Shown here one piece after another: positions 1-64,000 of a DNA stretch of 64,000 bases. The position numbers were made by a program, and so were the translations under genes. This DNA is from Spirochaetales bacterium. GTDB taxonomy: Bacteria > Spirochaetota > Spirochaetia > JABEVK01. How positions within the stretch are numbered: position 1 is the first letter of the stretch; each line of letters opens with the position of its first letter. The DNA is taken from the NCBI GenBank assembly GCA_027451945.1, contig DAIDHT010000033.1, positions 4,245 to 68,244 of the forward strand. The letters run 5' to 3'. The notes beneath the pieces were generated by a model that saw nothing but the letters and a program-made list of their open reading frames with translations, made no database searches and was not told where the DNA came from.

Positions 1-1544
1 TTTTGTTCGCTGATAATCGAAGAGTTCATAAACACGGTACAACGACTCCCCAAGAGGGAGGGGTTTTCTGCGCTAAATGCCAAATCAGAAACTTTTTCAA
101 TTGCAATCTTTAAACTACGGGCATACGTTTCAAGAAAACTGCCACACCCCGCCGAGCAGGCTTCGTTCAAAACGATGCCTGTGACAACGCTTTTATTTAA
201 AAAGATGGCCTTCATATCTTGGCCGCCAATATCCAAAATAAAGGTGGCATCAGGCTTCAAGGAGCGAGCAGCCTCGGCATGGGCGACCGTTTCTACCGTA
301 TGAAAGTCGGCGTGCAGAGCCTTGGCAAAGAGGCTTTCGGCATAGCCTGTTGTACCACAGGCCAGAATCTCAAGATCACTTCCAGCGTCCAGGTATTTCT
401 GGCGCATCTCGAGCAGGGCAGACTGAAGCACCTTTAACGGGTCACCAGTATTATTTTTATAGAACTTATCGATGACCTGGCCCGCCTCATCCATGAGAAT
501 GAACTTCGTTGTCGTGGAACCGCCATCGACCCCCAAGAACGCACGAACCATGCCTGGTGTTGGCGGGACGGGTTTCCAGGAGGAGGCGGGGTAACGGGCC
601 TCGAACTGTTGCCGTTCGCGGGGCGACTCAAAAAAGTGGGGGGCATTGCGTCGACTTTCGGCATCAAGCTTTTCGCGTGCGGCTTGAAAACCTCCCAGCA
701 CCGACAAACCCTGATAGGCGACGGGGCGGTCACCATAGAGGGTTTCGCCTGCTAAAGCGGCACCATAAGCAACAATCACTTCGGGCCGTTCGGGCATAAC
801 GATTTGGTGATCCATCAGATTGAGGCGGCTTTGAAACACCTTCACCAAGATGGGATTGAAGGTCATCGGCCCACCTTCAAAGATTACAGGTGGCCTAATA
901 TCCATGCCCTGAGCCAGCCCGCCGATGGTTTGCTTTGCGATAGCGTGAAAGCTCGACAAAGCAATGTCGGCTTTGGCGACCCCCTGGTTTAACAGGGGTT
1001 GAATGTCGGTTTTGGCAAAAACACCACAGCGTCCCGAAATATCGTAAACGGTTTTTCCCTGGGCCGCTAAACTGTTAAAATCTTCAATACGAATTTCTAA
1101 AAGCTCGGCGATTTGATCAATAAACGCGCCTGTTCCACCGGCACAACTGCCATTCATGCGCATGTCGGACGCTACGAGTTTGCCTGTACGCTCATCGGTG
1201 CGAAAAAATACCACCTTGGCATCTTGCCCGCCAAGCTCAACCGCGACACTGGTTTGAGGATGTAACTCTTTGATGGCGATGGTGTTGGCGACAACCTCCT
1301 GAACAAAAAAGGCCCCCGTCAAACGCGAATAGGGTTCGCCAGCGCTACCGCAAAAGGTTAGGCGCAGGGTGTGTTCAGGAAAGCGTTGATGCACCTCCCG
1401 CAAAAGAGTTTCGACCATGCCGCCTTGATCAGCATTATGTCGCCGGTAGTCGGCAAACAGCAACTCTTTGGACTGGGGGTCGAGCACAGCGATCTTGACG
1501 GTGGTAGAACCAACGTCAAGACCAGCTAAAAGTTCCTTGGGCAT
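1..1544 (-). CDS. BadF/BadG/BcrA/BcrD-type ATPase (CoA-substrate-specific enzyme activase family), N-terminal ~514 aa. The gene continues past the window start.
   Basis: Absent from the ORF track only because no stop occurs before the window edge. Manual minus-strand translation from the ATG at 1544-1542 gives MPKELLAGLDVGSTTVKIAVLD... and a second repeat RAFLGVDGGSTTTKFILMDEAGQV..., i.e. two acetate/sugar-kinase-fold ATPase domains as in HgdC/BcrAD activators. GAGG lies 6 nt upstream of the ATG. The frame is open to position 1. Confidence 0.75.
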   Translation of the reverse strand, partial: MPKELLAGLDVGSTTVKIAVLDPQSKELLFADYRRHNADQGGMVETLLREVHQRFPEHTLRLTFCGSAGEPYSRLTGAFFVQEVVANTIAIKELHPQTSVAVELGGQDAKVVFFRTDERTGKLVASDMRMNGSCAGGTGAFIDQIAELLEIRIEDFNSLAAQGKTVYDISGRCGVFAKTDIQPLLNQGVAKADIALSSFHAIAKQTIGGLAQGMDIRPPVIFEGGPMTFNPILVKVFQSRLNLMDHQIVMPERPEVIVAYGAALAGETLYGDRPVAYQGLSVLGGFQAAREKLDAESRRNAPHFFESPRERQQFEARYPASSWKPVPPTPGMVRAFLGVDGGSTTTKFILMDEAGQVIDKFYKNNTGDPLKVLQSALLEMRQKYLDAGSDLEILACGTTGYAESLFAKALHADFHTVETVAHAEAARSLKPDATFILDIGGQDMKAIFLNKSVVTGIVLNEACSAGCGSFLETYARSLKIAIEKVSDLAFSAENPSLLGSRCTVFMNSSIISEQ

Positions 1545-1637
1545 ACGCATCCTCACGAAGTCATTGTAGCAAAATTGACCTACTGATGTAAGAGTACGTA
1601 GTGCCCGTGGGCCTCTTGTTAATAAGTGACCCTCTCG

Positions 1638-2165
1638 TTAATAATGCGCGGCGGCGTACTCAACCCAACCGCCGGCTTCGACGAGGGCTTTTTCAAAACC
1701 GCCCAGGCCAATGTCGTAGGTCTTTTGGGTCTTGCCCGCCGAGAAGGTGATCGTCTGAGCCGACCAATCCGTCGCCATCATGCAGGCTTGGCCTGCGAAG
1801 GCGCTAAACAGCTCGTCGATTTGCGACGCGGTTAAGGTAACTGCCATCAAACCACCGTTGAACATATTTCCTCGAAAAATACGAGCGAAGCCCGAAGCTA
1901 CCACCGCATGAATGCCGTTCACTTCTAAAGCCCAGGGCGCATGCTCGCGGCTGGATCCACAACCAAAGTTGTCCCGGCTCACCACCACGGTTTTTCCTGG
2001 CACATCCCGTTGCGGTTGAAACCCCTCAAGCTTGAGGTCTTCTAAGCAATAGGGTTTCAAGGCCATTTTGGTAACTTCCGTTAGGTACTTGGCGGGAATA
2101 ATTTCGTCGGTGTTAATATCGTTTCGGTCCAAAAACAGGACCTTGCCGTTAAAGTTTTTCATCAT
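1638..2165 (-). CDS. leuD: 3-isopropylmalate dehydratase small subunit-like (aconitase-family small subunit, short archaeal type)
   Basis: 175-aa ORF with FLDRNDINTDEIIPAKYL and GCGSSREHAPWAL motifs typical of LeuD/homoaconitase small subunits. It lies directly downstream of the large subunit on the same strand. Confidence 0.8.
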   Translation of the reverse strand: MMKNFNGKVLFLDRNDINTDEIIPAKYLTEVTKMALKPYCLEDLKLEGFQPQRDVPGKTVVVSRDNFGCGSSREHAPWALEVNGIHAVVASGFARIFRGNMFNGGLMAVTLTASQIDELFSAFAGQACMMATDWSAQTITFSAGKTQKTYDIGLGGFEKALVEAGGWVEYAAAHY

Positions 2166-2190
2166 TTCCTCTTTATAAGCCCCTAGGGCC

Positions 2191-3456
2191 TCAGGCGATT
2201 TCGCCAGCTATCGCCGTTAACGCGGCACTGGCGGGACTCATCAGGTGTACCATTCCGCCCTTCCCCATCCGGCCAAAAAAGTTTCGGTTGGTGGTCGAAG
2301 CGCATACTTCACCTTCGGCTAAAACGCCGTTCGACATTCCCAGACAAGCACCACAGGTAGGGTTGGTGACGCAAAAGCCCGCGTCCATAAAAACCTCTAT
2401 CAGCCCCTCTTTGAGAGCTTGCTGGTACACCGCCGGGGTTGCCGGACTAACAATTCCTCGCACGTGATCAGCAACACGTTTGCCTTTAAGAATTCCGGCG
2501 GCCTGACGCAGGTCCTCAATACGGCCATTGGTACAACTGCCGATGTAAACTTGGTCCACCTTGGTACCCTTGAGTTCCTTAAGCGTTTTGACCTGATCGG
2601 GTTTGTAGCCAAAGGTCGCGACGGGCTCTAAGCGAGAAACATCGAGGCTGAGCACACTATCATAGACGGCGTCAGGGTCCGAAACCCAACTGCGGTAGTG
2701 GGCTAAAGCCTCTTGTTTCGAAGCGAAGTCTTTTTGAATGAACGGCCAAAGGTATTCAACCGTTGTCATATCGGGGGCGCAAATTCCCGAGGTCCCCCCG
2801 GCTTCAATGGCCATATTCGCCAAAGTCATACGGCCTTCCATCGACAAAGCTTCGACAACGGGGCCGGTAAACTCCAAAACGTGGTCCGTCGCCCCATTGA
2901 CCCCCAGGCGGCTAATAACCTGAAGAATCACATCCTTGGCAAAAACCCCGGCTGGTAGTTTACCTGTCAACTCGACCTTGATGGTCTTGGGTTCGCGAAA
3001 CGCGCAGACGCCTTTCAAAAGGCCGACTTCGAGGTCGGTGGTTCCCACTCCTGCGGCAAAGGCCCCAAAAGCGCCGTGAGTACAGGTATGGCTATCGCCC
3101 ATAATAATGGTGTAGCCGGGGCGGACAAAACCCTTTTCAGGGAACAAGGCATGACAAACCCCGTTGCGGCCAATGTCAAAAAAATCCTTGATATTGTGCC
3201 GCTGAGCCCAATCCCGAAGCATCTTACCCTGAAGGGCTGTTTTAGAATCCTTGGCGGGTGTGACATGGTCGATGACCGCCTTGATTTTGGCAGGGTCAAA
3301 AACCCTATCCATCCCTTTTTCCATCAGGTCCGCGATGGCAATGGGGGTGGTGATTTCGTGGCAAAATACGGCGTCAAGTTTTAAAACCCACGCTTCGCCA
3401 AAAGGCCTATCGACAAGATGGGCCTCAAAGATCTTTTGAGCGATGGTTTTTCCCAT
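2191..3456 (-). CDS. leuC: 3-isopropylmalate dehydratase large subunit-like (aconitase-family, archaeal-type LeuC)
   Basis: Aconitase-family motifs IIMGDSHTCTHGAFGAFAAGVGTTD, GSCTNGRIEDL and NPTCGACLG. The start was moved to the internal ATG (MGKTIAQKIF) at 3456 because a perfect GGAGGAG SD lies 5 nt upstream. The track ORF begins 42 nt earlier without an SD. Confidence 0.85.
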   Translation of the reverse strand: MGKTIAQKIFEAHLVDRPFGEAWVLKLDAVFCHEITTPIAIADLMEKGMDRVFDPAKIKAVIDHVTPAKDSKTALQGKMLRDWAQRHNIKDFFDIGRNGVCHALFPEKGFVRPGYTIIMGDSHTCTHGAFGAFAAGVGTTDLEVGLLKGVCAFREPKTIKVELTGKLPAGVFAKDVILQVISRLGVNGATDHVLEFTGPVVEALSMEGRMTLANMAIEAGGTSGICAPDMTTVEYLWPFIQKDFASKQEALAHYRSWVSDPDAVYDSVLSLDVSRLEPVATFGYKPDQVKTLKELKGTKVDQVYIGSCTNGRIEDLRQAAGILKGKRVADHVRGIVSPATPAVYQQALKEGLIEVFMDAGFCVTNPTCGACLGMSNGVLAEGEVCASTTNRNFFGRMGKGGMVHLMSPASAALTAIAGEIA

Positions 3457-3573
3457 ACCGCTCCTCCTCGTCAGGGGAATGACCCCAAATACACCCACCG
3501 CCTGAAAAGGTTCCGTTTCTCAAGAAATTCTTTGTTGCTACGGAAACTCTTCACGAATTGGGCGCTACTATTC

Positions 3574-3885
3574 TTAATGAAGGAGCCAGGAGGTGTCCAG
3601 AGGCGGAAGGGTCACCGATTTTTTTGGTTTACAAAATGGCTGACGCGAATGTTCCCACAAACTTTGTACAAAAGGCCATTCTGGTGCTTTTTGTCGCTGT
3701 CGACAAAACTCTTCCCACTCCGCGCCCGAGGCACAGGCCTCAAAGGCTTCGTCCCATAGCTCAACCGGCAGAGACTGACGAATCGAGGGCTCTAGCAACT
3801 TGCGGCTGACCCGAACCAAATCGTGGTAGATCATCTTTTCCTCGCTTTCTCGGGGAGTTTCTAAGGGAGTATTCTTCTCTTCCAT
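3574..3885 (-). CDS. hypothetical small acidic protein (103 aa), uncertain
   Basis: Intergenic ORF upstream of leuC on the same strand, with a plausible codon pattern. It has no SD and no recognisable domain. Confidence 0.3.
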   Translation of the reverse strand: MEEKNTPLETPRESEEKMIYHDLVRVSRKLLEPSIRQSLPVELWDEAFEACASGAEWEEFCRQRQKAPEWPFVQSLWEHSRQPFCKPKKSVTLPPLDTSWLLH

Positions 3886-4022
3886 GCAGGATCTGTGAGG
3901 ATTTCGTCAAACTTTTATTAAGAATTGTCTAACACCTGGGCAGGTTCGACCTTGCTTGGCATAATCGCTGTATCAAGGTCGCCGCAAAGTCAGTGCCTGC
4001 GGCCCCAGACCAGGAGTTCAGC

Positions 4023-5462
4023 ATGCCGGATGAAGTTTTTCGCCTTAGGAGCAATCGTTCTCTTGCCCATTTTCTTGAAGTCTTTTTTTTAAGGTACCCC
4101 GGAGTTTTAGGCCCCGCTCAGGCCGAAACCTGGGAGTTCTGGGATACCTATGACGGCCGGTGGGGAAAAGACGGCAAAGCCTGGGTGCGCAACGAAACCT
4201 CCGAGCCACTGCTTGTTCAACCCCCTTCGTGGCGCCCCTTACCCGGTTCTTGGTCAGATTTTGGCCTTCAAAGCCCCGTCTTATGGGCCAAAGCTCACTT
4301 AACGGTTCAAGAAGTACGGTTTTCAACAGGTTCAACGCGATCTTTGCAGGGTTGGCTAACCCACAGCCGCCACGGAACCTTTTTAGCTTTGGGTGAAACG
4401 GATGACCCGTTAGCTCCAGCCATCATCGAGACCTTAGCACACGAATTAGAACGCGTCACCGACCGGGGAACGGCTCTTGTTGCCCCCTTGCGTCATAGCT
4501 TTGTCTGGCCGAGCGGGCGGCAACCAGCCGCAGGCGAAAGCGCACTCACTTACTTTGTAGCCCGCCTTCGCCAAGAGTTTACGCTGGCTCGCCAATACGA
4601 AAAGGGCATGGCGAACGACGTTGACACCGAGTGTTTGCATCAGTACCGTACACGACTCAGGCGCGCTCGGTCGATTGTTCGCCTGGGACAAAAGCTCTTC
4701 GGCCCGTCGCTCAAAGGTTTGTCGCAACACCTTCAACAGCTCATGCGCCCGAGCAACGAGTTACGGGATCTTGATGTTCTTTTGATCAGTTGGGAAAGCT
4801 TTACTCGCTTACTCCCGCCCGAATTTGCTAATGACTGGACGCTATGGAAAGCGGCGCTCGAAAAGCAACGGCAAATAGAGACTCGTTCGTGGAAAAGGTG
4901 GCTTAAATCCGAAAGCTACCAAACCGTTGTCCAAGAATTCACGCTGGCCCTCGACAGCTTGTCGGTACCTGGTCCCGCCATCGAGGTGGCAGCCTTGCCA
5001 CTCTTAGCGCGGCTTGCCAAGCTACGGAAAATTCCTCGCGCACTGGGCCCTTCCCCAACCGCAGAACAACTTCACCAGTCTCGGATCCAGCTCAAAAAAG
5101 GCCGTTATAGCTTAGAGATGCTGAGCTATTGGTGCCCACCCAGGGTTTATGCCGGGCTCGTTAAAGAAATCCGGTCATTGCAAGACCGACTTGGGGCTTT
5201 CCAAGACCTTTCTGTGATTTTACATCGCGTCAGCCGCGAGCTAGAGGCCAAAAAGTCTGCGTTAGCCCCCCTGCCCCGTGGCGTTCTTTGGGGTACCTTG
5301 TGGGCCGAAGCCCGCCAAATGCAATGGCAGGTTCATAAAGCCCTGCTGAGGCTGGCCTCCCCCCGACTTCGTAAAGTTTTTACCGTTTTAAAGAGCCTAG
5401 AGTCCGCTCAGCAAAAGCCCGAAAAGCAAAGCCCTGACCCGGAGACACCCCATGAGTTATGA
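4023..5462 (+). CDS. CHAD domain-containing protein
   Basis: C-terminal half carries the conserved His/Arg helical signature (ECLHQYRTRLRRARSIVRLGQKLFG... LHQSRIQLKKGRYSLEML) of CHAD domains. The start was set at the ATG at 4023 (MPDEVFRL) behind an AGGAG SD. The track ORF begins at an upstream GTG. Confidence 0.7.
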   Translation: MPDEVFRLRSNRSLAHFLEVFFLRYPGVLGPAQAETWEFWDTYDGRWGKDGKAWVRNETSEPLLVQPPSWRPLPGSWSDFGLQSPVLWAKAHLTVQEVRFSTGSTRSLQGWLTHSRHGTFLALGETDDPLAPAIIETLAHELERVTDRGTALVAPLRHSFVWPSGRQPAAGESALTYFVARLRQEFTLARQYEKGMANDVDTECLHQYRTRLRRARSIVRLGQKLFGPSLKGLSQHLQQLMRPSNELRDLDVLLISWESFTRLLPPEFANDWTLWKAALEKQRQIETRSWKRWLKSESYQTVVQEFTLALDSLSVPGPAIEVAALPLLARLAKLRKIPRALGPSPTAEQLHQSRIQLKKGRYSLEMLSYWCPPRVYAGLVKEIRSLQDRLGAFQDLSVILHRVSRELEAKKSALAPLPRGVLWGTLWAEARQMQWQVHKALLRLASPRLRKVFTVLKSLESAQQKPEKQSPDPETPHEL

Positions 5463-6348
5463 GCGATCCTTTTTGTGGAACGGTGGCTTGCCCGCTGACA
5501 AGTTTTGCTGGTCCGAAGAGTTAGCCTTTTTGCCAAATACGGGCCTCTGGGCTTTGCACCTGCTCAAGAAAAACTCTCCCGAGGGCTCCCTTGAGTTGCG
5601 ACTTCAGCAGAACCAGACTTTGCCACGCACCACGATTCCGCTGGACCAAGCGGCGTCAACCGAGTTGTGGGAACAAGCCCCCGACCGTCTGGTGCGGCGC
5701 TGTGCTCCCCTAGAAAAACTTCTCCCTTCGGGAAAAAAGCTAGCGGGGGAACTTTTTTTATACGACGGACCCTTGGCTGGTTTGAGAACTGCCGTGGTGA
5801 GTTTCGCTTCACGTGAAAAAGCACGACAATTTCGACCACCGCGTCAGTTTGGCTATGAAGTAACGTTCGATCCTCGGTTTAAAGAACAGGCTCTAGGACA
5901 GCCGCAACCGACCATTCCCCTATCAGCAGAGGCCTCGGTAACTTGGGCGTATGGAGCCCTTCCGTTTCGCCAAAAAGGGGCACAAACTGAGCTCATTATC
6001 ATTTCTACCCGTGGTTCCGAAACAACTCGCGGTTCAGCACGCTGGATTTTTCCCAAGGGGCAACCCGAAAAAGGCCTGACGCCAGCGCAAGTGGCGGTTA
6101 TGGAAGGGCATGAAGAGGCCGGACTTCACGGAAGCTTGGTGGGCCACCCGCTACTTTTACCGTTTCAACGCGACGCGGGAACCGATAATTTGGTGCTTTT
6201 TCCCCTGCGAGTCAAAAAATGGGACACGACCTGGCGCGAAGCCGGGCAACGTGAGCGCGCAAGCCTTCCTTTAAACGAGGTTGACCCCCAGGTTCACGGC
6301 GATTTAATTGCTCGGGGCGCCCAAGCGCTTTTTGATCTGTACACCTAG
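5452..6348 (+). CDS. Nudix-like hydrolase domain protein (degenerate Nudix box), coupled to the CHAD gene
   Basis: PKGQPEKGLTPAQVAVMEGHEEAGL aligns with the Nudix box GX5EX7REUXEEXGU, with the Arg replaced by Met and one Glu by Leu. The ATG overlaps the CHAD gene stop. GGAGA SD. Confidence 0.55.
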   Translation: MSYERSFLWNGGLPADKFCWSEELAFLPNTGLWALHLLKKNSPEGSLELRLQQNQTLPRTTIPLDQAASTELWEQAPDRLVRRCAPLEKLLPSGKKLAGELFLYDGPLAGLRTAVVSFASREKARQFRPPRQFGYEVTFDPRFKEQALGQPQPTIPLSAEASVTWAYGALPFRQKGAQTELIIISTRGSETTRGSARWIFPKGQPEKGLTPAQVAVMEGHEEAGLHGSLVGHPLLLPFQRDAGTDNLVLFPLRVKKWDTTWREAGQRERASLPLNEVDPQVHGDLIARGAQALFDLYT

Positions 6349-6389
6349 AGTTGCGCCAGGAATCACCTTATGTTAAGTTAGACGCCGCC

Positions 6390-8162
6390 ATGCGAAAACC
6401 ACTCATTGCCTTCACCCTTTTTGTTCTCGGCGGAGTTTTGTGCGGAGTTGCGCCCCTAACAGCCCAAGAGGCATCTCAAGAATCGGCGCAAAACCTTGAA
6501 CGCCCCGTCGCCGCCGATTCTCCTGTTTATGGGTGGTTGGCCGATTTATTCGCCTCGCAGGGGCAAACCTTACCGACGCGGTTTGCGCCTTCAACCATAC
6601 GTCAAATTTTGTGGGAGCTGAGCCTTTTAGATTCAACACGCTTTGACCGAGGCGAGGCCCAGTTAGCCGCCGCGATCCGCACGACCATCGAGGGTCGCCC
6701 TCAAACGTATCACGAGGGTGCCTTTTCAGCTCGCATCATGCAAGATTTCAACCCCCAGGGCTTTGCCTCGCTGGGGACCTTGCTCCCCTGGTATGACGGT
6801 TACAACACCAGGCCCAATTTGTACGACATAAAACTCGAAGCCAGCGTAGGTAATTGGGTCTGGGCAGGCTTTGATCTCGATTTGAAAAAAGACTACTTCA
6901 CTGACCTTGATCAGCTTCAACCCGTTTCGAACATCCCCCTGTCCGGCTCGGAGCTGGAGTGGATGTGGCCGGATACCGCAGGTATGGTGTTCGGCGGCGA
7001 CCATTGGGATGTGCGCTTTCTTCGAGGCAAGGTAGGCACCCAAGCGGGCTTTTCCAACGCCGCCCTTTCGACCGCTTTGGGCACGGTCGATCAGTTGGGC
7101 TTTTCGACCTGGTGGAAGGGCTTTACCTACAATTTTTTGGTGATCCCCTTTTCAGACTACGCCATCACGCCGGGACAGACCTACTACGGGGGCTACTACA
7201 AAACTACCCCGTTCGATCAGCAAGCCAGTGCCAATAACAACGCTGGGGCCACCTATATGCCGGCCTCGACCACCTACTTTATCGACCACCGCCTCGACTT
7301 TCGCCTCTTTAGCCGCCTCAACCTCACCGTCAGCGAAATTCTGCTGGTGGATATGAGTAGTTTTGACCCACAGTATTTTAACCCGTTCTTTCCCGGTCAT
7401 AACTGGCTTTTACAATCCAACGCCAACTCCGATATCGCGCTCGACCTTAACTGGGCGGCGGCTCCCGGTTGGAACCTCTACGGACAAATCTACGGCGACT
7501 ACATTCGTACTGCCTTTAAAAGCTCCGAGTTTGGCGACGCCAACCCCTTGGCGATGGCCTACCTTGCCGGTTTGCGACGGGTCTGGACAGTCGGCGGCAC
7601 CGTATGGTCCTTTCAAGCCGAGGGAACGTATGCCGATCCGTTTTTGTATTTAAACCCCGATGTCAACGCCGTGTACTACCAGCGTTACCAGACCACCTAC
7701 CAGGGCTCGGGAGGCGAGGGCATTTTTCTCATCGGGCGTCCTTTTGGTTTAGCGGCTGGTCCCGACAGTATTACTGGGGTTCTAGCACTCAAAGCTGAAC
7801 ACCCCCGCCGTTGGAAGCTTTCGTTAACCGCGCCCTTTACCGCCCAAGGGGACAATTCAATTTATACCCCCGCGCCGACCCTAAAAGTCGACCCGTGGAC
7901 GGGCAATCCTAACCCGCTCTACGGAACCACCGGGTATTTAAGCTGGACATCCCCCACGGGGACGGCGATTTTGACCCAGCAGGTGATTCTAACCGCCGAA
8001 GCGGGCCCTGACCTGTTGCAGGGGACGCTGTTAGCCCCCGGCGGCTCAGAGTCCAGCTTGAGTTTGAGCCTTGATTGGGCAACAATTTGGAATCAAAATC
8101 ATGTCGTCAGCGCGCCGGTTAGCGACCTGCAAACGGTGCTGACCTGGAAAAACCGCTGGTAA
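6390..8162 (+). CDS. secreted beta-rich protein, possible outer-membrane protein (hypothetical)
   Basis: 590-aa ORF. The start was moved to the ATG at 6390 (MRKPLIAFTLFVLGGVLCGVAPLTAQEA, a signal peptide). It is rich in Gly/Tyr/Trp/Asn in alternating patterns and ends in an aromatic residue. Confidence 0.55.
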   Translation: MRKPLIAFTLFVLGGVLCGVAPLTAQEASQESAQNLERPVAADSPVYGWLADLFASQGQTLPTRFAPSTIRQILWELSLLDSTRFDRGEAQLAAAIRTTIEGRPQTYHEGAFSARIMQDFNPQGFASLGTLLPWYDGYNTRPNLYDIKLEASVGNWVWAGFDLDLKKDYFTDLDQLQPVSNIPLSGSELEWMWPDTAGMVFGGDHWDVRFLRGKVGTQAGFSNAALSTALGTVDQLGFSTWWKGFTYNFLVIPFSDYAITPGQTYYGGYYKTTPFDQQASANNNAGATYMPASTTYFIDHRLDFRLFSRLNLTVSEILLVDMSSFDPQYFNPFFPGHNWLLQSNANSDIALDLNWAAAPGWNLYGQIYGDYIRTAFKSSEFGDANPLAMAYLAGLRRVWTVGGTVWSFQAEGTYADPFLYLNPDVNAVYYQRYQTTYQGSGGEGIFLIGRPFGLAAGPDSITGVLALKAEHPRRWKLSLTAPFTAQGDNSIYTPAPTLKVDPWTGNPNPLYGTTGYLSWTSPTGTAILTQQVILTAEAGPDLLQGTLLAPGGSESSLSLSLDWATIWNQNHVVSAPVSDLQTVLTWKNRW

Positions 8163-8181
8163 AGCACCCTGGAGAAATTCT

Positions 8182-9402
8182 ATGAAAATTGCGTTTACGT
8201 CTGATGTTTATTGGCCTCGCATTAACGGTGTGACCGTTTCGACCAATATCTTTCTCGATGAGCTGACCAAACTCGGGCATACGTTGCGCCTGTGGACGCC
8301 GACCTACCCCGAACCCGAAGACACCAAGGGCATGCACCATGCTGATCCTCGCGTTTCGCGGCTCAAATCGTGGGGGTTATTCTTTTCGAAAGAAGACCGC
8401 CTGGTCAGCCCCTTCCAACGGGGCAGGTTCTTTCACGAATTAACCGAGTTTGAACCCGAGATTGTCCATGTTCAGACCGAATTCACCACGTCACTCATGG
8501 CCCATGCCTGGGCGAGAAAACACCACGTCCCGGTGATTCAAACGTGCCATACCTATTTTGAGCAGTACATCCATTACTACCTGCCCTTACTGCCCGAAAA
8601 AGCCGGTAAAGCCTGGGCTCGTAAACTGACCTATCAGCTTTTCAACAAAGCTGACGCGATCATTTCACCCACAGTCCCCATGAAGGGCGTTCTTGAAAGC
8701 TATGGGATCACCTGCCCCATCGAAGTCATTCCCACGGGGATTCAAGAAAACGATTTTAAAGGAACCAACAAGGAAGAGGAGTCTGTTCATTCCCGATGGC
8801 TTTTGCAGTTTCCCCAGCTTCGGGGACGAAAGTTGATGCTCTATGTGGGCCGAGTTGGGCAAGAAAAAAACATGGACTTTCTTTTGGACGTGGTCGAGCA
8901 CGTTCAAACCAAAGTTCCCAAGGCGACGCTCGTTGTGGCAGGAAACGGCCCCTACCTTGACGAATTTAAGACCAAAGCCAAAGAACGCGGTCTTGACGAC
9001 CTGGTGCTCTGCCTGGGTTATGTCGATCGAAAAGAGCTTAAACACCTGTATTCGTTGGCGGATGTTTTTACGTTTGCCTCAAAAACCGAAACGCAAGGTT
9101 TAGTCACCATCGAAGCCATGATGTGCCACACCCCGGCCGTAGCGATCGGGCTCATGGGAACGAAAGAGGTCATGAACGGAGACAATGGCGGCTTTATGGT
9201 TGACGATGATCTTGAACAGTTTTCAGCGGCGGTAATCCGTTTGTTGACTGACCCCGCTGTCTACCGCGCTAAGTCCCAAGAAGCCTACCAGTACGCGCAA
9301 AACTGGACAGCCGCAAAGATGGCCCTCAAGATTGAAAAGCTCTACGGCGAAACTGTCGCACGGTACCAGCAAAACCAGGCTCAAGGGGCAAAAGCACGGT
9401 AA
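8182..9402 (+). CDS. glycosyltransferase family 4 (GT-B fold, group 1)
   Basis: N-terminal MKIAFTSDVYWPRINGV and C-terminal E-X7-E region (FASKTETQGLVTIEAMMCHTPAV) typical of GT4 enzymes. GGAGAAA SD. Confidence 0.85.
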   Translation: MKIAFTSDVYWPRINGVTVSTNIFLDELTKLGHTLRLWTPTYPEPEDTKGMHHADPRVSRLKSWGLFFSKEDRLVSPFQRGRFFHELTEFEPEIVHVQTEFTTSLMAHAWARKHHVPVIQTCHTYFEQYIHYYLPLLPEKAGKAWARKLTYQLFNKADAIISPTVPMKGVLESYGITCPIEVIPTGIQENDFKGTNKEEESVHSRWLLQFPQLRGRKLMLYVGRVGQEKNMDFLLDVVEHVQTKVPKATLVVAGNGPYLDEFKTKAKERGLDDLVLCLGYVDRKELKHLYSLADVFTFASKTETQGLVTIEAMMCHTPAVAIGLMGTKEVMNGDNGGFMVDDDLEQFSAAVIRLLTDPAVYRAKSQEAYQYAQNWTAAKMALKIEKLYGETVARYQQNQAQGAKAR

Positions 9403-10367
9403 GACGCCAACACCGCCAGGCTTTCTTCGTGGCGGTGGGTGGTCATTAGCCGGGCACGCAGGTCCAGCGCGCCCTCCCAACCCGAGGTATATACCTTAAA
9501 AAACTTCTTGAGCTTTTCGTAATCTTTGGTTTGTCCCCACGCTTCAAAGTGGTCACGAATGTGTCGTTCCAAAAGGTTCAACTTTTCATCGCGGCTCCAG
9601 GTCTCGTACTGACGGTAGCCCTCGCGGCGAAAGATACCAATGTCTGAAAAAACGCCGCGTCCGATCATCAGGCCATCGACGCCGGTTTCTTGCAGGCGCT
9701 GATCCAACTGCGGCCAGGTCAAGTCGCCGTTACCGATGATGCGGGTTGCCCTGCCCAAGGCGTTCCGCAACTGCACCACCTTGGCGATTTCTTGCCAGTC
9801 AGCCCAGCCTTCGGACATTTGTTTGGCAATCCTGCCATGGACTGTGAGGGCGTCCAACTCTTGTTCGAGCAACAGGCCACACCACTCTTGCGTTTCGACC
9901 TTGCTCCAGCCAAGTCGGGTTTTGACACTGATCCCGATCTGCGGTGACACCGAGCGGGCCCCCTCTTTGACCGCCTGAATCAACTCAATGGCCACACTCG
10001 GCATCCGAATAAGAGCGCTGCAAGCCCCTTTGCGCGAGATCTTTTTCACAGGGCAGCCCATATTGATATCGACCCCCGCAAAGCCTCTTTCGGCGACCAG
10101 ATGCGCCGCCTTGTACATTTGTTCGGGGTTGCCTCCCCAAATTTGCGCTACCAAAGGACGACGACCAAGTTCCCCTTCGTAGGTTTCTAACCGGACAAGG
10201 GCTTTTTCGGGATGCGAGGAGCAAAGGTACTCGGCACTGGTAAATTCCGTGTATAGCACCTCGGGTTCGCCGTGGTCGGCCACAAGACGGCGAAACACCT
10301 TGTCGGTGACATCTTCCATGGGGGCTAACACCCTGAAGCCTGAGGGTAGAGTACTCCAAAACGACAT
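9381..10367 (-). CDS. dus: tRNA-dihydrouridine synthase
   Basis: LAPMEDVTD, GADGVDINMGCP-like (GFAGVDINMGCPVKK) and TVHGR motifs of Dus family FMN enzymes. It overlaps the GT4 gene convergently by 22 bp. Confidence 0.85.
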   Translation of the reverse strand: MSFWSTLPSGFRVLAPMEDVTDKVFRRLVADHGEPEVLYTEFTSAEYLCSSHPEKALVRLETYEGELGRRPLVAQIWGGNPEQMYKAAHLVAERGFAGVDINMGCPVKKISRKGACSALIRMPSVAIELIQAVKEGARSVSPQIGISVKTRLGWSKVETQEWCGLLLEQELDALTVHGRIAKQMSEGWADWQEIAKVVQLRNALGRATRIIGNGDLTWPQLDQRLQETGVDGLMIGRGVFSDIGIFRREGYRQYETWSRDEKLNLLERHIRDHFEAWGQTKDYEKLKKFFKVYTSGWEGALDLRARLMTTHRHEESLAVLASYRAFAP

Positions 10368-10445
10368 AGGCGAAGAATACGAAAAAGACTTCTCGGCTGT
10401 CCAGCATTCCTAGGCTAAACTCGGTTCCTGGGCTAAACTGACCCC

Positions 10446-11771
10446 ATGACTCAGCACACTTGGTTTCATAACATCGAGAATGAAGGCGAAGCCCAGATGA
10501 TCCGCAGTGAGCGTCAACGATCCGGGCTCATTTTGGCAGTGCTCACACTCTTTTTGTCGACCAACACCCTACTTCACCTGGCGTTCCCTCATTTCATCAA
10601 CGATCTGTTTTCTCATCGTTTTCCTACCGTACCCTCTTTTTTAGGCTCAGGAATCTTTACCGTTTACGAAATTGCGTTCTACCGTTTTTTGACGCACTGT
10701 TTGAAACAAGGCTACGCTCCTCCGCCCTTTGTCCGCTTTGGTAATGCCCTTTTAGAAACCTCGATTCCTACCATTGCCCTTGCGGTAGCGGCGCGTTCCT
10801 TTGACCCCGCGTCGGCAATGGCTAGCCCTTTTTACGCGCTCTACTTCTTGTTCATTATTCTCTCGGCCCTGAGGATGAACACCATCCTGACAATTTTTAC
10901 CTCGGCCGTCGCCACCATCGAATATTTGGTAGCAGGAGTCTTGCTTCTGCCGCCCCACACCCCCGATTTTGCCTTGATGCTGATGCGCGATGGGCTGTTG
11001 TTGTTGGCAGGGATTCTTTCGGCGTTTGTCAGCGCCCGGGTTCGCGCCAGTGTCTTCGCCGCATGGCGAAGTCTTGAAGACAAGAACCGTGTGATGAATC
11101 TCTTTGGTCAACATGTTTCGCCCGCCGTTGTTCAAAAACTGCTCGACCAACCGCAAGAGTTGCTCAGCGAAAACCTTCCGGTGACCATCCTTTTTCTGGA
11201 TATTCGTAACTTTACTGGCTATGCCGAAAAACGATCGCCCGAAGACGTCGTGAATTATTTGAATCATCTGTTTGATTTCATGATTGACGTCATCAACAGA
11301 AACCACGGCATCGTCAACAAGTTCTTGGGCGACGGCTTTTTAGCGGTCTTTGGCGCCCCCCTTCACGAGGGCAACTCGGCGCAAAATGCTCTCAGAGCGG
11401 CCCTCGAGTTGCGCGAGGAGGTAGCCGAACGCGTAAGGCTTGGCCAAACACCCCCGACTCGAATAGGGATTGGAATTCATTCAGGGCCCGCTGTTACCGG
11501 CACGGTGGGGTCGCTTCAACGCCGCGAGTACACGGTGATCGGAAACGTCGTGAACACTGCCAGCCGTCTTGAAAGTTTAAACAAAGACCTCGGCACCAGC
11601 CTCTTGGTTTCGGATGAGGTGTGGCGTGAAGGCCACTGGGAATCCTTGACTGGGATTGACCGAGGCGAAATCAAAATTCGCGGCAAAGATACCCTCTTAC
11701 GGGTTTGGGAAATCCCAGAACCAGCCCTTCTGGCCGAACTTGACGAAAGTCGAGGCAACCCGGTATATTAA
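10446..11771 (+). CDS. membrane-anchored class III adenylate/guanylate cyclase
   Basis: N-terminal hydrophobic segments followed by a cyclase homology domain (TILFLDIRNFTGYAE, FLGDGFLAVFGAP, IGIGIHSGPAVTGTVG). Confidence 0.85.
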   Translation: MTQHTWFHNIENEGEAQMIRSERQRSGLILAVLTLFLSTNTLLHLAFPHFINDLFSHRFPTVPSFLGSGIFTVYEIAFYRFLTHCLKQGYAPPPFVRFGNALLETSIPTIALAVAARSFDPASAMASPFYALYFLFIILSALRMNTILTIFTSAVATIEYLVAGVLLLPPHTPDFALMLMRDGLLLLAGILSAFVSARVRASVFAAWRSLEDKNRVMNLFGQHVSPAVVQKLLDQPQELLSENLPVTILFLDIRNFTGYAEKRSPEDVVNYLNHLFDFMIDVINRNHGIVNKFLGDGFLAVFGAPLHEGNSAQNALRAALELREEVAERVRLGQTPPTRIGIGIHSGPAVTGTVGSLQRREYTVIGNVVNTASRLESLNKDLGTSLLVSDEVWREGHWESLTGIDRGEIKIRGKDTLLRVWEIPEPALLAELDESRGNPVY

Positions 11772-11777
11772 CGGCAC

Positions 11778-11850
11778 GGACGATTAACTCAGCGGTTAGA
11801 GTGCTACCTTCACACGGTAGAAGTCGGTGGTTCGAATCCACTATCGTCCA
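11778..11850 (+). tRNA. tRNA-Val (anticodon CAC)
   Basis: Manual cloverleaf fold: acceptor stem GGACGAT/ATCGTCC, D stem ACTC/GAGT, anticodon stem CTACC/GGTAG with loop TTCACAC (anticodon CAC), T arm GGTGG-TTCGAAT-CCACT and discriminator A. It starts 6 nt after the cyclase stop codon. Confidence 0.85.
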
Positions 11851-12306
11851 TCTTTCTTGAAACCTCAGGGGCAGAAGACCTGTACTCACTCAAAAAGGCC
11901 CGCTCGTCATCAGCCTCTACTCGCTGGGCGCTGAACTGGTAGCTACCGCTCCCATGCCCCCCGACAGCGGTTTGAGTTTTGACGAAATCGACTTGTAATA
12001 CCATGCTATTGTTGCCCTATCCCGGTCAATTGGAGGTTTCCCTGTAACCGTTCACCGTTGGCGGACGTTATCAACCAGCGTGCGACTCACCGATTTTTCT
12101 CAACTTTCGCCTGACACCTATGTTTTCCAGGTATACTCCGTCCAAAAAAATCCCCTGGGGAGGGTCTTCGGAATGAGCCTCGATTCTTCCAGTTCATTCC
12201 GTTTCGATCAGTCGCGTCTCAGGGCTGTTCGATTACCCCCTTCGATCATTTTGGAGGCTCTTTAACAGTTTGAGGGCTCTGACTCGGTCCGAGCTTCTGC
12301 GTTTTT

Positions 12307-12654
12307 TCACGAACCATAGTAACAAGCTCGGGCCCTAGATCGAGAAAGAATCTTGAAGAGACTTGTGCGTTCCAAGCCGATCGCTTTGTAGGTCACCTTT
12401 TGGGGGTCCCCTACAACGTCAATAGCTTCGAAAGGCCAAAAGGTTTTGATTTCCTCCTCGTCTCCCTGGACGACACCAATCAGGTGGACGTCCTCACGGT
12501 CAAGTTCGGCCTTCAAGGCGGGGAGCAAAAGTTTTGCTTCTTGAAAAAATCGGCACCCAAAGTGCCTAAGCCACACGATGAGCAAATGCTGATGGCCCGC
12601 CAAATGAAACCATTCGTCAAAGACCTCTGTTAGTTTATCGCCTACCCTCAGCAT
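12307..12654 (-). CDS. thioredoxin-fold protein, AhpC/TSA_2 (PRXL2-like) family, short form
   Basis: LIVWLRHFGCRFFQEAKLL resembles the RxFGCxxCR region of peroxiredoxin-like 2 proteins, here as CxxF. The start was set at the ATG at 12654 (MLRVGDKL) because GGGAGG lies 5 nt upstream. The track ORF starts at an upstream GTG. Confidence 0.5.
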   Translation of the reverse strand: MLRVGDKLTEVFDEWFHLAGHQHLLIVWLRHFGCRFFQEAKLLLPALKAELDREDVHLIGVVQGDEEEIKTFWPFEAIDVVGDPQKVTYKAIGLERTSLFKILSRSRARACYYGS

Positions 12655-12959
12655 CACTACCTCCCTGTGTTGGTCACGAGAAAAATCCACCGAGTCCAGA
12701 ATTTATCCGTTAATTGTCCATAGATACCGAAGGGCATTTCATGGAGGCGTTGAAAGTGGGCAGGTTGTAGACCGTCACGGGTTCCCCTTCTCTGGTTATT
12801 CCGCCCAACACCAGCATGACTTTAGAATAATTCCCATTCTAGGCTAAGGGGTGTCAACCGATACGTCAAGTCTCGCTGGGGAGTATTGTCGCAGCCCGAG
12901 TGACCGGTTTCACCCTTGATAAACGCCAGGGAGGGATTTCCAGGAGGTTCAATCCATCA

Positions 12960-12985
12960 CAACCTGTTAAAAAACTAACAGGTTG
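12960..12985. promoter_or_regulatory. 26-bp palindrome CAACCTGT-N10-ACAGGTTG (operator-like site 1)
   Basis: Perfect 8-bp inverted arms read directly from the sequence (caacctgt taaaaaacta acaggttg). Confidence 0.5.
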
Positions 12986-13263
12986 ACTTCGCCGGGCGAA
13001 AAAAATCACAAGTAACACGTGAAACCCCTGGTAACTCGTTTGTTTTTAATTCCTGTCACAATAACGCCAACTTTGAGGTTAAATTCGACACGCTTTGAGT
13101 CACATTGCTGGCATGAAACAGTCACCATCGAAGCCAAATCTCGATTGCTAGAGAATATTTTCTAATCACCATCACGACCGAAGCCTGTCCTGGAGGCAAA
13201 ACTTCGGTGTCTAGGTGAAAAACCTTTCGAGTTTCGCACGTGTGCTCGTTTCCGACAAAATCC

Positions 13264-13289
13264 CAACCTGTGAAATATTTAACAGGTTG
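13264..13289. promoter_or_regulatory. 26-bp palindrome CAACCTGT-N10-ACAGGTTG (operator-like site 2)
   Basis: The identical 8-bp arms recur 304 bp downstream with a different AT-rich N10 spacer (caacctgt gaaatattta acaggttg). It lies about 160 bp upstream of the msrAB start. Confidence 0.5.
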
Positions 13290-13402
13290 AGCCATTTTAA
13301 CACACTGAAAGGACGTCGACACACTCCTTTCGGCTTCAAGGGGGCAACTTAACGTGGTACTTCAGAAGGCGAGACGATTTCCGATTTTTTTACTAAGATT
13401 TA

Positions 13403-13431
13403 TTGACGCCTGAACTCCAGCGGGCTATTTT
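13403..13431 (+). promoter_or_regulatory. candidate sigma70-type promoter for msrAB
   Basis: TTGACG, a 17-nt spacer and TATTTT, followed by GGAGGTG SD and a GTG start at 13450. Confidence 0.35.
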
Positions 13432-13449
13432 TATTACGGAGGTGCGACG

Positions 13450-14649
13450 GTGCGTTATAAGACCTTGACCGTCCTTTTGTTGTTTATGACAGCTTGTACC
13501 CGATCTTCCGCTTCATCCCCAGCTCCTGCCACGTTCCCTGACCCCCCTCCTTCGACGGCTTCACCGGCTTCGCTCGAAACCGCCGTTTTTGCCGGGGGTT
13601 GTTTTTGGGGTGTAGAGGCCGTTTTTGAATCCTTAAAGGGTGTTACCTCGGCAGTTTCGGGGTATGCGGGGGGAACATCCCCTAACCCCACCTACGAGGA
13701 AGTTTGCACAGGAACCACCGGTTACGCCGAGTCGGTTCAAGTGACGTTTGACCCCAAGATTATTTCGTATGGGACGCTACTGAAAATCTTTTTTTCTGTT
13801 GCGCATGACCCTACTGAACTGAATCGCCAGGGCCCTGACGTGGGCACCAATTATCGTTCGGCGATCTTCACCGAATCTGAAGCCCAAGCTCAACAGGCCA
13901 AACAGTACATACAGATTCTTACCGAAAAGAAAGCCTTTCCTAGGCCCATTGTTACGCAAGTTGTTCCGCTGACAAAGTTTTATTCGGCCGAAGCGTATCA
14001 TCAACATTATTTGGAAGAGCACCCCGATTCACCCTATATCGTCCAGTGCGACCTGCCTAAGTTGAGTCGTTTAGTGAGGATGTATCCGGAACTTGTTAAA
14101 CCGGGTTCGCCTGCCGCTACCGATACCCCAACCAAAGTCTGGCATGGTCTAATTGTTCTTCAGCCCGACCAGACCCCCGTTGTTCCCGTGCAACATTCTG
14201 ATACCGACTGGAAGCATTTACTAGGGAACCAAGCCTGGGGAATTTTACGACGTGCTGATACCGAGGCCCCTTTTACGGGCGCTTATTGGAACGAACACCG
14301 CCCTGGCACCTATTACAGCGCCGCCACGGGGGAACCGCTGTTTCGCTCACAGGATAAATTTGATTCCGGCTGCGGGTGGCCCAGCTTTTCAAAACCCATT
14401 ACAAGCCGAGGCATTATCCTCCGCCAGGACAATAGTCATGGGATGAGCCGAATTGAGGTTTTAGATTCGTCTTCGGGTAGTCACCTGGGCCATGTCTTTA
14501 ACGATGGCCCGGACGCTTCAAAGTCTTTTCCCGAAGGAACTGGCCTGAGGTACTGCATTAACTCGGCGGCGATGATCTTTGTTCCCGACGGGGCACCCCT
14601 GCCACCTTTAGTGGCGGCCTGGAAAGCCGCACACCCCACACAGCCGTGA
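13450..14649 (+). CDS. msrAB: fused peptide methionine sulfoxide reductase MsrA-MsrB lipoprotein
   Basis: Signal peptide with lipobox-like MTAC. MsrA active site GGCFWG and MsrB motifs GCGWPSF and RYCINSAA. GTG start behind GGAGGTG. Confidence 0.9.
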   Translation: MRYKTLTVLLLFMTACTRSSASSPAPATFPDPPPSTASPASLETAVFAGGCFWGVEAVFESLKGVTSAVSGYAGGTSPNPTYEEVCTGTTGYAESVQVTFDPKIISYGTLLKIFFSVAHDPTELNRQGPDVGTNYRSAIFTESEAQAQQAKQYIQILTEKKAFPRPIVTQVVPLTKFYSAEAYHQHYLEEHPDSPYIVQCDLPKLSRLVRMYPELVKPGSPAATDTPTKVWHGLIVLQPDQTPVVPVQHSDTDWKHLLGNQAWGILRRADTEAPFTGAYWNEHRPGTYYSAATGEPLFRSQDKFDSGCGWPSFSKPITSRGIILRQDNSHGMSRIEVLDSSSGSHLGHVFNDGPDASKSFPEGTGLRYCINSAAMIFVPDGAPLPPLVAAWKAAHPTQP

Positions 14650-14702
14650 CTAACTTGACCCCAAGCGATTTTCCATGAATAGTTCAGCGGGGGAGATTGT
14701 TC

Positions 14703-15233
14703 ATGATTCTGACGGGAATAGAGATTCAGAAACGCTTGGGTACGGATATTATCATAGAGCCGTTTCAGCCGGCTCAGCTCAATCCGAATAGCTATAACCT
14801 ACGGTTGTCGGACGAGCTTATGGTTTACACCACCGATGTGCTTGATATGGCCAAGCCCAACCCCCACCGCTTGGTAAAAATCCCCGCAGAAGGGTTGCGC
14901 TTGGAGCCTGGCAAACTCTACTTGGGAAGGACTTTGGAGTATACTGCCACCAAAGGGCTGGTTCCCATGCTCGAAGGACGCTCATCGGTAGGGCGACTGG
15001 GCTTATTTATTCATATTACTGCAGGGTTTGGCGACGTCGGCTTTCAGGGCTTTTGGACCCTCGAGATTTTATGTGTCCAGCCGGTTATCGTTTACCCCGG
15101 GGTCGAGATTTGTCAGATTTACTACCACACGGTCGAAGGGGATTACGTGGCGTATGCCAGCGGTAAGTACCAAAATAACCACGGTATTCAACCCAGCTTG
15201 CTTTACAAAGACTTTGAAGGAAAATCCTCATGA
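14703..15233 (+). CDS. dcd: dCTP deaminase
   Basis: EGRSSVGRLGLFIHITAGFGDVGFQGFWTLE matches the Dcd/dUTPase-fold signature. The start was set at the ATG at 14703 behind GGGGGAG. Confidence 0.85.
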   Translation: MILTGIEIQKRLGTDIIIEPFQPAQLNPNSYNLRLSDELMVYTTDVLDMAKPNPHRLVKIPAEGLRLEPGKLYLGRTLEYTATKGLVPMLEGRSSVGRLGLFIHITAGFGDVGFQGFWTLEILCVQPVIVYPGVEICQIYYHTVEGDYVAYASGKYQNNHGIQPSLLYKDFEGKSS

Positions 15234-15718
15234 GCCTAACCCCCGCATCTCAAGAACGAACCATTATCGCCCACGGGTTTTCGCCCGACGAGATTGCTCA
15301 GCTCGAAGGACTTTTACGCCATGACGATCACCAACCGCTCGTGTTTGCCGCCACACGGGACCGTCATTTAAAGCTAGCGTTGCAGGACTTGGTACGCTTG
15401 GTTCATCGTGAAGCGGATCCACGCGACCTTGCCGCGTCGGAAAGTTCCGACCAACCAGCACGGATCCCTGACCGTGAAAATCAACGGGTTTTATATTTGC
15501 ATGGTTTTGATAAAAAAGAGTTGTTCGGTTTGGTTGATCTGATCAAAAAAAATGTTGCTAACCCTAAAGGAATCGCCTTTGCCACTAGTACCACCAACAA
15601 CCTATCCATGCCGTTGGCCCGCTTAGTCTGGGAAGTCTGGCGCGACCATGATTATATGGAGGCTCGGCGTCAAGCCCAGCGTGAGGGCCGCCCCCTTCCG
15701 CCCCCACCCGAGGATTAA
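15230..15718 (+). CDS. hypothetical protein (162 aa) with an internal duplicated hGF...L module and a Pro-rich C-terminus
   Basis: ATGA overlap with the dcd stop. No recognisable catalytic motif. Confidence 0.5.
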   Translation: MSLTPASQERTIIAHGFSPDEIAQLEGLLRHDDHQPLVFAATRDRHLKLALQDLVRLVHREADPRDLAASESSDQPARIPDRENQRVLYLHGFDKKELFGLVDLIKKNVANPKGIAFATSTTNNLSMPLARLVWEVWRDHDYMEARRQAQREGRPLPPPPED

Positions 15719-16317
15719 CTTTTAGGAGGCCCACCGGGCGCAGGGGCTCCCCCCTGACCGGCAGCCATCTTTAAAAAGCCAAAGATCGTTCCGCACACGC
15801 CACCGACGACGTGGGCAACACTCGATACGTCATGACTTCCGGGTGCCGCCCCTCGGGTAATTTCGGCCAGCATAAACAGAATAAAGACCAACAAGAACGA
15901 AACCGGAATTTCGCCTTGTTTGGTCCGGGCAAAACTCACCAGCATGATCATCATAAAGACAATAGCCGACGAGCCGACGAGCGGCGGCTGGCGCAACAGC
16001 ACGTTAAAAATTCCCGCTACCAGCGTGGTAGCGGCCATCATAAACAACATGGCTTTGGGCGCATATTTTTCTTCGAGAATGGGCCCCAACAAAATCAAAA
16101 ACAGCAGGTTATTCCAAAGGTGCGTCCAATTTTCATGACCAAAAACATAAAAGATCAACGCAAACCAGTTTTGCGGCTGACTAGCTTGAAAGTCAGCACC
16201 GGGGGCACGCAAATAGGTTGCGACAAAGCCGGGCGCCACGTATTGGTCAATAAGTAGCACCACGGTGCAGATGAGGGCAAAACTGAAGGTAACTGGGGCG
16301 TTATAGCGCAGATGCAT
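15715..16317 (-). CDS. rhomboid family intramembrane serine protease
   Basis: HENWTHLWNNLLFL (H..N motif), GSSAIVF (GxSG-like, Ser nucleophile) and AHVVGGVCGTIFG (catalytic His) spread over six hydrophobic segments. Confidence 0.8.
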   Translation of the reverse strand: MHLRYNAPVTFSFALICTVVLLIDQYVAPGFVATYLRAPGADFQASQPQNWFALIFYVFGHENWTHLWNNLLFLILLGPILEEKYAPKAMLFMMAATTLVAGIFNVLLRQPPLVGSSAIVFMMIMLVSFARTKQGEIPVSFLLVFILFMLAEITRGAAPGSHDVSSVAHVVGGVCGTIFGFLKMAAGQGGAPAPGGPPKS

Positions 16318-16420
16318 GGGCTCTCCCGTTCTTTTTTCGGCATGAAATCGCTTTGACCTAACCGGTTTTATCGTTCTTTACGGCCTTGCGTGCCAAGAGG
16401 ATTCCCTGAATAATAGAGCC

Positions 16421-17863
16421 ATGGATGCCGAGCGTTTACGCCAAAGCTTGACGGACAACCCTTCATTGCGCCTCTTGCGTAACCCGCATGCGCTCTTTCT
16501 TTTGCTTTTTTTTCGAAAGATGTTCTATGACGACCCCATTCCTATGGTCGAAAGCGATCTCTTAGAGGGGCGGCTGGCCACCTTTTTTGAAGAATGCGGT
16601 CTCGAGGCTGACGAAATTCCGTTAGCCCAGGGCGATCGTCACCGCCGGGCAAAAGTACTCTTAGACCATTGGTGCCGCGACGAAATTCGTTACCTGAGAC
16701 GGTTTGCCGACGAAAATGGCCAGGTCTGGGTTGAAGCGACACCCTGGACGCAACGGGTGTTCCAGTGGATCGAAACCCTCGACGACACTTTAGTGGGAAC
16801 CGAAAGCCGCTTTGATGAAATCCTCCAGCGGTTAGATGACCTAGTTTTGAAGCTTGACCCTGACCCGAAGTCTCGTATTCGGCGTCTCGAAAAAAAGAAA
16901 GCCGCACTGGACTTAGAAATTCAAAAGCTTAAGATCGGCCTTGAGCCCCCGCAGTGGACCGATGTTCAGCTCGAAGAACGAATTAGCGCGCTCAACCGCC
17001 TCTCCCGTGCCCTGCTAGGCGATTTTAAGCAGGTTGAACAAAACTTTCAGACTTTGGTCCGCCGGATCTATGAACAACAGGCCCAAGAAGGTTTTAGTCG
17101 CGGGGACATTCTGGGCTATACCTTGGACGCCGCCGAAGAACTTCGCCAAAGTCCTCAGGGACGTAGCTTTTATGCCTTTTGGGAGCACCTGATTCGTGAA
17201 GGCGAACAGGAGTCGCTTCCTGAGCGCCTGGGCGAACTGTTTGCGTTGCTCGATGCGCAAAATCGCAGCCCTCATGATGAGGTCCTCCGTCACCTGAAAA
17301 CGCATCTGCATTTAGCAGGGCGCAAAGTCATTGCTGGCAACCGGTTGCTCGCCGAAAAGTTAAATAAACTCCTCTCGGAACAAGACTTTCATCACCGTGA
17401 ACGGCTTCGCACGCTTTTAGCCTCGCTAAAAGAAGAGTTTGTCCGTCACAATGCCTCGCCCCCCGCTGACTTTGTTTGGGAGGTTGAGGGCGATGCCGAG
17501 TTAAGTATGATTGCCGACCGCCCGTGGAGCGAACCACCCGAAGGGCGTTTTAAAGACCATCGTCCCCAGCGGGAAACCCAGGCCCTACCCGCCGAAAGCC
17601 GCGCTGTCCTTACGGGTCAGTTTAGTATCGACTTGCTTAAGCTTCGCCGTCGCGTGGCCGAGAGTACCCGCCAAGGCCAAGCCACCTTAGAGGAAATCCT
17701 TTCGCGCTGGCCACCCGAGCAAGGCCTGTCGGAAGTTCTTGCCTACTTAGAAATCGCTTCGTTTTCGCCTTCAGGGCATGTCAATCCTGACGAGACTACC
17801 CTTTTGCCGGTTGATGAGCGCCTCCGGCTTCGATCCCCCCGCGTGGAGTTTGGCCATGTCTGA
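16421..17863 (+). CDS. JetA/MksF-like (DUF3375-type) kleisin-like subunit of an MksBEF/Wadjet-type SMC complex
   Basis: 480-aa helical protein, translationally coupled (ATGTCTGA overlap) to a ~200-aa acidic partner. Size, charge pattern and context match MksF/JetA. The assignment is by architecture, not by a run profile search. Confidence 0.55.
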   Translation: MDAERLRQSLTDNPSLRLLRNPHALFLLLFFRKMFYDDPIPMVESDLLEGRLATFFEECGLEADEIPLAQGDRHRRAKVLLDHWCRDEIRYLRRFADENGQVWVEATPWTQRVFQWIETLDDTLVGTESRFDEILQRLDDLVLKLDPDPKSRIRRLEKKKAALDLEIQKLKIGLEPPQWTDVQLEERISALNRLSRALLGDFKQVEQNFQTLVRRIYEQQAQEGFSRGDILGYTLDAAEELRQSPQGRSFYAFWEHLIREGEQESLPERLGELFALLDAQNRSPHDEVLRHLKTHLHLAGRKVIAGNRLLAEKLNKLLSEQDFHHRERLRTLLASLKEEFVRHNASPPADFVWEVEGDAELSMIADRPWSEPPEGRFKDHRPQRETQALPAESRAVLTGQFSIDLLKLRRRVAESTRQGQATLEEILSRWPPEQGLSEVLAYLEIASFSPSGHVNPDETTLLPVDERLRLRSPRVEFGHV

Positions 17864-18452
17864 TGATCTTGAGTTTACGGTGCTCTCGTATGCACCGGTT
17901 ATTCTAAAACTGCTTCAAGGCCCTCTTTACGACGATGATGCCAAGCTCTGGGCACTCTTGCTGGACAACACAGGGGCCGTCCAAGAGTGGTTTGGCCATA
18001 TCGGGTTGCGACTGATGCTGGTAACCGAAGAGGGACTGGCGTATTTGACTCAGCCTGAGGACGAAGAAGATACCCTGCCTCGGTTGGTGAAACGGGCACC
18101 CTTGGGGTACGATGCCACCGTTTTAGCGGTGATTTTGCGTGACGCCCTCGAGGAGTTTGACCTTACCAATACCGATAGCCGTGACCTCTTTATAACCGCT
18201 CGCGACCTTCAAGCCCGCCTGGCTCCCTATACGGGGGGGCGTTTTGACGAGGCCCGTACTTGGAAGCAGTTTGAACGCTCGCTGGGGCATATGGTTAAGC
18301 TCGGGTTCTTGCGTGAGACGGCTTCGCCCGACCCCGGCGACCAGGGCCGCAAGGTTTATCAAGTTATGCGCATCCTCAAGGTCAAGCTGGGTGGGGCCCA
18401 GCTTGATGACCTCAAGGCTCGGTTAGCGGCTTATCGACCGGGTGGGGCCTGA
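17856..18452 (+). CDS. JetB/MksE-like (DUF4194-type) subunit
   Basis: 199-aa acidic protein (MSDDLEFTVLSYAPVILKLLQGPLYDDD...) starting inside the stop codon of the upstream gene. This is the typical MksE/JetB size and position. Confidence 0.5.
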   Translation: MSDDLEFTVLSYAPVILKLLQGPLYDDDAKLWALLLDNTGAVQEWFGHIGLRLMLVTEEGLAYLTQPEDEEDTLPRLVKRAPLGYDATVLAVILRDALEEFDLTNTDSRDLFITARDLQARLAPYTGGRFDEARTWKQFERSLGHMVKLGFLRETASPDPGDQGRKVYQVMRILKVKLGGAQLDDLKARLAAYRPGGA

Positions 18453-18823
18453 CGAACGTACAAGATACGGGTTCCCAACAGTTCGCCGTCCACGCTAAAG
18501 CTGAGCAAATAGGTTCCGGCGCGGGGAAAGGTCACGTTCATAAGCGCTGGGGTTAACTCAACGACAACCTCGGCTTCGGGGGATTCAAAGTCGCCGTTGA
18601 AGGGAACTACGACTTGTTGAGACTCTTCGTGTACAAGCGTCAAAGCAAAGGTATGCTTACCCGTGAGGTTTGTGACCGCTGCATAGATAAACCATGGCGG
18701 GAACAAGGCGGGAAAGCTTTGCGAATGAAAGACATTGAACGTGCCAATGATTCCCCGCTTTCCGTTGTTTTCAATAATGACACGATCGGCAAATAACAGG
18801 CCGACAAGAACCGGTTCACTCAA
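18431..18823 (-). CDS. hypothetical protein (130 aa)
   Basis: ORF convergent with jetB, overlapping it by 22 bp. No recognisable motif. Confidence 0.45.
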   Translation of the reverse strand: MSEPVLVGLLFADRVIIENNGKRGIIGTFNVFHSQSFPALFPPWFIYAAVTNLTGKHTFALTLVHEESQQVVVPFNGDFESPEAEVVVELTPALMNVTFPRAGTYLLSFSVDGELLGTRILYVRQAPPGR

Positions 18824-18873
18824 TTTTTTCCCCTTTGGCCCTTGGGCCGTCGCTGGTCAAAGTTCTGTTTTGG

Positions 18874-19377
18874 TTAATGAAAATACTCGTCCTTGGTCAG
18901 CCAAATTTCTTCCATGCGATACAAGTGCCAGTCATCGTGAATCACCAAGTGTCGAGCAATGATACTCAAGGAATACAGCCGATACTCGCCATGTAGGGCT
19001 TGCTTTTTCCAGTCCGACTTGCGGGCCTTGGCGAAAAGCTTCAATTGCTTATCCCGCAGGCGCCGATAAGTCGTAAGGGCGGCCCCGATCGAAGGGAAAA
19101 GCTCAGCCAAGGCCGGCTCATTATCAGGAAAATACGGCTGGATCACCGGTCGCTCTTCGGCAAGAATCAGTTTGATCCGCCCTAGAAGTAACTTTTGGAC
19201 ATCGGCTAAATGGTACAGGTGTTCCCTGAGTGTCCAGACTTCGGGCCCTCGCCGCACATCCCAGAGGTCTTGAGGAATCTGTTTGGTAAAATCTTCGATC
19301 ACCTGGGACTGCAGAGCCAGGATCTTTTTGGTCGCGCGTGGAATTTTCACACAGCCCTCCTTGAACACACAAGTCAT
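18874..19377 (-). CDS. DinB/YfiT-like (DinB_2) family protein
   Basis: Four-helix-bundle His pattern (HLYHLADVQ ... HLVIHDDWHLYRM) typical of DinB_2 metal-dependent proteins. Confidence 0.65.
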   Translation of the reverse strand: MTCVFKEGCVKIPRATKKILALQSQVIEDFTKQIPQDLWDVRRGPEVWTLREHLYHLADVQKLLLGRIKLILAEERPVIQPYFPDNEPALAELFPSIGAALTTYRRLRDKQLKLFAKARKSDWKKQALHGEYRLYSLSIIARHLVIHDDWHLYRMEEIWLTKDEYFH

Positions 19378-19437
19378 CCTTCTATGTTCCTTTTTATCTT
19401 GTTCCCCCTTGCTAAACTTTTCAAGTCACCGTACTAT

Positions 19438-19456
19438 TACTTTGCGACACAAAGTA
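19438..19456. promoter_or_regulatory. inverted repeat TACTTTG-CGACA-CAAAGTA with an additional direct TTTACTTT copy, upstream of the wHTH regulator
   Basis: Read directly. It lies 28 bp upstream of the regulator ATG, just before its AAGGAGAG SD. Confidence 0.4.
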
Positions 19457-19483
19457 GCTTTACTTTCTAAAAGGAGAGCTCAG

Positions 19484-19828
19484 ATGCCCGAGAATCCCGC
19501 GCATGCTACCGAGGTGAGAGATCTCTACACCAAGTTTGATGCGGTATTTTTTGAAAAAACTCGGCTGTCGATTATTACCCTGCTTTACCGTGACAAGGAA
19601 ATTTCTTTCAATCAGCTTAAAGAAGCCCTAGGGGCCAGCGACGGCGGTCTCTATGCACACTTAGAAAAGCTTCGTCAGGCCGGGTACGTAGACGGGCAAA
19701 AAGCTATCATTGAGAATTCGATCAGTTCGCAATACTTTCTTACGCTGTTGGGGAAAACCAGGTTTCGCGAGTATGTCGAGTTTTTAGCCTCCGTAGTGAA
19801 TGCTCACACGGAAAAGGAGAGTTCATGA
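19484..19828 (+). CDS. winged-helix transcriptional regulator (ArsR/PadR-like), 114 aa
   Basis: LSIITLLYRDKEISFNQLKEALGASDGGLYAHLEKLRQAGYV is a wHTH pattern. Start at the ATG at 19484 behind AAGGAGAG. The stop overlaps the next gene (ATGA). Confidence 0.65.
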   Translation: MPENPAHATEVRDLYTKFDAVFFEKTRLSIITLLYRDKEISFNQLKEALGASDGGLYAHLEKLRQAGYVDGQKAIIENSISSQYFLTLLGKTRFREYVEFLASVVNAHTEKESS

Positions 19829-20613
19829 ATTCGTTCATTCGTGAGTTTCGCCGCCGGCCACGGTTGGCAGTACTTTTGACCCTCTTGTGTCTGGGGGCCC
19901 CTTTTGCCTGGGCACAGAGTGTGCCCGACGGCAACACCCTTTTGGCCCGGATTGACGAAATCCGTTTTCCCGAAGATTTCACCATGAAGGTAACGCTCAC
20001 AACGGTCACCCAAGGCGAAGACCCCAAAGTGATGAGCATGGAAGTTACTCATAAAAAAGGCTTGGGAAGTTTTTTACAGATCCTGTCGCCCCCTCGGTCC
20101 CGTGGCACACGGATGTTGACGGAATCGGGGAGCCTGTGGCTCTATAACCCCCACTCAGGCTCAAGTCGTCCCCTGCGCCTGGCCCCTCGGGATTCCTTTC
20201 AGGGCTCGGCCTTTTCTAACTCGGATGTCTCCCGCACCTCCTTTTTAGACGACTACCGTGGGGTTTTTGAAAAAGCTGAAGTGATTGATCACCCCGAGTT
20301 TGGTAAAGTCAAAGTCTGGCAGTTGCGGGCCGTCGCGAAAAGACCTGAAGCCGCTTACGGCTGGATTGAAATGTGGGTTCGTCAAGGTGACCTTTTACCG
20401 CTCAAGTTCGATTACTATGCCAAATCGGGACTCCTGTACCGAAAAATGGTCCTCAGTCATTATAAAGAGATGGCGGGCCGCCTACGAGCCACCGAAATGC
20501 AGATGGTGTCCCTAGACCAAACCGGCACGACCTCGACCTTGGTGATCAACAGTATGAAGACTCGTCATGACATCCCCGACGAGCTGTTCAACTTGAACGC
20601 CTTAACGAGGTGA
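19825..20613 (+). CDS. LolA-like outer-membrane lipoprotein-sorting fold protein (periplasmic)
   Basis: Signal peptide (AVLLTLLCLGAPFAWAQ). Its size and adjacency to a MacB/LolCDE-type transporter fit COG2834-like proteins. Confidence 0.6.
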   Translation: MNSFIREFRRRPRLAVLLTLLCLGAPFAWAQSVPDGNTLLARIDEIRFPEDFTMKVTLTTVTQGEDPKVMSMEVTHKKGLGSFLQILSPPRSRGTRMLTESGSLWLYNPHSGSSRPLRLAPRDSFQGSAFSNSDVSRTSFLDDYRGVFEKAEVIDHPEFGKVKVWQLRAVAKRPEAAYGWIEMWVRQGDLLPLKFDYYAKSGLLYRKMVLSHYKEMAGRLRATEMQMVSLDQTGTTSTLVINSMKTRHDIPDELFNLNALTR

Positions 20614-20616
20614 CTC

Positions 20617-21828
20617 ATGAAGAAACGGGCCCTGTTTTGGGGTGTTCTTTTTCTGGGGCTGGCGAGTCTTTCGCTTTCTGCTCAAGACGAGCCCAGGTTT
20701 AACTATGTCGCCGATGCTGGGCAGATTCTTCTCGGCTCGGCCCCCGATTGGAACGCAGGTGCCACCGCGCAGTGGCTGTTGGACCTCAACGGCCGCCTCA
20801 GCTTTTCGCAAGGGGCTACAGCCTTCATCCTGGACGGTTCGGCCTATTTGCCGCTGGGGAACTCGCTTCAGACGGGGCAGGCACTCTTTGATGTCGCCGA
20901 AGCCTACGTCAGGCTCACCCCCTTTCCGGGGCTGGATTTAACGTTCGGTAAAAAGCGCCTCAACCTCGGGGTTGGGCAAACCTTTACCGTGGGTGACTCG
21001 ATCAACCCCGCGATCAACTTTTTTGACCAAAAAAGCGGCTTTCGAGGAGCCACCTGGGCGTGGTCACCAAACGCTTGGTTCGGGTGGACTGGCGGAATTT
21101 CGCTGGAACGCGAGCTAGGCAACACTTTGGGGGGCACGGGAACAAGCCCGACCTTTTCTGCCAACAACCTGGCCGGGGCAACTCAACTTAGCGTTCAGAC
21201 GGGCCGCTTTCAAGGAACCGCCAGCCTGTGTTTCAGTCCCAGCCAAACCTTCAACCCCGCCCTAGGGGTTTCGTACGACGTAAGTGGAGTCATTCTGACG
21301 GCAGAAGGAGCGGTTGAGTTTCTGCCCCAAGGGCTCGTGCCAGCATCGGGCCCTGTCAGTACCTGGACCGCCCCCACGGCTTGGACCCAACCAGCCCCCT
21401 CCGGCTCCGTGGGCGCGCGCTATACGTGGTCGGTGGGTGATGTTGACCTCACCGTTCAAGGAGAAACCTTGTACTGGGGGCAAGGCTGGACCTCCAGCCA
21501 AGTGGCCCAAGCGAATGCCCTTCCTGGAACCACCGTATCGGCCCTTCGCCCCGCCCTTCGTGACCGGTACAACGCTATCTTCCACCTGGATGCGAATTCA
21601 AGCAACACCTTTGATTTGGCGGGCTTTTGTCTGGTCGACCTTCAGGACGCCAGTACTCTCTACCAGGCAAGCCTCACCCTCTATCCTTGGGACAGTCTAG
21701 ACCTGGTGGGGATCTTTCAGGCGGCAACAGGGGCTGTTACCGATGCCTGGAACAGTGTGCCGCTCCCGCCTCCCAGTATGCAAACCGCGCGTTATGTCGT
21801 GACCTTTCAAACTCGTTATCATTTTTAA
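20617..21828 (+). CDS. outer-membrane beta-barrel protein (hypothetical)
   Basis: Signal peptide, alternating hydrophobic beta-strand pattern rich in Gly/Ser/Thr, and a C-terminal ...TRYHF ending in Phe. Confidence 0.55.
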   Translation: MKKRALFWGVLFLGLASLSLSAQDEPRFNYVADAGQILLGSAPDWNAGATAQWLLDLNGRLSFSQGATAFILDGSAYLPLGNSLQTGQALFDVAEAYVRLTPFPGLDLTFGKKRLNLGVGQTFTVGDSINPAINFFDQKSGFRGATWAWSPNAWFGWTGGISLERELGNTLGGTGTSPTFSANNLAGATQLSVQTGRFQGTASLCFSPSQTFNPALGVSYDVSGVILTAEGAVEFLPQGLVPASGPVSTWTAPTAWTQPAPSGSVGARYTWSVGDVDLTVQGETLYWGQGWTSSQVAQANALPGTTVSALRPALRDRYNAIFHLDANSSNTFDLAGFCLVDLQDASTLYQASLTLYPWDSLDLVGIFQAATGAVTDAWNSVPLPPPSMQTARYVVTFQTRYHF

Positions 21829-21852
21829 GTGCGCAAATTTAAGGAGTCATCC

Positions 21853-22536
21853 ATGGCCGAACCCGTCCTAACGATCCGCGAAGTTACCAAGAACTATCAG
21901 CTGGGAAAAACCATTATTCCCGCCCTTAAGGGCGTCAGCTTTACCATTGACACCGGTGAATTTTTGTCGATTGTAGGCCCCTCCGGCTGTGGCAAAACAA
22001 CACTCCTCAATATTCTTGGCTGTATCGACAAGCCAAGCAGTGGCAGTGTGAGCTTTCAGGGCCGTGACCTCGCCACCCTCAATGATGATCAAGAAGCAGA
22101 CATTAGGCTCAACGAAATCGGCTTTATCTTTCAATCGTTTAATTTAATCGCCGTTCTCAATATCCGCGAGAACATCGAGTTCCCCCTTTTGATGCGCAAG
22201 GTAAGCGCCAAAGAACGACAAAAGATTGTCGATCACTTGGTCGATGTGGTGGGACTGGGAGATTTCGTCAAACACAAACCCGATGAGCTTTCTGGCGGAC
22301 AAAGACAACGGGTGGCAATCGCCCGGGCCCTCGTCAACCGCCCCCGGCTTGTCATTGCGGACGAACCGACGGCCAACCTTGATTCCGTCACGTCAACCAT
22401 GATCATGGAGGTGATGAAACGCCTCAATGAAGAAGAAAAAGTCAGCTTCATCTTTTCGACCCACAACGCTTTGATTGAAAAGTATGCGACACGGATCATT
22501 CGTCTCAAAGATGGACTGATCGCCGGGGAGAACTAA
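21853..22536 (+). CDS. ABC transporter ATP-binding protein, MacB/LolD-type
   Basis: Walker A GPSGCGKTT, signature LSGGQRQRVAIARAL and Walker B LVIADEPT. The start was moved to the ATG at 21853 behind AAGGAG. Confidence 0.85.
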   Translation: MAEPVLTIREVTKNYQLGKTIIPALKGVSFTIDTGEFLSIVGPSGCGKTTLLNILGCIDKPSSGSVSFQGRDLATLNDDQEADIRLNEIGFIFQSFNLIAVLNIRENIEFPLLMRKVSAKERQKIVDHLVDVVGLGDFVKHKPDELSGGQRQRVAIARALVNRPRLVIADEPTANLDSVTSTMIMEVMKRLNEEEKVSFIFSTHNALIEKYATRIIRLKDGLIAGEN

Positions 22537-22538
22537 CC

Positions 22539-23768
22539 ATGTTCTTTAAACTGGCCTGGCTCAATATTTTTAAGCACAGCAAGCGGTCGTTGGTGGTTTT
22601 TTTTGCGGTGCTCATTGCCGTGGGAGTCCTCTCGCTCATCAGCGGCGTCCTTAGCGGGTTGACTTCAACCTTTTTGGACAGCATTTTGCCCACGGCTGGC
22701 CATCTTCAAATCAAGGCAGCTGGTTCCGATAACGCCGTGAACCCCCAGGACCTCAAGTACCTGTTACCCCACGCTGACAAGCTTTTAGCCAAGATTCAGG
22801 ATCCTCGGGTGCTGATTAAAGAAAAAATCTTGAGCTTTCCCGCTTTGGTGGTTCAGCCGGTACCGGTTGACAGCAAAGCCGAAGCAAAAAATCTCGGTAT
22901 GATGGGGCAAGGAGTCTCGCCCTCCACCGCCTTTTATTCGAACATCCGCGAAGGAATCACCCAAGGTAGCTTTCTGCCGCAAGGCCAGGGCATTCTCTTA
23001 TCCGAAAGTGCGGCAAAGCTGTTGGGAGTCAAGTATGGCGGGTCGGTGATGGTACTCACCACCGACCGTGACAACAATCCCTGGTACCAAGAGCTCAAAA
23101 TCACGGGGTTGTACCGTTCAGGGAGCGATTTAACCGACGACAGCTTGTTCTTTGTGTCCACGGCGACCGCAGAGTCGCTTTTGGACGCTCAAGGGATGAC
23201 TCGCGAAATCCGGTTGGTTTTAAAAAATCCTGCCGATAGCTATGCGGTCCGCCAAAGTTTGCGCCAAGAGTTTCCGCCACAACGGTACGAAATCGACGTC
23301 TGGCAAGAAACGTTTGGGTCACTCCTCACCATCCTCAAGCTTTTAGATGTCGTCTCGGCTATTATCCGCATCTTTTTTATCATCGTAGCCACGTCCGTGA
23401 TTGCCAATTCGATCCTGATGTCCATCTTCGAGCGGATGCGCGAACATGGCACCTTACGGGCGATCGGTCTAAAACGACGGCAGTTGTTGGCGATGTTGCT
23501 CACCGAGGGTGCCCTGTTAGGCGCTCTGGGAGCCCTCTGTGGCTTGGTTTTGGGGGTCAGCGCCGTTGCTCTTTTGTCCAAGGTGGGTGTCGATGTGGGG
23601 TCAGCCACCGAATACTTGGGTTTTGCCAGCCGCATCTACCCGGCCTTAAACCCGACCGATATCGTGGCCAACGGAGCGGCGGGAATTGTCATTGCCCTGG
23701 CGTCAACCTTTTATGCTGCCCGGGTAGCGGCCAAAAAGAGCGTCCTTGAGGCGCTAACGTACATATAA
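22539..23768 (+). CDS. ABC transporter permease, FtsX/MacB/LolC-like
   Basis: 409 aa. It has an N-terminal TM, a large periplasmic domain and C-terminal FtsX-type TM helices (RAIGLKRRQLLAMLLTEGALLG). Confidence 0.8.
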   Translation: MFFKLAWLNIFKHSKRSLVVFFAVLIAVGVLSLISGVLSGLTSTFLDSILPTAGHLQIKAAGSDNAVNPQDLKYLLPHADKLLAKIQDPRVLIKEKILSFPALVVQPVPVDSKAEAKNLGMMGQGVSPSTAFYSNIREGITQGSFLPQGQGILLSESAAKLLGVKYGGSVMVLTTDRDNNPWYQELKITGLYRSGSDLTDDSLFFVSTATAESLLDAQGMTREIRLVLKNPADSYAVRQSLRQEFPPQRYEIDVWQETFGSLLTILKLLDVVSAIIRIFFIIVATSVIANSILMSIFERMREHGTLRAIGLKRRQLLAMLLTEGALLGALGALCGLVLGVSAVALLSKVGVDVGSATEYLGFASRIYPALNPTDIVANGAAGIVIALASTFYAARVAAKKSVLEALTYI

Positions 23769-23779
23769 AAGGAGCTGGC

Positions 23780-25024
23780 ATGGAAATCTTCACGGTCGCC
23801 CTACGCAATGTTTTCCGTAACCCCCGGCGAACGTTTTTAAACGTCATTGCCATTGCCTTGGGAGTGATGGTCCTCATCAGTATGCAAGCCTGGATCATCG
23901 GCATGGAACAAACCGTCTATCAAACACAACGCGATATCGATACGGCAGATGTTCAAATTCTCAATCGAGGCTACCAGGCCGAAAGTGTTCGGCTTCCGCT
24001 GGATTTGGGCATCACCGACACCAAGGCCGTCGAAACTTTTGCTCGGAGCCTCCCTGGGCTGGAGGCCGTAGGAGCTCGCATCGACTACGCGGCAGGAATC
24101 AGCAACGGAGTCACCTCAGTCCCGGTTCAGGTTCGTGGTGTTGACCCCCAGGCGGAACCGAAACTCACCACCATTGCCCGCAACCTCACGGCTGGTACGT
24201 GGATGAAAAATTCCAACGATATCGTGGTCGGCAGTGGGCTTGCCGCTACCTTAGGTTTAAAGGTAGGACAGCAGGTTTTTTTGACGGCCCTGGACCGCTA
24301 TGGCGTTCGCAACCTCGTTGCTGGGACCATTTCGGGCATCTTTTCGTTGGGGTTTGCCCTCTTTGATCATCACATTATCTTCACCACCCTCGACAAGGCT
24401 CGGGAAGCCCTCTCGTTACCCCCCGATTTTGCGACCCGCGTGGTTCTTCGCTTTCACGGGAATGACACGGCAGCCGATACTGCCGAAACCATTCAGGCAC
24501 TTCGCCAAGATTCTGGCTTAGCTGGTCAGCCCCTCAAGGTCTACGAGTGGAAAGAGTTTGCACAAACGGTCGTCAGTTCCATTGACAGCCGTATCCGTAT
24601 TTTGACCCTCATGTTGGGGATTTTGGTTCTGCTAGTGACGGTAGGAATACTTAATTCCCTGTCGATGTCAGTTCAGGAACGCTTTCGCGAAATCGGTACC
24701 CTTCGAGCTTTAGGGATGAAGCGAAAAAACCTCCGCCGGCTTTTTTTGACTGAAGGACTGTTGCTGGGTGCGCTCGGTGGCCTTGCTGGGGTGCTAGCGG
24801 CCTTGGCCCTGGGAATCGCCTTTGCTGGGGGTATAGATGTACGAAAGCTCCTGCCCGAAAATATTCCCATTCCGTTTACCAGCCTCTTGAAGCCTGTCTA
24901 CGAACCCTTGCCGTTTGTGCTGGCGATCGCGGGCTCTGCTTTTATTGCCGTTGTGGGGGCGTGGCTCCCCGCGCGAAGGGCCGGGAAGCTCCAGATTGTC
25001 GACGCTCTGGGCAGTCACCTGTAA
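23780..25024 (+). CDS. ABC transporter permease, FtsX/MacB/LolE-like (second copy)
   Basis: 414 aa, with the same architecture as the previous gene (RALGMKRKNLRRLFLTEGLLLG). AAAGGAG SD. Confidence 0.8.
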   Translation: MEIFTVALRNVFRNPRRTFLNVIAIALGVMVLISMQAWIIGMEQTVYQTQRDIDTADVQILNRGYQAESVRLPLDLGITDTKAVETFARSLPGLEAVGARIDYAAGISNGVTSVPVQVRGVDPQAEPKLTTIARNLTAGTWMKNSNDIVVGSGLAATLGLKVGQQVFLTALDRYGVRNLVAGTISGIFSLGFALFDHHIIFTTLDKAREALSLPPDFATRVVLRFHGNDTAADTAETIQALRQDSGLAGQPLKVYEWKEFAQTVVSSIDSRIRILTLMLGILVLLVTVGILNSLSMSVQERFREIGTLRALGMKRKNLRRLFLTEGLLLGALGGLAGVLAALALGIAFAGGIDVRKLLPENIPIPFTSLLKPVYEPLPFVLAIAGSAFIAVVGAWLPARRAGKLQIVDALGSHL

Positions 25025-25032
25025 ACCGTTTC

Positions 25033-25074
25033 GCCCCCTCGTTGACAGGGGGCTTGCCTCCCCCTAGAGTGGGG
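25033..25074 (+). promoter_or_regulatory. G/C-run region able to form mutually exclusive hairpins between the permease gene and jetC
   Basis: GCCCCCT(25033-39)/AGGGGGC(25047-53), alternatively AGGGGG(25047-52)/CCCCCT(25060-65), and CCCC(25061-64)/GGGG(25071-74). No U-tract follows. Confidence 0.25.
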
Positions 25075-25076
25075 CT

Positions 25077-28000
25077 ATGTCTACTCTCTTTGAAACAGAT
25101 GTTCAAAGCGCTGGCTGGCATCTCAATACTCTCGAGATTTACAACTGGGGCACCTTTCACGACAAGATTTACCGCTTGGTCCCTCGCGGTAAAAACTCCC
25201 TGCTCACGGGGGCCAACGGGTCAGGCAAGACCACCGTGGTCGATGCTTTGGTTACCTTGCTGGTACCGCCGGGAAAACGTCACTACAACCAGTCGTCGGG
25301 GGCGGACAAAAAACGAGAACGCGACGAAACCTCGTATGTTCTGGGCGCGTATGGTACCCTTCGCGACGAAGACAGCACCTCGGGCGAAACGCAATACCTG
25401 CGGGGTAAAGATGATTTTTCGCTCCTTTTGGCCAGCTTTGCCAACGAGAGTTTTCAACAAGAAGCCACGTTAGCCCAACTGCGCTGGTGGTCGGCGGGCT
25501 CCTTGAAACGGCTCTACTTGGTGGCTAACGCCGGGCTTTCCTCCGAAGATTTGCTCCCGTTTGACGGGGGCCCCGCCTGGAAAAAAGCCCTTACAGCTCG
25601 ACATCCCGTGAAATTCTTCGACACCTTTGCCCTCTATGGGCAGACGTTTTCTAGCTTGTTTGGCCTAAAAAGCGACAAAGCCCTCAGTTTGTTTTCGCAT
25701 GTGGTCGGGGTTAAGGTGTTGGGCGACCTGAACGAGTTTATCCGCGACAACATGTTGGATGCGGCGGATATGGAAGAAGACTTCGCCAAACTCAAAAAGA
25801 ACTATGAAGACCTTTTGGGAGCGCATCAGCAGATTGAAAAGGCTAGGGAACAACTGCGTTTATTGGAACCGGCCATGCTGGCCGGCGAGCGCTGGGAAGC
25901 TCTCAGTCAGCAAAAAGCCGAGCAGGATCAAGCTTGGGAGGCTGTTGCCCCCGTTTTTGCGGCCCAAGAAAAACGACTTCTCGCCGAGGCCAAAAACCGT
26001 GAGCAAGTTCGTTTGGCCGCCGTCGAAGCTCAAAAGGACAGTTTGGACCTTCAGCTCGAAGATTTGCGCCGCCAAGAACGCGATTGGGAATTCGCCCTCC
26101 GCGACAAAAGTCAAAGTGGACTTTTGGACACTTTAGAGCGCGACGTAGCCCATCGCCGCGATATCCTGGCCGGAAAAGAGCGGTTAAGACTGGAGTATGA
26201 CGGTTTGGCCAAGGCCTTGGGGTTTGGTCCCGTCCAGGGAGAAACGGGCTTTTGGGAACACCGCGAAGAAGCTGTCCGACAAAAGTCAGCGCTCGAAGAA
26301 CAAGCGGCTCCTGCAAGCTTTGCCTGGGCCGAAGGGCGAAACCGTCTTCTTGCCGCCAGTGAGGAAGCCGAGGCGCTGACTCAAGAGCTAGAAAGTCTTC
26401 GCCATCATTCGGATGCGATTCCTCGCGACCGCAGGCAGTGGCGCGACCGAATGGCGGCCGACCTCGATATGGACCCTGAAAAACTTCCGTTTGCGGCCGC
26501 GTTGGTTCGGGTTCTTGAGCCTCAGTGGAGGCCCGCGGTAGAGCGGCTTTTGGGTGAATTTCTTTTGGCGGTTCTGGTTGACCCCGAACACGAAACTGCC
26601 GTTCGCGCCTGGGTCGGTGACCACCCCGGAAAAATCTTGGTCTTGCGCGACTCGACCGAAGAACAATTTTTTGTCTCGGAAGACAGGGACCAACTCACTG
26701 ACCTTTTAGAGTTTCGTCGCTTGGCACCTTGGGGGGAACGTTTGTCCGCGTGGTTGCGTCGAACCTACGATTTTCAGGCTTGCGAAAGCGATCAACTTTC
26801 GCGCACCCAGCGTGGCTTTACCCAAGACGGCTGGATTCGTGATGGGCGGCTGTGGAGCCGCCCCTCCCCTGGTTGGGACGATCCAGGGCACTTCGTCCTT
26901 GGTTGGGAGAATGAGGTCCAGCGCAAGGCCCTATTTCAGCGCCGAGAAACCGCGCAAACTGAACTGGCCCGCCTTGAGGCCCAACAAAATGCTTTAGAAG
27001 AAAAACGGCGCCAGACTGATAACCGACGGATACTTTTGGAAAAGCTTCTCGATTTTACTGCTTGGAACCAACTGGATACCGAGACCGAAACTGCCGAGCT
27101 TGCCAAGTTAGCGGACCGCAAGAAGGCACTAACCGGCGAAAGCGGCACCGACCAACTACACCAACGCTTAGCGGAGCTCAAAGTTGCCCTCAAAGACAAA
27201 ACTCGTGAAAAAGATGAAACGACCGCTCAGTCAGGACGACTCCGCAAGACCCTTGAAGAGTATGAAATGGAAGAGTCTGCGGCCCAGCGCATTCTGCTTG
27301 ACTTTGCTGGTTTTGATTTAGAAGAGGGCCAACGGCGCCTCGAACCGTGGCTCAAGCAGGTGAACATCTTGCTCGACCTCGGGTCTTTAGTTAAAGTCCG
27401 TGATGAAGTCAGTCGTACCCTGGCTGGCGAACGAAAACGAACCACCGACGACCTTAAACTCGTGGAACGGGAGCTAGAAACAGCCATGCATCGGTACATC
27501 AACCCGGGTGCTGAACTGGCCGCGCGCTTTCCCGAGTGGACAGGCGAAACCGCCTCGCTCATGGCCAAGGCTGACAACTTGAACGAGTTTCGTCAGCGTT
27601 ACGACCGAATTCGGCGTGAAGACCTCCCCGGGTACCAGAAACGGTTTAAGGATTGGCTCAACCAAAGATTGCTTGAAGACATCGCCGACTTTAGAACCTC
27701 GTTAGAAAATCACCTGCGTGCCATTCAAGAAACCGTGCGGGAACTTAACTCGTCTTTAAAAACTATCACCTACAACAGCCTTCCTGCTACCTTTATTCAA
27801 CTTCAGGCCGAAGACAGCCGTGATCTACAAATCCGCGACTTTCGGCGCATGCTCAAAGAGGCTCTAGTAGGTGACAGCGACCTCGAGCAGGCCTTTCATC
27901 GGATTCGCGCCATCATCCAAGCCCTAGCCGACGATGAGCTTTGGCGAAAAAAAGTCACCGATGTGCGCCATTGGCTTCAATTCGCCGCCGTGGAACGCTA

Positions 28001-28403
28001 TGCCGAAGACGGATCTCAACGCCAGTATTACCAGGATAGCCAGAGCTTATCGGGTGGCGAAAAGGCCAAGTTGGCCTACACCATTCTGGCAAGCGCGATC
28101 GCCCATCAATTTGGTATTAGGGGAACAGCGGGGTCGCGTTCCTTGCGTTTTGCCGTGGTGGACGAAGCCTTTAGCAAGGTTGACCCTGAAAACTCAAAAT
28201 TCGCGATGAAACTCTTTGAACAGATGAACCTTCAGTTGATGGTCGTGACCCCTCTGGATAAAATTAATGTGGTAGAAGACTACATTCGCACGATCCACTA
28301 CGTTGAAAACAAAAACCGCAAAACTTCGGCGGTTTATGATCTTTCACTCGAAAAAAGCGAGGATTTTCATGACTTTAGTCCCCTCTCCACCAACGGCCGA
28401 TAA
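25077..28403 (+). CDS. JetC/MksB-like SMC-family ATPase (1108 aa)
   Basis: N-terminal LEIYNWGTFHDKIY...LLTGANGSGKTTVVDALVTLLVPP and the YNQSSGADKKRERDETSYVLGAYG block characteristic of MksB/JetC. A long coiled-coil middle region. C-terminal LSGGEKAKLAYTILASAIA signature and VVDEAFSKVD Walker B. Confidence 0.8.
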   Translation: MSTLFETDVQSAGWHLNTLEIYNWGTFHDKIYRLVPRGKNSLLTGANGSGKTTVVDALVTLLVPPGKRHYNQSSGADKKRERDETSYVLGAYGTLRDEDSTSGETQYLRGKDDFSLLLASFANESFQQEATLAQLRWWSAGSLKRLYLVANAGLSSEDLLPFDGGPAWKKALTARHPVKFFDTFALYGQTFSSLFGLKSDKALSLFSHVVGVKVLGDLNEFIRDNMLDAADMEEDFAKLKKNYEDLLGAHQQIEKAREQLRLLEPAMLAGERWEALSQQKAEQDQAWEAVAPVFAAQEKRLLAEAKNREQVRLAAVEAQKDSLDLQLEDLRRQERDWEFALRDKSQSGLLDTLERDVAHRRDILAGKERLRLEYDGLAKALGFGPVQGETGFWEHREEAVRQKSALEEQAAPASFAWAEGRNRLLAASEEAEALTQELESLRHHSDAIPRDRRQWRDRMAADLDMDPEKLPFAAALVRVLEPQWRPAVERLLGEFLLAVLVDPEHETAVRAWVGDHPGKILVLRDSTEEQFFVSEDRDQLTDLLEFRRLAPWGERLSAWLRRTYDFQACESDQLSRTQRGFTQDGWIRDGRLWSRPSPGWDDPGHFVLGWENEVQRKALFQRRETAQTELARLEAQQNALEEKRRQTDNRRILLEKLLDFTAWNQLDTETETAELAKLADRKKALTGESGTDQLHQRLAELKVALKDKTREKDETTAQSGRLRKTLEEYEMEESAAQRILLDFAGFDLEEGQRRLEPWLKQVNILLDLGSLVKVRDEVSRTLAGERKRTTDDLKLVERELETAMHRYINPGAELAARFPEWTGETASLMAKADNLNEFRQRYDRIRREDLPGYQKRFKDWLNQRLLEDIADFRTSLENHLRAIQETVRELNSSLKTITYNSLPATFIQLQAEDSRDLQIRDFRRMLKEALVGDSDLEQAFHRIRAIIQALADDELWRKKVTDVRHWLQFAAVERYAEDGSQRQYYQDSQSLSGGEKAKLAYTILASAIAHQFGIRGTAGSRSLRFAVVDEAFSKVDPENSKFAMKLFEQMNLQLMVVTPLDKINVVEDYIRTIHYVENKNRKTSAVYDLSLEKSEDFHDFSPLSTNGR

Positions 28404-28419
28404 AACCCTGGGGCGAGCC

Positions 28420-29328
28420 ATGTTGCTCAGCCTCACCATCGGTTTTTTGATGCTGATAACCAAGATGACGGCATATGTCATCACCAACTCGGCCGCGATC
28501 ATGTCGGACGCCGCCGAGTCTGTGGTACACGTCGTCGCGGTCACCTTTGCCTTTTACAGCCTCAAACTTTCGTCAAAACGGTCAGACAAGTCCCATCAGT
28601 TTGGCTACGATCGTATCAGCTTTTTCAGCGCCGGGTTTGAGGGGGCAATGATTGTTCTGGCGGCCTTATTCATCATTTACGAAGCGGTCCTCAAATTTAT
28701 TGAAGGCCCACGATTAAGTGACGTCGATGTCGGTACGATCATCAGTGGGGTTGTTCTTGTCGTCAACGGGATTCTGGGCCTGAGTCTGGTTCAAATTGGC
28801 AAACGAAAAAACAATTTGATTCTTGAAGCCAACGGCCGCCACGTTCTGACCGATTCTGTCACCTCGGGTGGGGTTTTAATCGGCTTGCTCTTGGTTTTGT
28901 TTTTTCCTAAAAATTGGATCCACGTAGGGACTTGGACGTTTGATCCTGCCTATTTTGACCCAATTTTCGCCATCTTAGCCGCCTTAAATATCTTGTCCGA
29001 AGGCGGAAAGCTCATGAAACGCTCTTTTTCGGGCCTGATGGACCGCGTCACACCCGAAGAAGAACGAAAACTCGAAGAGGTTTTAGCAGCCGCCTGCCAA
29101 GCTGAAAAAGCAGAGTATCACGAGGCGCGCTTTCGCAACTCGGGCAACCGATACTGGATCCAAGTCCACCTGTTGTTTGACGACAGCGCCCGCCTTCGTG
29201 ATGCCCACCGGTCAGCGACACGGATCGAGCAAACGCTCGCCGCGTCGTTTCCCGGCTGTATGGTGACCACTCATCTTGAAACTCGTAAGGATCACGATGC
29301 CATTCACCCCCCTGCCCCCGAGGTGTAG
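28420..29328 (+). CDS. cation diffusion facilitator (CDF) family metal efflux transporter
   Basis: HQFGYDRISFFSAGFEGAMIVLAALFIIYEA and HVLTDSVTSGGVLIGL motifs. The start was set at the first ATG after the jetC stop. Upstream ATGs would overlap jetC. Confidence 0.75.
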   Translation: MLLSLTIGFLMLITKMTAYVITNSAAIMSDAAESVVHVVAVTFAFYSLKLSSKRSDKSHQFGYDRISFFSAGFEGAMIVLAALFIIYEAVLKFIEGPRLSDVDVGTIISGVVLVVNGILGLSLVQIGKRKNNLILEANGRHVLTDSVTSGGVLIGLLLVLFFPKNWIHVGTWTFDPAYFDPIFAILAALNILSEGGKLMKRSFSGLMDRVTPEEERKLEEVLAAACQAEKAEYHEARFRNSGNRYWIQVHLLFDDSARLRDAHRSATRIEQTLAASFPGCMVTTHLETRKDHDAIHPPAPEV

Positions 29329-29358
29329 GCCTCAGCGTGAAGCCTCAAGGTATAAGCT

Positions 29359-31821
29359 CTAGCCCATTACGACTTCGACGCTATGTTTTCCGGGCAAGGC
29401 GGGAATGATATTTCCCGCTATCGGTTTGCCGTCAACCGTAACAGCGGCCACACCTTTAGAAACACCTTTTGGGTTTTTGACGTGAATCTCGAAGGTTCCC
29501 TCCCGGAAGGTACGGGTAGCTCGGAACTCTTTCCACTCACGCGGCACGCAAGGGTCAATTTGAAGCCCTTCAAAGTGCGGTTTGATACCAAAGATGCCCT
29601 GACTCACGACGACAAACGTCCAAGCGGCCGTCCCCGTCAGCCAAGAGTTTTTGGCTTCACCAAAACAAGGTGCGTCCTTGCCGGCAGTCATCTGAGCATA
29701 GACGTAGGGCTCGGACCGGTAGATATCAATTTGTTCTTCTTTTTTTGAAGGGCAAATCGAGTGATAGTACTCTAGGGCCCGATCACCTTCGCCTAACAGG
29801 CACCACCCCAAATGTATCCAGGTATTATTGTGACTAAAAATTCCTGCGTTCTCTTTTACCCCCGGCGGGTACGAGGTGACCTCTCCATATTCCTTGCGGT
29901 AGGTGCTATACGGAGGCTGTTGCAAGACGATACCGTTAGAGGTATACAACCGCTGATGTACGCTTTCTAACGCCTGTCGTGCCCGACCGTTCTCGGCACC
30001 AGCACCGCCCAAAACCGCCCAACCTTGGCTTTCAATAAAGATTTGTCCTTCGTCATTGGTATGAGAACCGATGACCTTTCCCGCAGCATCGTAGGCTCTG
30101 GTGTACCAGGCTCCATCCCAAGCAACCTGTTCTATCGTGTCGAGCATCGTTTGCCTGAGGGCTTTGATCCGTTGGGCATCGGCATTACGGCCCAGAAATT
30201 CATAAAGTTGTGCTAAATCGCGTGCTGCATACAAGAACAACCCCGCGATCATCACCGATTCTGCCGACGAGCCGTTGACATCGCCAGCGGTTTGAAAGCT
30301 TTCATTGGGTTCTGTCGAAAAACAGTTCAGATTGAGGCAATCGTTCCAGTCGGCGTGGCCAATCAACGGCAGGCCATGCGGGCCCCTTTTAGCCATGGTG
30401 TAGGCAATGGACGTTTCTAGGTGATGCAACAAATTTTCTTTTTTTGCGTTGGTATAATCTTTGTCGGCGTACCCGCAGGGGGCTTCCAGAAGGGAAACGT
30501 CTCCACTTTCTTTGATGTAGCTCACCGTCGACAGAACAAGCCATAGGTGGTCGTCGTAAAAATCTCCACCAATTTCAGAGTTTCCTTTTTTTGTTAGCGG
30601 CTGATATTGATGAAAACACGTTCCATCAGAGAGTTGAGTTGCCGCAATGTCCAAAATTCGTTCACGAGCCCGCGAGGGAATCATGTGAACAAACCCTAAC
30701 AAGTCCTGGTTAGAATCGCGGAACCCCATGCCTCGGCCTATGCCAGTTTCATACATGGACGCTGAGCGACTCATATTGAAGGTAGCCATACATTGATACT
30801 GATTCCAAATGTTGGCCATGCGGGTGGCATGAGAATCGGGGCTGTCTACTTGAAAATGCGAAAGGTTTTCGTCCCAGTAGGCTTTCAACCGTGCGAGGGC
30901 CTCATCCACCGCCTCGATTCGGCGGTATTTGGCGACTATTTGTCGTCCTAGCTCTTTGTTCATCACCATAGGGGCACTGAACTTAGGCCCGGTAAAACCC
31001 GCTAACTCATGATCAACGTACGCCAAAATGAAAGCAAACGAGGTTTCTTCGCCCGGCTTTAGGCTGAGCGTCACCTCGTGACTGCCAATGGGGTTCCAGC
31101 CAAAAGCCAGGGAGTTAAGCGCTTTTCCCGTCATTGGAACCTGAGCTTCGTGAAGACCTTCATGAACACCTACAAACACATCGCGACTGGTGTCAAAGCC
31201 TGTCACCGGTCCGGTGCAAGCAAACAACGTGTAGTGATTACGGCGTTCGCGATATTCGGTTTTGTGATAAATAACGCCGTCTTCTACTTCAACCTCGCCT
31301 ATCGAATAGGTTCTTTGGTAGTTCGTCATGTCGTTAAGCGCTTCGTAGAAGGCGAACTCTTGAAAAGAGTAGAGTTTGACCTGTTTCGGTGCGTTCGAAA
31401 GGTTCTTTACCGTCACCTTCCATAGCTCAAGATTATCCCCTGGGGGCACCAGCATGGTCTGCGACACCGATAACTGATTTTTAACACCAGTAATGGTGGT
31501 ATAGCCAAGGCCATGGCGGCATTCGTACGAATCCAAGGCCGTCTTGACAGGCTTCCACCCTGGGTTCCACACCAAATCCCCCTCACGGACGTAGAGGTAC
31601 CGACCACCCAAATCATAGGGAATATTATTGTACCGGTAGCGGGTCAGGCGCCGCAGTTTGGCGTCTTTCCAAAAGGTGTAACCGCCGCCGGTATTGGTAC
31701 ACAGACCAAAGAATTCATCCTGGCCAAGATAATTTAGCCAGGGCAGAGGGGTATCGGGACGGACAATGACGTATTCGCGGCTCGCGTCGTCAAAATGCCC
31801 GTAAGGGTTGGGATGCGGCAT
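29359..31821 (-). CDS. glycoside hydrolase family 94 phosphorylase (cellobiose/cellodextrin/chitobiose phosphorylase-like)
   Basis: 820 aa. It has an N-terminal beta-sandwich and an (alpha/alpha)6 catalytic region with RGMGFRDSNQDLLG and HADWNDCLN motifs typical of GH94. Confidence 0.85.
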   Translation of the reverse strand: MPHPNPYGHFDDASREYVIVRPDTPLPWLNYLGQDEFFGLCTNTGGGYTFWKDAKLRRLTRYRYNNIPYDLGGRYLYVREGDLVWNPGWKPVKTALDSYECRHGLGYTTITGVKNQLSVSQTMLVPPGDNLELWKVTVKNLSNAPKQVKLYSFQEFAFYEALNDMTNYQRTYSIGEVEVEDGVIYHKTEYRERRNHYTLFACTGPVTGFDTSRDVFVGVHEGLHEAQVPMTGKALNSLAFGWNPIGSHEVTLSLKPGEETSFAFILAYVDHELAGFTGPKFSAPMVMNKELGRQIVAKYRRIEAVDEALARLKAYWDENLSHFQVDSPDSHATRMANIWNQYQCMATFNMSRSASMYETGIGRGMGFRDSNQDLLGFVHMIPSRARERILDIAATQLSDGTCFHQYQPLTKKGNSEIGGDFYDDHLWLVLSTVSYIKESGDVSLLEAPCGYADKDYTNAKKENLLHHLETSIAYTMAKRGPHGLPLIGHADWNDCLNLNCFSTEPNESFQTAGDVNGSSAESVMIAGLFLYAARDLAQLYEFLGRNADAQRIKALRQTMLDTIEQVAWDGAWYTRAYDAAGKVIGSHTNDEGQIFIESQGWAVLGGAGAENGRARQALESVHQRLYTSNGIVLQQPPYSTYRKEYGEVTSYPPGVKENAGIFSHNNTWIHLGWCLLGEGDRALEYYHSICPSKKEEQIDIYRSEPYVYAQMTAGKDAPCFGEAKNSWLTGTAAWTFVVVSQGIFGIKPHFEGLQIDPCVPREWKEFRATRTFREGTFEIHVKNPKGVSKGVAAVTVDGKPIAGNIIPALPGKHSVEVVMG

Positions 31822-31922
31822 GGGGACTCCTTGTTGCCCAACTCTGAGATCTGGGCAAAAACCTACGAAAAACTATAGAATCACCCGCATTTTCTGTCAA
31901 TTTAACTATAGGCAATCGGTTG

Positions 31923-33056
31923 CTATTTTTTGGTAAACTGAAAAAATTTTACCCTAAGGGGCCCGTTCGAAAGTTCTCGAACGACAAAAGGCTCCCGGTC
32001 CATATCCTGGGGCAGACTCTCAAGCGGGGTTAAAACACCTACCGACCAGTCTGGAAAAGCGCGGTCCCAGCCGGCCATAGCCCGCGAGAGCTCTCGGGCA
32101 GCGGCAACAGTCTCTAAGCGTTCGCCGTACGGGGGGTTCGTCACCACGAAGCCCGGTTCCTCAAGCCCCCAAAATCTCGCCGAAACCTTTTCCATGGGTT
32201 GCACGTCAAGACGCAAGTGTTCTTCCAACCCTAGCGCTTGGACATTTTTTCGAGCGGACCGCAACACGACAGGGTCCTTATCGCTACCAAAAAGGCGCAC
32301 CCGATGAGATAGGTCTGCTTTCTGACGAGCTTCGTCGCGAAGAAGATCCCAGTCGAGAGCCGAAAAGGGTCGAAGGTGTTCAAAAGTAAAAGAACGCTTA
32401 AGCCCAGGGGGAAGGTCATAAGCATACAGAAGAGCTTCGGTAAGAATGGTACCAGAACCGCAAAACGGATCGACCAACGGGTACTTACGCCGCCACCCCG
32501 AAAATAATACCAAGGCCGCCGCGAGGTTTTCTTTGAGCGGGGCTTCGCCCGTAGCCTGTCGATAGCCTCGGTTGTGCAAAGCCGGACCCGTAGAATCAAG
32601 AAAAACCTCAAGTTGATCTTTGGCTAAGGTTACCCGCAACGCGACAAGGGGGCCGTTCTGAGGGAGGCGTGTCAAACGAAAGCGGCGGCAGAGGGTTTCA
32701 AAGACCGCCTTTTGCACCATGCTTTGAACGGCAGGGACACTCGTTAACTGGGACTGATACAAGCGTACCTTTTCGATATGAATTGTCACCGCTGGCGTTA
32801 ACCAGTCTTCCCAAGCCGCCGAGCGTACTGCTTCAAACAGCTGGTCAAAATCTCTCGCCTGAGCTTTTACCAATCGAATCAAAACTCGTTCAGCTGTCCG
32901 TGAACCAAGGTTAGCGTGGTATACCGCCTCCCAGGGCCCCTGAAAATCCACTCGTCCCGGGCTAGAACTCATGACGTGGTAGCCAAGACCTTTCAATTCA
33001 TCCTTAACTAACTTTTCAACACCAAAAGGGCATAGGGCACTTAGCTCCAAGTTCAT
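31923..33056 (-). CDS. THUMP-domain class I SAM-dependent RNA methyltransferase (RlmL/RlmK-like)
   Basis: DPFCGSGTIL (SAM motif I) and VTNPPYGERL (motif IV) following a THUMP-like N-terminus. Confidence 0.75.
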   Translation of the reverse strand: MNLELSALCPFGVEKLVKDELKGLGYHVMSSSPGRVDFQGPWEAVYHANLGSRTAERVLIRLVKAQARDFDQLFEAVRSAAWEDWLTPAVTIHIEKVRLYQSQLTSVPAVQSMVQKAVFETLCRRFRLTRLPQNGPLVALRVTLAKDQLEVFLDSTGPALHNRGYRQATGEAPLKENLAAALVLFSGWRRKYPLVDPFCGSGTILTEALLYAYDLPPGLKRSFTFEHLRPFSALDWDLLRDEARQKADLSHRVRLFGSDKDPVVLRSARKNVQALGLEEHLRLDVQPMEKVSARFWGLEEPGFVVTNPPYGERLETVAAARELSRAMAGWDRAFPDWSVGVLTPLESLPQDMDREPFVVRELSNGPLRVKFFQFTKK

Positions 33057-33128
33057 GCTTTCTTCCTCTTTTCTTTTGTCCCCGTTAAAATACCAGAAAT
33101 CGGCTTCTCGCGGAACGCCAGTTCTTTT

Positions 33129-34010
33129 TTGAACGCTAACCTTTTAAGTTTCTTCAGGAGTGCTATGATCGATTGGATGCGCCTTGCCGAAGCTGACACC
33201 CGTCCGGAGCCCTTTGACCCCCTCGATGGCCCGATCTGGAACGAGCCATACATGGCGTCTCACATTCTTTACGCTCATCTTGACTCTCGCGACGACGACG
33301 CCAGTCGGCCTTTGTCCCAAATTGAACGCGAGTGCTCCTGGATTGATCAGCGGGCCCGAGCTCACCTGGGTGCCAAAACAACCTTGAGGGCCCTCGACCT
33401 TGGCAGTGGTCCGGGCCTTTACGCCCATGAGCTTGCCCGCCGGGGGTGGTCGGTGTGGGGCGTCGATTTATCAGCGACGGCGGTGGCCTATGCAACCGAG
33501 CAAGCTGAAGACGAAGGCCTTGATGCTCACTTTCTTACCGCAGACCTTCATACCTGGGAGTTTTCAAGGGGTTTTGACCTTATCATAATGACCTATGGAA
33601 CGTTGGGGACCTTTTCGCCTTCTCAGAGCCAGAGGTGGCTTCGACAGTGCCGCGAGGCCCTGAACCCCGGCGGCCTTTTGATTTTTGATACCTTTGACCA
33701 CCGCTGGTGGAAGGCTGAACGACGCCAACCTCAAACCTGGAAAGTCCACCGTGGACCTGGGTTCTGGTCGAACGAGGACCACCTTGTCTTGAATCGCCAG
33801 TATGTTTATCCTAAGCTGAGGACTTTCGCCCGCGTTTGGACGGTGTTGGAGTCTTCCCGTCTGCGTCGTTTTGCCTTTTGGTACCGTTGGCACGAGATTC
33901 CCCATTTGCAGGAACTCTTAGCCGGCTGGTCGGTGGAGTGGTATGGCGGGCTAGAGGGTCAAACCTGCGCTTCCACAGGCTGGATCGCGGCTGTGGCCCG
34001 TAAGGAGTAA
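33129..34010 (+). CDS. class I SAM-dependent methyltransferase
   Basis: LDLGSGPGLYAHELARRGWSVWGVDLS (motif I/II) and LNPGGLLIFDT (motif III). The start may be an internal Met. Confidence 0.7.
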   Translation: MNANLLSFFRSAMIDWMRLAEADTRPEPFDPLDGPIWNEPYMASHILYAHLDSRDDDASRPLSQIERECSWIDQRARAHLGAKTTLRALDLGSGPGLYAHELARRGWSVWGVDLSATAVAYATEQAEDEGLDAHFLTADLHTWEFSRGFDLIIMTYGTLGTFSPSQSQRWLRQCREALNPGGLLIFDTFDHRWWKAERRQPQTWKVHRGPGFWSNEDHLVLNRQYVYPKLRTFARVWTVLESSRLRRFAFWYRWHEIPHLQELLAGWSVEWYGGLEGQTCASTGWIAAVARKE

Positions 34011-34015
34011 GCCTT

Positions 34016-35164
34016 TTGGCACTGAATCATCTCTTTGAAATCACTCGCTTTTCATCCTTTTTAGAAGCACTTGTTGAAAACCCAGAATACCGCTCGGCCC
34101 TTCAAAGGCCCGTAGCCCTCCTCGTCGAAGCTGATCAACGACCACTCAACCTTAAAGAATGGATCACGTTTTGGGATGAGCCCACCAAGCTCGTCACTGA
34201 AGCGGAATATGAGCTTTGGCGCCTTCTGTTAGATTTTTCGCCCGACGAAATGCAAGTTATCCTCCGGTGGCTCTTAGATCGCACCATTCGGGAGTACGGC
34301 AGCGGTGACAACCCTCTGGGCAGTCAGGACGCCTTAGAGCTGTTGTTAATTGTCCTTCACGAACTGGCCCGCGATACACCCCCGCTAGTTTTGACGTCAC
34401 TCGTGGAACAGTACCTCCCCCTGACGAAAGAACCAGCCATGGCCTGTGATTTATACCAGTGGCTGTTTAGCTTTTCGTTTGACCCCGAAAACCCGGGCAT
34501 GCCGTCGTACCTGCTGGCGGTTCAAGGTCTCGAAAAGGCGCGTCAGAGTGGCGATCGGGAACGCATCGGCTACAGTGCCTACAACCTCGTAACCTACCAT
34601 TCCTTTCACGATGCCCACGAAGCCCTTTCGGTCTTAGAAGACAACCTCGAGTATCTGGCCGATGACCGCTACTATGATGCTTTGGGCAATATTGCCCTCA
34701 AGCTTTTAGAAGAACGCCCCTCGGACCGAGCGATCACCTTTTTGGAAACAGTGTGGTACTTCACCTGTCGTACCGCCGCCGAGGGGGGCTTGGCTGAGTT
34801 GCGGTCTATTGGCTTCAACTTGGCTTATTACGGACTCAACTTGGCCTGGGTTGCTTATGACGTTCAAGATTTTGCGCGGGCGCTCAAAATTCTCGACAAA
34901 CTCAGGCTCATCTTGCTCGCTGAACGCGAAGAGTTTGGCCAGGCAGCGCAAGACTTAGGAAAGCACCCTGTAGACTGGGGGTTCCAATACTATGCCCATC
35001 TTGCCGAAACCTTTTTATGGTCACAAGCCTGCCTCGAAGAGAGCGGCCGCCTTCCCGAAGCCCAAAAGCTTTCTCAGGAGTTCGCGGATTGGAGGCTGAC
35101 TTGCCCTTACGACATCGAATCGGTCGTGCAAGAATTCTTTCGCGACCGCGATGACCCCGAGTAA
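34016..35164 (+). CDS. hypothetical helical protein (382 aa)
   Basis: ORF 6 nt after the methyltransferase gene. No recognisable motif. Confidence 0.5.
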   Translation: MALNHLFEITRFSSFLEALVENPEYRSALQRPVALLVEADQRPLNLKEWITFWDEPTKLVTEAEYELWRLLLDFSPDEMQVILRWLLDRTIREYGSGDNPLGSQDALELLLIVLHELARDTPPLVLTSLVEQYLPLTKEPAMACDLYQWLFSFSFDPENPGMPSYLLAVQGLEKARQSGDRERIGYSAYNLVTYHSFHDAHEALSVLEDNLEYLADDRYYDALGNIALKLLEERPSDRAITFLETVWYFTCRTAAEGGLAELRSIGFNLAYYGLNLAWVAYDVQDFARALKILDKLRLILLAEREEFGQAAQDLGKHPVDWGFQYYAHLAETFLWSQACLEESGRLPEAQKLSQEFADWRLTCPYDIESVVQEFFRDRDDPE

Positions 35165-35191
35165 ACCGGGGCTCGCCTACAAAACTCCGTC

Positions 35192-35992
35192 CTATGCAAA
35201 ACCCATGAGGCGATACACCAACATACCTACCATTTCTTTGACAAAGGTCTGAACGGTATCTAAATCATGTGGCGTGGGAACAAGGTTGAAAGGGAACCCT
35301 TGCGAGTCTTCACGAGTATCTACGGGCCAAGGTACCAGGTGGTGCCCACCATCCTCGAACCCCGCTTTTTTGAAGACAGCCAAGGCTCGAGGCATGTGGA
35401 AGGCTGAAGTAATAAGAACAAAACTATGAAAGCCGTGAGCGTCGCAAATTTGGCGCGAGAACTCAGCGTTCTCGCGGGTGTTTCGTGAACGGTCTTCGAC
35501 AAAAATGTTCTCGGGGTTGACCCCCATACTTTCGGCCCACGTAGCCAGACCGGGGGCCTCGGCGGCATGCGGATGTGTCAGATCGCCGCTTCCCGAAGAA
35601 ATAACCAGGTTTTTAACCCTGCCCTCTCGATACAGCTGCACCGCCTCGGTGATCCGCTCAGCGGCTTCATTAAACTCGAGATGCGTGGGTGTAGAAATCA
35701 CGGGGTCACTAAGCCCACCCAAAACAATAGCGGCATCAGAGACCGTCGGCAAAGCCGACAGCGGTTGACGGGGGTATTCCCAGACTTTGACCAGCAAATT
35801 TGCAAACCACGGGCTGGCAAGAAGCCAAAGGGCCAACGCAGTGAAGCGCACCGTTCGACGAAAAGCCCTGCCCTTTTCCCGATCATACCGAGGGGTTGCA
35901 ACGAACGAACCCACGAAAAGAATCAACAGCGCTAAAGGCAGAGGATACAAGAGCAAAGGAATAACTTTCGAAAGCACAAAAAACACATCCAC
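35192..35992 (-). CDS. YdcF/DUF218 (ElyC/SanA-like) family protein
   Basis: N-terminal TM helices followed by AIVLGG ... VISSGSG ... LITSAFHMPRA, the DUF218 pattern. Confidence 0.7.
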   Translation of the reverse strand: MDVFFVLSKVIPLLLYPLPLALLILFVGSFVATPRYDREKGRAFRRTVRFTALALWLLASPWFANLLVKVWEYPRQPLSALPTVSDAAIVLGGLSDPVISTPTHLEFNEAAERITEAVQLYREGRVKNLVISSGSGDLTHPHAAEAPGLATWAESMGVNPENIFVEDRSRNTRENAEFSRQICDAHGFHSFVLITSAFHMPRALAVFKKAGFEDGGHHLVPWPVDTREDSQGFPFNLVPTPHDLDTVQTFVKEMVGMLVYRLMGFA

Positions 35993-35994
35993 GT

Positions 35995-37653
35995 TTAAGT
36001 CCCCCCTATTGGGTTTCCATTAAGATCGAAACTCTGCACCAAAGCCAAGGTTCCCCCCGCCGAGGGCCGATACCGGTAGATATAGACACCGGAGGTATCC
36101 ACGGTGGGCCGTTCATCAATCCCTTCGTGGGCTTCTTCGCTTAAATCACCAAATTTGTCATATTTCCACAAATAGATGGCTACGCCTCGGTTGTCGTCTT
36201 TTAGTTGACCGAGAGTTCCCAGGTTCCTCTGTTTAATCCGTAAACCATGCTCATCGTACGTCCACTCATACGAGGCTACGCCTTGGGGGTCAAGTTTTAA
36301 CTGACCGTCCAGCCCCAGATTGTCCTGACGGAGCAAATGTCCCTGACTGTCGTACGTCCAACGGTAGCCAGCCAAGCCGTTATTGGCTTCCATGAGTTGC
36401 CCTGGAGCTGATTCAAAGCGTTCTTGGGTCAACTGACCCCGTACGTTATACTGACGCCTAACAATCATCACCCCTTGACTGTTAGGAACCGGCTGAAGTT
36501 GGGCGTTATAGGTTTTGAAGGTGATGGGGTTTCCCTCTTGGTCGTACGTCCAGCGCCGGACAGCGATTCCGTCAACATCGTCTTTGAGCTCATAGCGTTC
36601 CGAAACTGACTTTTGAACCGACGGGAGCGCGGCGTAGTACGGGTTAATTTCAAGCCCGTAAATGTCTTGTTCTTTTTGATTAGACTGATCAAACCACTGA
36701 GTCTTGACCATGGCGGCCCCCCGGTCATCCAAGGTCAATTGCCCTTGAGTGTCGTAGCGCCAGACTCTGGTCCAATGCAGGGCATCATTGTACTGCCAGA
36801 CGTAACGGGCCACCCCGTTTTGGTCCGTAATGGGGCGGCCTTGCGCATCCCAAAAGTCCTGTTCTTGAAGACGACCCTGTGAATCCCAAACCTTGGTCCA
36901 GCGGGCAATGCCATTCCAGCCCCCCACCGGCTGACCCTGCAGGTTCAACCTCGTCTCACTGACCGGGTTACCTGCTTCGTCATACGTCCACGCAAACGAA
37001 GCAACTCCTGTAGGTTCCGCCATGGGTTTGCCGTTGATATCTAAAAGTTTCGCCGTCAAACGGTTACCCTGGTTATCGTAGGTAAAGTCTATTTCGCCCA
37101 CTCCAGCTTTATTAACAGTACGTTCCCCACTCTTATCGAGGCGTATTGAACGCACCCGGCGACCTTGGCTATCGGGCACCCACAAATAGGCGCTGATGCC
37201 CGAGCTGTCATCCTTGAGGTTCCCGGCTCGGTCATACTGAAACATTGCCACAAAGGCTCCCGAGGTGTTCTTTTTCAGACGACGAACGGCGATTCCGTCG
37301 CTATCCTCTATGACCAGACCCTGAGGGTTTTCGTTGGTACGAATTTCCCAATCACCGTCCTCGGTCACGATGATACGTGCCACTCCGGTGTTGGGAGCAG
37401 GAGCGTTGACGCCACGGCGGAAGTAATCGACCTCTTTGACTTGCCCTTGAACTGTGGTCACAGCCCAGCAATCGCTAGCCTTCCAGTCAGAGCCCGAAAG
37501 AGGGTACCGCCCCACAAAGCGATAACCGCCATCCAACGTGAGGCGCGTAAAGCGATACGTTTTTTGGAGGGGTGCCTCTTGGGCGAACAAAGGGGTTGCC
37601 AACACCAGAAACAGACTGATCAGCCACCCTCCGAAACGAACACGGCCATTCAT
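35995..37653 (-). CDS. secreted YD-repeat (RHS-like repeat) protein, 552 aa, with no C-terminal toxin domain
   Basis: Many YD-type repeats (WTYDEAGNPV, YDNQGNRLTAKLLDINGKP, YRYRPSAGGTLALVQSFDLNGNPIGGT). The start was set at the Met preceding the signal peptide (MNGRVRFGGWLISLFLVLATPLFAQEA). Confidence 0.7.
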   Translation of the reverse strand: MNGRVRFGGWLISLFLVLATPLFAQEAPLQKTYRFTRLTLDGGYRFVGRYPLSGSDWKASDCWAVTTVQGQVKEVDYFRRGVNAPAPNTGVARIIVTEDGDWEIRTNENPQGLVIEDSDGIAVRRLKKNTSGAFVAMFQYDRAGNLKDDSSGISAYLWVPDSQGRRVRSIRLDKSGERTVNKAGVGEIDFTYDNQGNRLTAKLLDINGKPMAEPTGVASFAWTYDEAGNPVSETRLNLQGQPVGGWNGIARWTKVWDSQGRLQEQDFWDAQGRPITDQNGVARYVWQYNDALHWTRVWRYDTQGQLTLDDRGAAMVKTQWFDQSNQKEQDIYGLEINPYYAALPSVQKSVSERYELKDDVDGIAVRRWTYDQEGNPITFKTYNAQLQPVPNSQGVMIVRRQYNVRGQLTQERFESAPGQLMEANNGLAGYRWTYDSQGHLLRQDNLGLDGQLKLDPQGVASYEWTYDEHGLRIKQRNLGTLGQLKDDNRGVAIYLWKYDKFGDLSEEAHEGIDERPTVDTSGVYIYRYRPSAGGTLALVQSFDLNGNPIGGT

Positions 37654-37742
37654 GGGCGCCAGAATAACACGCCCCAAAAAATTCAGCAAGAAACACTGGA
37701 CAATTCTAGGGACCGGGATTAAATTTTGAATTGGGAGGTGCA

Positions 37743-37922
37743 ATGACAATAGAAAAAGCGAGCGGCTCGGACCCGCTCCTAGTACGACCGTCAGCTACGA
37801 CGGACCGCCCCTCCGGCCAAGCGCAAGCAACCCAAAAGATTTCATCCGAAGAAGTCAGGGAAACAGACCGGAGAGCCAACCAAGATGAGGCAAGGGGCAC
37901 AAAAATCAATGTCCTGGCATGA
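37743..37922 (+). CDS. small hydrophilic protein (59 aa), hypothetical
   Basis: ATG 5 nt after GGGAGGTG. MTIEKASGSDPLLVRPSATTDRPSGQAQATQKISSEEVRETDRRANQDEARGTKINVLA. A strong intrinsic terminator follows immediately. Confidence 0.45.
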   Translation: MTIEKASGSDPLLVRPSATTDRPSGQAQATQKISSEEVRETDRRANQDEARGTKINVLA

Positions 37923-37932
37923 CGAAGCGAGT

Positions 37933-37962
37933 GGCGCATCTACACAAGATGCGCCTTTTTTC
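37933..37962 (+). terminator. Rho-independent terminator
   Basis: GGCGCATCT-acaca-AGATGCGCC followed by TTTTTTCTTT. Confidence 0.65.
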
Positions 37963-37979
37963 TTTATAATGAGTCTTCC

Positions 37980-39161
37980 ATGAAAGTTTTTTTGCTCGCC
38001 TTTTTAGGCACCCTTTTAGTTAGCTCGTGTGCTACGGTTAGCCATCCTTCCCCCTCTCAAAGCCTACCGTCACCGGTACCTGAAAGTCCGAAACCCCAGG
38101 CCCTTTCTTTGACGTGGGAACCTGGGGCTCCGCCCTACCTGGCCGCAGGGTTTGTCACTCTTTCTGGTCAAAAGTTCTTGGTCATCGCCGATACTGGCTC
38201 ACCCTTCAGCTATATCTATCCTGCCGACGAAGCCCAGCGTTTTCTTAGGCAAGTCGGGCCACCCACACAGCAGGGCTCCAGGTCTTTCACCTTTAGTCAC
38301 CTCACCCTGGGAGGGGCAAGCTTTTCTGGTTTAACCCTTCGCATAGGCCGGTATCGTAGTGCCGGACGGGACTACCCCCGCGCCTTAGTCTTAGGTACCG
38401 ACGCGCTTGCTCAACACTGGTTGAGTTGGAAAGCGGGGACCCATACTCTGACAATTAGCCTCCAAAAGCCCCCTTTTCATGGGGTAGACCTGCCTTGTTC
38501 CCTGGTAGAACGCCAAGGGGCCGGCCCCACTTTAGTGCTTGAGGGGAATTTGGCCGGTCAACCTGCTCGCTTTTTGCTGGATACCGGCAACGGCTCGAGC
38601 TTTGCTCGGCTCCAAGGGGCCGCAGGCTCTGCCCCCATACCGGTCAGGGGCATGGGCCCCGGTGGCGACACCTGGAACCTTTCGTTGTATTCAAGCCCAC
38701 CACTCCAGCTGGGCGCTCTAAGCTGGCCAGAGCTTCCGGTGCTGGATGAGCCAGAGGGCGCCTTCGCAGGCCGTCTGGGGTTTAGCTTTTTTCGGGGTAC
38801 CGACTGGTGTAGCTTTTTGGGGCGGACGGCGACTCAGGCCCCTGAGTTTTTGGTCAAACCGGACCAACAGTGGCTGGCATCTAAAACTGCCTCTTATGGT
38901 TTTGGTTTGGGGCTTTATCTTATTGACGGCGGCTGGACGGTTATTGTTTCGGAAGTTCTTCCCGGACTAACAGGCTTACCCGCTCTTGGCTCACAGGTCA
39001 CAGCAGTCAACGGGGTCAAAGCAACGGGCGAAAACTTTCCTCAGATTTGGCAAGCTCTTCAGCAACCGGAACTTGCTCTGTCTTGGATTGAAGGGAACCA
39101 GCTTCTGACCCGCACCTTTCAGCGAACGGTACTGACTACTCCTGGGGAGGACGCTCTTTAA
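37980..39161 (+). CDS. lipoprotein with two retropepsin-like aspartyl protease motifs and a C-terminal PDZ domain
   Basis: Lipobox LVSSC. Two hydrophobic-DTG motifs (VIADTGSPFSYIY and FLLDTGNGSSFARL) about 140 aa apart. C-terminal GFGLGLYLIDGGWTVIVSEVLPGLTG...VTAVNG is PDZ-like. Confidence 0.55.
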   Translation: MKVFLLAFLGTLLVSSCATVSHPSPSQSLPSPVPESPKPQALSLTWEPGAPPYLAAGFVTLSGQKFLVIADTGSPFSYIYPADEAQRFLRQVGPPTQQGSRSFTFSHLTLGGASFSGLTLRIGRYRSAGRDYPRALVLGTDALAQHWLSWKAGTHTLTISLQKPPFHGVDLPCSLVERQGAGPTLVLEGNLAGQPARFLLDTGNGSSFARLQGAAGSAPIPVRGMGPGGDTWNLSLYSSPPLQLGALSWPELPVLDEPEGAFAGRLGFSFFRGTDWCSFLGRTATQAPEFLVKPDQQWLASKTASYGFGLGLYLIDGGWTVIVSEVLPGLTGLPALGSQVTAVNGVKATGENFPQIWQALQQPELALSWIEGNQLLTRTFQRTVLTTPGEDAL

Positions 39162-40707
39162 CAAAGAATTGCATCAGCTGAACGAAGTTATAGATAAGCT
39201 TATAGGTATCGGTCATCCATTCGTGCAGTTTGCGGTCGGTTGAGGCCTCAAGTGACTTCCAGTTGAGGATAAGTTCATGTTTGGTTTTCGCATGATCGTC
39301 GATGGCCATCTTGAGGTGTTTGCCAATGATCACCAAGTGTGTTGCGGCCTCGGTAATAATAGCTCGGGCCCCACTGTTGATGTCTTTCAGCTGTTGCTTG
39401 AGCGAAATCATCGCGTTTTGGTCTTTATCCGAGCGGGTAAGAAGAACCTTGAGCTTTTGCCCTCGTTCGGCGTCCTCAGCCAAAGACTCGTCAAAAGTGG
39501 TGAGGTTGTCAGAAACTTCCATGAGGCTATGAAAGGACTCGGACATGGGTTGGGCCATGGCGTTTGACATCCATTGCCCTTTGACGAGGAGCAAGTTGAC
39601 AAGTTCCCGGATATCGCGTTTGTAAAAATCTAACAAAAAAGCCTTGAGGTAGTTCAACGGCTCAACAAAGAGGTAGCCGGACACCCGTTTCTTCGAGAAG
39701 CCTATATTGGCTTTTTCGGTGTAGTTCTTCGTTCGACTGATGCCTGTCGTGCCAAAAACCTGTTGAATCAAATTGTTGAGTTTATCGTTGCGCCGTTCTT
39801 CGGCAATCTTGGCCAAAACCGATTCAGCTTGATTTTTGACTTGCGTTAAGTAAGCCTCGACGATTCGTTCCGAAGGGAATTCGGACTTTGGTTGGTAGAA
39901 AGGGTCTTTGCCCATGTATTGAATGATCTGTAAGAGGATGCCAGAACGCCGAATCGCCGCCAGCGAAGCTAAAAACTTTTTCCAGCCAGGGCGACTGAGT
40001 ACTTCCAAATTCTTGTACGATTTAAGCACATCAAACAGGCCATCCCAATCGGCCGAGGCCGAAAGCGGACCACTTACAGTTAAAAAATCTTTGAGGTCTT
40101 CGACCACATATTCGCCGTTAATCGGCTCAAACCGAGGCAGGTAACCAAAGTCTCGTTCCGGAAGCATCGAATCAAACTTTTTGAGCAAAAAATAGAAGTT
40201 GAACGTGATAAAATCAATAAAGGTCAAAAAGAGGTTGTACTGCGTATCGATCTTTTTTTGAGTTTCGATCTCTAAAGCGGCGGTGTAGTCGACCAGGCTT
40301 GTGCGAACGCGGTCAAGAAGTTGTTCATGAGGCAGGGTTTTGGCCAGCTCACGAATTCCAGCTTCCGTCAACTCTTCTTGCAGGGCCTTTTGACTGGCCG
40401 TCAGAACCTGCTCAATAAAGATCATTTTCAAAGCTTGCGAGGTCGCAGCGTTCTGAAGCAAGGTTTGGGCCGAGCCAATGACACCGTAAACCTCATAAAA
40501 AAATTTGGCGAGCCCAACATCAACCTGATCGGGCATTTTGACAAACTTTCCGTGCGATTTTTTGAGCTGAGTCTTTAAATCTTTTAAAAGAGCCTTCTTT
40601 TCCCGTTCAGGATCAGGCTCCATGCCCAGAAGCGAGAGGACGCGATCAAACCACCCAAGGGGTTGATCGGACTTAGGGTTGGACTTTTGCGTCGGGGCTT
40701 TTGCCAT
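39136..40707 (-). CDS. hypothetical protein (~523 aa), Lys/Glu-rich helical
   Basis: Long ORF, probably starting at the ATG at 40707 (MAKAPTQK) behind GAGAGAGA. No recognisable motif. GC is slightly lower than in the neighbours. Confidence 0.5.
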   Translation of the reverse strand: MAKAPTQKSNPKSDQPLGWFDRVLSLLGMEPDPEREKKALLKDLKTQLKKSHGKFVKMPDQVDVGLAKFFYEVYGVIGSAQTLLQNAATSQALKMIFIEQVLTASQKALQEELTEAGIRELAKTLPHEQLLDRVRTSLVDYTAALEIETQKKIDTQYNLFLTFIDFITFNFYFLLKKFDSMLPERDFGYLPRFEPINGEYVVEDLKDFLTVSGPLSASADWDGLFDVLKSYKNLEVLSRPGWKKFLASLAAIRRSGILLQIIQYMGKDPFYQPKSEFPSERIVEAYLTQVKNQAESVLAKIAEERRNDKLNNLIQQVFGTTGISRTKNYTEKANIGFSKKRVSGYLFVEPLNYLKAFLLDFYKRDIRELVNLLLVKGQWMSNAMAQPMSESFHSLMEVSDNLTTFDESLAEDAERGQKLKVLLTRSDKDQNAMISLKQQLKDINSGARAIITEAATHLVIIGKHLKMAIDDHAKTKHELILNWKSLEASTDRKLHEWMTDTYKLIYNFVQLMQFFVKERPPQE

Positions 40708-40785
40708 AGTATCTCTCTCTATCATCAGCTAAGGAGTGGCTGGCTGTCAATTGACAAGGGAGGTGGAAACTGTTAGGAAAAAAAC

Positions 40786-42078
40786 ATGCACCCCCTCGCT
40801 GAAGAACTTAATGCCCTTTTAGCACCCACAGTTGTGGGTCGCACGCTGACCAAGTTCGGCCGGCGCATTTATTTTCCGCGTGGTATTGTCGCGCAATCCG
40901 CCGAGGCGAAAAAATCCGCAACCACTTTTAATGCCACAGTGGGAATCGCCATGACTGATGGCGAACCCATGATTTTACCCACGATTCAAGACAACCTCCC
41001 AAGGTTATCGCCCTCAGAAGCCACCGATTACGCCCCCACGGGTGGTGACGCCCGCCTTCGGACGCTGTGGAAAACCTCTCTGCTCGCCAAAAACCCCCAG
41101 CTGAGTGACGACAAGCTGTCTCTGCCGGCGGTGGTCCCCGGGATTACGGCAGGAATCTCGTTGGCGGCCGATCTTTTTATTGATGAAGACGACTGTGTTG
41201 TTTTTTCTGACCTGTGCTGGGACAACTACCCGCTAATCTTTGACACCCGGGCTCAGGCCCACTGCGTGACGTTTTCGCTGTTCACCCCCGAAAACAAACT
41301 CAATGTCAAAGGAATTGTCGACACCCTGAGGTCAAACGCCCGCCGCAATAAAGCGGTTCTGGTTTTGAACTTTCCGCACAACCCCACGGGCTACACTCCT
41401 ACCGAGACGGAGGCCCAAGACTTAGCAGGCCAGCTTACGGCTCTTGCTGCCGAAGGCCTCAATCTTGTGGTCTTTTTTGATGACGCCTATTTTGGCCTCT
41501 TTTACGAAAAGGATGTTTACAAGCATTCCCTTTTCAACCTCCTCTACAATGCCCATGAAAACTTGTTGGCGGTAAAGCTTGATGGGGCAACCAAAGAAGA
41601 CTACGTTTGGGGCTTTCGCGTTGCGTTTTTGACCCTGGCTGCAAAGGGTTTATCAGCTGAGCACTTTTCGGCCCTCGACCAAAAAATCTTGGGGACCATC
41701 CGTACTGTGATGTCCAATTCCAGCCGTGTCGGTCAGACGCTCCTGTACAAAGAGCTGTCGAGCTTGGTTTATCATGGTATCAAAGACAAGTTCGCCAAAG
41801 TCTTGGAAGAGCGCTACCGGTCGGTACGAGCCCTTGTGACAACCGCTCCAGCAGTTTTACGGCCCCTCCCCTTTAACTCAGGCTATTTTATGACGTTTGA
41901 ACTTCTCAAAGGGGACGCCGAAGTTTTACGAAAAGAGCTTCTGCGCACTGAAGGGATTGGGACTATCGCCCTGCAGGGCCGCTATTTGCGAATAGCCTAC
42001 TCGTCGGTCGACAATCGGGACTTGACCGAGTTGTACACGACGATCTTTGCTGTAGCGGCACGGTTGTTTTCGGCATGA
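40786..42078 (+). CDS. aminotransferase class I/II (PLP-dependent)
   Basis: NFPHNPTGYTPT (the NPxNPTG pattern) and overall fold-type I aminotransferase length. Confidence 0.75.
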   Translation: MHPLAEELNALLAPTVVGRTLTKFGRRIYFPRGIVAQSAEAKKSATTFNATVGIAMTDGEPMILPTIQDNLPRLSPSEATDYAPTGGDARLRTLWKTSLLAKNPQLSDDKLSLPAVVPGITAGISLAADLFIDEDDCVVFSDLCWDNYPLIFDTRAQAHCVTFSLFTPENKLNVKGIVDTLRSNARRNKAVLVLNFPHNPTGYTPTETEAQDLAGQLTALAAEGLNLVVFFDDAYFGLFYEKDVYKHSLFNLLYNAHENLLAVKLDGATKEDYVWGFRVAFLTLAAKGLSAEHFSALDQKILGTIRTVMSNSSRVGQTLLYKELSSLVYHGIKDKFAKVLEERYRSVRALVTTAPAVLRPLPFNSGYFMTFELLKGDAEVLRKELLRTEGIGTIALQGRYLRIAYSSVDNRDLTELYTTIFAVAARLFSA

Positions 42079-43304
42079 AAAAGTCTGGTCTTGGGCTTTT
42101 GTTGTGGGGAGCATTGCTGGTTTTGGCCACCTCTTGCCAAGCCTACACCCATGTTTCTACCTTATGGACCAATATCCCCGACATCGCAGGCTACGTCGCC
42201 AAGTTCAATGCTGAGCAAAAGCAATGGCAAATCCTGCTCGAATACCAAGCCCACCCAGCACGCCAGCTCCTTACCCCAGGCCCGAAAGCCGATCTGGTCA
42301 TAGCCCGGGGGCTGAATAGCAACGAGGTACGTAACAACCTCACGTCCCTAGCCTTTCTCTTTGACAGGGGTGGAATTACCAAAGCCCAGTTTTACCCTCA
42401 ACTTCTCGCCTCTGGCTCGGACGGCGACACACCCTTATTGATTCCGTTAAGTTTTGACCTGCCAATTCTCGTCTTTCGTCGTGGTGCTTTAGACAACCCG
42501 GACGGCTTGCTTCTTTCTTTCTCGGCGCTTCAAGCGTACAGCAAAAAGTTTGATACGTCGGCCCCCCCTGGTTTTAATCGGTTTGCCTTTTCACCGCGCT
42601 GGGACAACTTTGCTCTGACAGCCCTTGAAGCCGAGGGGGTTTCGTTCGGAGAAGACTTTCGGGGACGCCTGTCGTGGGATGAGGGCCGGCTCAACTCCGG
42701 GGTGACTGGTCTGCAAACCTGGATTCAAGGCTTAGACCCGGCTCGCGAAAAAGACTTTACCCGAAAGTACCAAGAGAGCAACCCTTTGCAAATGCTCCAA
42801 GAAGGCCGCGAGCTCTTTACCGCTTCGACACTTAAAAGCTTTATAACCCTTCCTGAATACGAACGACAAGGCTTGGAATTTCGCTACCCGGACGATGGGC
42901 AGGGCATTCCCGCCGAAGATAGCATTGTCTGGGCCGGTATTCCCTCAAGTGCAGTAACACGAGCGGCCGCCCAGGCCTTTTTGACTTGGTATTTTCAAGA
43001 GAAAACTCAAAAAGAGCTTGCCTTAGAGACGCATGCCAAGGATACTCGTGGGTTTGGCTTGGCCTCGGGGTTAGATTCGTTAATCAAGGTAAATGATCAG
43101 GTGCTTCCTCGTTTGTACCCCGCTTTAACCGGTCGCGTACCTCCGCCATCCTTAGTGAGCTTTCCGCCTCCTCGGCCCCTTGAATGGGCCCAGCTAAAGC
43201 GAAAAGTGCTCTCACCGTGGCTTGATCAAAGGCTTCTAGGCGACCAAAAACAAAACCTCAACGATGACGTGGAACGCTGGTATCGCGAGTCAGCTCCTCA
43301 ATAA
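42075..43304 (+). CDS. lipoprotein, putative ABC-type solute-binding protein
   Basis: Lipobox LATSC. Its ~400-aa size and position directly upstream of an MsmK/MalK-type ATPase suggest an SBP role. The assignment is weak. Confidence 0.4.
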   Translation: MKKSGLGLLLWGALLVLATSCQAYTHVSTLWTNIPDIAGYVAKFNAEQKQWQILLEYQAHPARQLLTPGPKADLVIARGLNSNEVRNNLTSLAFLFDRGGITKAQFYPQLLASGSDGDTPLLIPLSFDLPILVFRRGALDNPDGLLLSFSALQAYSKKFDTSAPPGFNRFAFSPRWDNFALTALEAEGVSFGEDFRGRLSWDEGRLNSGVTGLQTWIQGLDPAREKDFTRKYQESNPLQMLQEGRELFTASTLKSFITLPEYERQGLEFRYPDDGQGIPAEDSIVWAGIPSSAVTRAAAQAFLTWYFQEKTQKELALETHAKDTRGFGLASGLDSLIKVNDQVLPRLYPALTGRVPPPSLVSFPPPRPLEWAQLKRKVLSPWLDQRLLGDQKQNLNDDVERWYRESAPQ

Positions 43305-43322
43305 GAGTCAGCTCCTCAATAA
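43287..43322 (+). repeat. perfect 18-bp tandem duplication GAGTCAGCTCCTCAATAA x2 spanning the stop codon of the preceding gene
   Basis: Read directly. The first copy encodes ESAPQ-stop and the second follows immediately. Confidence 0.9.
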
Positions 43323-43397
43323 CTTTTCTCGGGCGTTGACAGTTTACCGGTTTGACCTCACAATGAAACTCTAAACTAACCTCAATGGAGGCCTTGA

Positions 43398-44519
43398 ATG
43401 GCTGAAGTCGTTCTCAAGAACATCACCAAACTTTACGAAGGTGATGTCAAAGCCGTCGATAGTGTGAACATTCACATCAACGACAAAGAATTCTGCGTTT
43501 TCGTCGGACCTTCGGGCTGTGGCAAAACCACGACCCTTCGTATGATTGCCGGCCTGGAAGACATTTCGGGTGGTGAACTCTACATTGACGGCAAGGTCGT
43601 TAACGATCTGGCTCCGAAGGACCGGGACATAGCGATGGTTTTCCAAAACTACGCTTTGTACCCCCATATGTCAGTGTTCGAGAACATGGCCTTTGGTTTG
43701 CGCATCCGCAAGTACCCCCAACAAGAGATTCAGAACCGCGTTAAAGAAGCGGCTCAGATTCTGGATATCGAAGCTCTGCTCGACCGCAAGCCCAAGGCTC
43801 TGTCCGGTGGTCAGCGTCAACGTGTGGCTGTCGGCCGCGCCATCGTCCGCAAGCCCAAGGTATTCCTTTTTGACGAACCCTTGTCCAACCTGGACGCCAA
43901 GCTCCGTGTTCAGATGCGTGCCGAAATTTCGGCTCTGCACACCCGCCTGCAGGCAACAATGATCTACGTTACCCACGACCAAGTCGAGGCTATGACCATG
44001 GGCGACAAGATCGTTGTTCTGAAAGATGGCTTGATTCAGCAAATCGGCACTCCTTTAGGTCTGTACAACCACCCCATCAACCGCTTCGTTGCGGGCTTCA
44101 TTGGCTCTCCTCCGATGAATATTATGACCGTGGATGTCGTCGACAAAAGCGGTAAAGTGACTCTGGAAGAAGGTTCGTTTAGCCTTACCGTCGAAGGTGC
44201 CCAGGCCGAAGGTCTTCGCCCCTATGTTGGCAAGCAGATTCTCTTCGGTATTCGCCCCGAGAACCTGATGTTCCAGCCTCAGGCCGGTGCCAAGAACGAC
44301 ATGAGTACCAACATTGAAGTCGTTGAGCCCCTTGGTGCTGAAATTCACCTCTATGTCGGAACTCAGAACCATCAGATGGTCGCCACCGTTGATCCCAACT
44401 ACCAATTCCATGTTGGGGATGTGGCCCACTTTGTTCCTAACCTTGAAAAAGCTCACTTCTTTGACATGGAAACTGAAAAAGCTATCATGTTCAACGAAGA
44501 AGCCGCACGTACCCTCTAA
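43398..44519 (+). CDS. msmK: sugar ABC transporter ATP-binding protein (MalK/MsmK/UgpC type)
   Basis: Walker A GPSGCGKTT, signature LSGGQRQRVAVGRAI, Walker B VFLFDEPLSNLD and a C-terminal TOBE-like regulatory domain. GGAGG SD. Confidence 0.85.
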   Translation: MAEVVLKNITKLYEGDVKAVDSVNIHINDKEFCVFVGPSGCGKTTTLRMIAGLEDISGGELYIDGKVVNDLAPKDRDIAMVFQNYALYPHMSVFENMAFGLRIRKYPQQEIQNRVKEAAQILDIEALLDRKPKALSGGQRQRVAVGRAIVRKPKVFLFDEPLSNLDAKLRVQMRAEISALHTRLQATMIYVTHDQVEAMTMGDKIVVLKDGLIQQIGTPLGLYNHPINRFVAGFIGSPPMNIMTVDVVDKSGKVTLEEGSFSLTVEGAQAEGLRPYVGKQILFGIRPENLMFQPQAGAKNDMSTNIEVVEPLGAEIHLYVGTQNHQMVATVDPNYQFHVGDVAHFVPNLEKAHFFDMETEKAIMFNEEAARTL

Positions 44520-44570
44520 ACTTCTCACTCCCGAGTTCACCCCTGGTGTCTCGGGAGTGTAGTTAAAACC

Positions 44571-44596
44571 AAAGCCCCCGCGGGGGCTTTTTTATT
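44571..44596 (+). terminator. Rho-independent terminator, potentially bidirectional
   Basis: AAAGCCCCCG-CGGGGGCTTTTTT. It is preceded at 44526-44559 by a second perfect 10-bp hairpin CACTCCCGAG...CTCGGGAGTG. Confidence 0.7.
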
Positions 44597-44653
44597 CTGT
44601 CACCTTCGTGAAAATCTCTTGACCTTGCGCAAATCTCCCCCTAGGGTAATGCT

Positions 44654-45934
44654 GTGAATTCTTTCCCCCTTATCTCAAAGCCCGAGCTTTTGTCGCCAGC
44701 GGGCAATCTTGAAAAGCTAAAGTATGCCTTTGCGTATGGGGCCGACGCCGTGTATGTCGGGGCTCCTAAGTTCTCACTTAGATCTCGGGCCGACGAGCTG
44801 ACCTACCAAGATTTTGCCGAAGGATTATCTTGGGCCCATGAGCGTGGAAAACAAGTCTATCTCGCCGCCAACCTGCTGGCCCACGATGAGGACCTCGTTC
44901 CCTTTCAAGAGTTCATGGCCGAGCTGGCGCCTCTCGGCTTTGACGGCATCATCGTGGCCGACCTCGGCCTTTTGGATTGGGTTCGCACGCACTACCCCGA
45001 CCTTGCGGTTCACGTTAGTACCCAAGCGAATACGACAAACTCTTGGACTGCCCGGTTTTACGAACGACTGGGGGTCAAACGGCTTGTCTTAGCACGCGAG
45101 CTTTCATTAGACGCGATTCGCGGCCTTCGTGATGCCGTAAGCCTAGAACTCGAAGCCTTTGTGCACGGCGCCATGTGCATCAGCTACTCGGGGCGGTGTC
45201 TCTTATCGAACTACTTTTCGACGGAGCACCCCAAAGCAGGTGGCGTTCGCGACGCCAACCGAGGTGATTGCTCGCAGGTTTGCCGTTGGGAATTTGCCCT
45301 TACGGAACAATCGCGTCCTGAAGTGTTGTTGCCGATTGAAGAAGACGCTTACGGAACCGCCATCCTTAGTTCTCGTGACCTGAACATGTCAGCTCATGTT
45401 CAGGAACTTCTAGAAGCAGGGGTGAACTCCTTCAAAATTGAAGGCCGGATGAAAAGCGCCTGGTACACCGCTTCGGCGACCCGCGTCTACCGCCATGCCT
45501 TGGATCGAGCCATGGCCGCGCAGGTCCCCGACGAGGCCGTTCTTGCGGAACTACAGCTACTCAGCCGGCGTGAATATACCACGGGATTTTATTTTCAAAC
45601 GGATCGTAAAACAGACGCTGACGGGCAACTTCGCGGTCAACCTCATCGAAACAGCCTGCAAGACCGACGTTTGTTAGCTTTAGTTGAAGGCCTAGAAGCA
45701 GGCGAAGCCGTCTGTCGTGCCTTGAATACCCTTCGTGAGGGGCAAAATGTCCTTGCGATGAACCCTGGCCGCGCCGATCAAGGGCTGACTGCCGACGAAC
45801 TTTTTGTTGAGGGTGAACGACGTGCCATGGTACGTATTGGTGAGCGGTTTATCCTGCGCCGTTCGGGAGAAGCCGAGAGCGTGCTTGAGGAGTTCGGGAT
45901 TCTTTTGGCTCCCTCTCCAAAAGAAATTCTTTAA
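44654..45934 (+). CDS. peptidase U32 family protein
   Basis: N-terminal ELLSPAGNLEKLKYAFAYGADAVYVG and the E-X-F-X-H-G-A-X-C region (EAFVHGAMCISYSGRCLLS) typical of U32 proteins. GTG start. Confidence 0.8.
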   Translation: MNSFPLISKPELLSPAGNLEKLKYAFAYGADAVYVGAPKFSLRSRADELTYQDFAEGLSWAHERGKQVYLAANLLAHDEDLVPFQEFMAELAPLGFDGIIVADLGLLDWVRTHYPDLAVHVSTQANTTNSWTARFYERLGVKRLVLARELSLDAIRGLRDAVSLELEAFVHGAMCISYSGRCLLSNYFSTEHPKAGGVRDANRGDCSQVCRWEFALTEQSRPEVLLPIEEDAYGTAILSSRDLNMSAHVQELLEAGVNSFKIEGRMKSAWYTASATRVYRHALDRAMAAQVPDEAVLAELQLLSRREYTTGFYFQTDRKTDADGQLRGQPHRNSLQDRRLLALVEGLEAGEAVCRALNTLREGQNVLAMNPGRADQGLTADELFVEGERRAMVRIGERFILRRSGEAESVLEEFGILLAPSPKEIL

Positions 45935-45973
45935 AATGCAATAATTTGCCTGATCCATCGTCGTATTTAGTGA

Positions 45974-46498
45974 ATGCGCAAAAGCACAGACCTAAACCTG
46001 CAGAAACAAAAGCTGACCGTCCTGTACGAGAGCGAAAGAGGCGCCCTTGTTCGCACCGTCACAGGCCGACTCAGCCAGCGTAAGACCGAGGCCGAGGACA
46101 TAGTCCAAGATGCCTTTGTCAAACTGTGGGAAGCCAACCTCGACCCGATAGAGAATTTGGCAGGCTATGTCTTTACCGCCGTGTCCAATCGGGTTCGCGA
46201 CTGGTTTCGCCGAAAAACTTTGCAACAAGAGGATCTTTCACCAGAATGGGCCGAGCTGATCGCCGATACCCAGAGCGACCAGGTATCAGCCCTAGAAAAC
46301 CAGGAGCGCATGCAGGCCCTTTGGTCGGCAATTGACGATCTGCCGAGTTCGCAAAAAGCAGTTCTCATCGCTACCGAAATCGAAGGCTGGACATTTGAAG
46401 AACTTGCTGATCTTTGGGACGAGCCCTTAGGCACTTTGCTCTCACGCAAACATAGGGCTGTGAAAACTTTGCGCAAAAATCTTAAGCGGCTTTTTTAG
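45974..46498 (+). CDS. RNA polymerase ECF-type sigma-70 factor
   Basis: Region 2 (DIVQDAFVKLWEAN) and region 4 HTH (QKAVLIATEIEGWTFEELADLWDEPLGTLLSRKHRAVKTLRKNL). Confidence 0.8.
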   Translation: MRKSTDLNLQKQKLTVLYESERGALVRTVTGRLSQRKTEAEDIVQDAFVKLWEANLDPIENLAGYVFTAVSNRVRDWFRRKTLQQEDLSPEWAELIADTQSDQVSALENQERMQALWSAIDDLPSSQKAVLIATEIEGWTFEELADLWDEPLGTLLSRKHRAVKTLRKNLKRLF

Positions 46499-46511
46499 CC
46501 AGGAGGACCTT

Positions 46512-46880
46512 ATGCATACTTTTTTTCGTCGACGAACCATGACCCCAGGCCGGCACTTTGCTCGGGGCGCCGGGATAGCTTTACTGATTATTGCAGCCTT
46601 GATCGCTTTTTCTGCCCTGACTCAGCTGCTCTGGAACGCCGTGATTCCGCCTGTGATCGGTTGGAAGAGTCTCACCTTTTTTCAGGCGATGGGCCTTCTT
46701 GTTCTGGCCAAAATCCTGATCGGGTTCGGCGGACCACGCCACCGTCAGGCTTTTGGCCCTTGGGGACGCCCCGGTTGGGGACGAGAGGAATGGCGCAACT
46801 ACCACAATTTCTGGAAAGAAGAAGGGGAGCAAGCCTTCAAAGCCTACCTTGAACGCCAGAAGTCCGAACCTCGCGAGTAA
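46512..46880 (+). CDS. small membrane protein (122 aa, two TM segments), hypothetical
   Basis: AGGAGG SD. It sits immediately downstream of the ECF sigma gene, where an anti-sigma factor would be expected, but no anti-sigma domain is recognisable. Confidence 0.45.
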   Translation: MHTFFRRRTMTPGRHFARGAGIALLIIAALIAFSALTQLLWNAVIPPVIGWKSLTFFQAMGLLVLAKILIGFGGPRHRQAFGPWGRPGWGREEWRNYHNFWKEEGEQAFKAYLERQKSEPRE

Positions 46881-46882
46881 AA

Positions 46883-46952
46883 TCTCCTCCTGCCTTTTGT
46901 TTATTAGTTGTTTACAATATATGTTTTTTACAATATAACAAAGACAGGAGGA
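46883..46952 (+). promoter_or_regulatory. long imperfect inverted repeat that sequesters the SD of the downstream transporter, with an AT-rich loop carrying two TTTACAATATA direct repeats
   Basis: UCCUCCUG (46885-92) pairs perfectly with CAGGAGGA (46945-52), the SD of the ACR3-like gene, and the pairing extends to about 15 bp with one mismatch and one bulge. The loop holds TTTACAATATA at 46911-21 and 46927-37. Confidence 0.5.
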
Positions 46953-46957
46953 CTTTG

Positions 46958-47965
46958 ATGTCTATCTTTCGAAGCTTTTTGGCTTTCCTCAACCGTCGCC
47001 TGACGTGGGGAATCTTTACGGTAATGCTTCTAGGGCTAGTAGTCAGCGGACTGGGCGGGGGGATTGCCTTTAACGTGGGCATTTGTGCAACTGCCTCGTT
47101 TTTGATGATCTACCCCATGTTTATCAATCTACGGCTAGAAGACTTAGCGGAATTACCACGGCACAAGGCACCGGTCGGCTTGGCGTTATTTCTCAATTTT
47201 ATCGTATCGCCCGCCCTTGCCTGGGGGCTTTCTGCGGTTTTTTTGGCTAACCAACCCTACCTGGGGCTAGGTTTGATGTTGATTTCCCTTGTCCCCACCA
47301 GCGGTATGACGGCAACCTGGACCGAACTTTCGCACGGCAACCTTAAGGTAGCGCTCTCGATTATCGCGGCCAGTTTGGTCGTCGTAGTCGTTGGGCTACC
47401 CTTGGCCTTGCCATTTTTTGCTGGTAAGGTTTTGACGGTAGGCCCCTTATTTATTTTGGCTCGCGTGGCCCTGGTCATCGTAATTCCCCTTGTTCTGGGC
47501 GATATTACCCGGCGGTTTCTCGTCGCCAAAAAAGGCCCCGAGGCCTTTAAAAAGCTTAAACCAGTATTTTCTGGCCTGAGCTCGTTGGGACTGATGGCTG
47601 TCTTGTTTCTGATTATGGCCCTTAATACCAATAAAGCTCTCCTTCAGAGGCCAGACCTTGTGTTAACTCTTCTGCCGCCTCTGCTGTTGTACTATGGACT
47701 CATGTTCGGCCTCAGTACGCTCTTGGCGTCGCGCCTTGCCTACCCCACCCGTGTTGCGGTTGTTTATGGCACCTCAGTTCGTTATTTGGCCTTAGCCCTG
47801 GGAATTGCCGTACCTCTGCTGGGTTCAGGAAGCAATTCCAGCCTTGTTGTCCTTGCGATCGCCCTAGCCTTCTTTATCCAAGTTCCCTTCTCGTCCCTTT
47901 ATGCAAAAATCATTGTTCGATGGCACCGTCCAGAACCTGTTGAAAAAGTTCTCACAGCAGAATAA
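46958..47965 (+). CDS. ACR3-family (arsenite efflux-like) BART-superfamily transporter
   Basis: N-terminus FLAFLNRRLTWGIFTVML resembles ACR3 (LSFLDRYLTLWIF...). About 10 TM segments. The start was set at the ATG behind AGGAGG. Confidence 0.65.
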   Translation: MSIFRSFLAFLNRRLTWGIFTVMLLGLVVSGLGGGIAFNVGICATASFLMIYPMFINLRLEDLAELPRHKAPVGLALFLNFIVSPALAWGLSAVFLANQPYLGLGLMLISLVPTSGMTATWTELSHGNLKVALSIIAASLVVVVVGLPLALPFFAGKVLTVGPLFILARVALVIVIPLVLGDITRRFLVAKKGPEAFKKLKPVFSGLSSLGLMAVLFLIMALNTNKALLQRPDLVLTLLPPLLLYYGLMFGLSTLLASRLAYPTRVAVVYGTSVRYLALALGIAVPLLGSGSNSSLVVLAIALAFFIQVPFSSLYAKIIVRWHRPEPVEKVLTAE

Positions 47966-48142
47966 CAATTCTGAGTTATCGTCTACTTCACGCCCAGATA
48001 TAATCACAAAACCAAAAACTTTGTGGCGTATTTCGGGCGAGATGTAGACTATAACGTGGCAAGTTTGTGATTAAATCTGAAAAGTTTATTGACGTAAAAC
48101 TCTGGCAAAACCTGGTGGTTCCCAGCTTGGAACTTTTGCTGA

Positions 48143-49258
48143 TTGACACCATTGCACTTTAGTATAAACTTGTTCTTGGTTATGGTAATTCAGCCCCTCG
48201 TTCTTAACCTTCTTATTGTCTTCAACTGCTTGCTCTTTTTGGGTTTTGCCGTCAGCCGCGTACTCGAGCCTCATAAAAAACAAGGTCAGCTGTGGTCGCT
48301 GGCAGCCAACTTTGCGGGGGCGTTTGATTTTGGCCTTTCGGCACTCAACCATCTGCATGTGCTAGGCCCACAGGGACTTGACCCCTCTTTAGGTTTCTTT
48401 CTCGACATGGTTTGTGGCCCACTGTTGTACCTCTATTACCGTGCCTCCACAGACACTCGCTGGGCTTTGCGCTGGTACCACTGGCTTGGTCTTGTCGTTG
48501 TTGGTGTCTTCACGGCGGGGCATGTGTTGTACCGGCTAGGACACCCAGGGCCGCTACCTTTAGAACTGGATTTGCTCCTGGGCTATCTCATTTTTGCTTG
48601 GTTCATCCTCTTTCAGGTACTTTTTTTGGTTAGAACCGTGGTTCAACTGTGGCGAAAAGCCACCCCGGTAACTCGGTTTATGCTGTTTAACCTCTGTTTT
48701 GCTACCGCATGGAGCTTTTATGGACTGGTTGCCATGCTTCTTTTGACCACGCCCTATTACCGAACAATAGTCCTTTTTGGTAGCTTTCTATTTTTAGGAA
48801 TGATTCTTTTTTATCCGCTGAAGGTGGGCAGCACAAAACTCCCTGACCTTTCGCAACAAAAAGAACCTAATCCGGCACCGCTTCTTGGAGTTGATCTTCC
48901 CCGAGTGCTTCAGAAATTAGAAGAAGTCATGCGAGTGAACAAGCTTTTTCGTGACAAAGACCTCACCTTGGCCCGCTTGGCACAAACCATAAGGTTAACA
49001 ACACGGCAATTGTCCGCACTCCTCAATCAGGTCTTGGGGGTGAACTACACGCAATACGTCAACGCCTGGCGATTGGACGAAGCGAAAAACCTCCTGCTCA
49101 CCTCTCCTGAAAAAACCGTCTTAGAAATTGCGTTTTTGTCCGGTTTCGGCTCGAAAACCGCCTTCAATTCGTTTTTTGTCCGTGCCACGGGAATGACACC
49201 TCGTGAGTTTCGCCACGAGGTTCCGTTAGAGCCGGAGCTTACCGAGCTGGCAGAATAG
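48143..49258 (+). CDS. AraC-family transcriptional regulator with N-terminal multi-TM sensor domain
   Basis: C-terminal AraC HTH pair (LARLAQTIRLTTRQLSALLNQVLG ... EIAFLSGFGSKTAFNSFFVRATGMTPREFR) after six hydrophobic segments. Confidence 0.75.
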   Translation: MTPLHFSINLFLVMVIQPLVLNLLIVFNCLLFLGFAVSRVLEPHKKQGQLWSLAANFAGAFDFGLSALNHLHVLGPQGLDPSLGFFLDMVCGPLLYLYYRASTDTRWALRWYHWLGLVVVGVFTAGHVLYRLGHPGPLPLELDLLLGYLIFAWFILFQVLFLVRTVVQLWRKATPVTRFMLFNLCFATAWSFYGLVAMLLLTTPYYRTIVLFGSFLFLGMILFYPLKVGSTKLPDLSQQKEPNPAPLLGVDLPRVLQKLEEVMRVNKLFRDKDLTLARLAQTIRLTTRQLSALLNQVLGVNYTQYVNAWRLDEAKNLLLTSPEKTVLEIAFLSGFGSKTAFNSFFVRATGMTPREFRHEVPLEPELTELAE

Positions 49259-49377
49259 TTCGACTCGGTCTAGCAAGGGAATTACTACCTTTTGCCTTGA
49301 GAATTATCGAAACTTTGTTGGTGCAAAATTCTGGACTTAAACCATTTGTTTTCCTTATCCTTGAGGTGAGGTTACCC

Positions 49378-51675
49378 ATGAAAACCGAAGTTAAATCTGT
49401 TTTTAGCTTTCAAGCCCTCCTTGATTTTTGGCAAGCGCAAAAAGGCGCAGAGGCCTGGCTTAAGCTTTTAGACTTACCCGCGCCGGAAGATCGCGCTGGG
49501 TGGATGAACTATTTACAAACTCATGCTGACGCCCCTTCTGTCCGGTTGTTCTTTTCAGCGGTTATTCCTACTGCCTTCTGGGAGAGTGAAATCTCGGCTT
49601 TAGTGCCACCGTTTGAAATGGATCCTGTTTTGGCCACCCCGCGTTTTCTTTCACTGATGCGGCACAAGCGGCCACAAGACAAGGCCGATTCGGTTGAAAT
49701 GTTTTTTTGTTTTGCTTGGTCCTTTGCTCTCAGTAAACTATATCAGCGCCCTGAGCTTTTGAGCTCCGTTCACCCCATACTTTCACTGATTGACCCCGAA
49801 AGTGGGTTTACCCAGCACTTTCAGTTGAGCATGAAGACAGACTTTTTGTGGGTAAACGCCTTGAAGCCGCTCAAAGTCCTTGACGAACAGCAATGGGCAC
49901 AACTGAAAGCTGACCCCAATAACCGTGAGCTGTTGTCGCAAATGCTTCCCCCGGGGTCCTTTGAGTTTCGCGGGTTTGTGTTCCTGACCGCCCAAGATAT
50001 TACGGCGACCCGTCAAGTGTCACAGCTAAAAGAAGCGTTGCTCTTACCCTCGGCCATTACTTCAAACCTGGGTCTCTCTCAAGTCGAAACTCTCCTATCC
50101 TCGTGGCTAGAACAAAAAAATCTTAAGCTCAATATAGCGGGGATCCACGAAAACAAAGTGACGATCATGCATTCGGTCGAGTTATCACAGGCCGATTGTT
50201 GGCTTCAGGATCAACGAGAGTTTGTAACCCAAGATTTTACCGGTTCGTTGTTTGAAAAAGCCTACGTTGAGAAAAAAATGCTGTGGGTTGAGGACGTGTC
50301 AAAATTACCTTCGCCCTCAGAGTTAGAAGTCCATATGCAAAACAAAGGGGTTCGTTCGCTCCTGGTCGCGCCACTGATTTTTGAAGACCAGGTGTTGGGT
50401 ACCTTTGGACTGACCTCTGCCCAACCCGGAGCCTTGGGCGCCAGTCAAGCCGAAAAACTTCAAGAAGTGTTACCCCTGTTCGCCCTAGCCCTCCACGCGA
50501 GCTTAGAAGATTTAGAAAACCGCATTCAGCGCATCATTCAGGAACGCTACACCGCGATTCACCCTTCTGTTGCCTGGAAATTTCGCCAGGAGGCTCTGAA
50601 GTTGCTTAAAGAACAAGCTAACTGTGGCGTCGCTGAACCTAACTTGACCTTTGACGGCGTCTACCCGCTTTACGCTGCCACCGATATCCGCAATTCTTCG
50701 GTCACTCGGAACAACGCCATAGCGACCGACCTCGAATTGCACCTCAAGTTGGCCTTAAAGGTTTTACAAGAAGCCCGCCAAGTAAAGGATTTTCCCGTTT
50801 TTCAAGAGCTTCAATTTCAAGTCGAACGCTACTTGAAGCATTTAGACAACGGTCTTTCCTCTGGGGACGAAATCGGTATTCTGCACTTTTTGCGTGACGA
50901 TGTTGAAGCAAGCTTTATCGACCTGAAACACTGGAGTTCCGGTGTCGATCAGGCCTTACGCGAGTATCAAGATTCTTTGGACCCCCAGGGTCGATTTGTC
51001 TATCGTAAACGAAAAGATTTTGACGACTCGGTGGCTCGAATCAACTCGGAACTCTCTCGGCTTCTCGAAACCGAACAGGTCTGGGCCCAGGCAATGTTCC
51101 CGCATTATTTTGACAAAACGTCCACCGATGGGGTGGATTTCAACATGTATATTGGCGCAAGCCTTTCGCAACATCATCAGTTTGACCGGCTTTATCTGCG
51201 AAACTTGCGCTTATGGCAATTTATTTTACTGTGTAAAGCGGCACGCCTGAGTCACACTCTCGCCCCACAACTCCCCCTCCCCTTAGAAACCACCCATCTC
51301 ATTGTGGTTCAGGATTTGCCCATTACCATTCGTTTTCGTGAGGATGAAAAAAGCTTCTCGGTCGAAGGCGCCTACAACACCCGCTATGAGATCATGAAAA
51401 AGCGAATTGACAAAGCCGTTATAAAAGGTAGCGGTGAACGGCTGACCCAAATCCATCAAATTGCCCTCGTGTATACCCAACCCTCCGAAGCCCTTGAGTA
51501 CCGGCGGTACATCGTCTTTCTACAGAGTGAAGGGTTGTTAGAAGATGCCGTCGAAGAGTTTGAACTTGATGACCTTCAGGGAATTCATGGTCTGCACGCC
51601 CTTAGGGTTAAAGTTCGCCTCGACGGCGATCACGATACGGCAAAGCTGGTCGAACGACTTCAAGAAAACGCCTAA
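49378..51675 (+). CDS. GAF domain-containing protein (765 aa), function unknown
   Basis: Central GAF-like block (LWVEDVSKLPS...SLLVAPLIFEDQVLGTFGLTSAQPGALG). The start was moved to the ATG at 49378 behind GAGGTGAGG. Confidence 0.55.
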   Translation: MKTEVKSVFSFQALLDFWQAQKGAEAWLKLLDLPAPEDRAGWMNYLQTHADAPSVRLFFSAVIPTAFWESEISALVPPFEMDPVLATPRFLSLMRHKRPQDKADSVEMFFCFAWSFALSKLYQRPELLSSVHPILSLIDPESGFTQHFQLSMKTDFLWVNALKPLKVLDEQQWAQLKADPNNRELLSQMLPPGSFEFRGFVFLTAQDITATRQVSQLKEALLLPSAITSNLGLSQVETLLSSWLEQKNLKLNIAGIHENKVTIMHSVELSQADCWLQDQREFVTQDFTGSLFEKAYVEKKMLWVEDVSKLPSPSELEVHMQNKGVRSLLVAPLIFEDQVLGTFGLTSAQPGALGASQAEKLQEVLPLFALALHASLEDLENRIQRIIQERYTAIHPSVAWKFRQEALKLLKEQANCGVAEPNLTFDGVYPLYAATDIRNSSVTRNNAIATDLELHLKLALKVLQEARQVKDFPVFQELQFQVERYLKHLDNGLSSGDEIGILHFLRDDVEASFIDLKHWSSGVDQALREYQDSLDPQGRFVYRKRKDFDDSVARINSELSRLLETEQVWAQAMFPHYFDKTSTDGVDFNMYIGASLSQHHQFDRLYLRNLRLWQFILLCKAARLSHTLAPQLPLPLETTHLIVVQDLPITIRFREDEKSFSVEGAYNTRYEIMKKRIDKAVIKGSGERLTQIHQIALVYTQPSEALEYRRYIVFLQSEGLLEDAVEEFELDDLQGIHGLHALRVKVRLDGDHDTAKLVERLQENA

Positions 51676-51699
51676 CTCAAGGCAGGAGCTTAAAATCCC

Positions 51700-52248
51700 C
51701 TAGCAGGCTACCAACGTCAGCTGGTTCTCTAAATCCGCTAAAAGCTTTTCGTAAAAAGCCTCTAGCCCTGCTTTTTGAGCCTCTTCGGCCGTCTGATATT
51801 CTTGAAGAATCACCGACTTTTCAAAATCGGGCAAACCCTCTTCGGCCATGGGGTACAACACATTGTCTTCTTTATAGATGTGCCCGGTGAGGTGCTCTCC
51901 CCAGTCTTGGGCGTAAGCAAGCGCGTTATCGCGGTTTTGAGCCTCGATAGCTTGAAGTAAACCCGCTGTCAAAGCCCGACCTTCTTCGTGGTCAAACAGC
52001 ATAACAGGAATTGGGTTGCAGTGCGTCAGCACCCCTGGTTCCTCTAAATGACGAAAAAGAATGTCTTCTTCTTTGGCGTGGTGATAACGATCGGCATAAG
52101 TTTTAATAAAATCGACAATCTGTCGTAGAGCTGAAAAATGTTGGGCATCGTTGACGCCAGGCTCCCACGTGTTAGCCATTCGTCCTATCAAAGCAATGTA
52201 GCGTAAAAACAGCTGATGCTCTTGCATCAGTTTCTTGGTAACGTCCAT
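51700..52248 (-). CDS. hemerythrin-like (HHE cation-binding) domain protein
   Basis: H..E/H...E pairs (HFSALRQIVDFIKTYADRYHHAKEEDILF ... HEEG ... HIYKEDNVLYP) typical of hemerythrin-like di-iron domains. Confidence 0.7.
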   Translation of the reverse strand: MDVTKKLMQEHQLFLRYIALIGRMANTWEPGVNDAQHFSALRQIVDFIKTYADRYHHAKEEDILFRHLEEPGVLTHCNPIPVMLFDHEEGRALTAGLLQAIEAQNRDNALAYAQDWGEHLTGHIYKEDNVLYPMAEEGLPDFEKSVILQEYQTAEEAQKAGLEAFYEKLLADLENQLTLVAC

Positions 52249-52302
52249 AAGCTCCTCCGTTTCGGTACAAGGTCAGCTTAATGGCCTTTCAAAAGGTTTT
52301 CC

Positions 52303-52316
52303 TTGACCAAGATCAA
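52303..52316. promoter_or_regulatory. FNR-type box TTGAC-CAAG-ATCAA upstream of the hemerythrin gene
   Basis: Read directly. It is centred about 61 bp upstream of the hemerythrin start codon and matches TTGAT-N4-ATCAA at 9 of 10 positions. Confidence 0.45.
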
Positions 52317-52375
52317 GAAAACTCAGGAATTTTTGCGATGTTTTGGGGCACAAAGTCGGTGGACGCAAAAAGGCT

Positions 52376-53020
52376 CTACGTCGCCGCCCCTCGAAGCCGT
52401 GCACACGAAACGACCTGAAGCGTGCTCCCCTCGATCTCAAGGAGATTTTCGTCCTCAAGCTGACGAAATACGCGTGAAAGCGTCTCGGGAGTCATCCCCA
52501 GCTCTTGGGCAATTTCTCGTTTCTTTTTAGGAAAGGGAAAACGACAGTGCGAAAACTTGCCAGGACAGCCGTTGTGAGCAGGACACAAACTAAGAATATA
52601 CTGGACAATTCGTTCGCGAGCCCCAAGAATGGTTAACTGCTCGATCCGTTTGTTGAGTCGTAAACATTTTTTGGCTAAAAGTCTCAAAAAGAAAGCACTT
52701 ACTTCACTGTCACTATTTTTTAAAATTTCATCGCGATGAATCTGTACCAACCGACAGTCTTTGGTAACAACCGCCTGGGCAGGGTACGTGCTTTCGGCAA
52801 ACAACAAAGCCTCGGCACACCAATCACCGGCAGGGATTTTCGTCAGTTCTACTTCATGGCCCGACGCAGACAACAACCGCAACGATAGCTCACCGGCTTC
52901 CACATAAAAGCAATAGGAGGCGGGGTCCTCTTGCAGAAACAAAATCGTTCCTGCCTCAAGTTGACGCCGCCGACCTAACCCAGATAAGGCGACTGGTAAA
53001 GCCGAACCCAAGCTGTCCAT
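52376..53020 (-). CDS. Crp/Fnr-family transcriptional regulator (cNMP-binding type, FNR-like DNA specificity)
   Basis: cNMP-binding beta-barrel followed by the HTH REIAQELGMTPETLSRVFRQL. The E--SR recognition residues match FNR-type rather than CRP-type (RE--GR). No N-terminal Cys cluster. Confidence 0.8.
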   Translation of the reverse strand: MDSLGSALPVALSGLGRRRQLEAGTILFLQEDPASYCFYVEAGELSLRLLSASGHEVELTKIPAGDWCAEALLFAESTYPAQAVVTKDCRLVQIHRDEILKNSDSEVSAFFLRLLAKKCLRLNKRIEQLTILGARERIVQYILSLCPAHNGCPGKFSHCRFPFPKKKREIAQELGMTPETLSRVFRQLEDENLLEIEGSTLQVVSCARLRGAAT

Positions 53021-53042
53021 CGGTTTGTTTTTTTCCTTGACC

Positions 53043-54458
53043 TTACATCACCCGATAGACCAAAAAGTTTTCTTGGTCGGGCGAGACAATGCCATCCCAG
53101 CTTGCCTCGGGAGGGTTCCGTTTAAAAAAGATACAGCGTTCCATGTACCGCGCTGCCACAGGGTCATCCGGATAGGCGTCCAGACTGCGGGTTAGTGACA
53201 AAAGTGCTTTGTCCCACTCGCGGGCTTTGTAAAAGGAAATCCCTGACAACAAGAACGGGTACGCATTGTCTTTACTCTCTACGGTGGCCTTATCGTCGAA
53301 GTCGTACACCTCGTAGATCACCTCGGGAGTCTCGCGTCCTTTAACCCGAATCGAGTCGACTTCACGAATCTTGTACTGACCTGGGTCGGCTAAAGCATGA
53401 AAGGTCGACTGACTAATCAAGATTCGGGTATGATAAAGCTTAGTGAGAGTCTCAACACGTTTAGCGACAGATACCGGGTTACCAATACTGGTCGAGTCCA
53501 TGCGCGATACAGACCCTACGGTGCCGATGACGACATTGCCGCTCGAGATACCCATCCCTACTAAAATCTCTTTTTGACCGCCGAAGCGTCGGGTTTCATT
53601 GAAACGAATCAGGTGTCGTTGAATGTCCAGGGCAGCCTGCACCGCATCATCAGCGTGCTTATGATCAAAAATCGCCATAAACCCATCGCCCAGGTACTTA
53701 TCGATGGCTCCATTATGAGCTTGAATGATGTCGTTCATCTCGGCCAAGTAATCATTCAAGAACCCCGTAATCTCGTTTGGCTCCAACCCTTCGGCTAACG
53801 TGGTAAACGACCGGATATCGAGAAAAAGCACACTAGCTTCGCAGGTTTCGGCTTCGCCCAACCGGATTCTTTCGATGCCTTCCCGCGTGATACGTTTGAG
53901 GTACTTTGGGGGGACAAACAGCTCAAAGGCCTTCATCGTGCGGTGTAGCTTTTCGTAGGCTAAAGCGTTTTCGATGCTGATCGCCATTAGTGAGCTGAAC
54001 GCTTCTAACTCATCGACATCATTGGCGGTAAACTCGCCGCCTCCGACCTTATTCAAAACCTGGACCACCCCGATGATGTTGCCATCTTTGTTTCGAATTG
54101 GCATGGTCAGCAAAGCCTGGGTACGAAACCCTGTCTGCTGGTCAATCTCGCGATTAAACCGGGGGTCGGCATAGGCATCGACGATATTCACAGTTTCGCC
54201 GGTCCGAGCCGCATACCCGGCCAAGCCTCGGTCCACAGCAAAACGGATCTCTTGAATTCCTGAACCCGAAAAAACCTTCGAGTATAGTTGCCCCCGTTCT
54301 GCATCAATAAGGAACAAGGTGCTCCGCTGTGCCCCAACGACCGAGCAAGTTTCGGCGATAAGAGTTTGAAGAAGGGAGGTAAGATCAAGCTCAGTCATAA
54401 TGCGCTTGGTCGCCTCAATCAACTTTTGATGACGTTTGGAATGGGAAATCTCTGACAC
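53043..54458 (-). CDS. GAF domain-containing class III adenylate/guanylate cyclase with C-terminal TPR-like region
   Basis: N-terminal GAF (DAYADPRFNREIDQQTGFRTQALLTMPI), cyclase domain (ASVLFLDIRSFTTLAE, YLGDGFMAIFD, GMGISSGNVVIGTVGS) and a C-terminal helical repeat. Confidence 0.85.
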   Translation of the reverse strand: MSEISHSKRHQKLIEATKRIMTELDLTSLLQTLIAETCSVVGAQRSTLFLIDAERGQLYSKVFSGSGIQEIRFAVDRGLAGYAARTGETVNIVDAYADPRFNREIDQQTGFRTQALLTMPIRNKDGNIIGVVQVLNKVGGGEFTANDVDELEAFSSLMAISIENALAYEKLHRTMKAFELFVPPKYLKRITREGIERIRLGEAETCEASVLFLDIRSFTTLAEGLEPNEITGFLNDYLAEMNDIIQAHNGAIDKYLGDGFMAIFDHKHADDAVQAALDIQRHLIRFNETRRFGGQKEILVGMGISSGNVVIGTVGSVSRMDSTSIGNPVSVAKRVETLTKLYHTRILISQSTFHALADPGQYKIREVDSIRVKGRETPEVIYEVYDFDDKATVESKDNAYPFLLSGISFYKAREWDKALLSLTRSLDAYPDDPVAARYMERCIFFKRNPPEASWDGIVSPDQENFLVYRVM

Positions 54459-54488
54459 GAACCGCCCCCCTTCTCTTATCGGCCTTTT

Positions 54489-56927
54489 TTAGCCTTGCAC
54501 AACAATATTAACAAGTTTGTTTGGCACTGTAATAATCTTGACAATTGTCTTGCCTTCAGTCAGCGCCGTGATCCGAGAATCGCGCCGTGCTAGCTCTTCC
54601 ATCTGCGCTGGGGTTAACCCCGCAGGCACGGTCAGGCGGGAACGAATCTTGCCGTTAATTTGAAACACCATTTCGATCTCGTCATCCTGACAAAGGGCCT
54701 CGTCCCACACTGGCCAAGCCTCGTGTGAAACGCTGGGTTTTTCGCCCAACCTTTCCCAGAGTTCTTCTGCTAAGTGCGGAGCGTAGGGCGAAAGCAGGAT
54801 CACAAACGTCCGCCACAGGGAACGGGGGAACGAGGTAAAGGTGTCCGCTTCGTTCAAAAAGACCATCATCGCACTAATCGCGGTATTAAAGCTCAAGCTC
54901 TCGGTGTCTTGGGTAACTTTTTTGATCGTTTTGTGCAAAACCTTGAGTTGCGCCTTGGTGGGAGCTTCGTCGGTAAACGAGGCTTCACCCAGGCGCCAGA
55001 TTCGGTTTAAGAACCGTGAGGCGCCAGCCACCCCGTTGGTGTTCCACGGTTTTGAATCTTGCAGGGGCCCCATGAACATCTCGTACACCCGCAAGGTGTC
55101 CGCACCGTATTCGCGAACAATCTCATCGGGATTGACGACGTTGCCCGTACTTTTTGACATCTTTTGGCCGTTCTCGCCCAGGATCATGCCCTGGTTTACC
55201 AGTCGTTGGAACGGCTCGGGGGTAGCCACCAGCCCCAGGTCAAACAAGACCTTGTGCCAAAAGCGAGCGTACAAAAGGTGTAAGACAGCGTGCTCGGCCC
55301 CGCCGACATAAAGGTCGACGGGCATCCAATAGGCAACTTTGTCGGGGTCAGCAAAGGCGGTTGTATTCTTGGGGTCAAGGTAGCGCAAATAATACCAGCA
55401 GGAACCAGCCCACTGCGGCATGGTGTTCGTCTCGCGCTTGGCGGGTTTTCCACACACCGGGCAAGTCGTGTTGACCCAGCTGTCTATCGCGGCCAGCGGG
55501 CTTTCGCCTGTTCCGGTCGGTGCATAGCTTTTCACTTCAGGCAACCGAAGTGGGAGTTCACGTTCTGACAGAGGCACAATGCCATGTTCAGGGCAGTGAA
55601 CCACAGGGATGGGTTCGCCCCAATACCGCTGGCGACTAAAGATCCAGTCGCGCAGTTTGTAGTTGACCGAAAGACGGCCCCGTCCCTCTTTTTCGAGCTT
55701 GGCCGTTACAGCTTTCTTAACCTTTTCGCTGGGTTGGCTGTCAAACTCGCCTGAGTTCACCATCACGCCGGGACCTGTATAACATTCGGTGAGCGTCTCG
55801 GGCTTGCCGGTGGGTGAAATCACAGGAATGACCTCAAGCCCAAACTGACGGGCAAACGCCCAGTCACGCGTATCATGAGCAGGAACAGCCATGATGGCAC
55901 CAAAGCCGTAACCGGCAAGAACATAATCCGAAATCCAAATAGGAACCCGCTTTCCATTCACAGGGTTGATCGCGTAGGCACCGGTAAAGACACCCGTCTT
56001 CTCTTTGGCCAGGTCCGTCCGCTCAAGGTCGCTCTTGCGACGAGCTTGATCTTGGTAGTCGTGCACGGCGTGTAGCTGTTCGGGTGTTGTTATCTTGTCG
56101 ACCAGCGCATGGTCAGGAGCCAACACCATGTAGGTCACCCCGTAAAGGGTGTCTGGCCGGGTTGTAAAGATCCAAAAGGATAGGGGCTTGCCCGTCTCAT
56201 CACGAAGATTTTCGACTTCGAACAAAACGTCGGCGCCTTCCGAGCGGCCAATCCAGTTCCTTTGCATTGTCTTAATGCTCTCGCTCCAGTCTAAAAGATC
56301 GAGATCTTTTTCGAGGCGATCGGCATAGGCGGTAATCTTGAGCACCCACTGACGCAGGTTACGACGCTCGACCACCGTTCCACAGCGGTCACACTTGCCA
56401 TCGACAACCTCTTCGTTGGCCAAGCCCGTTTGACAACTGGGACACCAGTTAATGGGCATCAAGGCTTCGTAGGCCAGCCCTTTCTTAAACAGTTGAAGAA
56501 AGATCCATTGGGTCCAGCGGTAGTATTCGGGGGTGTGCGTCGAAACCTCGCGGTCCCAGTCGTACGAAAACCCCAAGCTTTGGATTTGCTGGCGGAAGCG
56601 GTCGATGTTCGCTGTTGTGGTTGCCTCGGGGTGGGTTCCTGTTTTAATTGCATAGTTTTCGGCAGGTAACCCAAAGCTGTCAAAACCCATGGGGTGAAGA
56701 ACATTGTACCCCTGATGACGGCGAAAGCGGCACCAGATGTCGGTGGCGGTGTAGCCCTCGGGGTGGCCGACGTGGAGACCTGCCCCCGAAGGGTACGGGA
56801 ACATATCCAGAACGTAGAGTCGTTTGTCCTCGGGTACCGATGGGTCCTCGACCGCACGAAAAGTCTTATTCTGGGCCCAAAAGTTTTGCCACTTGGGTTC
56901 AAGCGTTTCATAGGGATACTTGCTCAT
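54489..56927 (-). CDS. leuS: leucine--tRNA ligase
   Basis: 812 aa with the HIGH motif ([16 protein letters not shown]), KMSKS ([11 protein letters not shown]) and the CP1 editing domain. Unambiguous class I LeuRS. Confidence 0.95.
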
Positions 56928-56961
56928 AGAAAACTATTTTAGCCGAGCGTTTGATTGGGGG

Positions 56962-58443
56962 TCAATGCAACGTATTCTCTTTTGGTCCGGTCTGGGGCTC
57001 TTTTGAAAGGGGTAGAGTTAAGGTAAAAGTCGTTCCTTGAGCCTCTGAACTGGTCACGGCTACCGTGCCACCATGCATTTCGATCAGGGCTTTGACAATC
57101 GAAAGACCCAGCCCATAACCTTTTTCTTTCATGGTGGATTTCGAGCGCCAAAAACGCTCAAAGACCTGCTCGGTTTCTTTGGCAGGAATCACAGAACCCA
57201 CATCGTGAACCGTGAGCGTCACCATTCTGTCGGCGGCCGCTCGTACCAAGATGTCGGTGCGGGGCCGCGCGTACTTGATCGCATTATCGACAAGATTAAA
57301 CACCGCCTGCTGTAGCTTAAACCTATCGGCTTTGATCGTTAACGCAGGGTCGCACTCTAAAACCAAGCTCAGGTGCCGGGAATCCGCTAGTTTTTCTAGC
57401 TGGGCCACCACCTCAGCTAAAACCTCGGCCAGGTTAAACTCTGAAATTTCTAGTTGCAATTCTTGTGCATCGAAGCGGGCCAATTTGAGCAAGTTTTCTA
57501 CAATGGCCGACATCCGTTCGGTTTCTTCGAGGTTCGAGGCAAGAATCTCGCGATATTCGGCCAGAGCCCGCTGTTTTTTTAAGGCGACCTCGAGCTCGCC
57601 CCGCATGACGGCCAAAGGGGTCTTCATCTGGTGCGATAGGTCTTCAAAGACCCGTCTTTGCTGGTCAAAAGCCGCATCGATACGTGCCAAAAGTGTGTTG
57701 AACGCCTTGGCCATTTCTTGAATCTCGGTTTCAGAAAATTGTTCGGGATGAAACGGCTGACGAACATGGACAATGTCCAGGCCACGAACGTTGTCCATAA
57801 AACTTAGCAGCGAATTCAACGCACGACGAATTAAAAGCCACTCAAAAAAAGCGGCGATGAGCAAGAACAACGGCAACAGCAAAATCACAGCGAGCTGAAG
57901 CTGACCCAAGGGTTGCTCGATTTTTTTGGTCTCTAAGGCTGTTTGAAGGATGTAGTGCTGCCAACGCGATTCGACGTACAAAAAGCAACTGCGAAACCGA
58001 ATTTCAAACCCAATGAAGTTAGTGATCGAAGTATTTTCAAACACCAGCTTTTGTTTACGAATTTTTTTGAGGAGCTCTTTTGAAAAATGAAAATCATTGA
58101 GGTCGCGCCGATTGTCGGCGACCAAGCCGCCGTCGGGCCGGTAAATGCGCACGAGCAACCCGTTCATCAAACTGTTGCTGGACCCGGTGGCGATCCAGTC
58201 CCTAGCGACCTGAGCAAAGTTCTCTTCGGCGGCGCGGGTTCGCCGGTAGACATCCCAGTAGATATTGATCGAGTCTTCAAGACCTTCAATCTTTGACGTC
58301 AAAAGCACATCGGCATCGCTATCGAGATTGGTTTGAAAGCGCTGGAGGATGAGGATGGCAAACAGGGTTAAGACAACAAACAAAAACAGCGTCAGTTGAA
58401 AGGTTAAAATGAAGCGAATGCTTTTATTTTGATAAAAACTCAT
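56962..58443 (-). CDS. sensor histidine kinase (two TM, HAMP, HisKA, HATPase_c)
   Basis: H-box LSHQMKTPLAVMRGELEVAL, N-box LVDNAIKYA, and G-boxes DVGSVIP and GYGLGLSIVK. Confidence 0.85.
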   Translation of the reverse strand: MSFYQNKSIRFILTFQLTLFLFVVLTLFAILILQRFQTNLDSDADVLLTSKIEGLEDSINIYWDVYRRTRAAEENFAQVARDWIATGSSNSLMNGLLVRIYRPDGGLVADNRRDLNDFHFSKELLKKIRKQKLVFENTSITNFIGFEIRFRSCFLYVESRWQHYILQTALETKKIEQPLGQLQLAVILLLPLFLLIAAFFEWLLIRRALNSLLSFMDNVRGLDIVHVRQPFHPEQFSETEIQEMAKAFNTLLARIDAAFDQQRRVFEDLSHQMKTPLAVMRGELEVALKKQRALAEYREILASNLEETERMSAIVENLLKLARFDAQELQLEISEFNLAEVLAEVVAQLEKLADSRHLSLVLECDPALTIKADRFKLQQAVFNLVDNAIKYARPRTDILVRAAADRMVTLTVHDVGSVIPAKETEQVFERFWRSKSTMKEKGYGLGLSIVKALIEMHGGTVAVTSSEAQGTTFTLTLPLSKEPQTGPKENTLH

Positions 58444-59120
58444 TCTTCTTTAAGCATATAACCAGAGCCGCGCACCGTATGGATGAGCTGGGGGGTGTAC
58501 CCATAGTCCACTTTTTTACGAAGGCGATTAATGTGAACATCAATCACATTGGTGGTTGTATCAAAATGGATATCCCAGACCCGTTCGCTAATTTCGAGCC
58601 GGGACAAGACTTCTCCCTGGTGCTCCATAAGAAACTGAAGCAGAGCCATCTCTTTTAACGAAAGTTCAATTAGCCGCCCCCCCCGTTCCACTCGCCTCGA
58701 GCGCGTATCCAAGACCAAATCGGCGATATGAAGAACCGTTTGGGATCTTTGGCGGGACTTTCGGAGGTGGGAACGCACACGCGCCAAAAATTCTTCAAAT
58801 TCAAAGGGTTTAGTGACGTAGTCGTCCGCGCCAATGTCCAGACCACGAACCTTGTCCTCCACGCCATCGCGAGCCGTCAGCATCACTACAGGCAAGAACA
58901 ACCCCTTGTCGCGTACGGTGCGGCAAACCTCAAGACCATCCATCTCGGGTAGGGTCAGATCCAGCACCATCAAGTCAAACGGCTCGGCAAGAGCACGCCG
59001 AAGTCCTTGCGCCCCATCCGAGGCAACCTCAACCGTATATCCTTCTTCTCTGAGACCCTTTTGAATAAAATTGGCAATCTTTGCCTCGTCTTCGACAACG
59101 AGGATCCGTCCTTCTGACAT
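58440..59120 (-). CDS. OmpR-family response regulator
   Basis: Receiver domain (ILVVEDE...DLMVLDLTLPEMDG) plus a winged-helix trans_reg_C (VHINRLRKKVD...IHTVRGSGYML). ATGA overlap with the kinase gene. Confidence 0.9.
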   Translation of the reverse strand: MSEGRILVVEDEAKIANFIQKGLREEGYTVEVASDGAQGLRRALAEPFDLMVLDLTLPEMDGLEVCRTVRDKGLFLPVVMLTARDGVEDKVRGLDIGADDYVTKPFEFEEFLARVRSHLRKSRQRSQTVLHIADLVLDTRSRRVERGGRLIELSLKEMALLQFLMEHQGEVLSRLEISERVWDIHFDTTTNVIDVHINRLRKKVDYGYTPQLIHTVRGSGYMLKEE

Positions 59121-59183
59121 TGTCGCACCTCGTGAACGTCGGGAATTGTATCACAGTCCCAAAAAGGACTACAATCACTGACT

Positions 59184-59687
59184 ATGCAGGACTGGCCCAA
59201 CCTCAATGACCTCGATAACAAGCTGAATGACGAAGAAATTCAAGAACTGCGGGAAAGACTTCGTAAAAAGCCTGACGCGCTGACCTATTTTAACCTCGGC
59301 TTGCTAGAAAAACGCGCTGGTCACCTTTTGTTAGCTCTCGAGGCCTTCGAAAGCGGCCTGAAGTTGGCTCCTGAAAACGCTGAGCTCTGGAACGAAATCG
59401 GACTCATTTACGATGAGCAGGGCCGTCTTTCGGCGGCCGAACAGTTTTATCAAAAGGCGATTGAGCTTGCCCCTGAGTTTTCACGTGCCTGGAATAACTG
59501 GGGGGTGACAGCGTTTATTCGCCAAGATTACCCTTTGGCGAAAGAGCGGTTTGAACGCGCGGTTGCCTTAGACCCCACTAGTGAGAACGGCTGGCTCAAC
59601 CTCCGTGATGTTTGCCAAGTACTTGACGATTCTGCCGGAGAGGCTCGGGCCACACTCCGGCTTGAACAGCTAGAACTGCAAGCCTAG
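59184..59687 (+). CDS. TPR repeat protein
   Basis: At least three TPR units (ALTYFNLGLLEKRAGHLLLALEAFESGLKLAPENAELWNEIGLIYDEQGRLSAAEQFYQKAIELAP...). Confidence 0.7.
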   Translation: MQDWPNLNDLDNKLNDEEIQELRERLRKKPDALTYFNLGLLEKRAGHLLLALEAFESGLKLAPENAELWNEIGLIYDEQGRLSAAEQFYQKAIELAPEFSRAWNNWGVTAFIRQDYPLAKERFERAVALDPTSENGWLNLRDVCQVLDDSAGEARATLRLEQLELQA

Positions 59688-60884
59688 GCTCAACGTGTAG
59701 GCGAAACTTTGGCTTTCAAAGGGGGTTCCGATGCCGTTTTGGCCGATATTTCCCCAGTAAGCTTGCCACCGTTCGACATAAGCGGCCACCGTCCCGAGGT
59801 CCCAGAACTTACAGAAGACCCCTAGGCCCTCTGAGTTGACATACCCATCAGTGTAGCCCGACAGCCCGTTCCAATACCCATAATCGTAGAAGGTGATAAA
59901 CCCGGGGATCACTTGACCTTCAAAAAGGCTCTTGGTGGGTAGGCCAAAATAATCCTGAGCAAACCAGGGCAGGTCAAAACCGGGCAGGTTAAACCGTAAT
60001 TCGACGTTGCCAATAAACTTATCGGTACCATCGAAGGTCCCCGGGTTAGGCCCGCGAACTTGCCCACCAACCCCCTGCACCCAGCCTGTAAAGCCTCCCA
60101 GAGCGCGACCGCCGATAAGTTGAAGTTCCTCTGAAGGAATCTGGTGCCCCCACAAATGGTCCCAAGCCAGCGCTAACCCACCCTCCACGCTGAACTGATT
60201 GTTTTTACGGAGAGGATCGCTGTCATAGAGCGGAAAAAACCCTTTTAACGTTCCTGTAAACCGGTTGTAATCCACATCTACCGACTGAATCCCGCGAGGA
60301 GCTGTTGCCCAAGCGGCTTCGGCCATAAAGCCTTGCCGCAAATTGTGGGTGTTGGTTTTTGTGAGCATATTGAGGTCTACACCCCCCAAAAATGCCGTTT
60401 GCACGTAACCGTTTTTATCCGGCTGGGACGAGTTGGCTAAGTAGGAACCCGAGGCGAGCGTGCCCCAGACGGTTCCCCGATACAAACCATAAAGCTCGAT
60501 GAGATCAGGCGTAGCCCAGGGCTGGCCGCCGTAGCCTTTGTCGGCAAAGTGTGCCACTAGACCCTGAGTCGCGCCAGCAAACCATTGCCCCAAAAGCTGA
60601 GTGACGGACGCATCCGTGGAATTGGGTGACAAAACGGCCTGCCCCGTCACGGGGTCATGAAAATACGACCAGAATTGTAAAATCCCGGCTCCCCCCACCC
60701 AAAAGGTGGTTTGTCGCCCGGGAATTAAGCTAACTGGACGCCAGCCGACATCGAGTTCGCCTCCCCAGGTATGCACACTGGGAATAACTTCCCACTTGCT
60801 AGCACCCCACAAGGGGGCACCCAAGACGCCTGCGAAAAAGGCCGCCAGTAAAAGAATTTTCTTCATGCGATTCCTGACATTCAT
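59670..60884 (-). CDS. outer-membrane beta-barrel protein (hypothetical), last gene of the exbB-exbD-tonB-like operon
   Basis: Signal peptide, Gly/Tyr/Trp-rich alternating pattern, and a C-terminal ...LSLGLQF ending in Phe. Confidence 0.55.
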   Translation of the reverse strand: MNVRNRMKKILLLAAFFAGVLGAPLWGASKWEVIPSVHTWGGELDVGWRPVSLIPGRQTTFWVGGAGILQFWSYFHDPVTGQAVLSPNSTDASVTQLLGQWFAGATQGLVAHFADKGYGGQPWATPDLIELYGLYRGTVWGTLASGSYLANSSQPDKNGYVQTAFLGGVDLNMLTKTNTHNLRQGFMAEAAWATAPRGIQSVDVDYNRFTGTLKGFFPLYDSDPLRKNNQFSVEGGLALAWDHLWGHQIPSEELQLIGGRALGGFTGWVQGVGGQVRGPNPGTFDGTDKFIGNVELRFNLPGFDLPWFAQDYFGLPTKSLFEGQVIPGFITFYDYGYWNGLSGYTDGYVNSEGLGVFCKFWDLGTVAAYVERWQAYWGNIGQNGIGTPFESQSFAYTLSLGLQF

Positions 60885-60905
60885 GCGACGGAATATATCA
60901 CGAGT

Positions 60906-61823
60906 TTACTTCTCGTCAAAGTCATAGGTGAACAACCCCTGGGCATCTTTACCCGTCCCATTGGCAAACGCCGACATCCGAAAGCCGTAGAGCACCGCCG
61001 CATCGACCTCCGAGTTTCCGCTGGAACGATCGAGAGTTACCCTGAGCAAAACCGGTGGTTGACCGTTGTGAGGCGCCGACAGGGTAAAGCTGAGGGTAAC
61101 AGGGGTAAGGGTATTCCCTCGTTTGTACTCGGCATCCGTCAAGTTGTAGCCAGCATCCTGGAGGGTCAGCCACAATCGCGGCCTAGCGTCAAAAGGAGGT
61201 TGAGCGGTCAAGCGCCAAAATCCCCCCTCTCGTCGATAAAAGGCCAAAAGCTCGTCTTTGCGTTGTTGAGCTGTTTCAAACCCATCTTGGCTACCCGGTA
61301 TCTTGGCAATTAACGAAGGCGAAAGCCTTGTGGGAAGCGGCATATACAGATAAATCGGCACGTACAGACTGCGGCCGACATGACCAGCCCCCCCCTGAAA
61401 GACGGTTTCCATCGAGTTGCCGGTTTCACTGCCTTTGACGACGCGCACCTGTTGCTGTGGTTGGGACGGGGTTTGAACCTTCTTGGGTTCAGAAGGTGTC
61501 TGAGTTTTGCTTGATGTTACTTTTGAAGTCTGCACCTTGGGCAGGGGCGGTTGTGAAACAGTCTCGGACACTGACGAAACAGCTTGTTCCGGAACAAAGG
61601 CTGGGTCAGGAATCGGATTGACCTTCAAAGGGACGTTTTCACCGTCGGGTGAACCCAACTTGACGGCTATAGCGTCGCCTTGAGTATCACTAAGGCGAAT
61701 AAGGTGGTTGAGTCCTGCAAACCACAACACCAACACCGTGACAAGAACCGCGCCTAAGGAAATTCCCCAGCTGATTTGCGCCCTTTTGTGGTATTGAGCT
61801 TCGCGCCACGTATCCCAAGACAT
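60906..61823 (-). CDS. TonB-like energy transducer (N-terminal anchor, Pro/Lys/Gln-rich linker, C-terminal domain)
   Basis: A single N-terminal TM (ISWGISLGAVLVTVLVLWFAG), a PLPKVQTSKVTSSKTQTPSEPKKVQTPSQPQQ linker and a position directly after exbD. The C-terminal domain is divergent. Confidence 0.5.
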   Translation of the reverse strand: MSWDTWREAQYHKRAQISWGISLGAVLVTVLVLWFAGLNHLIRLSDTQGDAIAVKLGSPDGENVPLKVNPIPDPAFVPEQAVSSVSETVSQPPLPKVQTSKVTSSKTQTPSEPKKVQTPSQPQQQVRVVKGSETGNSMETVFQGGAGHVGRSLYVPIYLYMPLPTRLSPSLIAKIPGSQDGFETAQQRKDELLAFYRREGGFWRLTAQPPFDARPRLWLTLQDAGYNLTDAEYKRGNTLTPVTLSFTLSAPHNGQPPVLLRVTLDRSSGNSEVDAAVLYGFRMSAFANGTGKDAQGLFTYDFDEK

Positions 61824-62239
61824 CAGGAGGGTCTCCTGGCCAGCCTTGTCATCAGGTTGACTCCGTCTATACCTGCTTGTCGCAAATGATCAAGAACGGA
61901 AACCACCAGCTGATACGGAGCATCATAACCGCCTTCAACAACAACGCGAAGGTGGGCTCGATCTTTTCCCGCCAGCTCTTGTTTCAAAAGCCCATCCAGA
62001 CCCGCCAACGCTACTTTTTGCCCATCCACCCAAATTTCCGATTCAGAAACCACCGTCAACCTCACGGTCGTCATGCTCACCGCTTTAGCCGTTGACGACA
62101 CTGGCAACTGAACCGCCAGACCCGGGCCAACCCGAAACACCGTGGCCAAAAGAAAAAAGACCAGAAGCATCAGGATCACATCAATGAGCGGCGTCAGGTT
62201 AAGCGGCGGCAACGTTGGTAAACTGCGACGAAATTTCAT
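61823..62239 (-). CDS. exbD: biopolymer transport protein ExbD/TolR
   Basis: NLTPLIDVILMLLVFFL is the ExbD/TolR TM signature. 138 aa. Confidence 0.85.
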   Translation of the reverse strand: MKFRRSLPTLPPLNLTPLIDVILMLLVFFLLATVFRVGPGLAVQLPVSSTAKAVSMTTVRLTVVSESEIWVDGQKVALAGLDGLLKQELAGKDRAHLRVVVEGGYDAPYQLVVSVLDHLRQAGIDGVNLMTRLARRPS

Positions 62240-62850
62240 GACAACCCCTTGCCGGTAAACAAGATGGAAAGCTCTCCGGTGCGGCTTTCCAAACGCTGAA
62301 TTTCACGATTGGCACGCAAAGCAAGAAAGTAGTAAAGCACCATAGCGGGAACGGCAACAACAATTCCAGCCGCCGTGGTTAAAAGTGCCTCACTGATCCC
62401 CTTGGCCAAAACCGAAGGGTCGGTGACGTTGCCAAATTTTCCTAAAATGCCAAAGGCGTTGATGATGCCCGACACGGTACCCAAAAGTCCTAACAAGGGC
62501 GAGATCTGAGCTATGGTGCTCACCCAACCAATTGCGCGTTCTAACCGGGGGACTTCGCGGGCGGCGGTTTCTTCAATCATGCGGGTTTGAACCTCTTGCG
62601 GCCGGTCACGGTATTCCAGACCTGTGCGAACCAAAGCCGCCAAGGGAGCCTCGACGGTGTCGCAAATTGCCAAAGCTTCGTCGTAATGCCGTTTTTCAAT
62701 CGCCGCACGAACCCGTGCAAAAAGTTTATCTTCATCACCGTGAATCTTTTTAAAAAACCAAAGGCGCTCAATGGTGATCGCAAGAACGGGAACAAACAAC
62801 AGAAGGATCAGCCACAGAACGGGCCCTCCCTTTACCAAGACATCAAACAT
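62236..62850 (-). CDS. exbB: MotA/TolQ/ExbB proton-channel protein
   Basis: GLLGTVSGIINAF...SEALLTTAAGIVVAVPAMVLYYFL is the conserved ExbB/TolQ C-terminal TM region. Confidence 0.85.
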   Translation of the reverse strand: MFDVLVKGGPVLWLILLLFVPVLAITIERLWFFKKIHGDEDKLFARVRAAIEKRHYDEALAICDTVEAPLAALVRTGLEYRDRPQEVQTRMIEETAAREVPRLERAIGWVSTIAQISPLLGLLGTVSGIINAFGILGKFGNVTDPSVLAKGISEALLTTAAGIVVAVPAMVLYYFLALRANREIQRLESRTGELSILFTGKGLS

Positions 62851-62979
62851 GACTCCTCCTGACAGCGCGTTTTTTTATAGGTTTCGTTCTTTATTTTCGG
62901 CATTTTTTGCCTAAAAACAAAGATTCAGAGTAAAAAACACAGACCAAAGTTCAGGATACAAGCTTTTAGTCCCATGCTT

Positions 62980-63750
62980 TTAATCCCACGCGACGGCAAG
63001 AAGAGTAATATTGTCAGTGGACTTGGGTAGGGCTTGGTTGAGTAGTCCTTCAGCAAGCCTTGATGGGCTTCTAACATTTTGCCACAACAGGGTTTCGAAG
63101 GTAGCGGGGTCGAGGCCGTCCTCTAACCCGTCGGTAACTAAAAGCCAAACATCGCCTTGAGCTACCTCGAGCGGAAAAACGTCAAACCGCTGATCGTCCA
63201 TTCCCCCGCCCAAGCAGGATTCTAGAAGATTCTTGCCCTGCCCGTCAGAACGGCCAAAGGCAAAGTTGTGGTCTTGAGTGAGCAATTGCAAGGAATTTTG
63301 TGTGGGCTTGGCTCGCCACAAGCGAGAATCGCCGACGTGAAAGACCCAAGCGGATTGGTTTTCTGCAGGTACCCAAACACCGGTCAGCGTACAGCCCATG
63401 GGCCGGATCTGACCTTGTGCCAGATCGTTAAGCTTCGCGCTAAGCTCCCTCAGAGCTTCAGAAATAAACATTTTGGGATCCTGACCTTCGCTGTAAAGGG
63501 CTGGCCATCGTTTTTGCACGTCCCAGGTCAAAAGTTGCACCGTGAGCGCACTGGCCTCTTCGCCCGCCTCATGACCGCCCATGCCATCCGAAACGGCCCA
63601 AAGAGCTGGCATCAGAGAAACGAACGAAAACTCGCCTTCACGTCGCGCTGAATCCTGGCGCCCCACGAGAATCCCGGGGGCGCAAAAGGCATCCTGGTTG
63701 AGCTCACGAACCGTACCACGGTCGGTGACCCCATACCAGTGATTAGTCAT
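62980..63750 (-). CDS. PP2C-family serine/threonine protein phosphatase
   Basis: AVSDGMGGHEAGEEAS, LLVTDGL and CTLTGVWV motifs. The start was set at the internal ATG (MTNHWYG) so the gene does not overlap the slyD stop. Confidence 0.75.
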   Translation of the reverse strand: MTNHWYGVTDRGTVRELNQDAFCAPGILVGRQDSARREGEFSFVSLMPALWAVSDGMGGHEAGEEASALTVQLLTWDVQKRWPALYSEGQDPKMFISEALRELSAKLNDLAQGQIRPMGCTLTGVWVPAENQSAWVFHVGDSRLWRAKPTQNSLQLLTQDHNFAFGRSDGQGKNLLESCLGGGMDDQRFDVFPLEVAQGDVWLLVTDGLEDGLDPATFETLLWQNVRSPSRLAEGLLNQALPKSTDNITLLAVAWD

Positions 63751-64000
63751 GGTGGTGGTGATGCCCAGAGCCGTCATGAACATGCCCGTGATCAAGTTCT
63801 TCTTCACTGGCATCGCGAATCGAGACGACCTCAACTTCGAAGGTCAGATCCTGACCAGCTAGGGGATGATTGCCGTCAACAGTAACAGTTTCATTGTCAA
63901 TCTTTACAATACGGACATGATAGATCTCGCCTTCATCATCGCTATATTGAAATTCTTTTCCGACAGCCAATTCGTTTTGATCTTCAAAATCAGCCTTAGC
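63743..64000 (-). CDS. slyD: FKBP-type peptidyl-prolyl cis-trans isomerase SlyD, C-terminal part. The N-terminus lies beyond the window end.
   Basis: VDGNHPLAGQDLTFEVEVVSIRDASEEELDHGHVH plus a His-rich tail (GSGHHHHHD) matches the SlyD IF domain, FKBP end and metal-binding tail. Confidence 0.8.
   Translation of the reverse strand, partial: AKADFEDQNELAVGKEFQYSDDEGEIYHVRIVKIDNETVTVDGNHPLAGQDLTFEVEVVSIRDASEEELDHGHVHDGSGHHHHHD

Follow-up and report, generated by a model that had tools for sequence, protein, structure and literature searches.

Twin 26-bp palindromes in a strain-variable islet beside msrAB of a Spirochaetales bacterium: a possible looping operator pair

Islet, genes and promoters between tRNA-Val and msrAB

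In the present study, we analyzed a 64-kb stretch of DNA from a Spirochaetales bacterium (the window) together with related assemblies of the same locus. Two 26-bp palindromes lie in a 1.5-kb islet (11852-13376, no strand assigned) between a tRNA-Val (CAC) gene (11778-11850, plus strand), which forms the left islet border, and the promoter of msrAB. Homology to the related strain L001 ends at 11851 and resumes at 13377, and L001 has just 196 bp at this place. L003, L006 and L160 carry other content at the islet position. No similarity of the islet to plasmid or phage records was found.

A preliminary description of this DNA had named a peroxiredoxin-like gene at 12307-12654 (minus strand). The family assignment was confirmed, since the product belongs to AhpC-TSA_2 (Pfam PF13911, 28.4 bits), but the gene is not intact. 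It encodes 115 aa, compared with 193 aa for the orthologue in L005 and 205 aa as called in P0130, and about 170 bp encoding the C-terminal half are missing from the window; the gene is probably a pseudogene. The 760-bp region that had been regarded as non-coding is so only in part, because about 160 bp of it (12657-12817, minus strand) represent a decayed upstream ORF remnant of the islet operon (DUF1772/Anthrone_oxy and a 101-aa gene). In L136 the 152-aa Anthrone_oxy gene is intact and the 101-aa gene is present, L005 has a 77-aa fusion ORF for these upstream ORFs, and the window shows an additional 75-bp deletion. These comparisons showed that the DUF1772/101-aa/AhpC-TSA_2 operon is intact in L136 and has been eroded by deletions in this genome. 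Distant AhpC-TSA_2 homologues (55% identical) have another gene context and no palindrome; their contig belongs to another organism, with a Por_Secre_tail protein among the neighbours.

On the other side of the islet, msrAB (13450-14649, plus strand) encodes an MsrA-MsrB fusion (Pfam PMSR and SelR) with a lipoprotein-type signal peptide. The product matches P0001 with 100% identity, and a Spirochaetales MAG protein is among the members of the P0001 cluster. The msrAB promoter, TTGACG-17-TATTTT (13403-13431, plus strand), is conserved with or without the islet, and the same architecture was observed in L001, L003, L005 and L136. For the islet operon, we read from the sequence a candidate minus-strand promoter, TTGACG-17-TAGCCT (12841-12869), whose counterpart in L136 is TTGACG-17-TAGGCT; its -10 hexamer is too weak for the consensus scan to report. 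Both palindromes are located in the divergent region between this candidate promoter and the msrAB promoter.

The position of the palindromes relative to these promoters was then determined. Site 2 had been placed just upstream of the msrAB promoter, but 113 bp separate its end from the -35 hexamer (13403), and the likely msrAB start is about 160 bp downstream of its centre. The distance from site 1 to a candidate minus-strand start is about 55 bp in L136 but about 140 bp in this genome, a shift caused by an 83-bp indel. A fixed classical position close to a promoter is seen for neither site. The idea of a conserved small redox regulon including msrAB was not borne out either: L001/L002 and L003/L006/L160 keep TTGACG-17-TATTTT and do not have the CAACCTGT palindrome. 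Because these siblings have the same msrAB promoter without the palindromes, the sites travel with the 1.5-kb islet and not with msrAB, and an essential role for msrAB is unlikely. In addition, the partner gene of the proposed divergent pair (AhpC-TSA_2) survives in this genome only as a deletion remnant.

Form and conservation of the twin palindromes

Both 26-bp palindromes were present exactly as first described, with the structure CAACCTGT-N10-ACAGGTTG, at 12960-12985 (site 1) and 13264-13289 (site 2), neither having an assigned strand. Their 8+8 arms are identical, and the start-to-start distance is 304 bp. Site 1 reads CAACCTGTTA-AAAAAC-TAACAGGTTG and is a perfect 10+10 palindrome around a 6-nt centre, while site 2, composed of the halves CAACCTGTGAAAT and ATTTAACAGGTTG, is a 13+13 palindrome with one mismatch. 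The full repeat unit extends over 31 nt, ATCNCAACCTGT...TAACAGGTTGA, and neither target-site duplications nor matching flanks were found outside it at either site. The half-site consensus derived from 10 aligned arms is CAACCTGT(T/G)AAA(T), all of which share CAACCTGT(T/G)AAA. Short T-runs of only 4 nt flank site 2 on both strands. When up to 3 mismatches were tolerated, no match other than the two 26-mers was found in the 64-kb window. To estimate the chance expectation, 3000 dinucleotide-preserving shuffles of 12655-13449 were examined. Some 8+8 palindrome occurred in 16% of them, whereas a pair of palindromes with the same arms occurred in none (0/3000).

Phylogenetic footprinting of the orthologous regions, which the preliminary description had suggested, revealed that both palindromes are conserved where the islet is present, that is, in three diverged haplotypes of the locus from related Spirochaetales assemblies. 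The 8-nt arms of site 1 are unchanged in all three. Between the window and L136, 1 of 32 arm positions changed, compared with 6 of 20 spacer positions (Fisher p=0.0099) and 54 of 278 positions in the DNA between the sites (binomial p=0.009). The single arm change is an A to G substitution in site 2 of L136, CGACCTGTTAAATCCTTAACAGGTTG, in which the inner mismatch is repaired. After site 2, a block (GAGCCATTTTAACACA) is invariant in all haplotypes. The reverse complement of site 2 in the window equals site 1 of L136 at 28 of 29 positions, as expected for a symmetric protein site. The distance between the sites is 304, 305 and 304 bp in the three haplotypes, and the DNA between them has no indel between the window and L136, in contrast to the left flank of site 1 with its 83-bp indel. 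Taken together, the constant arms, the drifting spacers (Fisher p=0.01) and the fixed spacing favour the earlier suggestion of an operator for a symmetric DNA-binding protein.

The age of the islet affects how these results should be read. Third-codon positions of the window and L136 agree at 77% in the AhpC-TSA_2 gene but at 58% in msrAB; the islet is less diverged than the core genes and younger than its surroundings. Since only three haplotypes are available and the islet is young, the power of the conservation tests is limited. Gene conversion between the two site copies could also mimic constraint. In each haplotype the two sites have different central dinucleotides (AA versus TA, TG or TC), and the segment between the sites has a single orientation in 7 of 7 independent assemblies.

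The segment between the sites and the search for a regulator

The segment between the sites (12986-13263, no strand assigned) is 278 bp long, a length that is conserved, and the window and L136 differ in it by 54 substitutions and no indel. Two ORFs, one of 99 aa in L136 and one of 57 aa on the minus strand, were considered as possibly coding. The substitutions are distributed over the codon phases as 13/20/21, which is no coding signature, an in-frame stop is present in the window, and the ORFs are not conserved; hence the coding reading was rejected. Consistent with the preliminary description, no regulator gene is encoded between the sites. A structured RNA was likewise rejected. Apart from an miRNA at E=0.99, no Rfam match was obtained, and the RNAalifold covariation terms were +2.35 and -0.53 kcal/mol, about zero net covariation, with about 20 broken pairs. 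No conserved promoter was predicted inside the segment.

Several short elements of the segment are shared between genomes. A core module, TCACAA..CGCCAACTTTGAGG..CGCTTTGAGTC (13056-13125, plus strand), is also found in L001, which lacks the islet and has the module ahead of its msrAB; the local alignment of 13056-13125 to L001 9813-9882 scored 32, compared with 20.0 +/- 2.3 for shuffles. The module contains a CTTTGAG direct repeat, spaced 22 nt, which was also seen in L136. Two further direct repeats, TCACCATCGAAGCC and TCACGACCGAAGCC (13122-13185, plus strand), are 50 bp apart, and L136 has the same pair at the same spacing. Positions 13166-13189 show no change between the window and L136. 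Half-sites of the TCAC type near the palindromes are same-strand repeats, and none is found inside the palindromes.

We searched for a protein that might bind the sites. No cognate regulator was found in the islet or in the adjoining DNA, and no regulator of msrAB or of the DUF1772/AhpC-TSA_2 genes in this lineage was identified here. The transcription factors of the window (HTH_34, ECF sigma, AraC, CRP-family and OmpR-type) are not linked to the sites. The HTH_34 regulator (19487-19828), the window's sole winged-helix HTH_34/ArsR-like gene, was considered as the binder and rejected: it is preceded by a different palindrome of its own, TACTTTG-N5-CAAAGTA, and its distribution, with a copy in L003 and none in L001, does not follow that of the sites. 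The 64-kb window contains no recombinase gene, no transposase and no gene identified as MerR-family.

The search for further sites was also negative. A profile built from all known copies gave no additional match at E<=10 in 117 kb (the window plus L001, L003, L135 and L142), and no further site of this genome was found within the approximately 2% of it that was searched. A 16-base pattern scan of genome contigs matched at least 118 loci, all unrelated, with no spirochaete among the matches listed. The scan of viral contigs yielded 10 single matches, which equals the chance expectation. A stricter pattern gave 13 unrelated matches in JGI metagenomes, where the genus is absent judging by protein sources; most of them are long perfect hairpins. 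A literature search for the arms returned only mariner primer sequences and KstR sites. The window, L001 and L003 contain neither a further copy of the palindrome nor one of the interior. With no extra copies in these three and no flanking duplications, a dispersed repeat (REP/MITE), of which a genome would hold many copies with conserved ends, was rejected, and size, copy number and unmatched flanks rule against an integron attC site, a REP or a tandem MITE junction. Neither a structured RNA nor a scattered repeat family, which the preliminary description had named among the outcomes that would speak against its reading, left a signal in the sequence searched. The palindromes are an orphan operator-like motif, for which no binder was found and no regulon was detected.

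Interpretation and comparison with known systems

As the most likely explanation, with a probability of roughly 0.45, sequence comparison suggests that the palindromes are operators in the control region of the islet, recognized by one symmetric (dimeric) DNA-binding protein whose gene lies elsewhere in the genome. The islet, with its divergent operon of DUF1772/Anthrone_oxy, the 101-aa gene and AhpC-TSA_2, is an insertion between tRNA-Val and msrAB. A spacing of 304-305 bp corresponds to about 29 helical turns, so the sites face the same side of the DNA. We infer that a dimer would bind each site cooperatively and that the two would be bridged, so that the 278 bp between them, including the conserved short repeats, would form a loop. 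Looping could tune the minus-strand promoter of the islet and might also affect transcription that runs into msrAB, presumably in response to a physiological signal. A broader version of the looping reading starts from the lineage-specific repeated palindromes, which are CAACCTGT..ACAGGTTG here, TTTGTGATT/AATCACAAA in L001 and AATTATCGCGATAATT in L003/L006/L160. The stretch between tRNA-Val and the unchanging msrAB promoter might be a hot spot for regulatory cassette swaps among sibling lineages, with the twin palindromes as phased looping operators whose regulator couples the accessory antioxidant operon to methionine sulfoxide repair; we regard this version as unlikely.

Other explanations were weighed against the looping operator pair. 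It is possible, though doubtful, that the palindromes are functionless relics or neutral duplicates that once bounded, or remain from, an old insertion or rearrangement at a recombination-prone place beside the tRNA gene, and that their conservation reflects a young islet and gene conversion. The islet is indeed strain-variable and decaying, with deletions in both genes and the 83-bp indel beside site 1, and it is less diverged than the core genes among only three haplotypes. When the window is compared with L005, the intergenic DNA differs by 7.3% and the third-codon positions of msrAB by 4.2%, so that the former evolves no more slowly than the latter. Furthermore, TA followed by ACAGGTTG resembles the start of mariner-type inverted terminal repeats (Himar1), a lead that arose from primer sequences in papers. 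A neutral origin is opposed by the arms, in which conservation is significantly higher than in the spacers and the inter-site DNA, and by a spacing free of indels despite 54 substitutions; moreover, neither the element nor its interior has a second copy in 117 kb, target-site duplications are lacking, and the window has no transposase. A role as RNA hairpins (weak terminators, attenuators or stabilizing stem-loops), for example insulating msrAB from upstream transcription, is improbable. As DNA, both sites fold into hairpins of 8-12 bp (-6.6 to -8.8 kcal/mol, z-scores -4 to -5), the A to G change in L136 leaves a G-U pair on the plus strand, short T-runs follow site 2 on both strands, and identical stems are intrinsic terminators in Clostridium loci, where they stand at gene ends and are followed by T-runs. 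However, the terminator scan reported neither site, the T-runs are just 4 nt long, whereas in an intrinsic terminator at least 5 T come after a GC-rich stem, no promoter was predicted upstream of the sites in either orientation, and the Rfam search and alignment folds described above gave no support. An intrinsic terminator like the Clostridium matches with AT-rich spacers, which lie at orthologous gene ends, was rejected because the spirochaete sites lack such T-runs. The arm sequence itself is conserved beyond pairing and site 1 of L136 matches the reverse complement of site 2 in the window, which points to recognition of double-stranded DNA.

Two more specific readings concern known classes of sites. 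The hix sites and res site I are 26-bp palindromes with GC-containing outer arms and an AT-rich centre, an architecture that each of the present sites resembles. The sites might serve a site-specific recombinase (Hin/Gin or resolvase type) for crossover or binding and bracket a 278-bp invertible or excisable switch. The conserved spacing would fit, and so would the arrangement of two copies around an intergenic stretch of about 300 bp with divergent genes on either side, which is also found in invertible promoters such as the fimS switch. The unequal central dinucleotides would block productive strand exchange, and together with the single orientation in 7 of 7 assemblies, a window free of recombinase genes and a segment free of any conserved predicted promoter, they make this reading highly improbable. 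Alternatively, site 2 alone might be a MerR-type operator over an upstream, stress-inducible second msrAB promoter, with site 1 auxiliary or vestigial. In operators of the MerR type, the dyad is placed between the -35 and -10 hexamers of a promoter whose spacer measures 19-20 bp, and a merR-like gene is usually adjacent. A -10-like hexamer, CATTTT, is found at 13293-13298, 3 nt past site 2, and a 25-nt block (TAACAGGTTGAGCCATTTTAACACA) is unchanged in all haplotypes. Eight Burkholderiaceae species show the same 26-bp geometry followed by 3 nt and TATAAT before a MerR-family gene, a resemblance that is partly built in because it was found by searching with the same arms. On the other hand, the putative -35 in the left arm of site 2 matches TTGACA at 3 of 6 positions, the -10 lacks its first T, and the promoter scan did not report this second promoter. 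No comparable hexamer accompanies site 1 on either strand, and no MerR-family gene was found in the window. We thus consider a MerR-type operator highly improbable.

Should the palindromes be confirmed as operators, they would offer a way into the study of gene regulation in this uncultured lineage of Spirochaetales and a clean example of a regulatory module moving with a small accessory islet beside a tRNA gene. The 26-mer is useful as a bait for DAP-seq or pull-down. Such a motif is ordinary in kind and not surprising.

Finally, we compared the sites with known systems. In agreement with the preliminary description, the LexA SOS box is not matched, since CTGT...ACAG is present in both sites and all haplotypes with N10 rather than N8 spacing, and the arm CAACCTGT corresponds to neither the CRP (TGTGA-N6-TCACA) nor the Rex (TTGTGAA-N4-TTCACAA) box. 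The KstR-type TetR operator motif is TnnAACnnGTTnnA (PMC1995591). Each spirochaete arm holds AACCTGTT with its AAC-NN-GTT core, whereas the outer T and A positions of the KstR motif are not kept. Arm position 9 is variable (T or G) and breaks the mini-palindrome in 2 of 8 arms of the window and L136. The hix/res site I palindromes and invertible switches likewise comprise 26-bp palindromes flanking about 300 bp, but the core dinucleotides of the spirochaete sites are unmatched. Paired looping operators, such as lac O1/O2/O3, gal OE/OI and deo, share with the present pair two palindromic copies, a near-integral number of turns (about 29.0 here) and indel-free spacing. Unlike these operators, neither spirochaete site overlaps a recognizable core promoter, and it is the spacing alone that suggests looping. 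ArsR/SmtB-family repressors bind 12-2-12 (26-bp) imperfect inverted repeats. The spirochaete sites are similar in size and layout (12-2-12 or 13+13) and in having two copies in a divergent control region, but their sequence is unlike the boxes known for the family, and no ArsR-type gene is adjacent. A likeness in the arms was observed in a site of a MerR-family/MFS operon of Burkholderia, Paraburkholderia and Caballeronia, CAACCTGTACGT-NN-ACGTACAGGTTG, which is conserved in eight species. Its outer arms are identical to those of the spirochaete sites, as follows from the search that led to it, and its geometry is the same 8-10-8, whereas the inner half-site is TACGT there and TAAAT here. The Burkholderia site ends 3 nt upstream of TATAAT, next to a regulator gene; the spirochaete sites lie outside the core promoter with no MerR gene nearby. 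Although it is not evidence of homology, this Burkholderiaceae precedent shows that the geometry is used in an operator-typical position.

The twin palindromes and their conservation

The twin palindromes noted in the preliminary description were confirmed. Exact copies of CAACCTGT-N10-ACAGGTTG were located at 12960-12985 (site 1) and 13264-13289 (site 2), and no further match with up to three mismatches was found in the 64-kb window. The repeat unit shared by the sites was 31 nt long (ATCNCAACCTGT...TAACAGGTTGA); site 1 formed a perfect 10+10 palindrome with a 6-nt centre, and site 2 a 13+13 palindrome that contained a single mismatch. Some 8+8 palindrome arose in 16% of 3000 dinucleotide-preserving shuffles of 12655-13449, and two palindromes with the same arm arose in none (0/3000).

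To describe the footprint, we compared three haplotypes of the islet, the strain-variable interval at 11852-13376: the window (= L139 + L137), L005 (= L140, L138, L141), and L136 (= L135). Both palindromes were kept in all three. Between the window and L136, 1/32 arm positions were changed, compared with 6/20 spacer positions (Fisher p=0.0099) and 54/278 positions of the DNA between the sites (binomial p=0.009). Ten aligned arms yielded the half-site CAACCTGT(T/G)AAA(T). Site 1 of L136 agreed at 28/29 positions with the reverse-complemented site 2 of the window, as would be expected if the duplex were recognised by a symmetric protein. From start to start, the sites were spaced 304, 305, and 304 bp apart in the three haplotypes, or 28.95-29.05 helical turns of 10.5 bp each; no indels separated the window from L136 between the sites, and an 83-bp indel lay directly left of site 1. 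The footprint carries several caveats. The islet is of more recent origin than the sequence around it, since third-codon positions of the window and L136 were identical at 77% in AhpC-TSA_2 and at 58% in msrAB. When the window was compared with L005, intergenic DNA (7.3% divergence) was no better conserved than synonymous sites (4.2%). In addition, gene conversion between the copies may contribute to arm conservation.

A strain-variable islet with a decaying operon

Homology between the window and the related strain L001 (GCA_013044245.1) ended with tRNA-Val (11851) and restarted at 13377, just before the msrAB promoter; the interval measured 1525 bp in the window and 196 bp in L001. The same position in a more distant lineage (L003, L006, L160) carried a VapBC pair and an 81-aa ORF. 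It was observed that the content from tRNA-Val (or the upstream gene) to the msrAB promoter was wholly different between sibling lineages (window 11852-13376; L001 9732-9927; L003 3815-4480). The CAACCTGT palindromes were restricted to contigs with the islet, and lineage-specific repeated palindromes occupied comparable positions (CAACCTGT..ACAGGTTG in the window, TTTGTGATT/AATCACAAA in L001, and AATTATCGCGATAATT in L003/L006/L160). The flanking gene msrAB (13450-14649, plus strand) encodes a fused MsrA-MsrB protein that carries a signal peptide of lipoprotein type. Its product was identical to cluster P0001, one member of which was annotated as from a Spirochaetales MAG, and the next nearest relatives were only 60% identical. 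Orthologous upstream regions of several strains were taken from contigs encoding msrAB cluster members; the promoter TTGACG-17-TATTTT (13403-13431, plus strand) and the ribosome-binding region were common to all lineages compared. The 70 bp from the invariant block after site 2 to this promoter (13305-13376) varied more than any other part of the region: the window and L005, otherwise 98% identical, differed there at 16 of 68 nt.

On the minus strand of L136, the islet operon was intact and encoded a DUF1772/Anthrone_oxy protein of 152 aa, a protein of 101 aa that matched no Pfam family, and AhpC-TSA_2, whose gene ran past the contig end. In L005, a deletion had joined the first two genes as a single ORF of 77 aa, and AhpC-TSA_2 was 193 aa long (205 aa as called in P0130). 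Relative to L005, the window showed two further deletions, one of 75 bp in the fusion ORF and one of about 170 bp encoding the C-terminal half of AhpC-TSA_2, which left 115 aa. The operon (window 12307-12817) was thus seen to decay stepwise from L136 through L005 to the window. Therefore, only a remnant survives of the "peroxiredoxin-like gene" of the preliminary description, and the reported "760-bp intergenic region" includes about 160 bp of decayed coding DNA. In the intact relatives, the intergenic region proper measured 589-633 bp.

Putative operators and alternative readings

A candidate minus-strand promoter, TTGACG-17-TAG(C/G)CT (12869-12841), was conserved in L136 and was too weak for detection by a consensus promoter scan. 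In L136, site 1 started 7 nt from the -35 hexamer of this promoter; in the window and L005, the distance was greater by 83 bp. Site 2 ended 113 bp upstream of the msrAB -35 element, with its centre near -160 relative to msrAB in the window and L136. Neither site held a fixed promoter-proximal position; therefore, simple steric repression or class I activation is disfavoured. The remaining mode would be action at a distance, to which the conserved in-phase spacing would be suited.

Our tentative interpretation, with a probability of about 0.45, is that the twin palindromes are a pair of putative operators for one symmetric DNA-binding protein, situated within the regulatory DNA of an accessory antioxidant-type islet and probably cooperating over the fixed 29-turn distance. 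The earlier idea of protein-binding palindromes is thus plausible, but a conserved msrAB-centred redox regulon is unsupported because sibling strains keep the msrAB promoter without the sites and because, in this genome, the partner gene is probably a pseudogene. We consider it unlikely that the palindromes are a functionless relic or duplicated ends; the decay of the adjoining operon would favour such a reading, but their arms changed less than the DNA between them. A dispersed repeat was rejected, since no extra copy of the palindrome or interior occurred in the window, L001, or L003; a profile of all site copies gave no further match at E<=10 in 117 kb (window, L001, L003, L135, L142). No relation to plasmid or phage records was found. 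RNA hairpins, which inverted arms could form, appear improbable. No Rfam match rose above noise, covarying RNA was rejected (RNAalifold covariation terms of +2.35 and -0.53 kcal/mol on the two strands, with roughly 20 broken pairs versus 3-6 compensated in the alignment folds), and neither site was reported by a terminator scan. We assign a slim chance to a MerR-type promoter at site 2. A recombinase switch, for which paired inverted repeats could serve, is a slimmer prospect still; no regulator or recombinase genes were found inside the islet, and no transposase or recombinase genes in the 64-kb window.

Protein coding between the sites was also rejected: substitutions were spread 13/20/21 over the three phases, a long L136 ORF was interrupted in the window, and third positions of a 57-aa minus-strand ORF showed the fewest changes. 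A 70-nt module (13056-13125) was the only part of the region common to the islet-less L001 (local alignment score of 32 versus 20.0 +/- 2.3 for shuffles) and held a direct repeat of CTTTGAG with 22-nt spacing. L136 kept TCACCATCGAAGCC and TCACGACCGAAGCC, two repeats lying 50 bp apart. TCAC was the top enriched plus-strand 4-mer between the sites (7 observed versus 1.3 expected, uncorrected p=4.6e-4) and occurred 8 times in L136. Other factors that act on msrAB may bind these conserved short elements.

Regulator genes in the window and palindromes in other bacteria

The search for a binder returned, elsewhere in the window, an HTH_34 winged-helix regulator (19487-19828), an ECF sigma factor (45974-46498), an AraC-type regulator (48143-49258), a CRP-family regulator (52376-53020), and an OmpR-type response regulator (58440-59120). 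The 113-aa HTH_34/ArsR-like gene (19438-19828 including upstream DNA) was preceded by a different palindrome, TACTTTG-N5-CAAAGTA, and was present in the window and L003 and missing from L001. Hemerythrin, the CRP-family regulator, and a GAF-domain adenylate/guanylate cyclase were clustered at 51700-54458 and may form a cyclic-nucleotide circuit linked to oxygen or redox state; directly upstream of tRNA-Val and the islet lay a second cyclase (10446-11771). Wadjet/Mks-like condensin genes appeared split (16421-18452 and 25077-28403): about 6.6 kb separated DUF3375 (JetA-like) and MksE/JetB from an SMC/SbcC-type ATPase of 1108 aa, and this interval held DUF6941, DinB, the HTH_34 regulator, and an ABC transporter cluster of TP_0789-like/MacB type. 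The order from DUF3375 to the ABC-transporter genes recurred in L001 and L003, both of which end before the ATPase position.

Public-collection scans for the palindrome returned only unrelated sequences among the matches listed, and the literature offered no connections for the arms beyond the terminal repeats of mariner elements and the AAC-NN-GTT core found in KstR operators, which are leads rather than tests. In a Myxococcota MAG (CAXXHC01; L011, L016, L042, L068, L100), at least 5 copies of CAACCTGTACG-N4-CGTACAGGTTG with conserved flanks of at least 30 nt form a dispersed palindromic repeat family, and a Planctomycetota MAG (L046 2505-2582) carried a tandem array of TCAACCTGTCCCGAGTAGCACAGGTTG with a 27-bp period. 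A 26-bp palindrome, CAACCTGTACGT-NN-ACGTACAGGTTG, also written CAACCTGTACG(T/C)-NN-ACGTACAGGTTG, was common to at least 8 Burkholderiaceae species of Burkholderia, Paraburkholderia, and Caballeronia (L025 5884, L029 7233, L057 4341, L062 5470, L063 746, L071 4339, L093 1858, L119 4715). It ended 3 nt upstream of a TATAAT-like hexamer in most of the eight loci and, in the two examined for genes (L025, L063), stood directly before a MerR-family regulator/MFS transporter operon that follows rho; it is likely a MerR-type operator. In several Clostridium loci, a stem identical to that of the twin palindromes served as an intrinsic terminator. Though unrelated, the Burkholderiaceae and Clostridium matches are informative on what such palindromes can be, and the twin palindromes represent a new orphan example of a familiar type of element.

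What the first reader, a model, noticed from the sequence alone, without database searches (positions are those of the whole stretch)
16421..28403. Split MksBEF/Wadjet-like locus: jetA-jetB separated by 6.6 kb from jetC, which sits in an operon with a LolA/MacB-type envelope ABC exporter; no JetD
Three hallmark components of an SMC-like Mks/Wadjet complex are present but not contiguous.
- JetA/MksF: a 480-aa DUF3375-like protein at 16421-17863.
- JetB/MksE: a 199-aa acidic protein at 17856-18452, translationally coupled to jetA by an ATGTCTGA overlap.
- JetC/MksB: an unmistakable 1108-aa ATPase at 25077-28403, with Walker A GANGSGKTT, the YNQSSGADKKRERDETSYV block, a long coiled coil, LSGGEKAK and VVDEAF.
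Between jetB and jetC lie two convergent minus-strand genes (an unknown 130-aa protein and a DinB_2 protein). They are followed by a tightly packed plus-strand operon: wHTH regulator with an upstream palindrome, LolA-like protein, beta-barrel OMP, MacB/LolD ATPase and two FtsX permeases. Its last stop codon is 52 nt before jetC, and a CDF transporter starts 17 nt after jetC. No toprim/DUF2220 JetD/MksG candidate exists anywhere in the 64 kb. Either an envelope-transport island was inserted into an ancestral jetABC operon and jetC is now driven by a foreign promoter, or an SMC-like DNA-acting ATPase is genuinely co-expressed with a Lol/MacB-like exporter. Neither arrangement is the canonical contiguous jetABCD or mksFEB layout.
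Basis: partly seen in the sequence, partly recalled or inferred. Interest (0 to 1): 0.75.

Follow-up and report, generated by a model that had tools for sequence, protein, structure and literature searches.

The report
Split, nuclease-less Wadjet (JetABC) in spirochaetes
A lineage of uncultured spirochaetes keeps the three motor genes of the Wadjet anti-plasmid SMC complex intact and under selection, but in two separately transcribed pieces and without the JetD nuclease, so it looks like a defence system turned into a nuclease-free, condensin-like DNA motor; its position next to an envelope exporter is incidental.

Summary
The ORF at 16421-17863 is JetA, 17856-18452 is JetB and 25077-28403 is JetC. 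All are full-length type I Wadjet matches, and 6.6 kb separates jetB from jetC. No JetD was found in the 64-kb window or in 134 kb of related loci.

- **Age of the split:** it is shared by a monophyletic spirochaete clade (JetC 50-96% identical), and the DNA between jetB and jetC differs by lineage: the Lol-like exporter here, Band_7/Metallophos genes in L072, and more than 10 kb in L071/L074.
- **Transcription:** jetC has its own conserved promoter ending 6 nt before its ATG and no Shine-Dalgarno sequence, whereas all six exporter genes have one. The exporter link is therefore positional.
- **Selection:** dN/dS for jetA, jetB and jetC is 0.04-0.06, like the housekeeping neighbours, and all ATPase motifs are intact.
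- **JetD docking site:** the JetC loop that carries the docking residue in E. coli (F919) is shortened, with no conserved hydrophobic residue, only in this clade (11 of 11 clade sequences against 0 of 163 others).

The best reading is an independent, vertically inherited, nuclease-less JetABC that resembles MksBEF. A jetD elsewhere in the genome could not be excluded. This is a new variant of a known kind, of moderate interest.

The parts
16386..16414 (+). Putative jetA promoter: TTGCGT, 17 nt, AATAAT, ending 6 nt before the jetA ATG (leaderless layout)
   Evidence: The hexamers are conserved and the spacer varies in window, L003, L004 and L074. No Shine-Dalgarno sequence is present. The promoter is inferred and has not been tested experimentally.
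16421..17863 (+). jetA (kleisin; MksF-like), 480 aa
   Evidence: Pfam DUF3375 at 1.7e-77 and PADLOC JetA1 at 1.9e-96. The closest solved chains are JetA of 8Q72, 8AS8 and 8DK1. dN/dS is 0.042 against L004.
17856..18452 (+). jetB (KITE; MksE-like), 198 aa, overlapping the jetA stop by 8 nt, with its own Shine-Dalgarno sequence
   Evidence: Pfam DUF4194 and MksE, and PADLOC JetB1 at 6e-45. The overlap is ATGTCTGA. GGAG lies at -11. dN/dS is 0.062.
18431..18823 (-). DUF6941 gene, convergent with jetB; a conserved neighbour of jetAB
   Evidence: Pfam DUF6941 at 4.7e-20. It lies next to jetB in window, L003, L004 and L074, but not in L072.
18874..25024 (.). Lineage-specific filler: DinB_2 (18874-19377, minus strand); palindrome 19438-19456; HTH_34 regulator (19484-19828); LolA_like/TP_0789-like protein (19825-20613); 403-aa putative outer-membrane protein (20617-21828); LolD-like ATPase (21829/21853-22536); two MacB_PCD+FtsX permeases (22539-23768 and 23780-25024)
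   Evidence: Annotation. Every plus-strand gene has a Shine-Dalgarno sequence. The block is absent from this position in L071, L072 and L074. L004 lacks the regulator. GC content does not differ from the flanks.
25042..25070 (+). Putative dedicated jetC promoter: TTGACA, 17 nt, TAGAGT, ending 6 nt before the ATG (leaderless layout). The spacer contains the inverted repeat GGGGG-CTTGCCT-CCCCC.
   Evidence: It is the only 10-of-12 match in the 14 kb scanned. It is invariant in window, L003 and L004, next to variable upstream DNA. Equivalent -10 boxes lie 6-7 nt before the ATG in L071, L072 and L073. The promoter is inferred and has not been tested experimentally.
25077..28403 (+). jetC (SMC-like ATPase; MksB-like), 1108 aa
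   Evidence: PADLOC JetC1 at 5.7e-275 over the full length. The closest solved structures are E. coli GF4-3 JetC (8AS8) and PA14 JetC (8DK2). Walker A, Q-loop region, signature motif and Walker B are intact. dN/dS is 0.048.
27834..27896 (+). JetC 'larynx' loop (residues 920-940), shortened in this clade; it corresponds to the E. coli JetC F919 site that docks JetD
   Evidence: The loop is 19-21 residues in all 11 clade sequences and 25-29 in all 163 other JetC sequences. F919 maps either to a gap or to the non-conserved V931. The role of F919 comes from bioRxiv 10.1101/2023.11.03.565488.
28369..29328 (+). CDF cation-efflux gene, probably co-transcribed with jetC (GAGG Shine-Dalgarno at 28359-28362, overlapping the end of jetC)
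   Evidence: Pfam Cation_efflux plus ZT_dimer. The Shine-Dalgarno sequence and ATG are conserved in L003, L004, L071 and L005. The orthologue follows jetC in L003, L004, L005 and L071, but not in L072 or L073.

Best explanation
This is a vertically inherited derivative of a type I Wadjet (JetABCD) system that has lost its nuclease, in a lineage of uncultured Spirochaetales.

**Origin (inferred from the tree and gene order).** An ancestral contiguous jetABCD operon, closest to those of Bacteroidota/Saprospiraceae, lost jetD. It was then broken into two conserved modules: [rhomboid | jetA-jetB | DUF6941] and [jetC, with a CDF gene in most lineages]. Each module has its own promoter abutting the start codon. 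The DNA between the modules is free to vary, and in this genome it is filled by a Lol/MacB-like envelope-exporter operon that has no functional tie to Jet.

**Mechanism (inferred from established knowledge of JetABC, MksBEF and MukBEF).** JetC dimers, the JetA kleisin and the JetB KITE dimer are made from separate transcripts. They assemble into a normal ATP-driven, DNA-loop-extruding SMC complex. Without JetD, and without the JetC loop that docks it, the complex cannot cut DNA. It therefore most likely organises or segregates DNA, or restrains plasmids without cleaving them, as proposed for the MksBEF complexes of Pseudomonas aeruginosa and Mycobacterium smegmatis.

**Shown here:** protein identities, the split, selection, intact motifs, the loop change, the promoter sequence patterns, and absence of JetD from the DNA examined.

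**Inferred:** complex assembly, leaderless transcription, the cellular role, and genome-wide absence of JetD.
For: 1. **Identity.** All three proteins give full-length type I profile matches, and the nearest solved structures are type I JetC and JetA.
2. **Common origin.** JetA, JetB and JetC share the same nearest outgroup at 37%, 41% and 40% identity, and that outgroup has contiguous jetABC. In an NJ tree the clade is monophyletic, sister to the Bacteroidota jetABCD systems, and nested among JetD-bearing systems.
3. **Maintained, not decaying.** dN/dS is 0.042, 0.062 and 0.048 against L004, where dS is 0.48-0.69. Neighbouring genes give 0.008-0.081. ORFs are intact in lineages down to 44-50% identity. 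ATPase motifs are invariant.
4. **Vertical inheritance.** Flanking genes are conserved with matching divergence. Against L072, JetA/B/C are 44/45/50% identical and the RlmL-like gene is 46%. Against L071, JetC is 70% and the CDF 71%. The 64-kb window is core chromosome with no integrase or transposase.
5. **No JetD** in the window or in 134 kb of clade loci, and none among the unannotated ORFs.
6. **Docking loop.** The JetD-docking larynx loop is shortened and lacks a conserved hydrophobic residue only in this clade: 11 of 11 against 0 of 163.
7. **Independent transcription units.** Promoter-like elements are conserved at jetA and jetC. jetC has no Shine-Dalgarno sequence, unlike all six exporter genes.
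8. **Variable filler** across lineages.
Against: - Whole genomes could not be searched. Because jetAB and jetC are already unlinked, an unlinked jetD elsewhere is a real possibility.
- E. coli's own larynx loop is short (22 residues between the same anchors), and its alignment to this clade is ambiguous by a few residues. The loop argument rests on loss of conservation plus shortening relative to the sister groups, not on a structure.
- The other published JetD contact, the JetB IFDR motif, is absent even in the JetD-bearing relatives, so it could not be used.
- L071 (jetC) and L074 (jetAB) come from different samples. That they represent one genome type is inferred from their matching ~70% identities.
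- The promoters are consensus matches supported by conservation, with no transcript data, and read-through from the exporter operon is not excluded.
- There is no experimental evidence for any cellular role.
Confidence: 0.55

Rival explanations
1. It is still a working anti-plasmid Wadjet system. jetD has also been scattered and sits elsewhere in the genome as a third transcription unit, and JetABC recruits it in trans.
For: The operon is already fragmented, and jetAB and jetC function from unlinked positions, so linkage is clearly not required in this lineage. Only 64 kb of this genome, plus the homologous regions of relatives, could be examined. Other Spirochaetales MAGs do carry canonical jetABCD (L024, L025, L029, L031, L033 and L042).
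Against: The clade-specific shortening of the JetC larynx loop and the loss of its conserved hydrophobic residue, at the site where JetD docks in E. coli, argue against JetD binding. No JetD was found in about 200 kb surveyed. Stable chromosomal synteny over deep divergence is unusual for a defence system.
Confidence: 0.22
2. JetABC has been re-coupled to a different effector that is not homologous to JetD, encoded in the variable slot between jetB and jetC or next to jetC. Candidates are the Metallophos phosphoesterase directly upstream of jetC in L072, or DinB_2/DUF6941 here.
For: A co-directional Metallophos gene lies 57 nt upstream of jetC in L072; this fold includes the Mre11/SbcD nucleases (established knowledge). 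DUF6941 is a conserved neighbour of jetB in four lineages and is under very strong constraint, with dN/dS of 0.016-0.027.
Against: No candidate is shared across the whole clade. The Metallophos gene is absent from the window, and DUF6941 and DinB_2 are absent from L072. DUF6941 and DinB_2 are convergently oriented to jetB. None of them hits a PADLOC model. jetC keeps its own promoter even in L072.
Confidence: 0.08
3. JetC is functionally coupled to, and co-expressed with, the Lol/MacB-like envelope exporter.
For: Only adjacency: the genes are co-directional, the gap is 52 nt, and no obvious terminator lies between the last permease and jetC. This arrangement is conserved in window, L003 and L004.
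Against: The exporter is absent from the jetC neighbourhood in L071, L072 and L073 and from the jetAB neighbourhood in L074. jetC has its own conserved promoter and lacks the Shine-Dalgarno sequence that all exporter genes have. L004 has even lost the operon's regulator.
Confidence: 0.03
4. It is a decaying remnant of a Wadjet system that was broken by rearrangement.
For: A defining component (JetD) is missing and the operon structure has been lost.
Against: dN/dS of 0.04-0.06 equals that of the housekeeping neighbours. ORFs are intact and full-length, and catalytic motifs are invariant, across lineages down to 44-50% identity.
Confidence: 0.03

Closest known systems
Type I Wadjet / JetABCD (= MksBEFG, EptABCD), e.g. 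E. coli GF4-3 (PDB 8AS8, 8Q72), P. aeruginosa PA14 (8DK2), C. glutamicum MksBEFG
   Same: JetA (DUF3375 kleisin), JetB (DUF4194 KITE) and JetC (SMC-like ATPase) are clear homologues. Their best profile hits are the type I models, and the nearest solved structures are type I JetC and JetA. The gene order A-B...C is preserved, and the ATPase motifs are intact.
   Different: No JetD nuclease was found. The operon is split into jetAB and jetC units 5.4 kb to more than 10 kb apart, each with its own promoter. The JetC larynx loop that docks JetD is shortened and not conserved. The genes are inherited vertically in conserved chromosomal context rather than spread patchily by horizontal transfer.
MksBEF condensins without MksG (P. 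aeruginosa PAO1 MksBEF; M. smegmatis MksBEF)
   Same: Both are SMC-kleisin-KITE complexes of the Mks/Jet family encoded without the Toprim nuclease. [quoted passage not shown] The M. smegmatis MksB condensin follows replication forks.
   Different: Those systems are described as contiguous mksFEB operons, whereas here the operon is split. This clade's nearest relatives are JetD-bearing Bacteroidota systems, and no protein above 41% identity lies outside the spirochaete clade. No functional data exist.
MukBEF (enterobacterial condensin)
   Same: The architecture is the same (SMC-like ATPase, kleisin, KITE dimer) and no nuclease is present. MukBEF is proposed to descend from a Wadjet-like ancestor (PMC10586767). 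There is a weak Pfam MukB N-terminal hit at 5.5e-4.
   Different: The sequences are far more diverged, and these proteins match Jet profiles rather than Muk profiles. mukFEB is a contiguous operon.
LolCDE / MacB-type envelope ABC exporters with a LolA-like (TP_0789-like) periplasmic partner
   Same: The intervening operon encodes a LolD-like ATPase, two MacB_PCD+FtsX permeases, a LolA_like protein and a putative outer-membrane protein.
   Different: All NCBIfam LolC, LolD and LolE hits fall below their curated cut-offs, so this is a paralogous exporter and not bona fide LolCDE. It is unrelated to the Jet system, and its position between the jet genes is specific to one lineage.

Membership tests
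Wadjet type I (JetABCD) | JetA: DUF3375 kleisin | tested here: met
   Pfam PF11855 at 1.7e-77 (261.7 bits against a cut-off of 28.6) and PADLOC JetA1 at 1.9e-96.
Wadjet type I (JetABCD) | JetB: DUF4194 / MksE-like KITE subunit | tested here: met
   PF13835 at 5.4e-32, PF21980 (MksE) at 2.6e-9, and PADLOC JetB1 at 6.4e-45.
Wadjet type I (JetABCD) | JetC: about 1100-aa SMC-like ATPase with Walker A, signature and Walker B motifs and a long coiled coil | tested here: met
   PADLOC JetC1 at 5.7e-275, covering profile positions 9-1112 of 1123. The motifs are intact. The nearest solved structure is JetC 8AS8.
Wadjet type I (JetABCD) | JetD: DUF3322 + DUF2220/Toprim nuclease encoded with jetABC | tested here: not met
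   A JetD HMM finds nothing in the window or in nine related loci. Pfam, PADLOC and hhalign are negative. The rest of the genome could not be tested.
Wadjet type I (JetABCD) | Contiguous four-gene operon jetA-jetB-jetC-jetD | tested here: not met
   There are 6624 nt and eight genes between jetB and jetC, and the two parts have separate promoter-like elements.
Wadjet type I (JetABCD) | JetC larynx residue that docks the JetD aCAP domain (E. coli F919) | tested here: not met
   The loop is shortened to 19-21 residues in the clade only, against 25-29 in 163 other sequences. The equivalent position is a gap or V/A/T/S/P. The alignment register is uncertain by a few residues.
Wadjet type I (JetABCD) | JetB N-terminal IFDR motif that binds JetD | tested here: inconclusive
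   The motif is absent here, but it is also absent from the JetB N-termini of the JetD-bearing relatives fetched, so it does not discriminate.
Wadjet type I (JetABCD) | Restricts or cleaves small circular plasmids | not testable with these tools
   This needs transformation or cleavage assays.
MksBEF-type nuclease-less condensin | MksF, MksE and MksB homologues present and intact | tested here: met
   Profile matches, purifying selection and intact motifs.
MksBEF-type nuclease-less condensin | No MksG/JetD partner in the genome | tested here: inconclusive
   None was found in 64 kb plus 134 kb of clade loci. The whole genomes could not be searched.
MksBEF-type nuclease-less condensin | Stable chromosomal (core-like) inheritance rather than residence in a mobile defence island | tested here: met
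   The rhomboid, DUF6941, CDF and RlmL-like neighbours are syntenic, with divergence matching that of the Jet proteins. No mobility genes occur in the window.
MksBEF-type nuclease-less condensin | Acts in chromosome organisation or segregation | not testable with these tools
   This needs genetics, Hi-C or imaging.
   The association is seen only in window, L003 and L004. It is absent in L071, L072, L073 and L074.

The most novel reading that the evidence does not exclude
A spirochaete lineage has independently converted a type I Wadjet plasmid-defence system into a fixed, nuclease-free chromosomal SMC complex. Along the way it lost jetD, trimmed the JetD-docking loop of JetC, and broke the operon into unlinked jetAB and jetC(-CDF) units, each with its promoter abutting the start codon. 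If so, it is a natural intermediate on the proposed evolutionary route from Wadjet to MksBEF/MukBEF-type condensins, and it shows that stoichiometric SMC-kleisin-KITE assembly does not need operon linkage.
Probability: 0.5. Interest if true: 0.6.

Novelty: new variant of a known kind. Interest (0 to 1): 0.5.

Why it matters
SMC researchers have proposed that the chromosome-organising MksBEF and MukBEF complexes descend from Wadjet defence systems through loss of the JetD nuclease. That proposal rests on very few examples.

This clade would be an independent and comparatively recent example. Its nearest relatives, at about 40% identity, are still JetD-bearing, so before-and-after comparison is possible. 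It also shows a specific molecular change, the trimmed JetC docking loop, at the interface that structural work identified. That makes the transition directly testable, for example by restoring the loop and supplying a sister-clade JetD.

It also shows that defence-system finders which require a contiguous jetABCD will miss such derivatives, and that gene adjacency (here to a Lol-like exporter) can mislead functional inference. The limits are that everything is computational, the organisms are uncultured, and genome-wide absence of JetD is unproven.

Tried and rejected
1. **JetB IFDR motif as a marker of JetD binding.** The motif is absent from JetB N-termini of the JetD-bearing relatives too, so it is uninformative.
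2. **Rhomboid-anchored scan of metagenome contigs,** meant to show whether jetAB is fixed or patchy in relatives. It returned 15 loci at 67-75% identity, but none shares any other gene with the window. They are simply distant organisms, so the scan is uninformative.
3. **A hidden, divergent JetD among the unannotated JetD-sized ORFs** (34016-35164, 37980-39161, 42075-43304, 59670-60884 and others). PADLOC found nothing relevant, and hhalign probabilities against the JetD alignment were all below 1%.
4. **Composition test for a foreign island at 18431-25076.** GC content is 0.50-0.57, the same as the flanks, so there is no signal.
5. **Shared operator between the jetA and jetC promoters.** None was evident on inspection.
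6. **Rfam and tRNA scans.** They found only tRNA-Val at 11778-11850, which is unrelated.
7. **Apparent internal stop in L003 jetC.** This is just its earlier terminal stop: the protein is 1096 aa and matches P0002.
9. **Literature searches** for split or nuclease-less Wadjet in spirochaetes found no prior description in the library.

Full report
**1.

- The 480-aa product of 16421-17863 matches Pfam DUF3375 (1.7e-77) and PADLOC JetA1 (1.9e-96).
- The 198-aa product of 17856-18452 matches DUF4194/MksE and JetB1 (6e-45).
- The 1108-aa product of 25077-28403 matches JetC1 over its whole length (5.7e-275).
- The nearest solved structures are the type I JetC proteins of E. coli GF4-3 (8AS8) and P. 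aeruginosa PA14 (8DK2), and the matching JetA chains.
- jetA and jetB overlap by ATGTCTGA.

Between jetB and jetC lie 6624 nt carrying:
- DUF6941 and DinB_2, both on the minus strand;
- an HTH_34 regulator preceded by the palindrome TACTTTG-N5-CAAAGTA;
- a LolA_like/TP_0789-like protein;
- a 403-aa protein with no Pfam match;
- a LolD-like ATPase and two MacB_PCD/FtsX permeases.

Two ENA metagenome contigs carry jetC and its flanks at 100% protein identity, and one of them (L001) spans the split from jetA to beyond jetC. Two Spirochaetales MAGs also show the arrangement, so it is not a mis-assembly.

**2. No JetD**

I built an HMM from 17 JetD proteins that lie directly downstream of jetC in relatives; the positive controls scored 478-549 bits.
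- It finds nothing in six-frame translations of the window, L003, L004 or L005, nor in L071-L076. This amounts to 64 kb plus 134 kb.
- Pfam scans of every ORF of 150 aa or more show only core-chromosome genes: aconitase-family proteins, Dus, MsrAB, dCTP deaminase, an RlmL-like gene, LeuRS, signalling proteins and others. There is no Toprim, DUF2220 or DUF3322 domain, and no integrase or transposase.
- The JetD-sized ORFs without annotation are not JetD by PADLOC or by profile-profile comparison, where all probabilities were below 1%.

**3. The split is old and the filler varies**

A genome-collection scan with JetC returned 68 loci. Everything at 41% identity or less has contiguous jetA-jetB-jetC, and most have jetD next. 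The closest of these are Saprospiraceae and other Bacteroidota.

Only a small clade departs from this pattern:
- JetC at 96%, 89%, 70%, 50% and 50% identity (P0001-P0005).
- JetA at 95%, 89%, 69%, 59%, 51% and 44% identity.

Contexts within the clade:
- **L072 (JetC 50%):** jetA-jetB, then 5.4 kb of unrelated genes (two Band_7 proteins, small unknowns and a Metallophos protein), then jetC.
- **L071 (JetC 70%):** the 10 kb upstream of jetC encodes a TonB-dependent receptor, ExbB, ExbD, TonB and others, with no jetAB.
- **L074 (JetA 69%):** rhomboid, jetA, jetB, DUF6941, then other genes, with no jetC within 10 kb.
- **L076 (JetA 59%):** rhomboid, then MazEF, then jetAB.

So there are two conserved modules with variable spacing: [rhomboid | jetAB | DUF6941] and [jetC-CDF]. 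The CDF orthologue is 71% identical in L071, where JetC is 70%. The Lol-like exporter fills the gap only in the window, L003 and L004, and L004 has even lost the regulator gene.

Against L072, JetA, JetB and JetC are 44%, 45% and 50% identical, and the syntenic RlmL-like gene is 46%. The Jet genes have therefore diverged in step with a housekeeping neighbour.

An NJ tree places the clade as monophyletic, sister to the Bacteroidota jetABCD group, and nested among JetD-bearing systems. A contiguous ancestral jetABCD is therefore the parsimonious inference.

**4. Maintained by selection**
- Against L004 (dS 0.48-0.69, not saturated), dN/dS is 0.042 for jetA, 0.062 for jetB and 0.048 for jetC. Neighbouring genes range from 0.008 to 0.081.
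- Walker A, the Q-loop block, the signature motif LSGGEKAK, Walker B VVDEAF and the VVTP region are invariant in the clade.
- A decaying remnant is excluded.

**5. jetC is its own transcription unit**

The 52-nt gap before jetC contains TTGACA, 17 nt, TAGAGT, ending 6 nt before the ATG. It is the only 10-of-12 match in the 14 kb scanned.
- From TTGACA to the ATG the sequence is invariant in the window and L004, with one substitution in L003, while the DNA immediately 5' differs in both sequence and length.
- In L071 the upstream gene is on the opposite strand, and the same geometry is present: TTGACA, 17 nt, TACAGT, 6 nt, ATG.
- L072 and L073 have TATAAT 6-7 nt before the ATG.
- jetA has TTGC[G/T]T, 17 nt, AATAAT, 6 nt, ATG, conserved in four lineages with a variable spacer. 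L072 has TATAAT 9 nt before the ATG.

A survey of the window's genes gives an internal control.
- All six exporter-operon genes, and jetB, have a Shine-Dalgarno sequence at -9 to -13.
- jetA and jetC have none. They share the promoter-abutting-ATG layout with other first genes such as LeuRS and Dus.

Leaderless transcription is an inference from these patterns. Read-through from the exporter operon is not excluded, because no terminator lies in the gap.

The downstream CDF gene has a conserved GAGG/AAGGAG Shine-Dalgarno sequence and an ATG at 28369, inside the 3' end of jetC. The conserved unit is therefore probably jetC-CDF.

**6. The JetD-docking site of JetC has changed**

Structural work shows that the JetD aCAP domain binds the JetC 'larynx' by accepting JetC F919 into a hydrophobic pocket, and that F919E abolishes restriction (bioRxiv 10.1101/2023.11.03.565488).
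- Between two well-conserved anchors (window R920 and F940), the loop has 19-21 residues in all 11 clade sequences.
- It has 25-29 residues in all 163 other JetC sequences examined, and those keep a hydrophobic L, F or I in the loop.
- Pairwise phmmer maps F919 to V931, a position that is V, A, T, S or P within the clade, next to invariant flanks.
- An L-INS-i alignment that includes the E. coli head fragment puts F919 in the deleted segment.
- In the sister clade, F919 aligns to the conserved L of PDPAKLI (moderate confidence).

Caveat: E. coli's own loop is short (22 residues), and the alignment register is uncertain by a few residues. The safe statement is that the clade alone lacks a conserved hydrophobic plug and has the shortest loop. 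The other published contact, the JetB IFDR motif (PMC10586767), does not occur in the JetD-bearing relatives either and could not be used.

**7. What it most likely is**

It is a type I Wadjet derivative that lost its nuclease and was retained as a chromosomal JetABC (= MksFEB) motor, expressed from two unlinked units.

From established knowledge of JetABC, MksBEF and MukBEF, the three proteins should assemble into an ATP-driven, loop-extruding SMC-kleisin-KITE complex. Without JetD the complex cannot cut DNA. [quoted passage not shown] I put this at about 0.55.

The main rival, at about 0.22, is a jetD scattered elsewhere in the genome. Remaining rivals:
- an alternative effector, at about 0.08;
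- coupling to the exporter, at about 0.03;
- a decaying relic, at about 0.03.

**8. Novelty and score**

Nuclease-less Mks systems are known. New here are the split operon, the apparently independent origin within a JetD-bearing clade, the change in the docking loop, and the stable vertical inheritance in spirochaetes. No paper in the library describes this.

It is a new variant of a known kind. Interest is 0.5.

Noticed in passing
window 28359-29328: The CDF cation-efflux gene has a conserved Shine-Dalgarno sequence and an ATG at 28369, inside the last 35 nt of jetC. It follows jetC in five genomes (window, L003, L004, L005, L071) but not in L072 or L073. An SMC-like ATPase and a metal exporter therefore appear to form a conserved bicistron, for no obvious reason.
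   Followed up: partly
window: 9381-10367, 37980-39161, 44654-45934, 54489-56927, 59670-60884: Several first genes of transcription units (Dus, a U32 peptidase, LeuRS and two unknowns) have sigma-70-like promoters matching 8-10 of 12 positions, ending 6-9 nt before the start codon, with no Shine-Dalgarno sequence. This suggests that leaderless mRNAs are common in this organism.
   Followed up: partly
L061 (Bacteroides sp. MAG, NZ_CAJULN010000014.1) 8000-13354: This locus has contiguous jetA-jetB-jetC with a full-length larynx loop but no JetD anywhere in the 23-kb locus. Its closest relatives (L016, L022, L026) do have JetD. It may be a second, more recent loss of JetD.
   Followed up: partly
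L007 15377-20080; L049 15143-19855; L013 16394-21100; L010 16295-20962; L011 15910-20526 (minus strand): In the Saprospiraceae/Bacteroidota sister clade, an ORF of about 1540-1570 aa lies within about 2 kb downstream of jetD, and directly after it in L007 and L049. In L011 the ORF is on the opposite strand. Its identity was not examined.
   Followed up: no
L007 13374-14135; L049 13371-13988; L053 13449-14240: Some sister-clade loci have an extra gene of 205-263 aa directly after jetC; in L007 and L049 it lies between jetC and jetD. The L053 product looks like an XRE-type HTH fused to a peptidase-like C-terminus.
   Followed up: no
L076 2116-2681: A MazE/PemK toxin-antitoxin pair is inserted between the rhomboid gene and jetA in the lineage with 59% JetA identity.
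   Followed up: no
L072 9186-9944: A Metallophos (calcineurin-like phosphoesterase) gene lies 57 nt upstream of jetC on the same strand in the lineage with 50% JetC identity. It has no counterpart in the window. This fold includes the Mre11/SbcD nucleases.
   Followed up: partly
L004 4543-4674 versus window 19378-19828; L003 3636-4365: The HTH_34 regulator of the exporter operon is missing in L004, where the gap is only 130 nt. L003 has an extra stretch of about 730 nt there. The region between DinB_2 and the exporter operon is therefore rearrangement-prone.
   Followed up: partly
window 18431-18823: The DUF6941 gene is under very strong constraint (97-98% identity, dN/dS 0.016-0.027). It stays convergently abutted to jetB, with overlapping 3' ends, in four lineages. 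Its function is unknown.
   Followed up: partly
window 19825-25024: The exporter operon (TP_0789-like LolA-like protein, 403-aa putative outer-membrane protein ending in YHF, LolD-like ATPase and two LolC/E-like permeases) scores below all NCBIfam LolCDE cut-offs. It is a paralogous envelope exporter of unknown substrate.
   Followed up: partly
window 10446-11771, 49297-51675, 52376-53020, 53043-54458: Cyclic-nucleotide signalling genes are unusually dense here: two adenylate/guanylate cyclases (one with a GAF domain), a GAF protein and a Crp-like regulator.
   Followed up: no
window 35995-37749 and 39136-40725: An RHS-repeat protein of 584 aa and a DUF5312 protein of 529 aa lie on the minus strand. 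Neither was examined further.
   Followed up: no

Follow-up and report, generated by a model that had tools for sequence, protein, structure and literature searches.

The active-site motif of clan AA aspartic proteases, hydrophobic-hydrophobic-Asp-Thr/Ser-Gly-(Ser/Thr/Ala), occurs once per lobe, and each lobe is also expected to carry a psi-loop motif of the form hydrophobic-hydrophobic-Gly (PMC2761423). HIV protease, Rickettsia APRc (PMC4140852) and Pseudomonas RloA (PMC12239564) make their Asp dyad by homodimerising. The bacterial retropepsin-like enzymes of this kind act on envelope proteins: APRc, found at the outer membrane, and RloA, which is periplasmic, process their envelope or secreted substrates in a limited manner (PMC4140852, PMC12239564). 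How duplication and fusion turned dimeric half-enzymes into the bilobed pepsins is an old question (PMC2761423), and single-chain retropepsin-like proteases bear on it. Bacteria hold many independent-looking fused versions, one of which has a crystal structure (PDB 9IY9). The gene discussed below lies in a 64,000-nucleotide stretch of a Spirochaetales contig (hereafter, the window) and its product is probably a lipid-anchored protein of the envelope, a predicted protease built from two fused beta-barrel lobes of retropepsin type (clan AA, Asp_protease_2 lineage) with a bacterial-type PDZ domain after them.

Locus, gene layout and predicted lipid anchor

The features of the locus are listed in Table 1. 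The open reading frame of the lipoprotein was confirmed as originally delimited, and the adjacent genes agree with the preliminary description, which had noted a YD-repeat protein, a small protein and a large helical protein; the last is DUF5312. The lipoprotein gene appears to be monocistronic. It is transcribed away from the YD-repeat gene and towards the DUF5312 gene, and its 3′ end overlaps that of the DUF5312 gene by 26 nt. Conservation of the neighbours, which had been suggested as a check, was not found: distant family members reside in unrelated contexts, and therefore neither the YD-repeat gene nor the DUF5312 gene is a partner of the lipoprotein. A thioredoxin-like protein was rejected as an operon partner on the same grounds.

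Table 1. Features of the lipoprotein locus (positions in the window)
Feature	Position	Strand	Remarks
YD/RHS-repeat protein	35995..37749	-	RHS_repeat E 1.6e-11
Hyper-conserved upstream element, 248 nt	37715..37962		Contains 59-aa ORF 37743..37922
CDS of lipoprotein	37980..39161	+	393 aa, ATG start, complete, stop codon included
Lipoprotein signal peptide, residues 1-17	37980..38030	+	Predicted lipobox V-S-S-C17; Cys17 codon 38028-38030
Pro/Ser-rich tether, residues 18 to ~40	38031..38099	+	Variable, predicted disordered, low conservation
Retropepsin-like lobe 1, residues ~41-165	38100..38474	+	I-A-D71-T-G-S; D71 codon 38190-38192
Retropepsin-like lobe 2, residues ~166-295	38475..38864	+	L-L-D201-T-G-N; D201 codon 38580-38582
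PDZ-fold domain, residues ~296-385	38865..39134	+	Predicted by structure comparison
Helical protein, DUF5312	39136..40725	-	E 2e-13

The N-terminus has the features of a bacterial lipoprotein. M1-K2 forms the n-region and is followed by a hydrophobic core of about 12 residues (VFLLAFLGTLL) and then by V14-S15-S16-C17, which fits the lipobox [LVI][ASTVI][GAS]C. The lipobox predicted in the preliminary description is thus canonical, and its Cys is kept in all eight family members with a complete N-terminus, in the variants SSC, AAC, AGC and FSC. Residues 1-37 have a pLDDT below 50 in the AlphaFold model.

The DNA identity of the upstream element is 90-99%, compared with 67-84% for the flanking genes. 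No other copies of the element were found in the window or in any other locus examined. Contigs break at the element, for which a repeat or mobile element is a less likely explanation than several co-assembled strains sharing a near-identical sequence.

Retropepsin-like lobes and predicted PDZ domain

Both hydrophobic-DTG motifs of the preliminary description are present (D71 and D201), the second being located at residue 201 and not near 205, as stated there. No other hydrophobic-hydrophobic-D-[TS]-G motif occurs in the 19,247 aa of the stop-free segments of at least 200 aa in the window, and shuffling of the protein produced two or more such motifs in 64 of 100,000 shuffles; the presence of two motifs is beyond chance. 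The Pfam model Asp_protease_2 (PF13650) aligned with residues 188-255 of lobe 2 at 23.6 bits, just under the gathering cut-off of 24.3, and with lobe 1 alone at 13.7 bits. The same model weakly matches seven of the nine family members (best E 4.9e-5), and the NCBIfam clan AA families TIGR02281 and TIGR03698 gave no match with the window protein.

The lobes were also compared with a profile of 30 lobes taken from bacterial Asp_protease_2 domains. In lobe 1 the hhalign probability was 94.1% (P 1.2e-7) and in lobe 2 it was 97.1% (P 6e-11), while the C-terminal region, used as a control, gave a P of 0.07. Hence, the homology of the lobes is supported despite the missed curated Pfam threshold. In these alignments, DTG pairs with DTG, and the psi-loop Gly motifs are paired as well (I/L-L/I-G-x-D-F in the profile). 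The two lobes also align with each other in register on DTG (P 0.0024). The psi-loop of lobe 1, L136-V-L-G139, includes an invariant V137-L138-G139 that fits the expected hydrophobic-hydrophobic-Gly, whereas lobe 2 features a psi-loop-type L266-G267-F, accompanied by D275-W276, in which the pattern is (R/Q)-hydrophobic-G267, with one hydrophobic residue before the invariant Gly. Searching PDB sequences with either the protein or the family profile yielded a marginal match or none; phmmer alone paired 9IY9 with the window protein on the lobe-2 DTG before any structure was built. A homologue search with a 47-aa fragment of 9IY9 as the query returned none.

The AlphaFold model is of medium confidence (pLDDT 65.6, pTM 0.55); an earlier model, based on five close sequences, had a pLDDT of 40. 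Lobe 1, which includes a helix at 82-92, is modelled at a pLDDT of 71-84, and the low-confidence stretches of lobe 2 are at about 203-206, 223-233 and 268-288. Foldseek matched the model with the Bacteroides fragilis tandem endopeptidase 9IY9 (E 1.7e-8), a tethered single-chain HIV-1 protease (E 8e-6, 263 columns), the cockroach allergen Bla g 2 (4rld, E 4e-5) and pepsins, renin and plasmepsins (E ~1e-4). The global TM-scores to bilobed proteases are low (0.25-0.40). Matches to DegP, DegS and HtrA2 (TM 0.17-0.22) are attributable to the PDZ domain and a generic beta-barrel. The predicted structure supports a retropepsin beta-barrel fold in both halves. Together with the hhalign results, the matches to 9IY9, single-chain HIV-1 protease and pepsins support the original proposal that the DTG segments lie in retropepsin-type lobes.

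The C-terminal domain was initially described as a clear PDZ domain. Structure comparison and a weak, in-register profile match speak for this assignment, but the domain is invisible to Pfam and NCBIfam: the curated PDZ models PF00595, PF13180 and PF17820 gave no match at E <= 10 to the C-terminal 102 residues alone, nor did curated PDZ models match any family member. In the model, the domain appears to possess a PDZ fold, with a 5-6-stranded beta-sandwich and groove-forming helices, and the closest PDZ domains by structure are those of the Ctp/Prc (C-terminal-processing) and HtrA proteases. The putative carboxylate-binding loop is S305-Y-G-F-G-L310, and the strand L336-G-x-x-V-x-x-V-N-G345 was also recognised. 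F308 is invariant; the close subfamily retains S-Y-G-F-G-L, and in the distant subfamily G307 is replaced by Pro (F-P-F). The loop aligns with the 'YGF' in the PDZ domains of the Bacteroidota protein L012 and of L014.

The family comprises about ten sequences, every one of them from uncultured Spirochaetales-like MAGs or metagenomes, and scanning metagenomes once for each of the two subfamilies added none. In nine sequences, with identity down to 27%, there is no variation at D71, T72, D201 or G203, and position 202 holds either T or S. The other invariant positions are L136-V-L-G139, G267, D275 and W276. At 27% identity, about 70% of the other positions have changed, and both Asp, both Thr/Ser of the 'fireman's grip' and both Gly are retained. 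Loss of the Asp residues in homologues had been set beforehand as a refuting observation, and their invariance sustains the assignment. In the family, N, T or A follows the second DTG, compared with S/T in pepsins.

Proposed function and alternative interpretations

Each lobe supplies one Asp-Thr-Gly, and a single chain is therefore proposed to form the Asp dyad by itself. As the lipobox suggests, the protein would be exported by Sec and lipidated by Lgt/LspA at Cys17, and the Pro/Ser-rich linker of ~23 residues would keep the catalytic body close to a membrane surface; this would be in the periplasm or, perhaps, on the outside of the cell. Motif conservation and the predicted fold suggest that D71 and D201 could activate water at the inter-lobe cleft for endoproteolysis. 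By analogy, the PDZ domain may recognise an envelope protein by an exposed C-terminus or beta-strand, and could serve either as a tether that brings this protein to the cleft or as a gate on the cleft. The protein's likely task is to process, in a limited way, or to clear proteins that are secreted or belong to the envelope. Since the family has no conserved neighbour, nothing points to a specific substrate.

The DTG and psi-loop residues are also structural, and therefore their conservation is no proof of catalysis. The chain could be a catalytically inactive pseudo-protease scaffold, a lipid-anchored binding or chaperone-like protein resembling Bla g 2. In line with this, Foldseek ranks Bla g 2 near the top of its matches, the context of lobe 2 is atypical both in DTG-N and in the R/Q before the psi-loop hydrophobic-Gly, the related L012 has lost its second DTG, and the divergence from active families is extreme, with scores under the Pfam thresholds. 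Inactive homologues such as Bla g 2, however, typically lose the catalytic Asp, Thr/Ser and Gly residues, which the present family strictly keeps against a background of widespread replacement; in addition, the PDZ domain is most like the PDZs of active proteases. We regard an inactive scaffold as unlikely. Coincidental DTGs in an unrelated beta-rich lipoprotein, with the likeness to proteases and PDZ domains being an artefact of a medium-confidence model, would agree with the poor quality of the first model from five sequences, with the low TM-scores and with the failure to reach any curated HMM threshold. Against this, the profile-profile matches are derived from sequences only, independently of the model, and their controls are negative; two motifs seldom arise in shuffles and are invariant across the family, and the phmmer alignment to 9IY9 preceded the structure. 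Such a coincidence is hardly credible.

Pepsin family A1, including the shewasins (PMC2761423, PMC4814920), resembles the window protein, as predicted, in being a single bilobed chain with one catalytic Asp per lobe and psi-loop-type motifs, and in overall fold. Nevertheless, it is very improbable that the protein belongs to the pepsin family proper (MEROPS A1), as a bacterial member akin to the shewasins, and is not a retropepsin-derived tandem. No match to Pfam Asp (PF00026) was found at E <= 1, the lobes span ~125-130 residues versus ~160-170 in pepsins, and no flap Tyr (Tyr75 equivalent) was identified in the window protein. The best sequence and profile matches are Asp_protease_2 and gag-asp_proteas, the best structural matches are the tandem retropepsin-like 9IY9 and single-chain HIV protease, and a helix follows the DTG (82-92), as it does in Ddi1 and in retropepsin-like domains of bacteria. 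The known bacterial A1 homologues are cytoplasmic and have no signal peptides (PMC2761423), whereas the window protein is predicted to be secreted and lipidated. A further reading extends the active-protease interpretation to the upstream element, which it takes for a novel structured RNA. The element would be a cis-acting leader, with a terminator hairpin that gates protease expression, or else a dual-function small RNA that encodes the 59-aa peptide as well. The protease would in that case be a single-chain retropepsin that is gated by its PDZ domain and has an envelope substrate of its own in the spirochaete lineage. The element does end in a hairpin, GGCGCATC-N7-GATGCGCC, followed by a T-run, at 37933-37962 and 18 nt ahead of the start codon, and no coding-type substitution pattern was detected in the element. 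Rfam gave no match for it, its MFE z-scores showed no significance, and it contains no covariation because the stems are invariant. This extended reading is doubtful.

Comparison with known systems

The preferred interpretation, a single-chain lipid-anchored protease, does not imply a new architecture. The statement in the preliminary description that bilobed aspartic proteases are rare in bacteria was overstated: retropepsin-derived tandems occur in at least five phyla, one scan having retrieved them from Bacteroidota, Verrucomicrobiota, Planctomycetota, Cyanobacteria and Proteobacteria. Two of the Bacteroidota tandems carry the same C-terminal PDZ domain. The combination of lobes and PDZ is not itself new, and the window protein is a rare, divergent spirochaete branch of an already existing design. 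Lobes 1 and 2 showed no lobe-specific preference for the N- or C-lobes of other tandems, a test of shared ancestral fusion. Literature searches found no functional study of bacterial fused retropepsin-like proteases, no experimental study of bacterial tandem retropepsin-like proteins with PDZ, nothing relevant on bacterial retropepsin with PDZ or on Asp_protease_2 with PDZ and no paper tied to 9IY9.

The Bacteroidota tandem-PDZ proteins, whose lobes and PDZ domain are supported by Pfam and NCBIfam models, are like the window protein in size and domain order (signal peptide, lobe, lobe, PDZ). The Chryseobacterium aquaticum protein WP_169319892.1 (388 aa), annotated in RefSeq as 'retropepsin-like aspartic protease / clan AA aspartic protease', is collinear with the window protein over 312 columns of an hhalign alignment running through the signal peptide, DTG, psi-loop, DTG and PDZ; the two DTGs, the psi-loops and the 'YGF' loop of the PDZ all fall in register. 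The Prolixibacteraceae lipoprotein L012 (399 aa) combines the lobes with PDZ_2 (E 3e-5) and a lipobox, LLTSC; its second motif is degenerate (DMG), and therefore non-canonical versions exist. The similarity of the window protein to the Bacteroidota tandem-PDZ proteins is nonetheless marginal (P 0.0014 against one sequence, 17% identity), and they pass the Pfam Asp_protease_2 threshold (51-56 bits), whereas the window protein falls below it. The Bacteroides fragilis protein of PDB 9IY9 (420 aa, released 2025), designated 'putative endopeptidase' or 'exported protein', represents a type that lacks a PDZ domain and begins with a helical domain of ~170 residues, and it shares 15% identity with the window protein.

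Rickettsia APRc (PMC4140852), Pseudomonas RloA/RimB (PMC12239564) and the TIGR02281/TIGR03698 families have the predicted lobe fold, the DTG and psi-loop-type motifs in common with the window protein. These enzymes, however, contain one lobe per chain and must dimerise, while the window protein comprises two diverged lobes that are fused. None of them has a PDZ domain; APRc is anchored by transmembrane helices and RloA is soluble.

The spirochaete branch combines a predicted lipid anchor and PDZ domain with very diverged lobes in which every catalytic-site residue is kept; it is therefore a useful extreme case for asking which residues are indispensable in the fold. For the protein and its roughly ten relatives, now unnamed 'hypothetical proteins', a fitting annotation is retropepsin-like (clan AA) aspartic protease lipoprotein carrying a PDZ domain. 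PDZ-guided substrate delivery is known for serine and metallo envelope proteases, and the spirochaete branch also lets one ask whether it works with aspartic chemistry. The PDZ-bearing envelope proteases HtrA/DegP/DegS and Ctp/Prc S41 (serine) and RseP (metallo) are functional analogues only. No Trypsin_2 or HtrA model, which would indicate a trypsin fold with a His-Asp-Ser triad, matched the window protein, and its predicted catalytic fold is that of aspartic clan AA, unlike the trypsin, S41 or M50 folds of these enzymes.

The lipoprotein gene and its family

The window protein is a 393-aa predicted lipoprotein, the gene of which is flanked by the features listed in the table. Its N-terminus, as read from the sequence, consists of M-K, a 12-residue hydrophobic core and the canonical lipobox V14-S15-S16-C17. 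The Pro/Ser-rich stretch after the lipobox varies among the relatives and is disordered in the predicted model. The ORF, lipobox and two DTG motifs of the preliminary description are all present. No hydrophobic-hydrophobic-D-[TS]-G motif other than these two, I-A-D71-T-G-S and L-L-D201-T-G-N, occurs in the 19,247 aa of long stop-free segments of the window; at least two such motifs occurred in only 64 of 100,000 shuffles of the protein. No paralogue was found in the window. The YD-repeat gene upstream and the DUF5312 gene downstream both lie on the opposite strand, in divergent and convergent orientation, respectively, so the gene looks monocistronic. The 26-nt overlap of the 3′ ends of the convergent pair is kept in all syntenic relatives (loci L001, L002, L026, L029 and L030).

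Positions of the lipoprotein gene and neighbouring features in the window
Feature	Position	Strand	Remark
YD/RHS-repeat ORF	35995..37749	-	584 aa from a TTG start
Likely YD-repeat start (M33)	~37653	-	
Upstream element	37715..37962	both considered	248 nt, includes the 59-aa ORF
59-aa ORF	37743..37922		
Promoter-like site	37941..37946, 37965..37970		TACACA-18-TATAAT
Lipoprotein ORF	37980..39161	+	393 aa, ATG start
C173 codon	38496-38498		first strand of lobe 2
C277 codon	38808-38810		near the last strand of lobe 2
3′-end overlap	39136..39161		26 nt
DUF5312 gene	39136..40725	-	

Members of the family are extremely few. Four close relatives with 68–85% identity, one of them labelled as a 'Spirochaetales bacterium' MAG, came from a word-indexed search across 5.8 billion clusters. 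Only P0005, P0006 and one fragment were gained when 1.84 billion representatives were searched exhaustively with an HMM; a broadened-profile search added P0010 and P0011, and two metagenome scans revealed no further members. The window protein is already deposited, without a name, in NCBI and ENA MAG assemblies.

Both motif Asp residues are kept by the homologues: the 9-sequence alignment, extending down to 27% identity, shows no variation at D71, T72, D201 or G203, and only T or S at position 202. Full conservation also covers the psi-loop of lobe 1 (L136-V-L-G139) and G267, D275 and W276 of lobe 2. All 8 members whose N-terminus is complete keep the lipobox Cys (P0006 is truncated at a contig end). 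The distant subfamily (P0006, P0010 and P0011) features a lobe-1 insertion of ~15–18 residues (…ENFPYFPNNPQHV…) between window-protein residues ~100 and 104 in the family alignment A3. Its location at the expected flap-like segment suggests that substrate access may differ between the subfamilies. The pair C173 and C277 is limited to the close subfamily, and P0005 has the first Cys alone. The two residues could form a disulfide staple like that reported in periplasmic RloA (PMC12239564).

Retropepsin-like lobes and the PDZ domain

Pfam Asp_protease_2 matches residues 188–255 with 23.6 bits, below the cut-off of 24.3, and lobe 1 alone with 13.7 bits; weak matches to the same model occur in 7 of 9 family members, and the NCBIfam search gave no relevant match. 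As curated models barely detect the protein, a comparison profile was built from 30 lobes taken from bona fide retropepsin-like proteins of bacteria. Lobe 1 matched it with 94.1% probability (P = 1.2e-7, 88 columns) and lobe 2 with 97.1% (P = 6e-11, 101 columns), while the C-terminal region, used as a control, gave no significant match (P = 0.07, 7 columns). In both lobes, DTG fell on DTG and the psi-loop motif on I/L-L/I-G-x-D-F. The lobes also align with each other with DTG in register (P = 0.0024).

The model built from 9 diverse sequences reached a pLDDT of 65.6 and a pTM of 0.55, compared with a pLDDT of 40 for five close sequences alone. Its lobes are beta-rich, a helix follows the first DTG, and the C-terminal domain is well predicted. 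The best-ranked Foldseek match in the PDB was 9IY9, a Bacteroides fragilis 'putative endopeptidase' (E = 1.7e-8). Next came three entries for tethered single-chain HIV-1 protease, at ~1e-5 over 244–263 columns, so both halves are covered, and then Bla g 2, renin, plasmepsins and pepsins at ~1e-4. Proplasmepsin II and endothiapepsin aligned with the model over 175–182 residues at ~4 Å, which exceeds one lobe and thus places the model lobes in a pepsin-like mutual arrangement. The global TM-scores of the model were low (0.25–0.40), and the predicted juxtaposition of D71 and D201 finds indirect support only.

The C-terminal region gave a weak in-register profile match (P = 0.0033) to the PDZ portions of two relatives from Bacteroidota, with the S-Y-G-F-G-L loop and the L-G-x-x-V-x-x-V-N-G strand brought into register; the lobes, as controls, gave P ≥ 0.65. 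The analysis thus shows the lipobox, two conserved motifs, homology for each lobe and a PDZ fold, and the earlier structural reading of a predicted lipid anchor, two retropepsin-like lobes containing the DTG segments and a PDZ domain was correct.

The upstream element and the neighbouring genes

The entire neighbourhood is common to the close relatives. The upstream element is far better conserved than the flanking genes (90–99% DNA identity among relatives in which those genes are 67–84% identical). Its identity is 99.2% at L029 and 93.9% at L030, where the proteins are 84% and 76% identical, respectively; at L026 it is 90.7%, with DNA identities of 66.9% for the lipoprotein gene, 74.1% for the YD gene and 80.1% for the DUF5312 gene. 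The element was not found at the distant subfamily's loci. The 59-aa ORF is annotated by some gene callers, which are at odds on the strand of ORFs in the element. It stays open in the relatives, and GGAGG is located 4 nt upstream of its ATG. Despite this good SD, its substitution pattern is non-coding-like, judging by the ratio of synonymous to non-synonymous codon differences (45:85, versus 35:81 and 26:96 in out-of-frame controls and ~1.2–1.8:1 in the lipoprotein gene). The element ends with a perfectly conserved terminator-type hairpin and T-run, 18 nt upstream of the protease ATG, and its variable positions are located in hairpin loops. The Rfam search gave no match, and the MFE z-scores of the element were not significant. 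It may represent an sRNA, a cis-regulatory leader, a dual-function RNA or a small protein.

The promoter-like site (10/12 matches) overlaps the terminator hairpin. Its -10 box lies 9 nt before the protease ATG, so the mRNA would be nearly leaderless; 4 of 5 relatives share the TATAAT, which reads TATGCT in L026. In several independent assemblies, contigs break within or beside the element, and contigs L029, L032, L033 and L034 begin 71–255 nt upstream of the gene. Sample ERZ27236847 alone contains the window protein, P0002, P0004 and P0010. The likeliest cause of the breaks is the co-assembly of related strains with near-identical sequence there; a multi-copy repeat is less likely.

The YD-repeat ORF is longer than the 552–553 aa called in homologues; its true start is likely M33, giving a Sec-type signal peptide (MNGRVRFGGWLISLFLVLATPLFAQEA). 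RHS_repeat/YD_repeat (E = 1.6e-11) were its only domain matches, with no match to a toxin or Rhs-core domain. Nothing indicates a functional link of the lipoprotein to the YD-repeat protein or DUF5312, because the distant members adjoin unrelated genes: a thioredoxin-like protein at P0006 and other genes at P0010 and P0011. The thioredoxin-like gene (Thioredoxin_7/Thioredoxin_2, L025:1231-2130) follows P0006 on the same strand and was not seen at other members.

Proposed function and relation to other tandem retropepsins

The protein would be exported and then lipidated at Cys17, the residues that follow serving as a flexible tether. The fused lobes would form a self-contained Asp dyad. In analogy to Ctp/Prc, HtrA and RseP, the PDZ domain may recognise envelope proteins by an exposed C-terminus or strand, for recruitment or gating. 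The main rival explanation, a non-catalytic scaffold, is disfavoured by the survival of all six D-T/S-G residues in relatives as distant as 27% identity.

Single-chain retropepsin-like proteins with two DTG motifs proved widespread in a scan seeded with a 9IY9 fragment, which recovered them from Bacteroidales, Chryseobacterium, Prolixibacteraceae, Roseivirga, Verrucomicrobiota, Planctomycetaceae, a cyanobacterium, Sphingomonas and Steroidobacteraceae. Hence, the rarity of bilobed proteases in bacteria, assumed earlier, applies to pepsin family A1 (PMC2761423) but not to retropepsin-derived tandems. Accessory domains differ among the recovered proteins. Proteins of the 9IY9 type carry a helical domain at the N-terminus and lack a PDZ. 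The 388-aa Chryseobacterium aquaticum protein, named 'retropepsin-like aspartic protease', 'clan AA aspartic protease' or 'aspartyl protease family protein' in RefSeq/UniProt, has two DTG lobes between a signal peptide and a PDZ-like end; its alignment to the window family is collinear across 312 columns (P = 0.0014). A Prolixibacteraceae MAG lipoprotein (L012:150-1349, lipobox LLTSC) shares the lobe-lobe-PDZ layout, with its PDZ backed by Pfam, NCBIfam and PDB matches. Its second lobe is degenerate, having lost DTG (V-E-L-D-M-G) and retained the psi-loop T-V-G-M-D-F-L; half-degenerate tandem retropepsins therefore exist.

The window protein is a divergent, lineage-restricted member of this existing tandem retropepsin-like aspartic protease class, within which it features a predicted lipid anchor and a PDZ domain. 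Literature searches turned up no functional work on tandem or PDZ-bearing forms. The characterised bacterial retropepsin-like enzymes, APRc (PMC4140852) and RloA/RimB (PMC12239564), are single-lobe homodimers acting on envelope or secreted substrates, whereas the window protein comprises two fused lobes.
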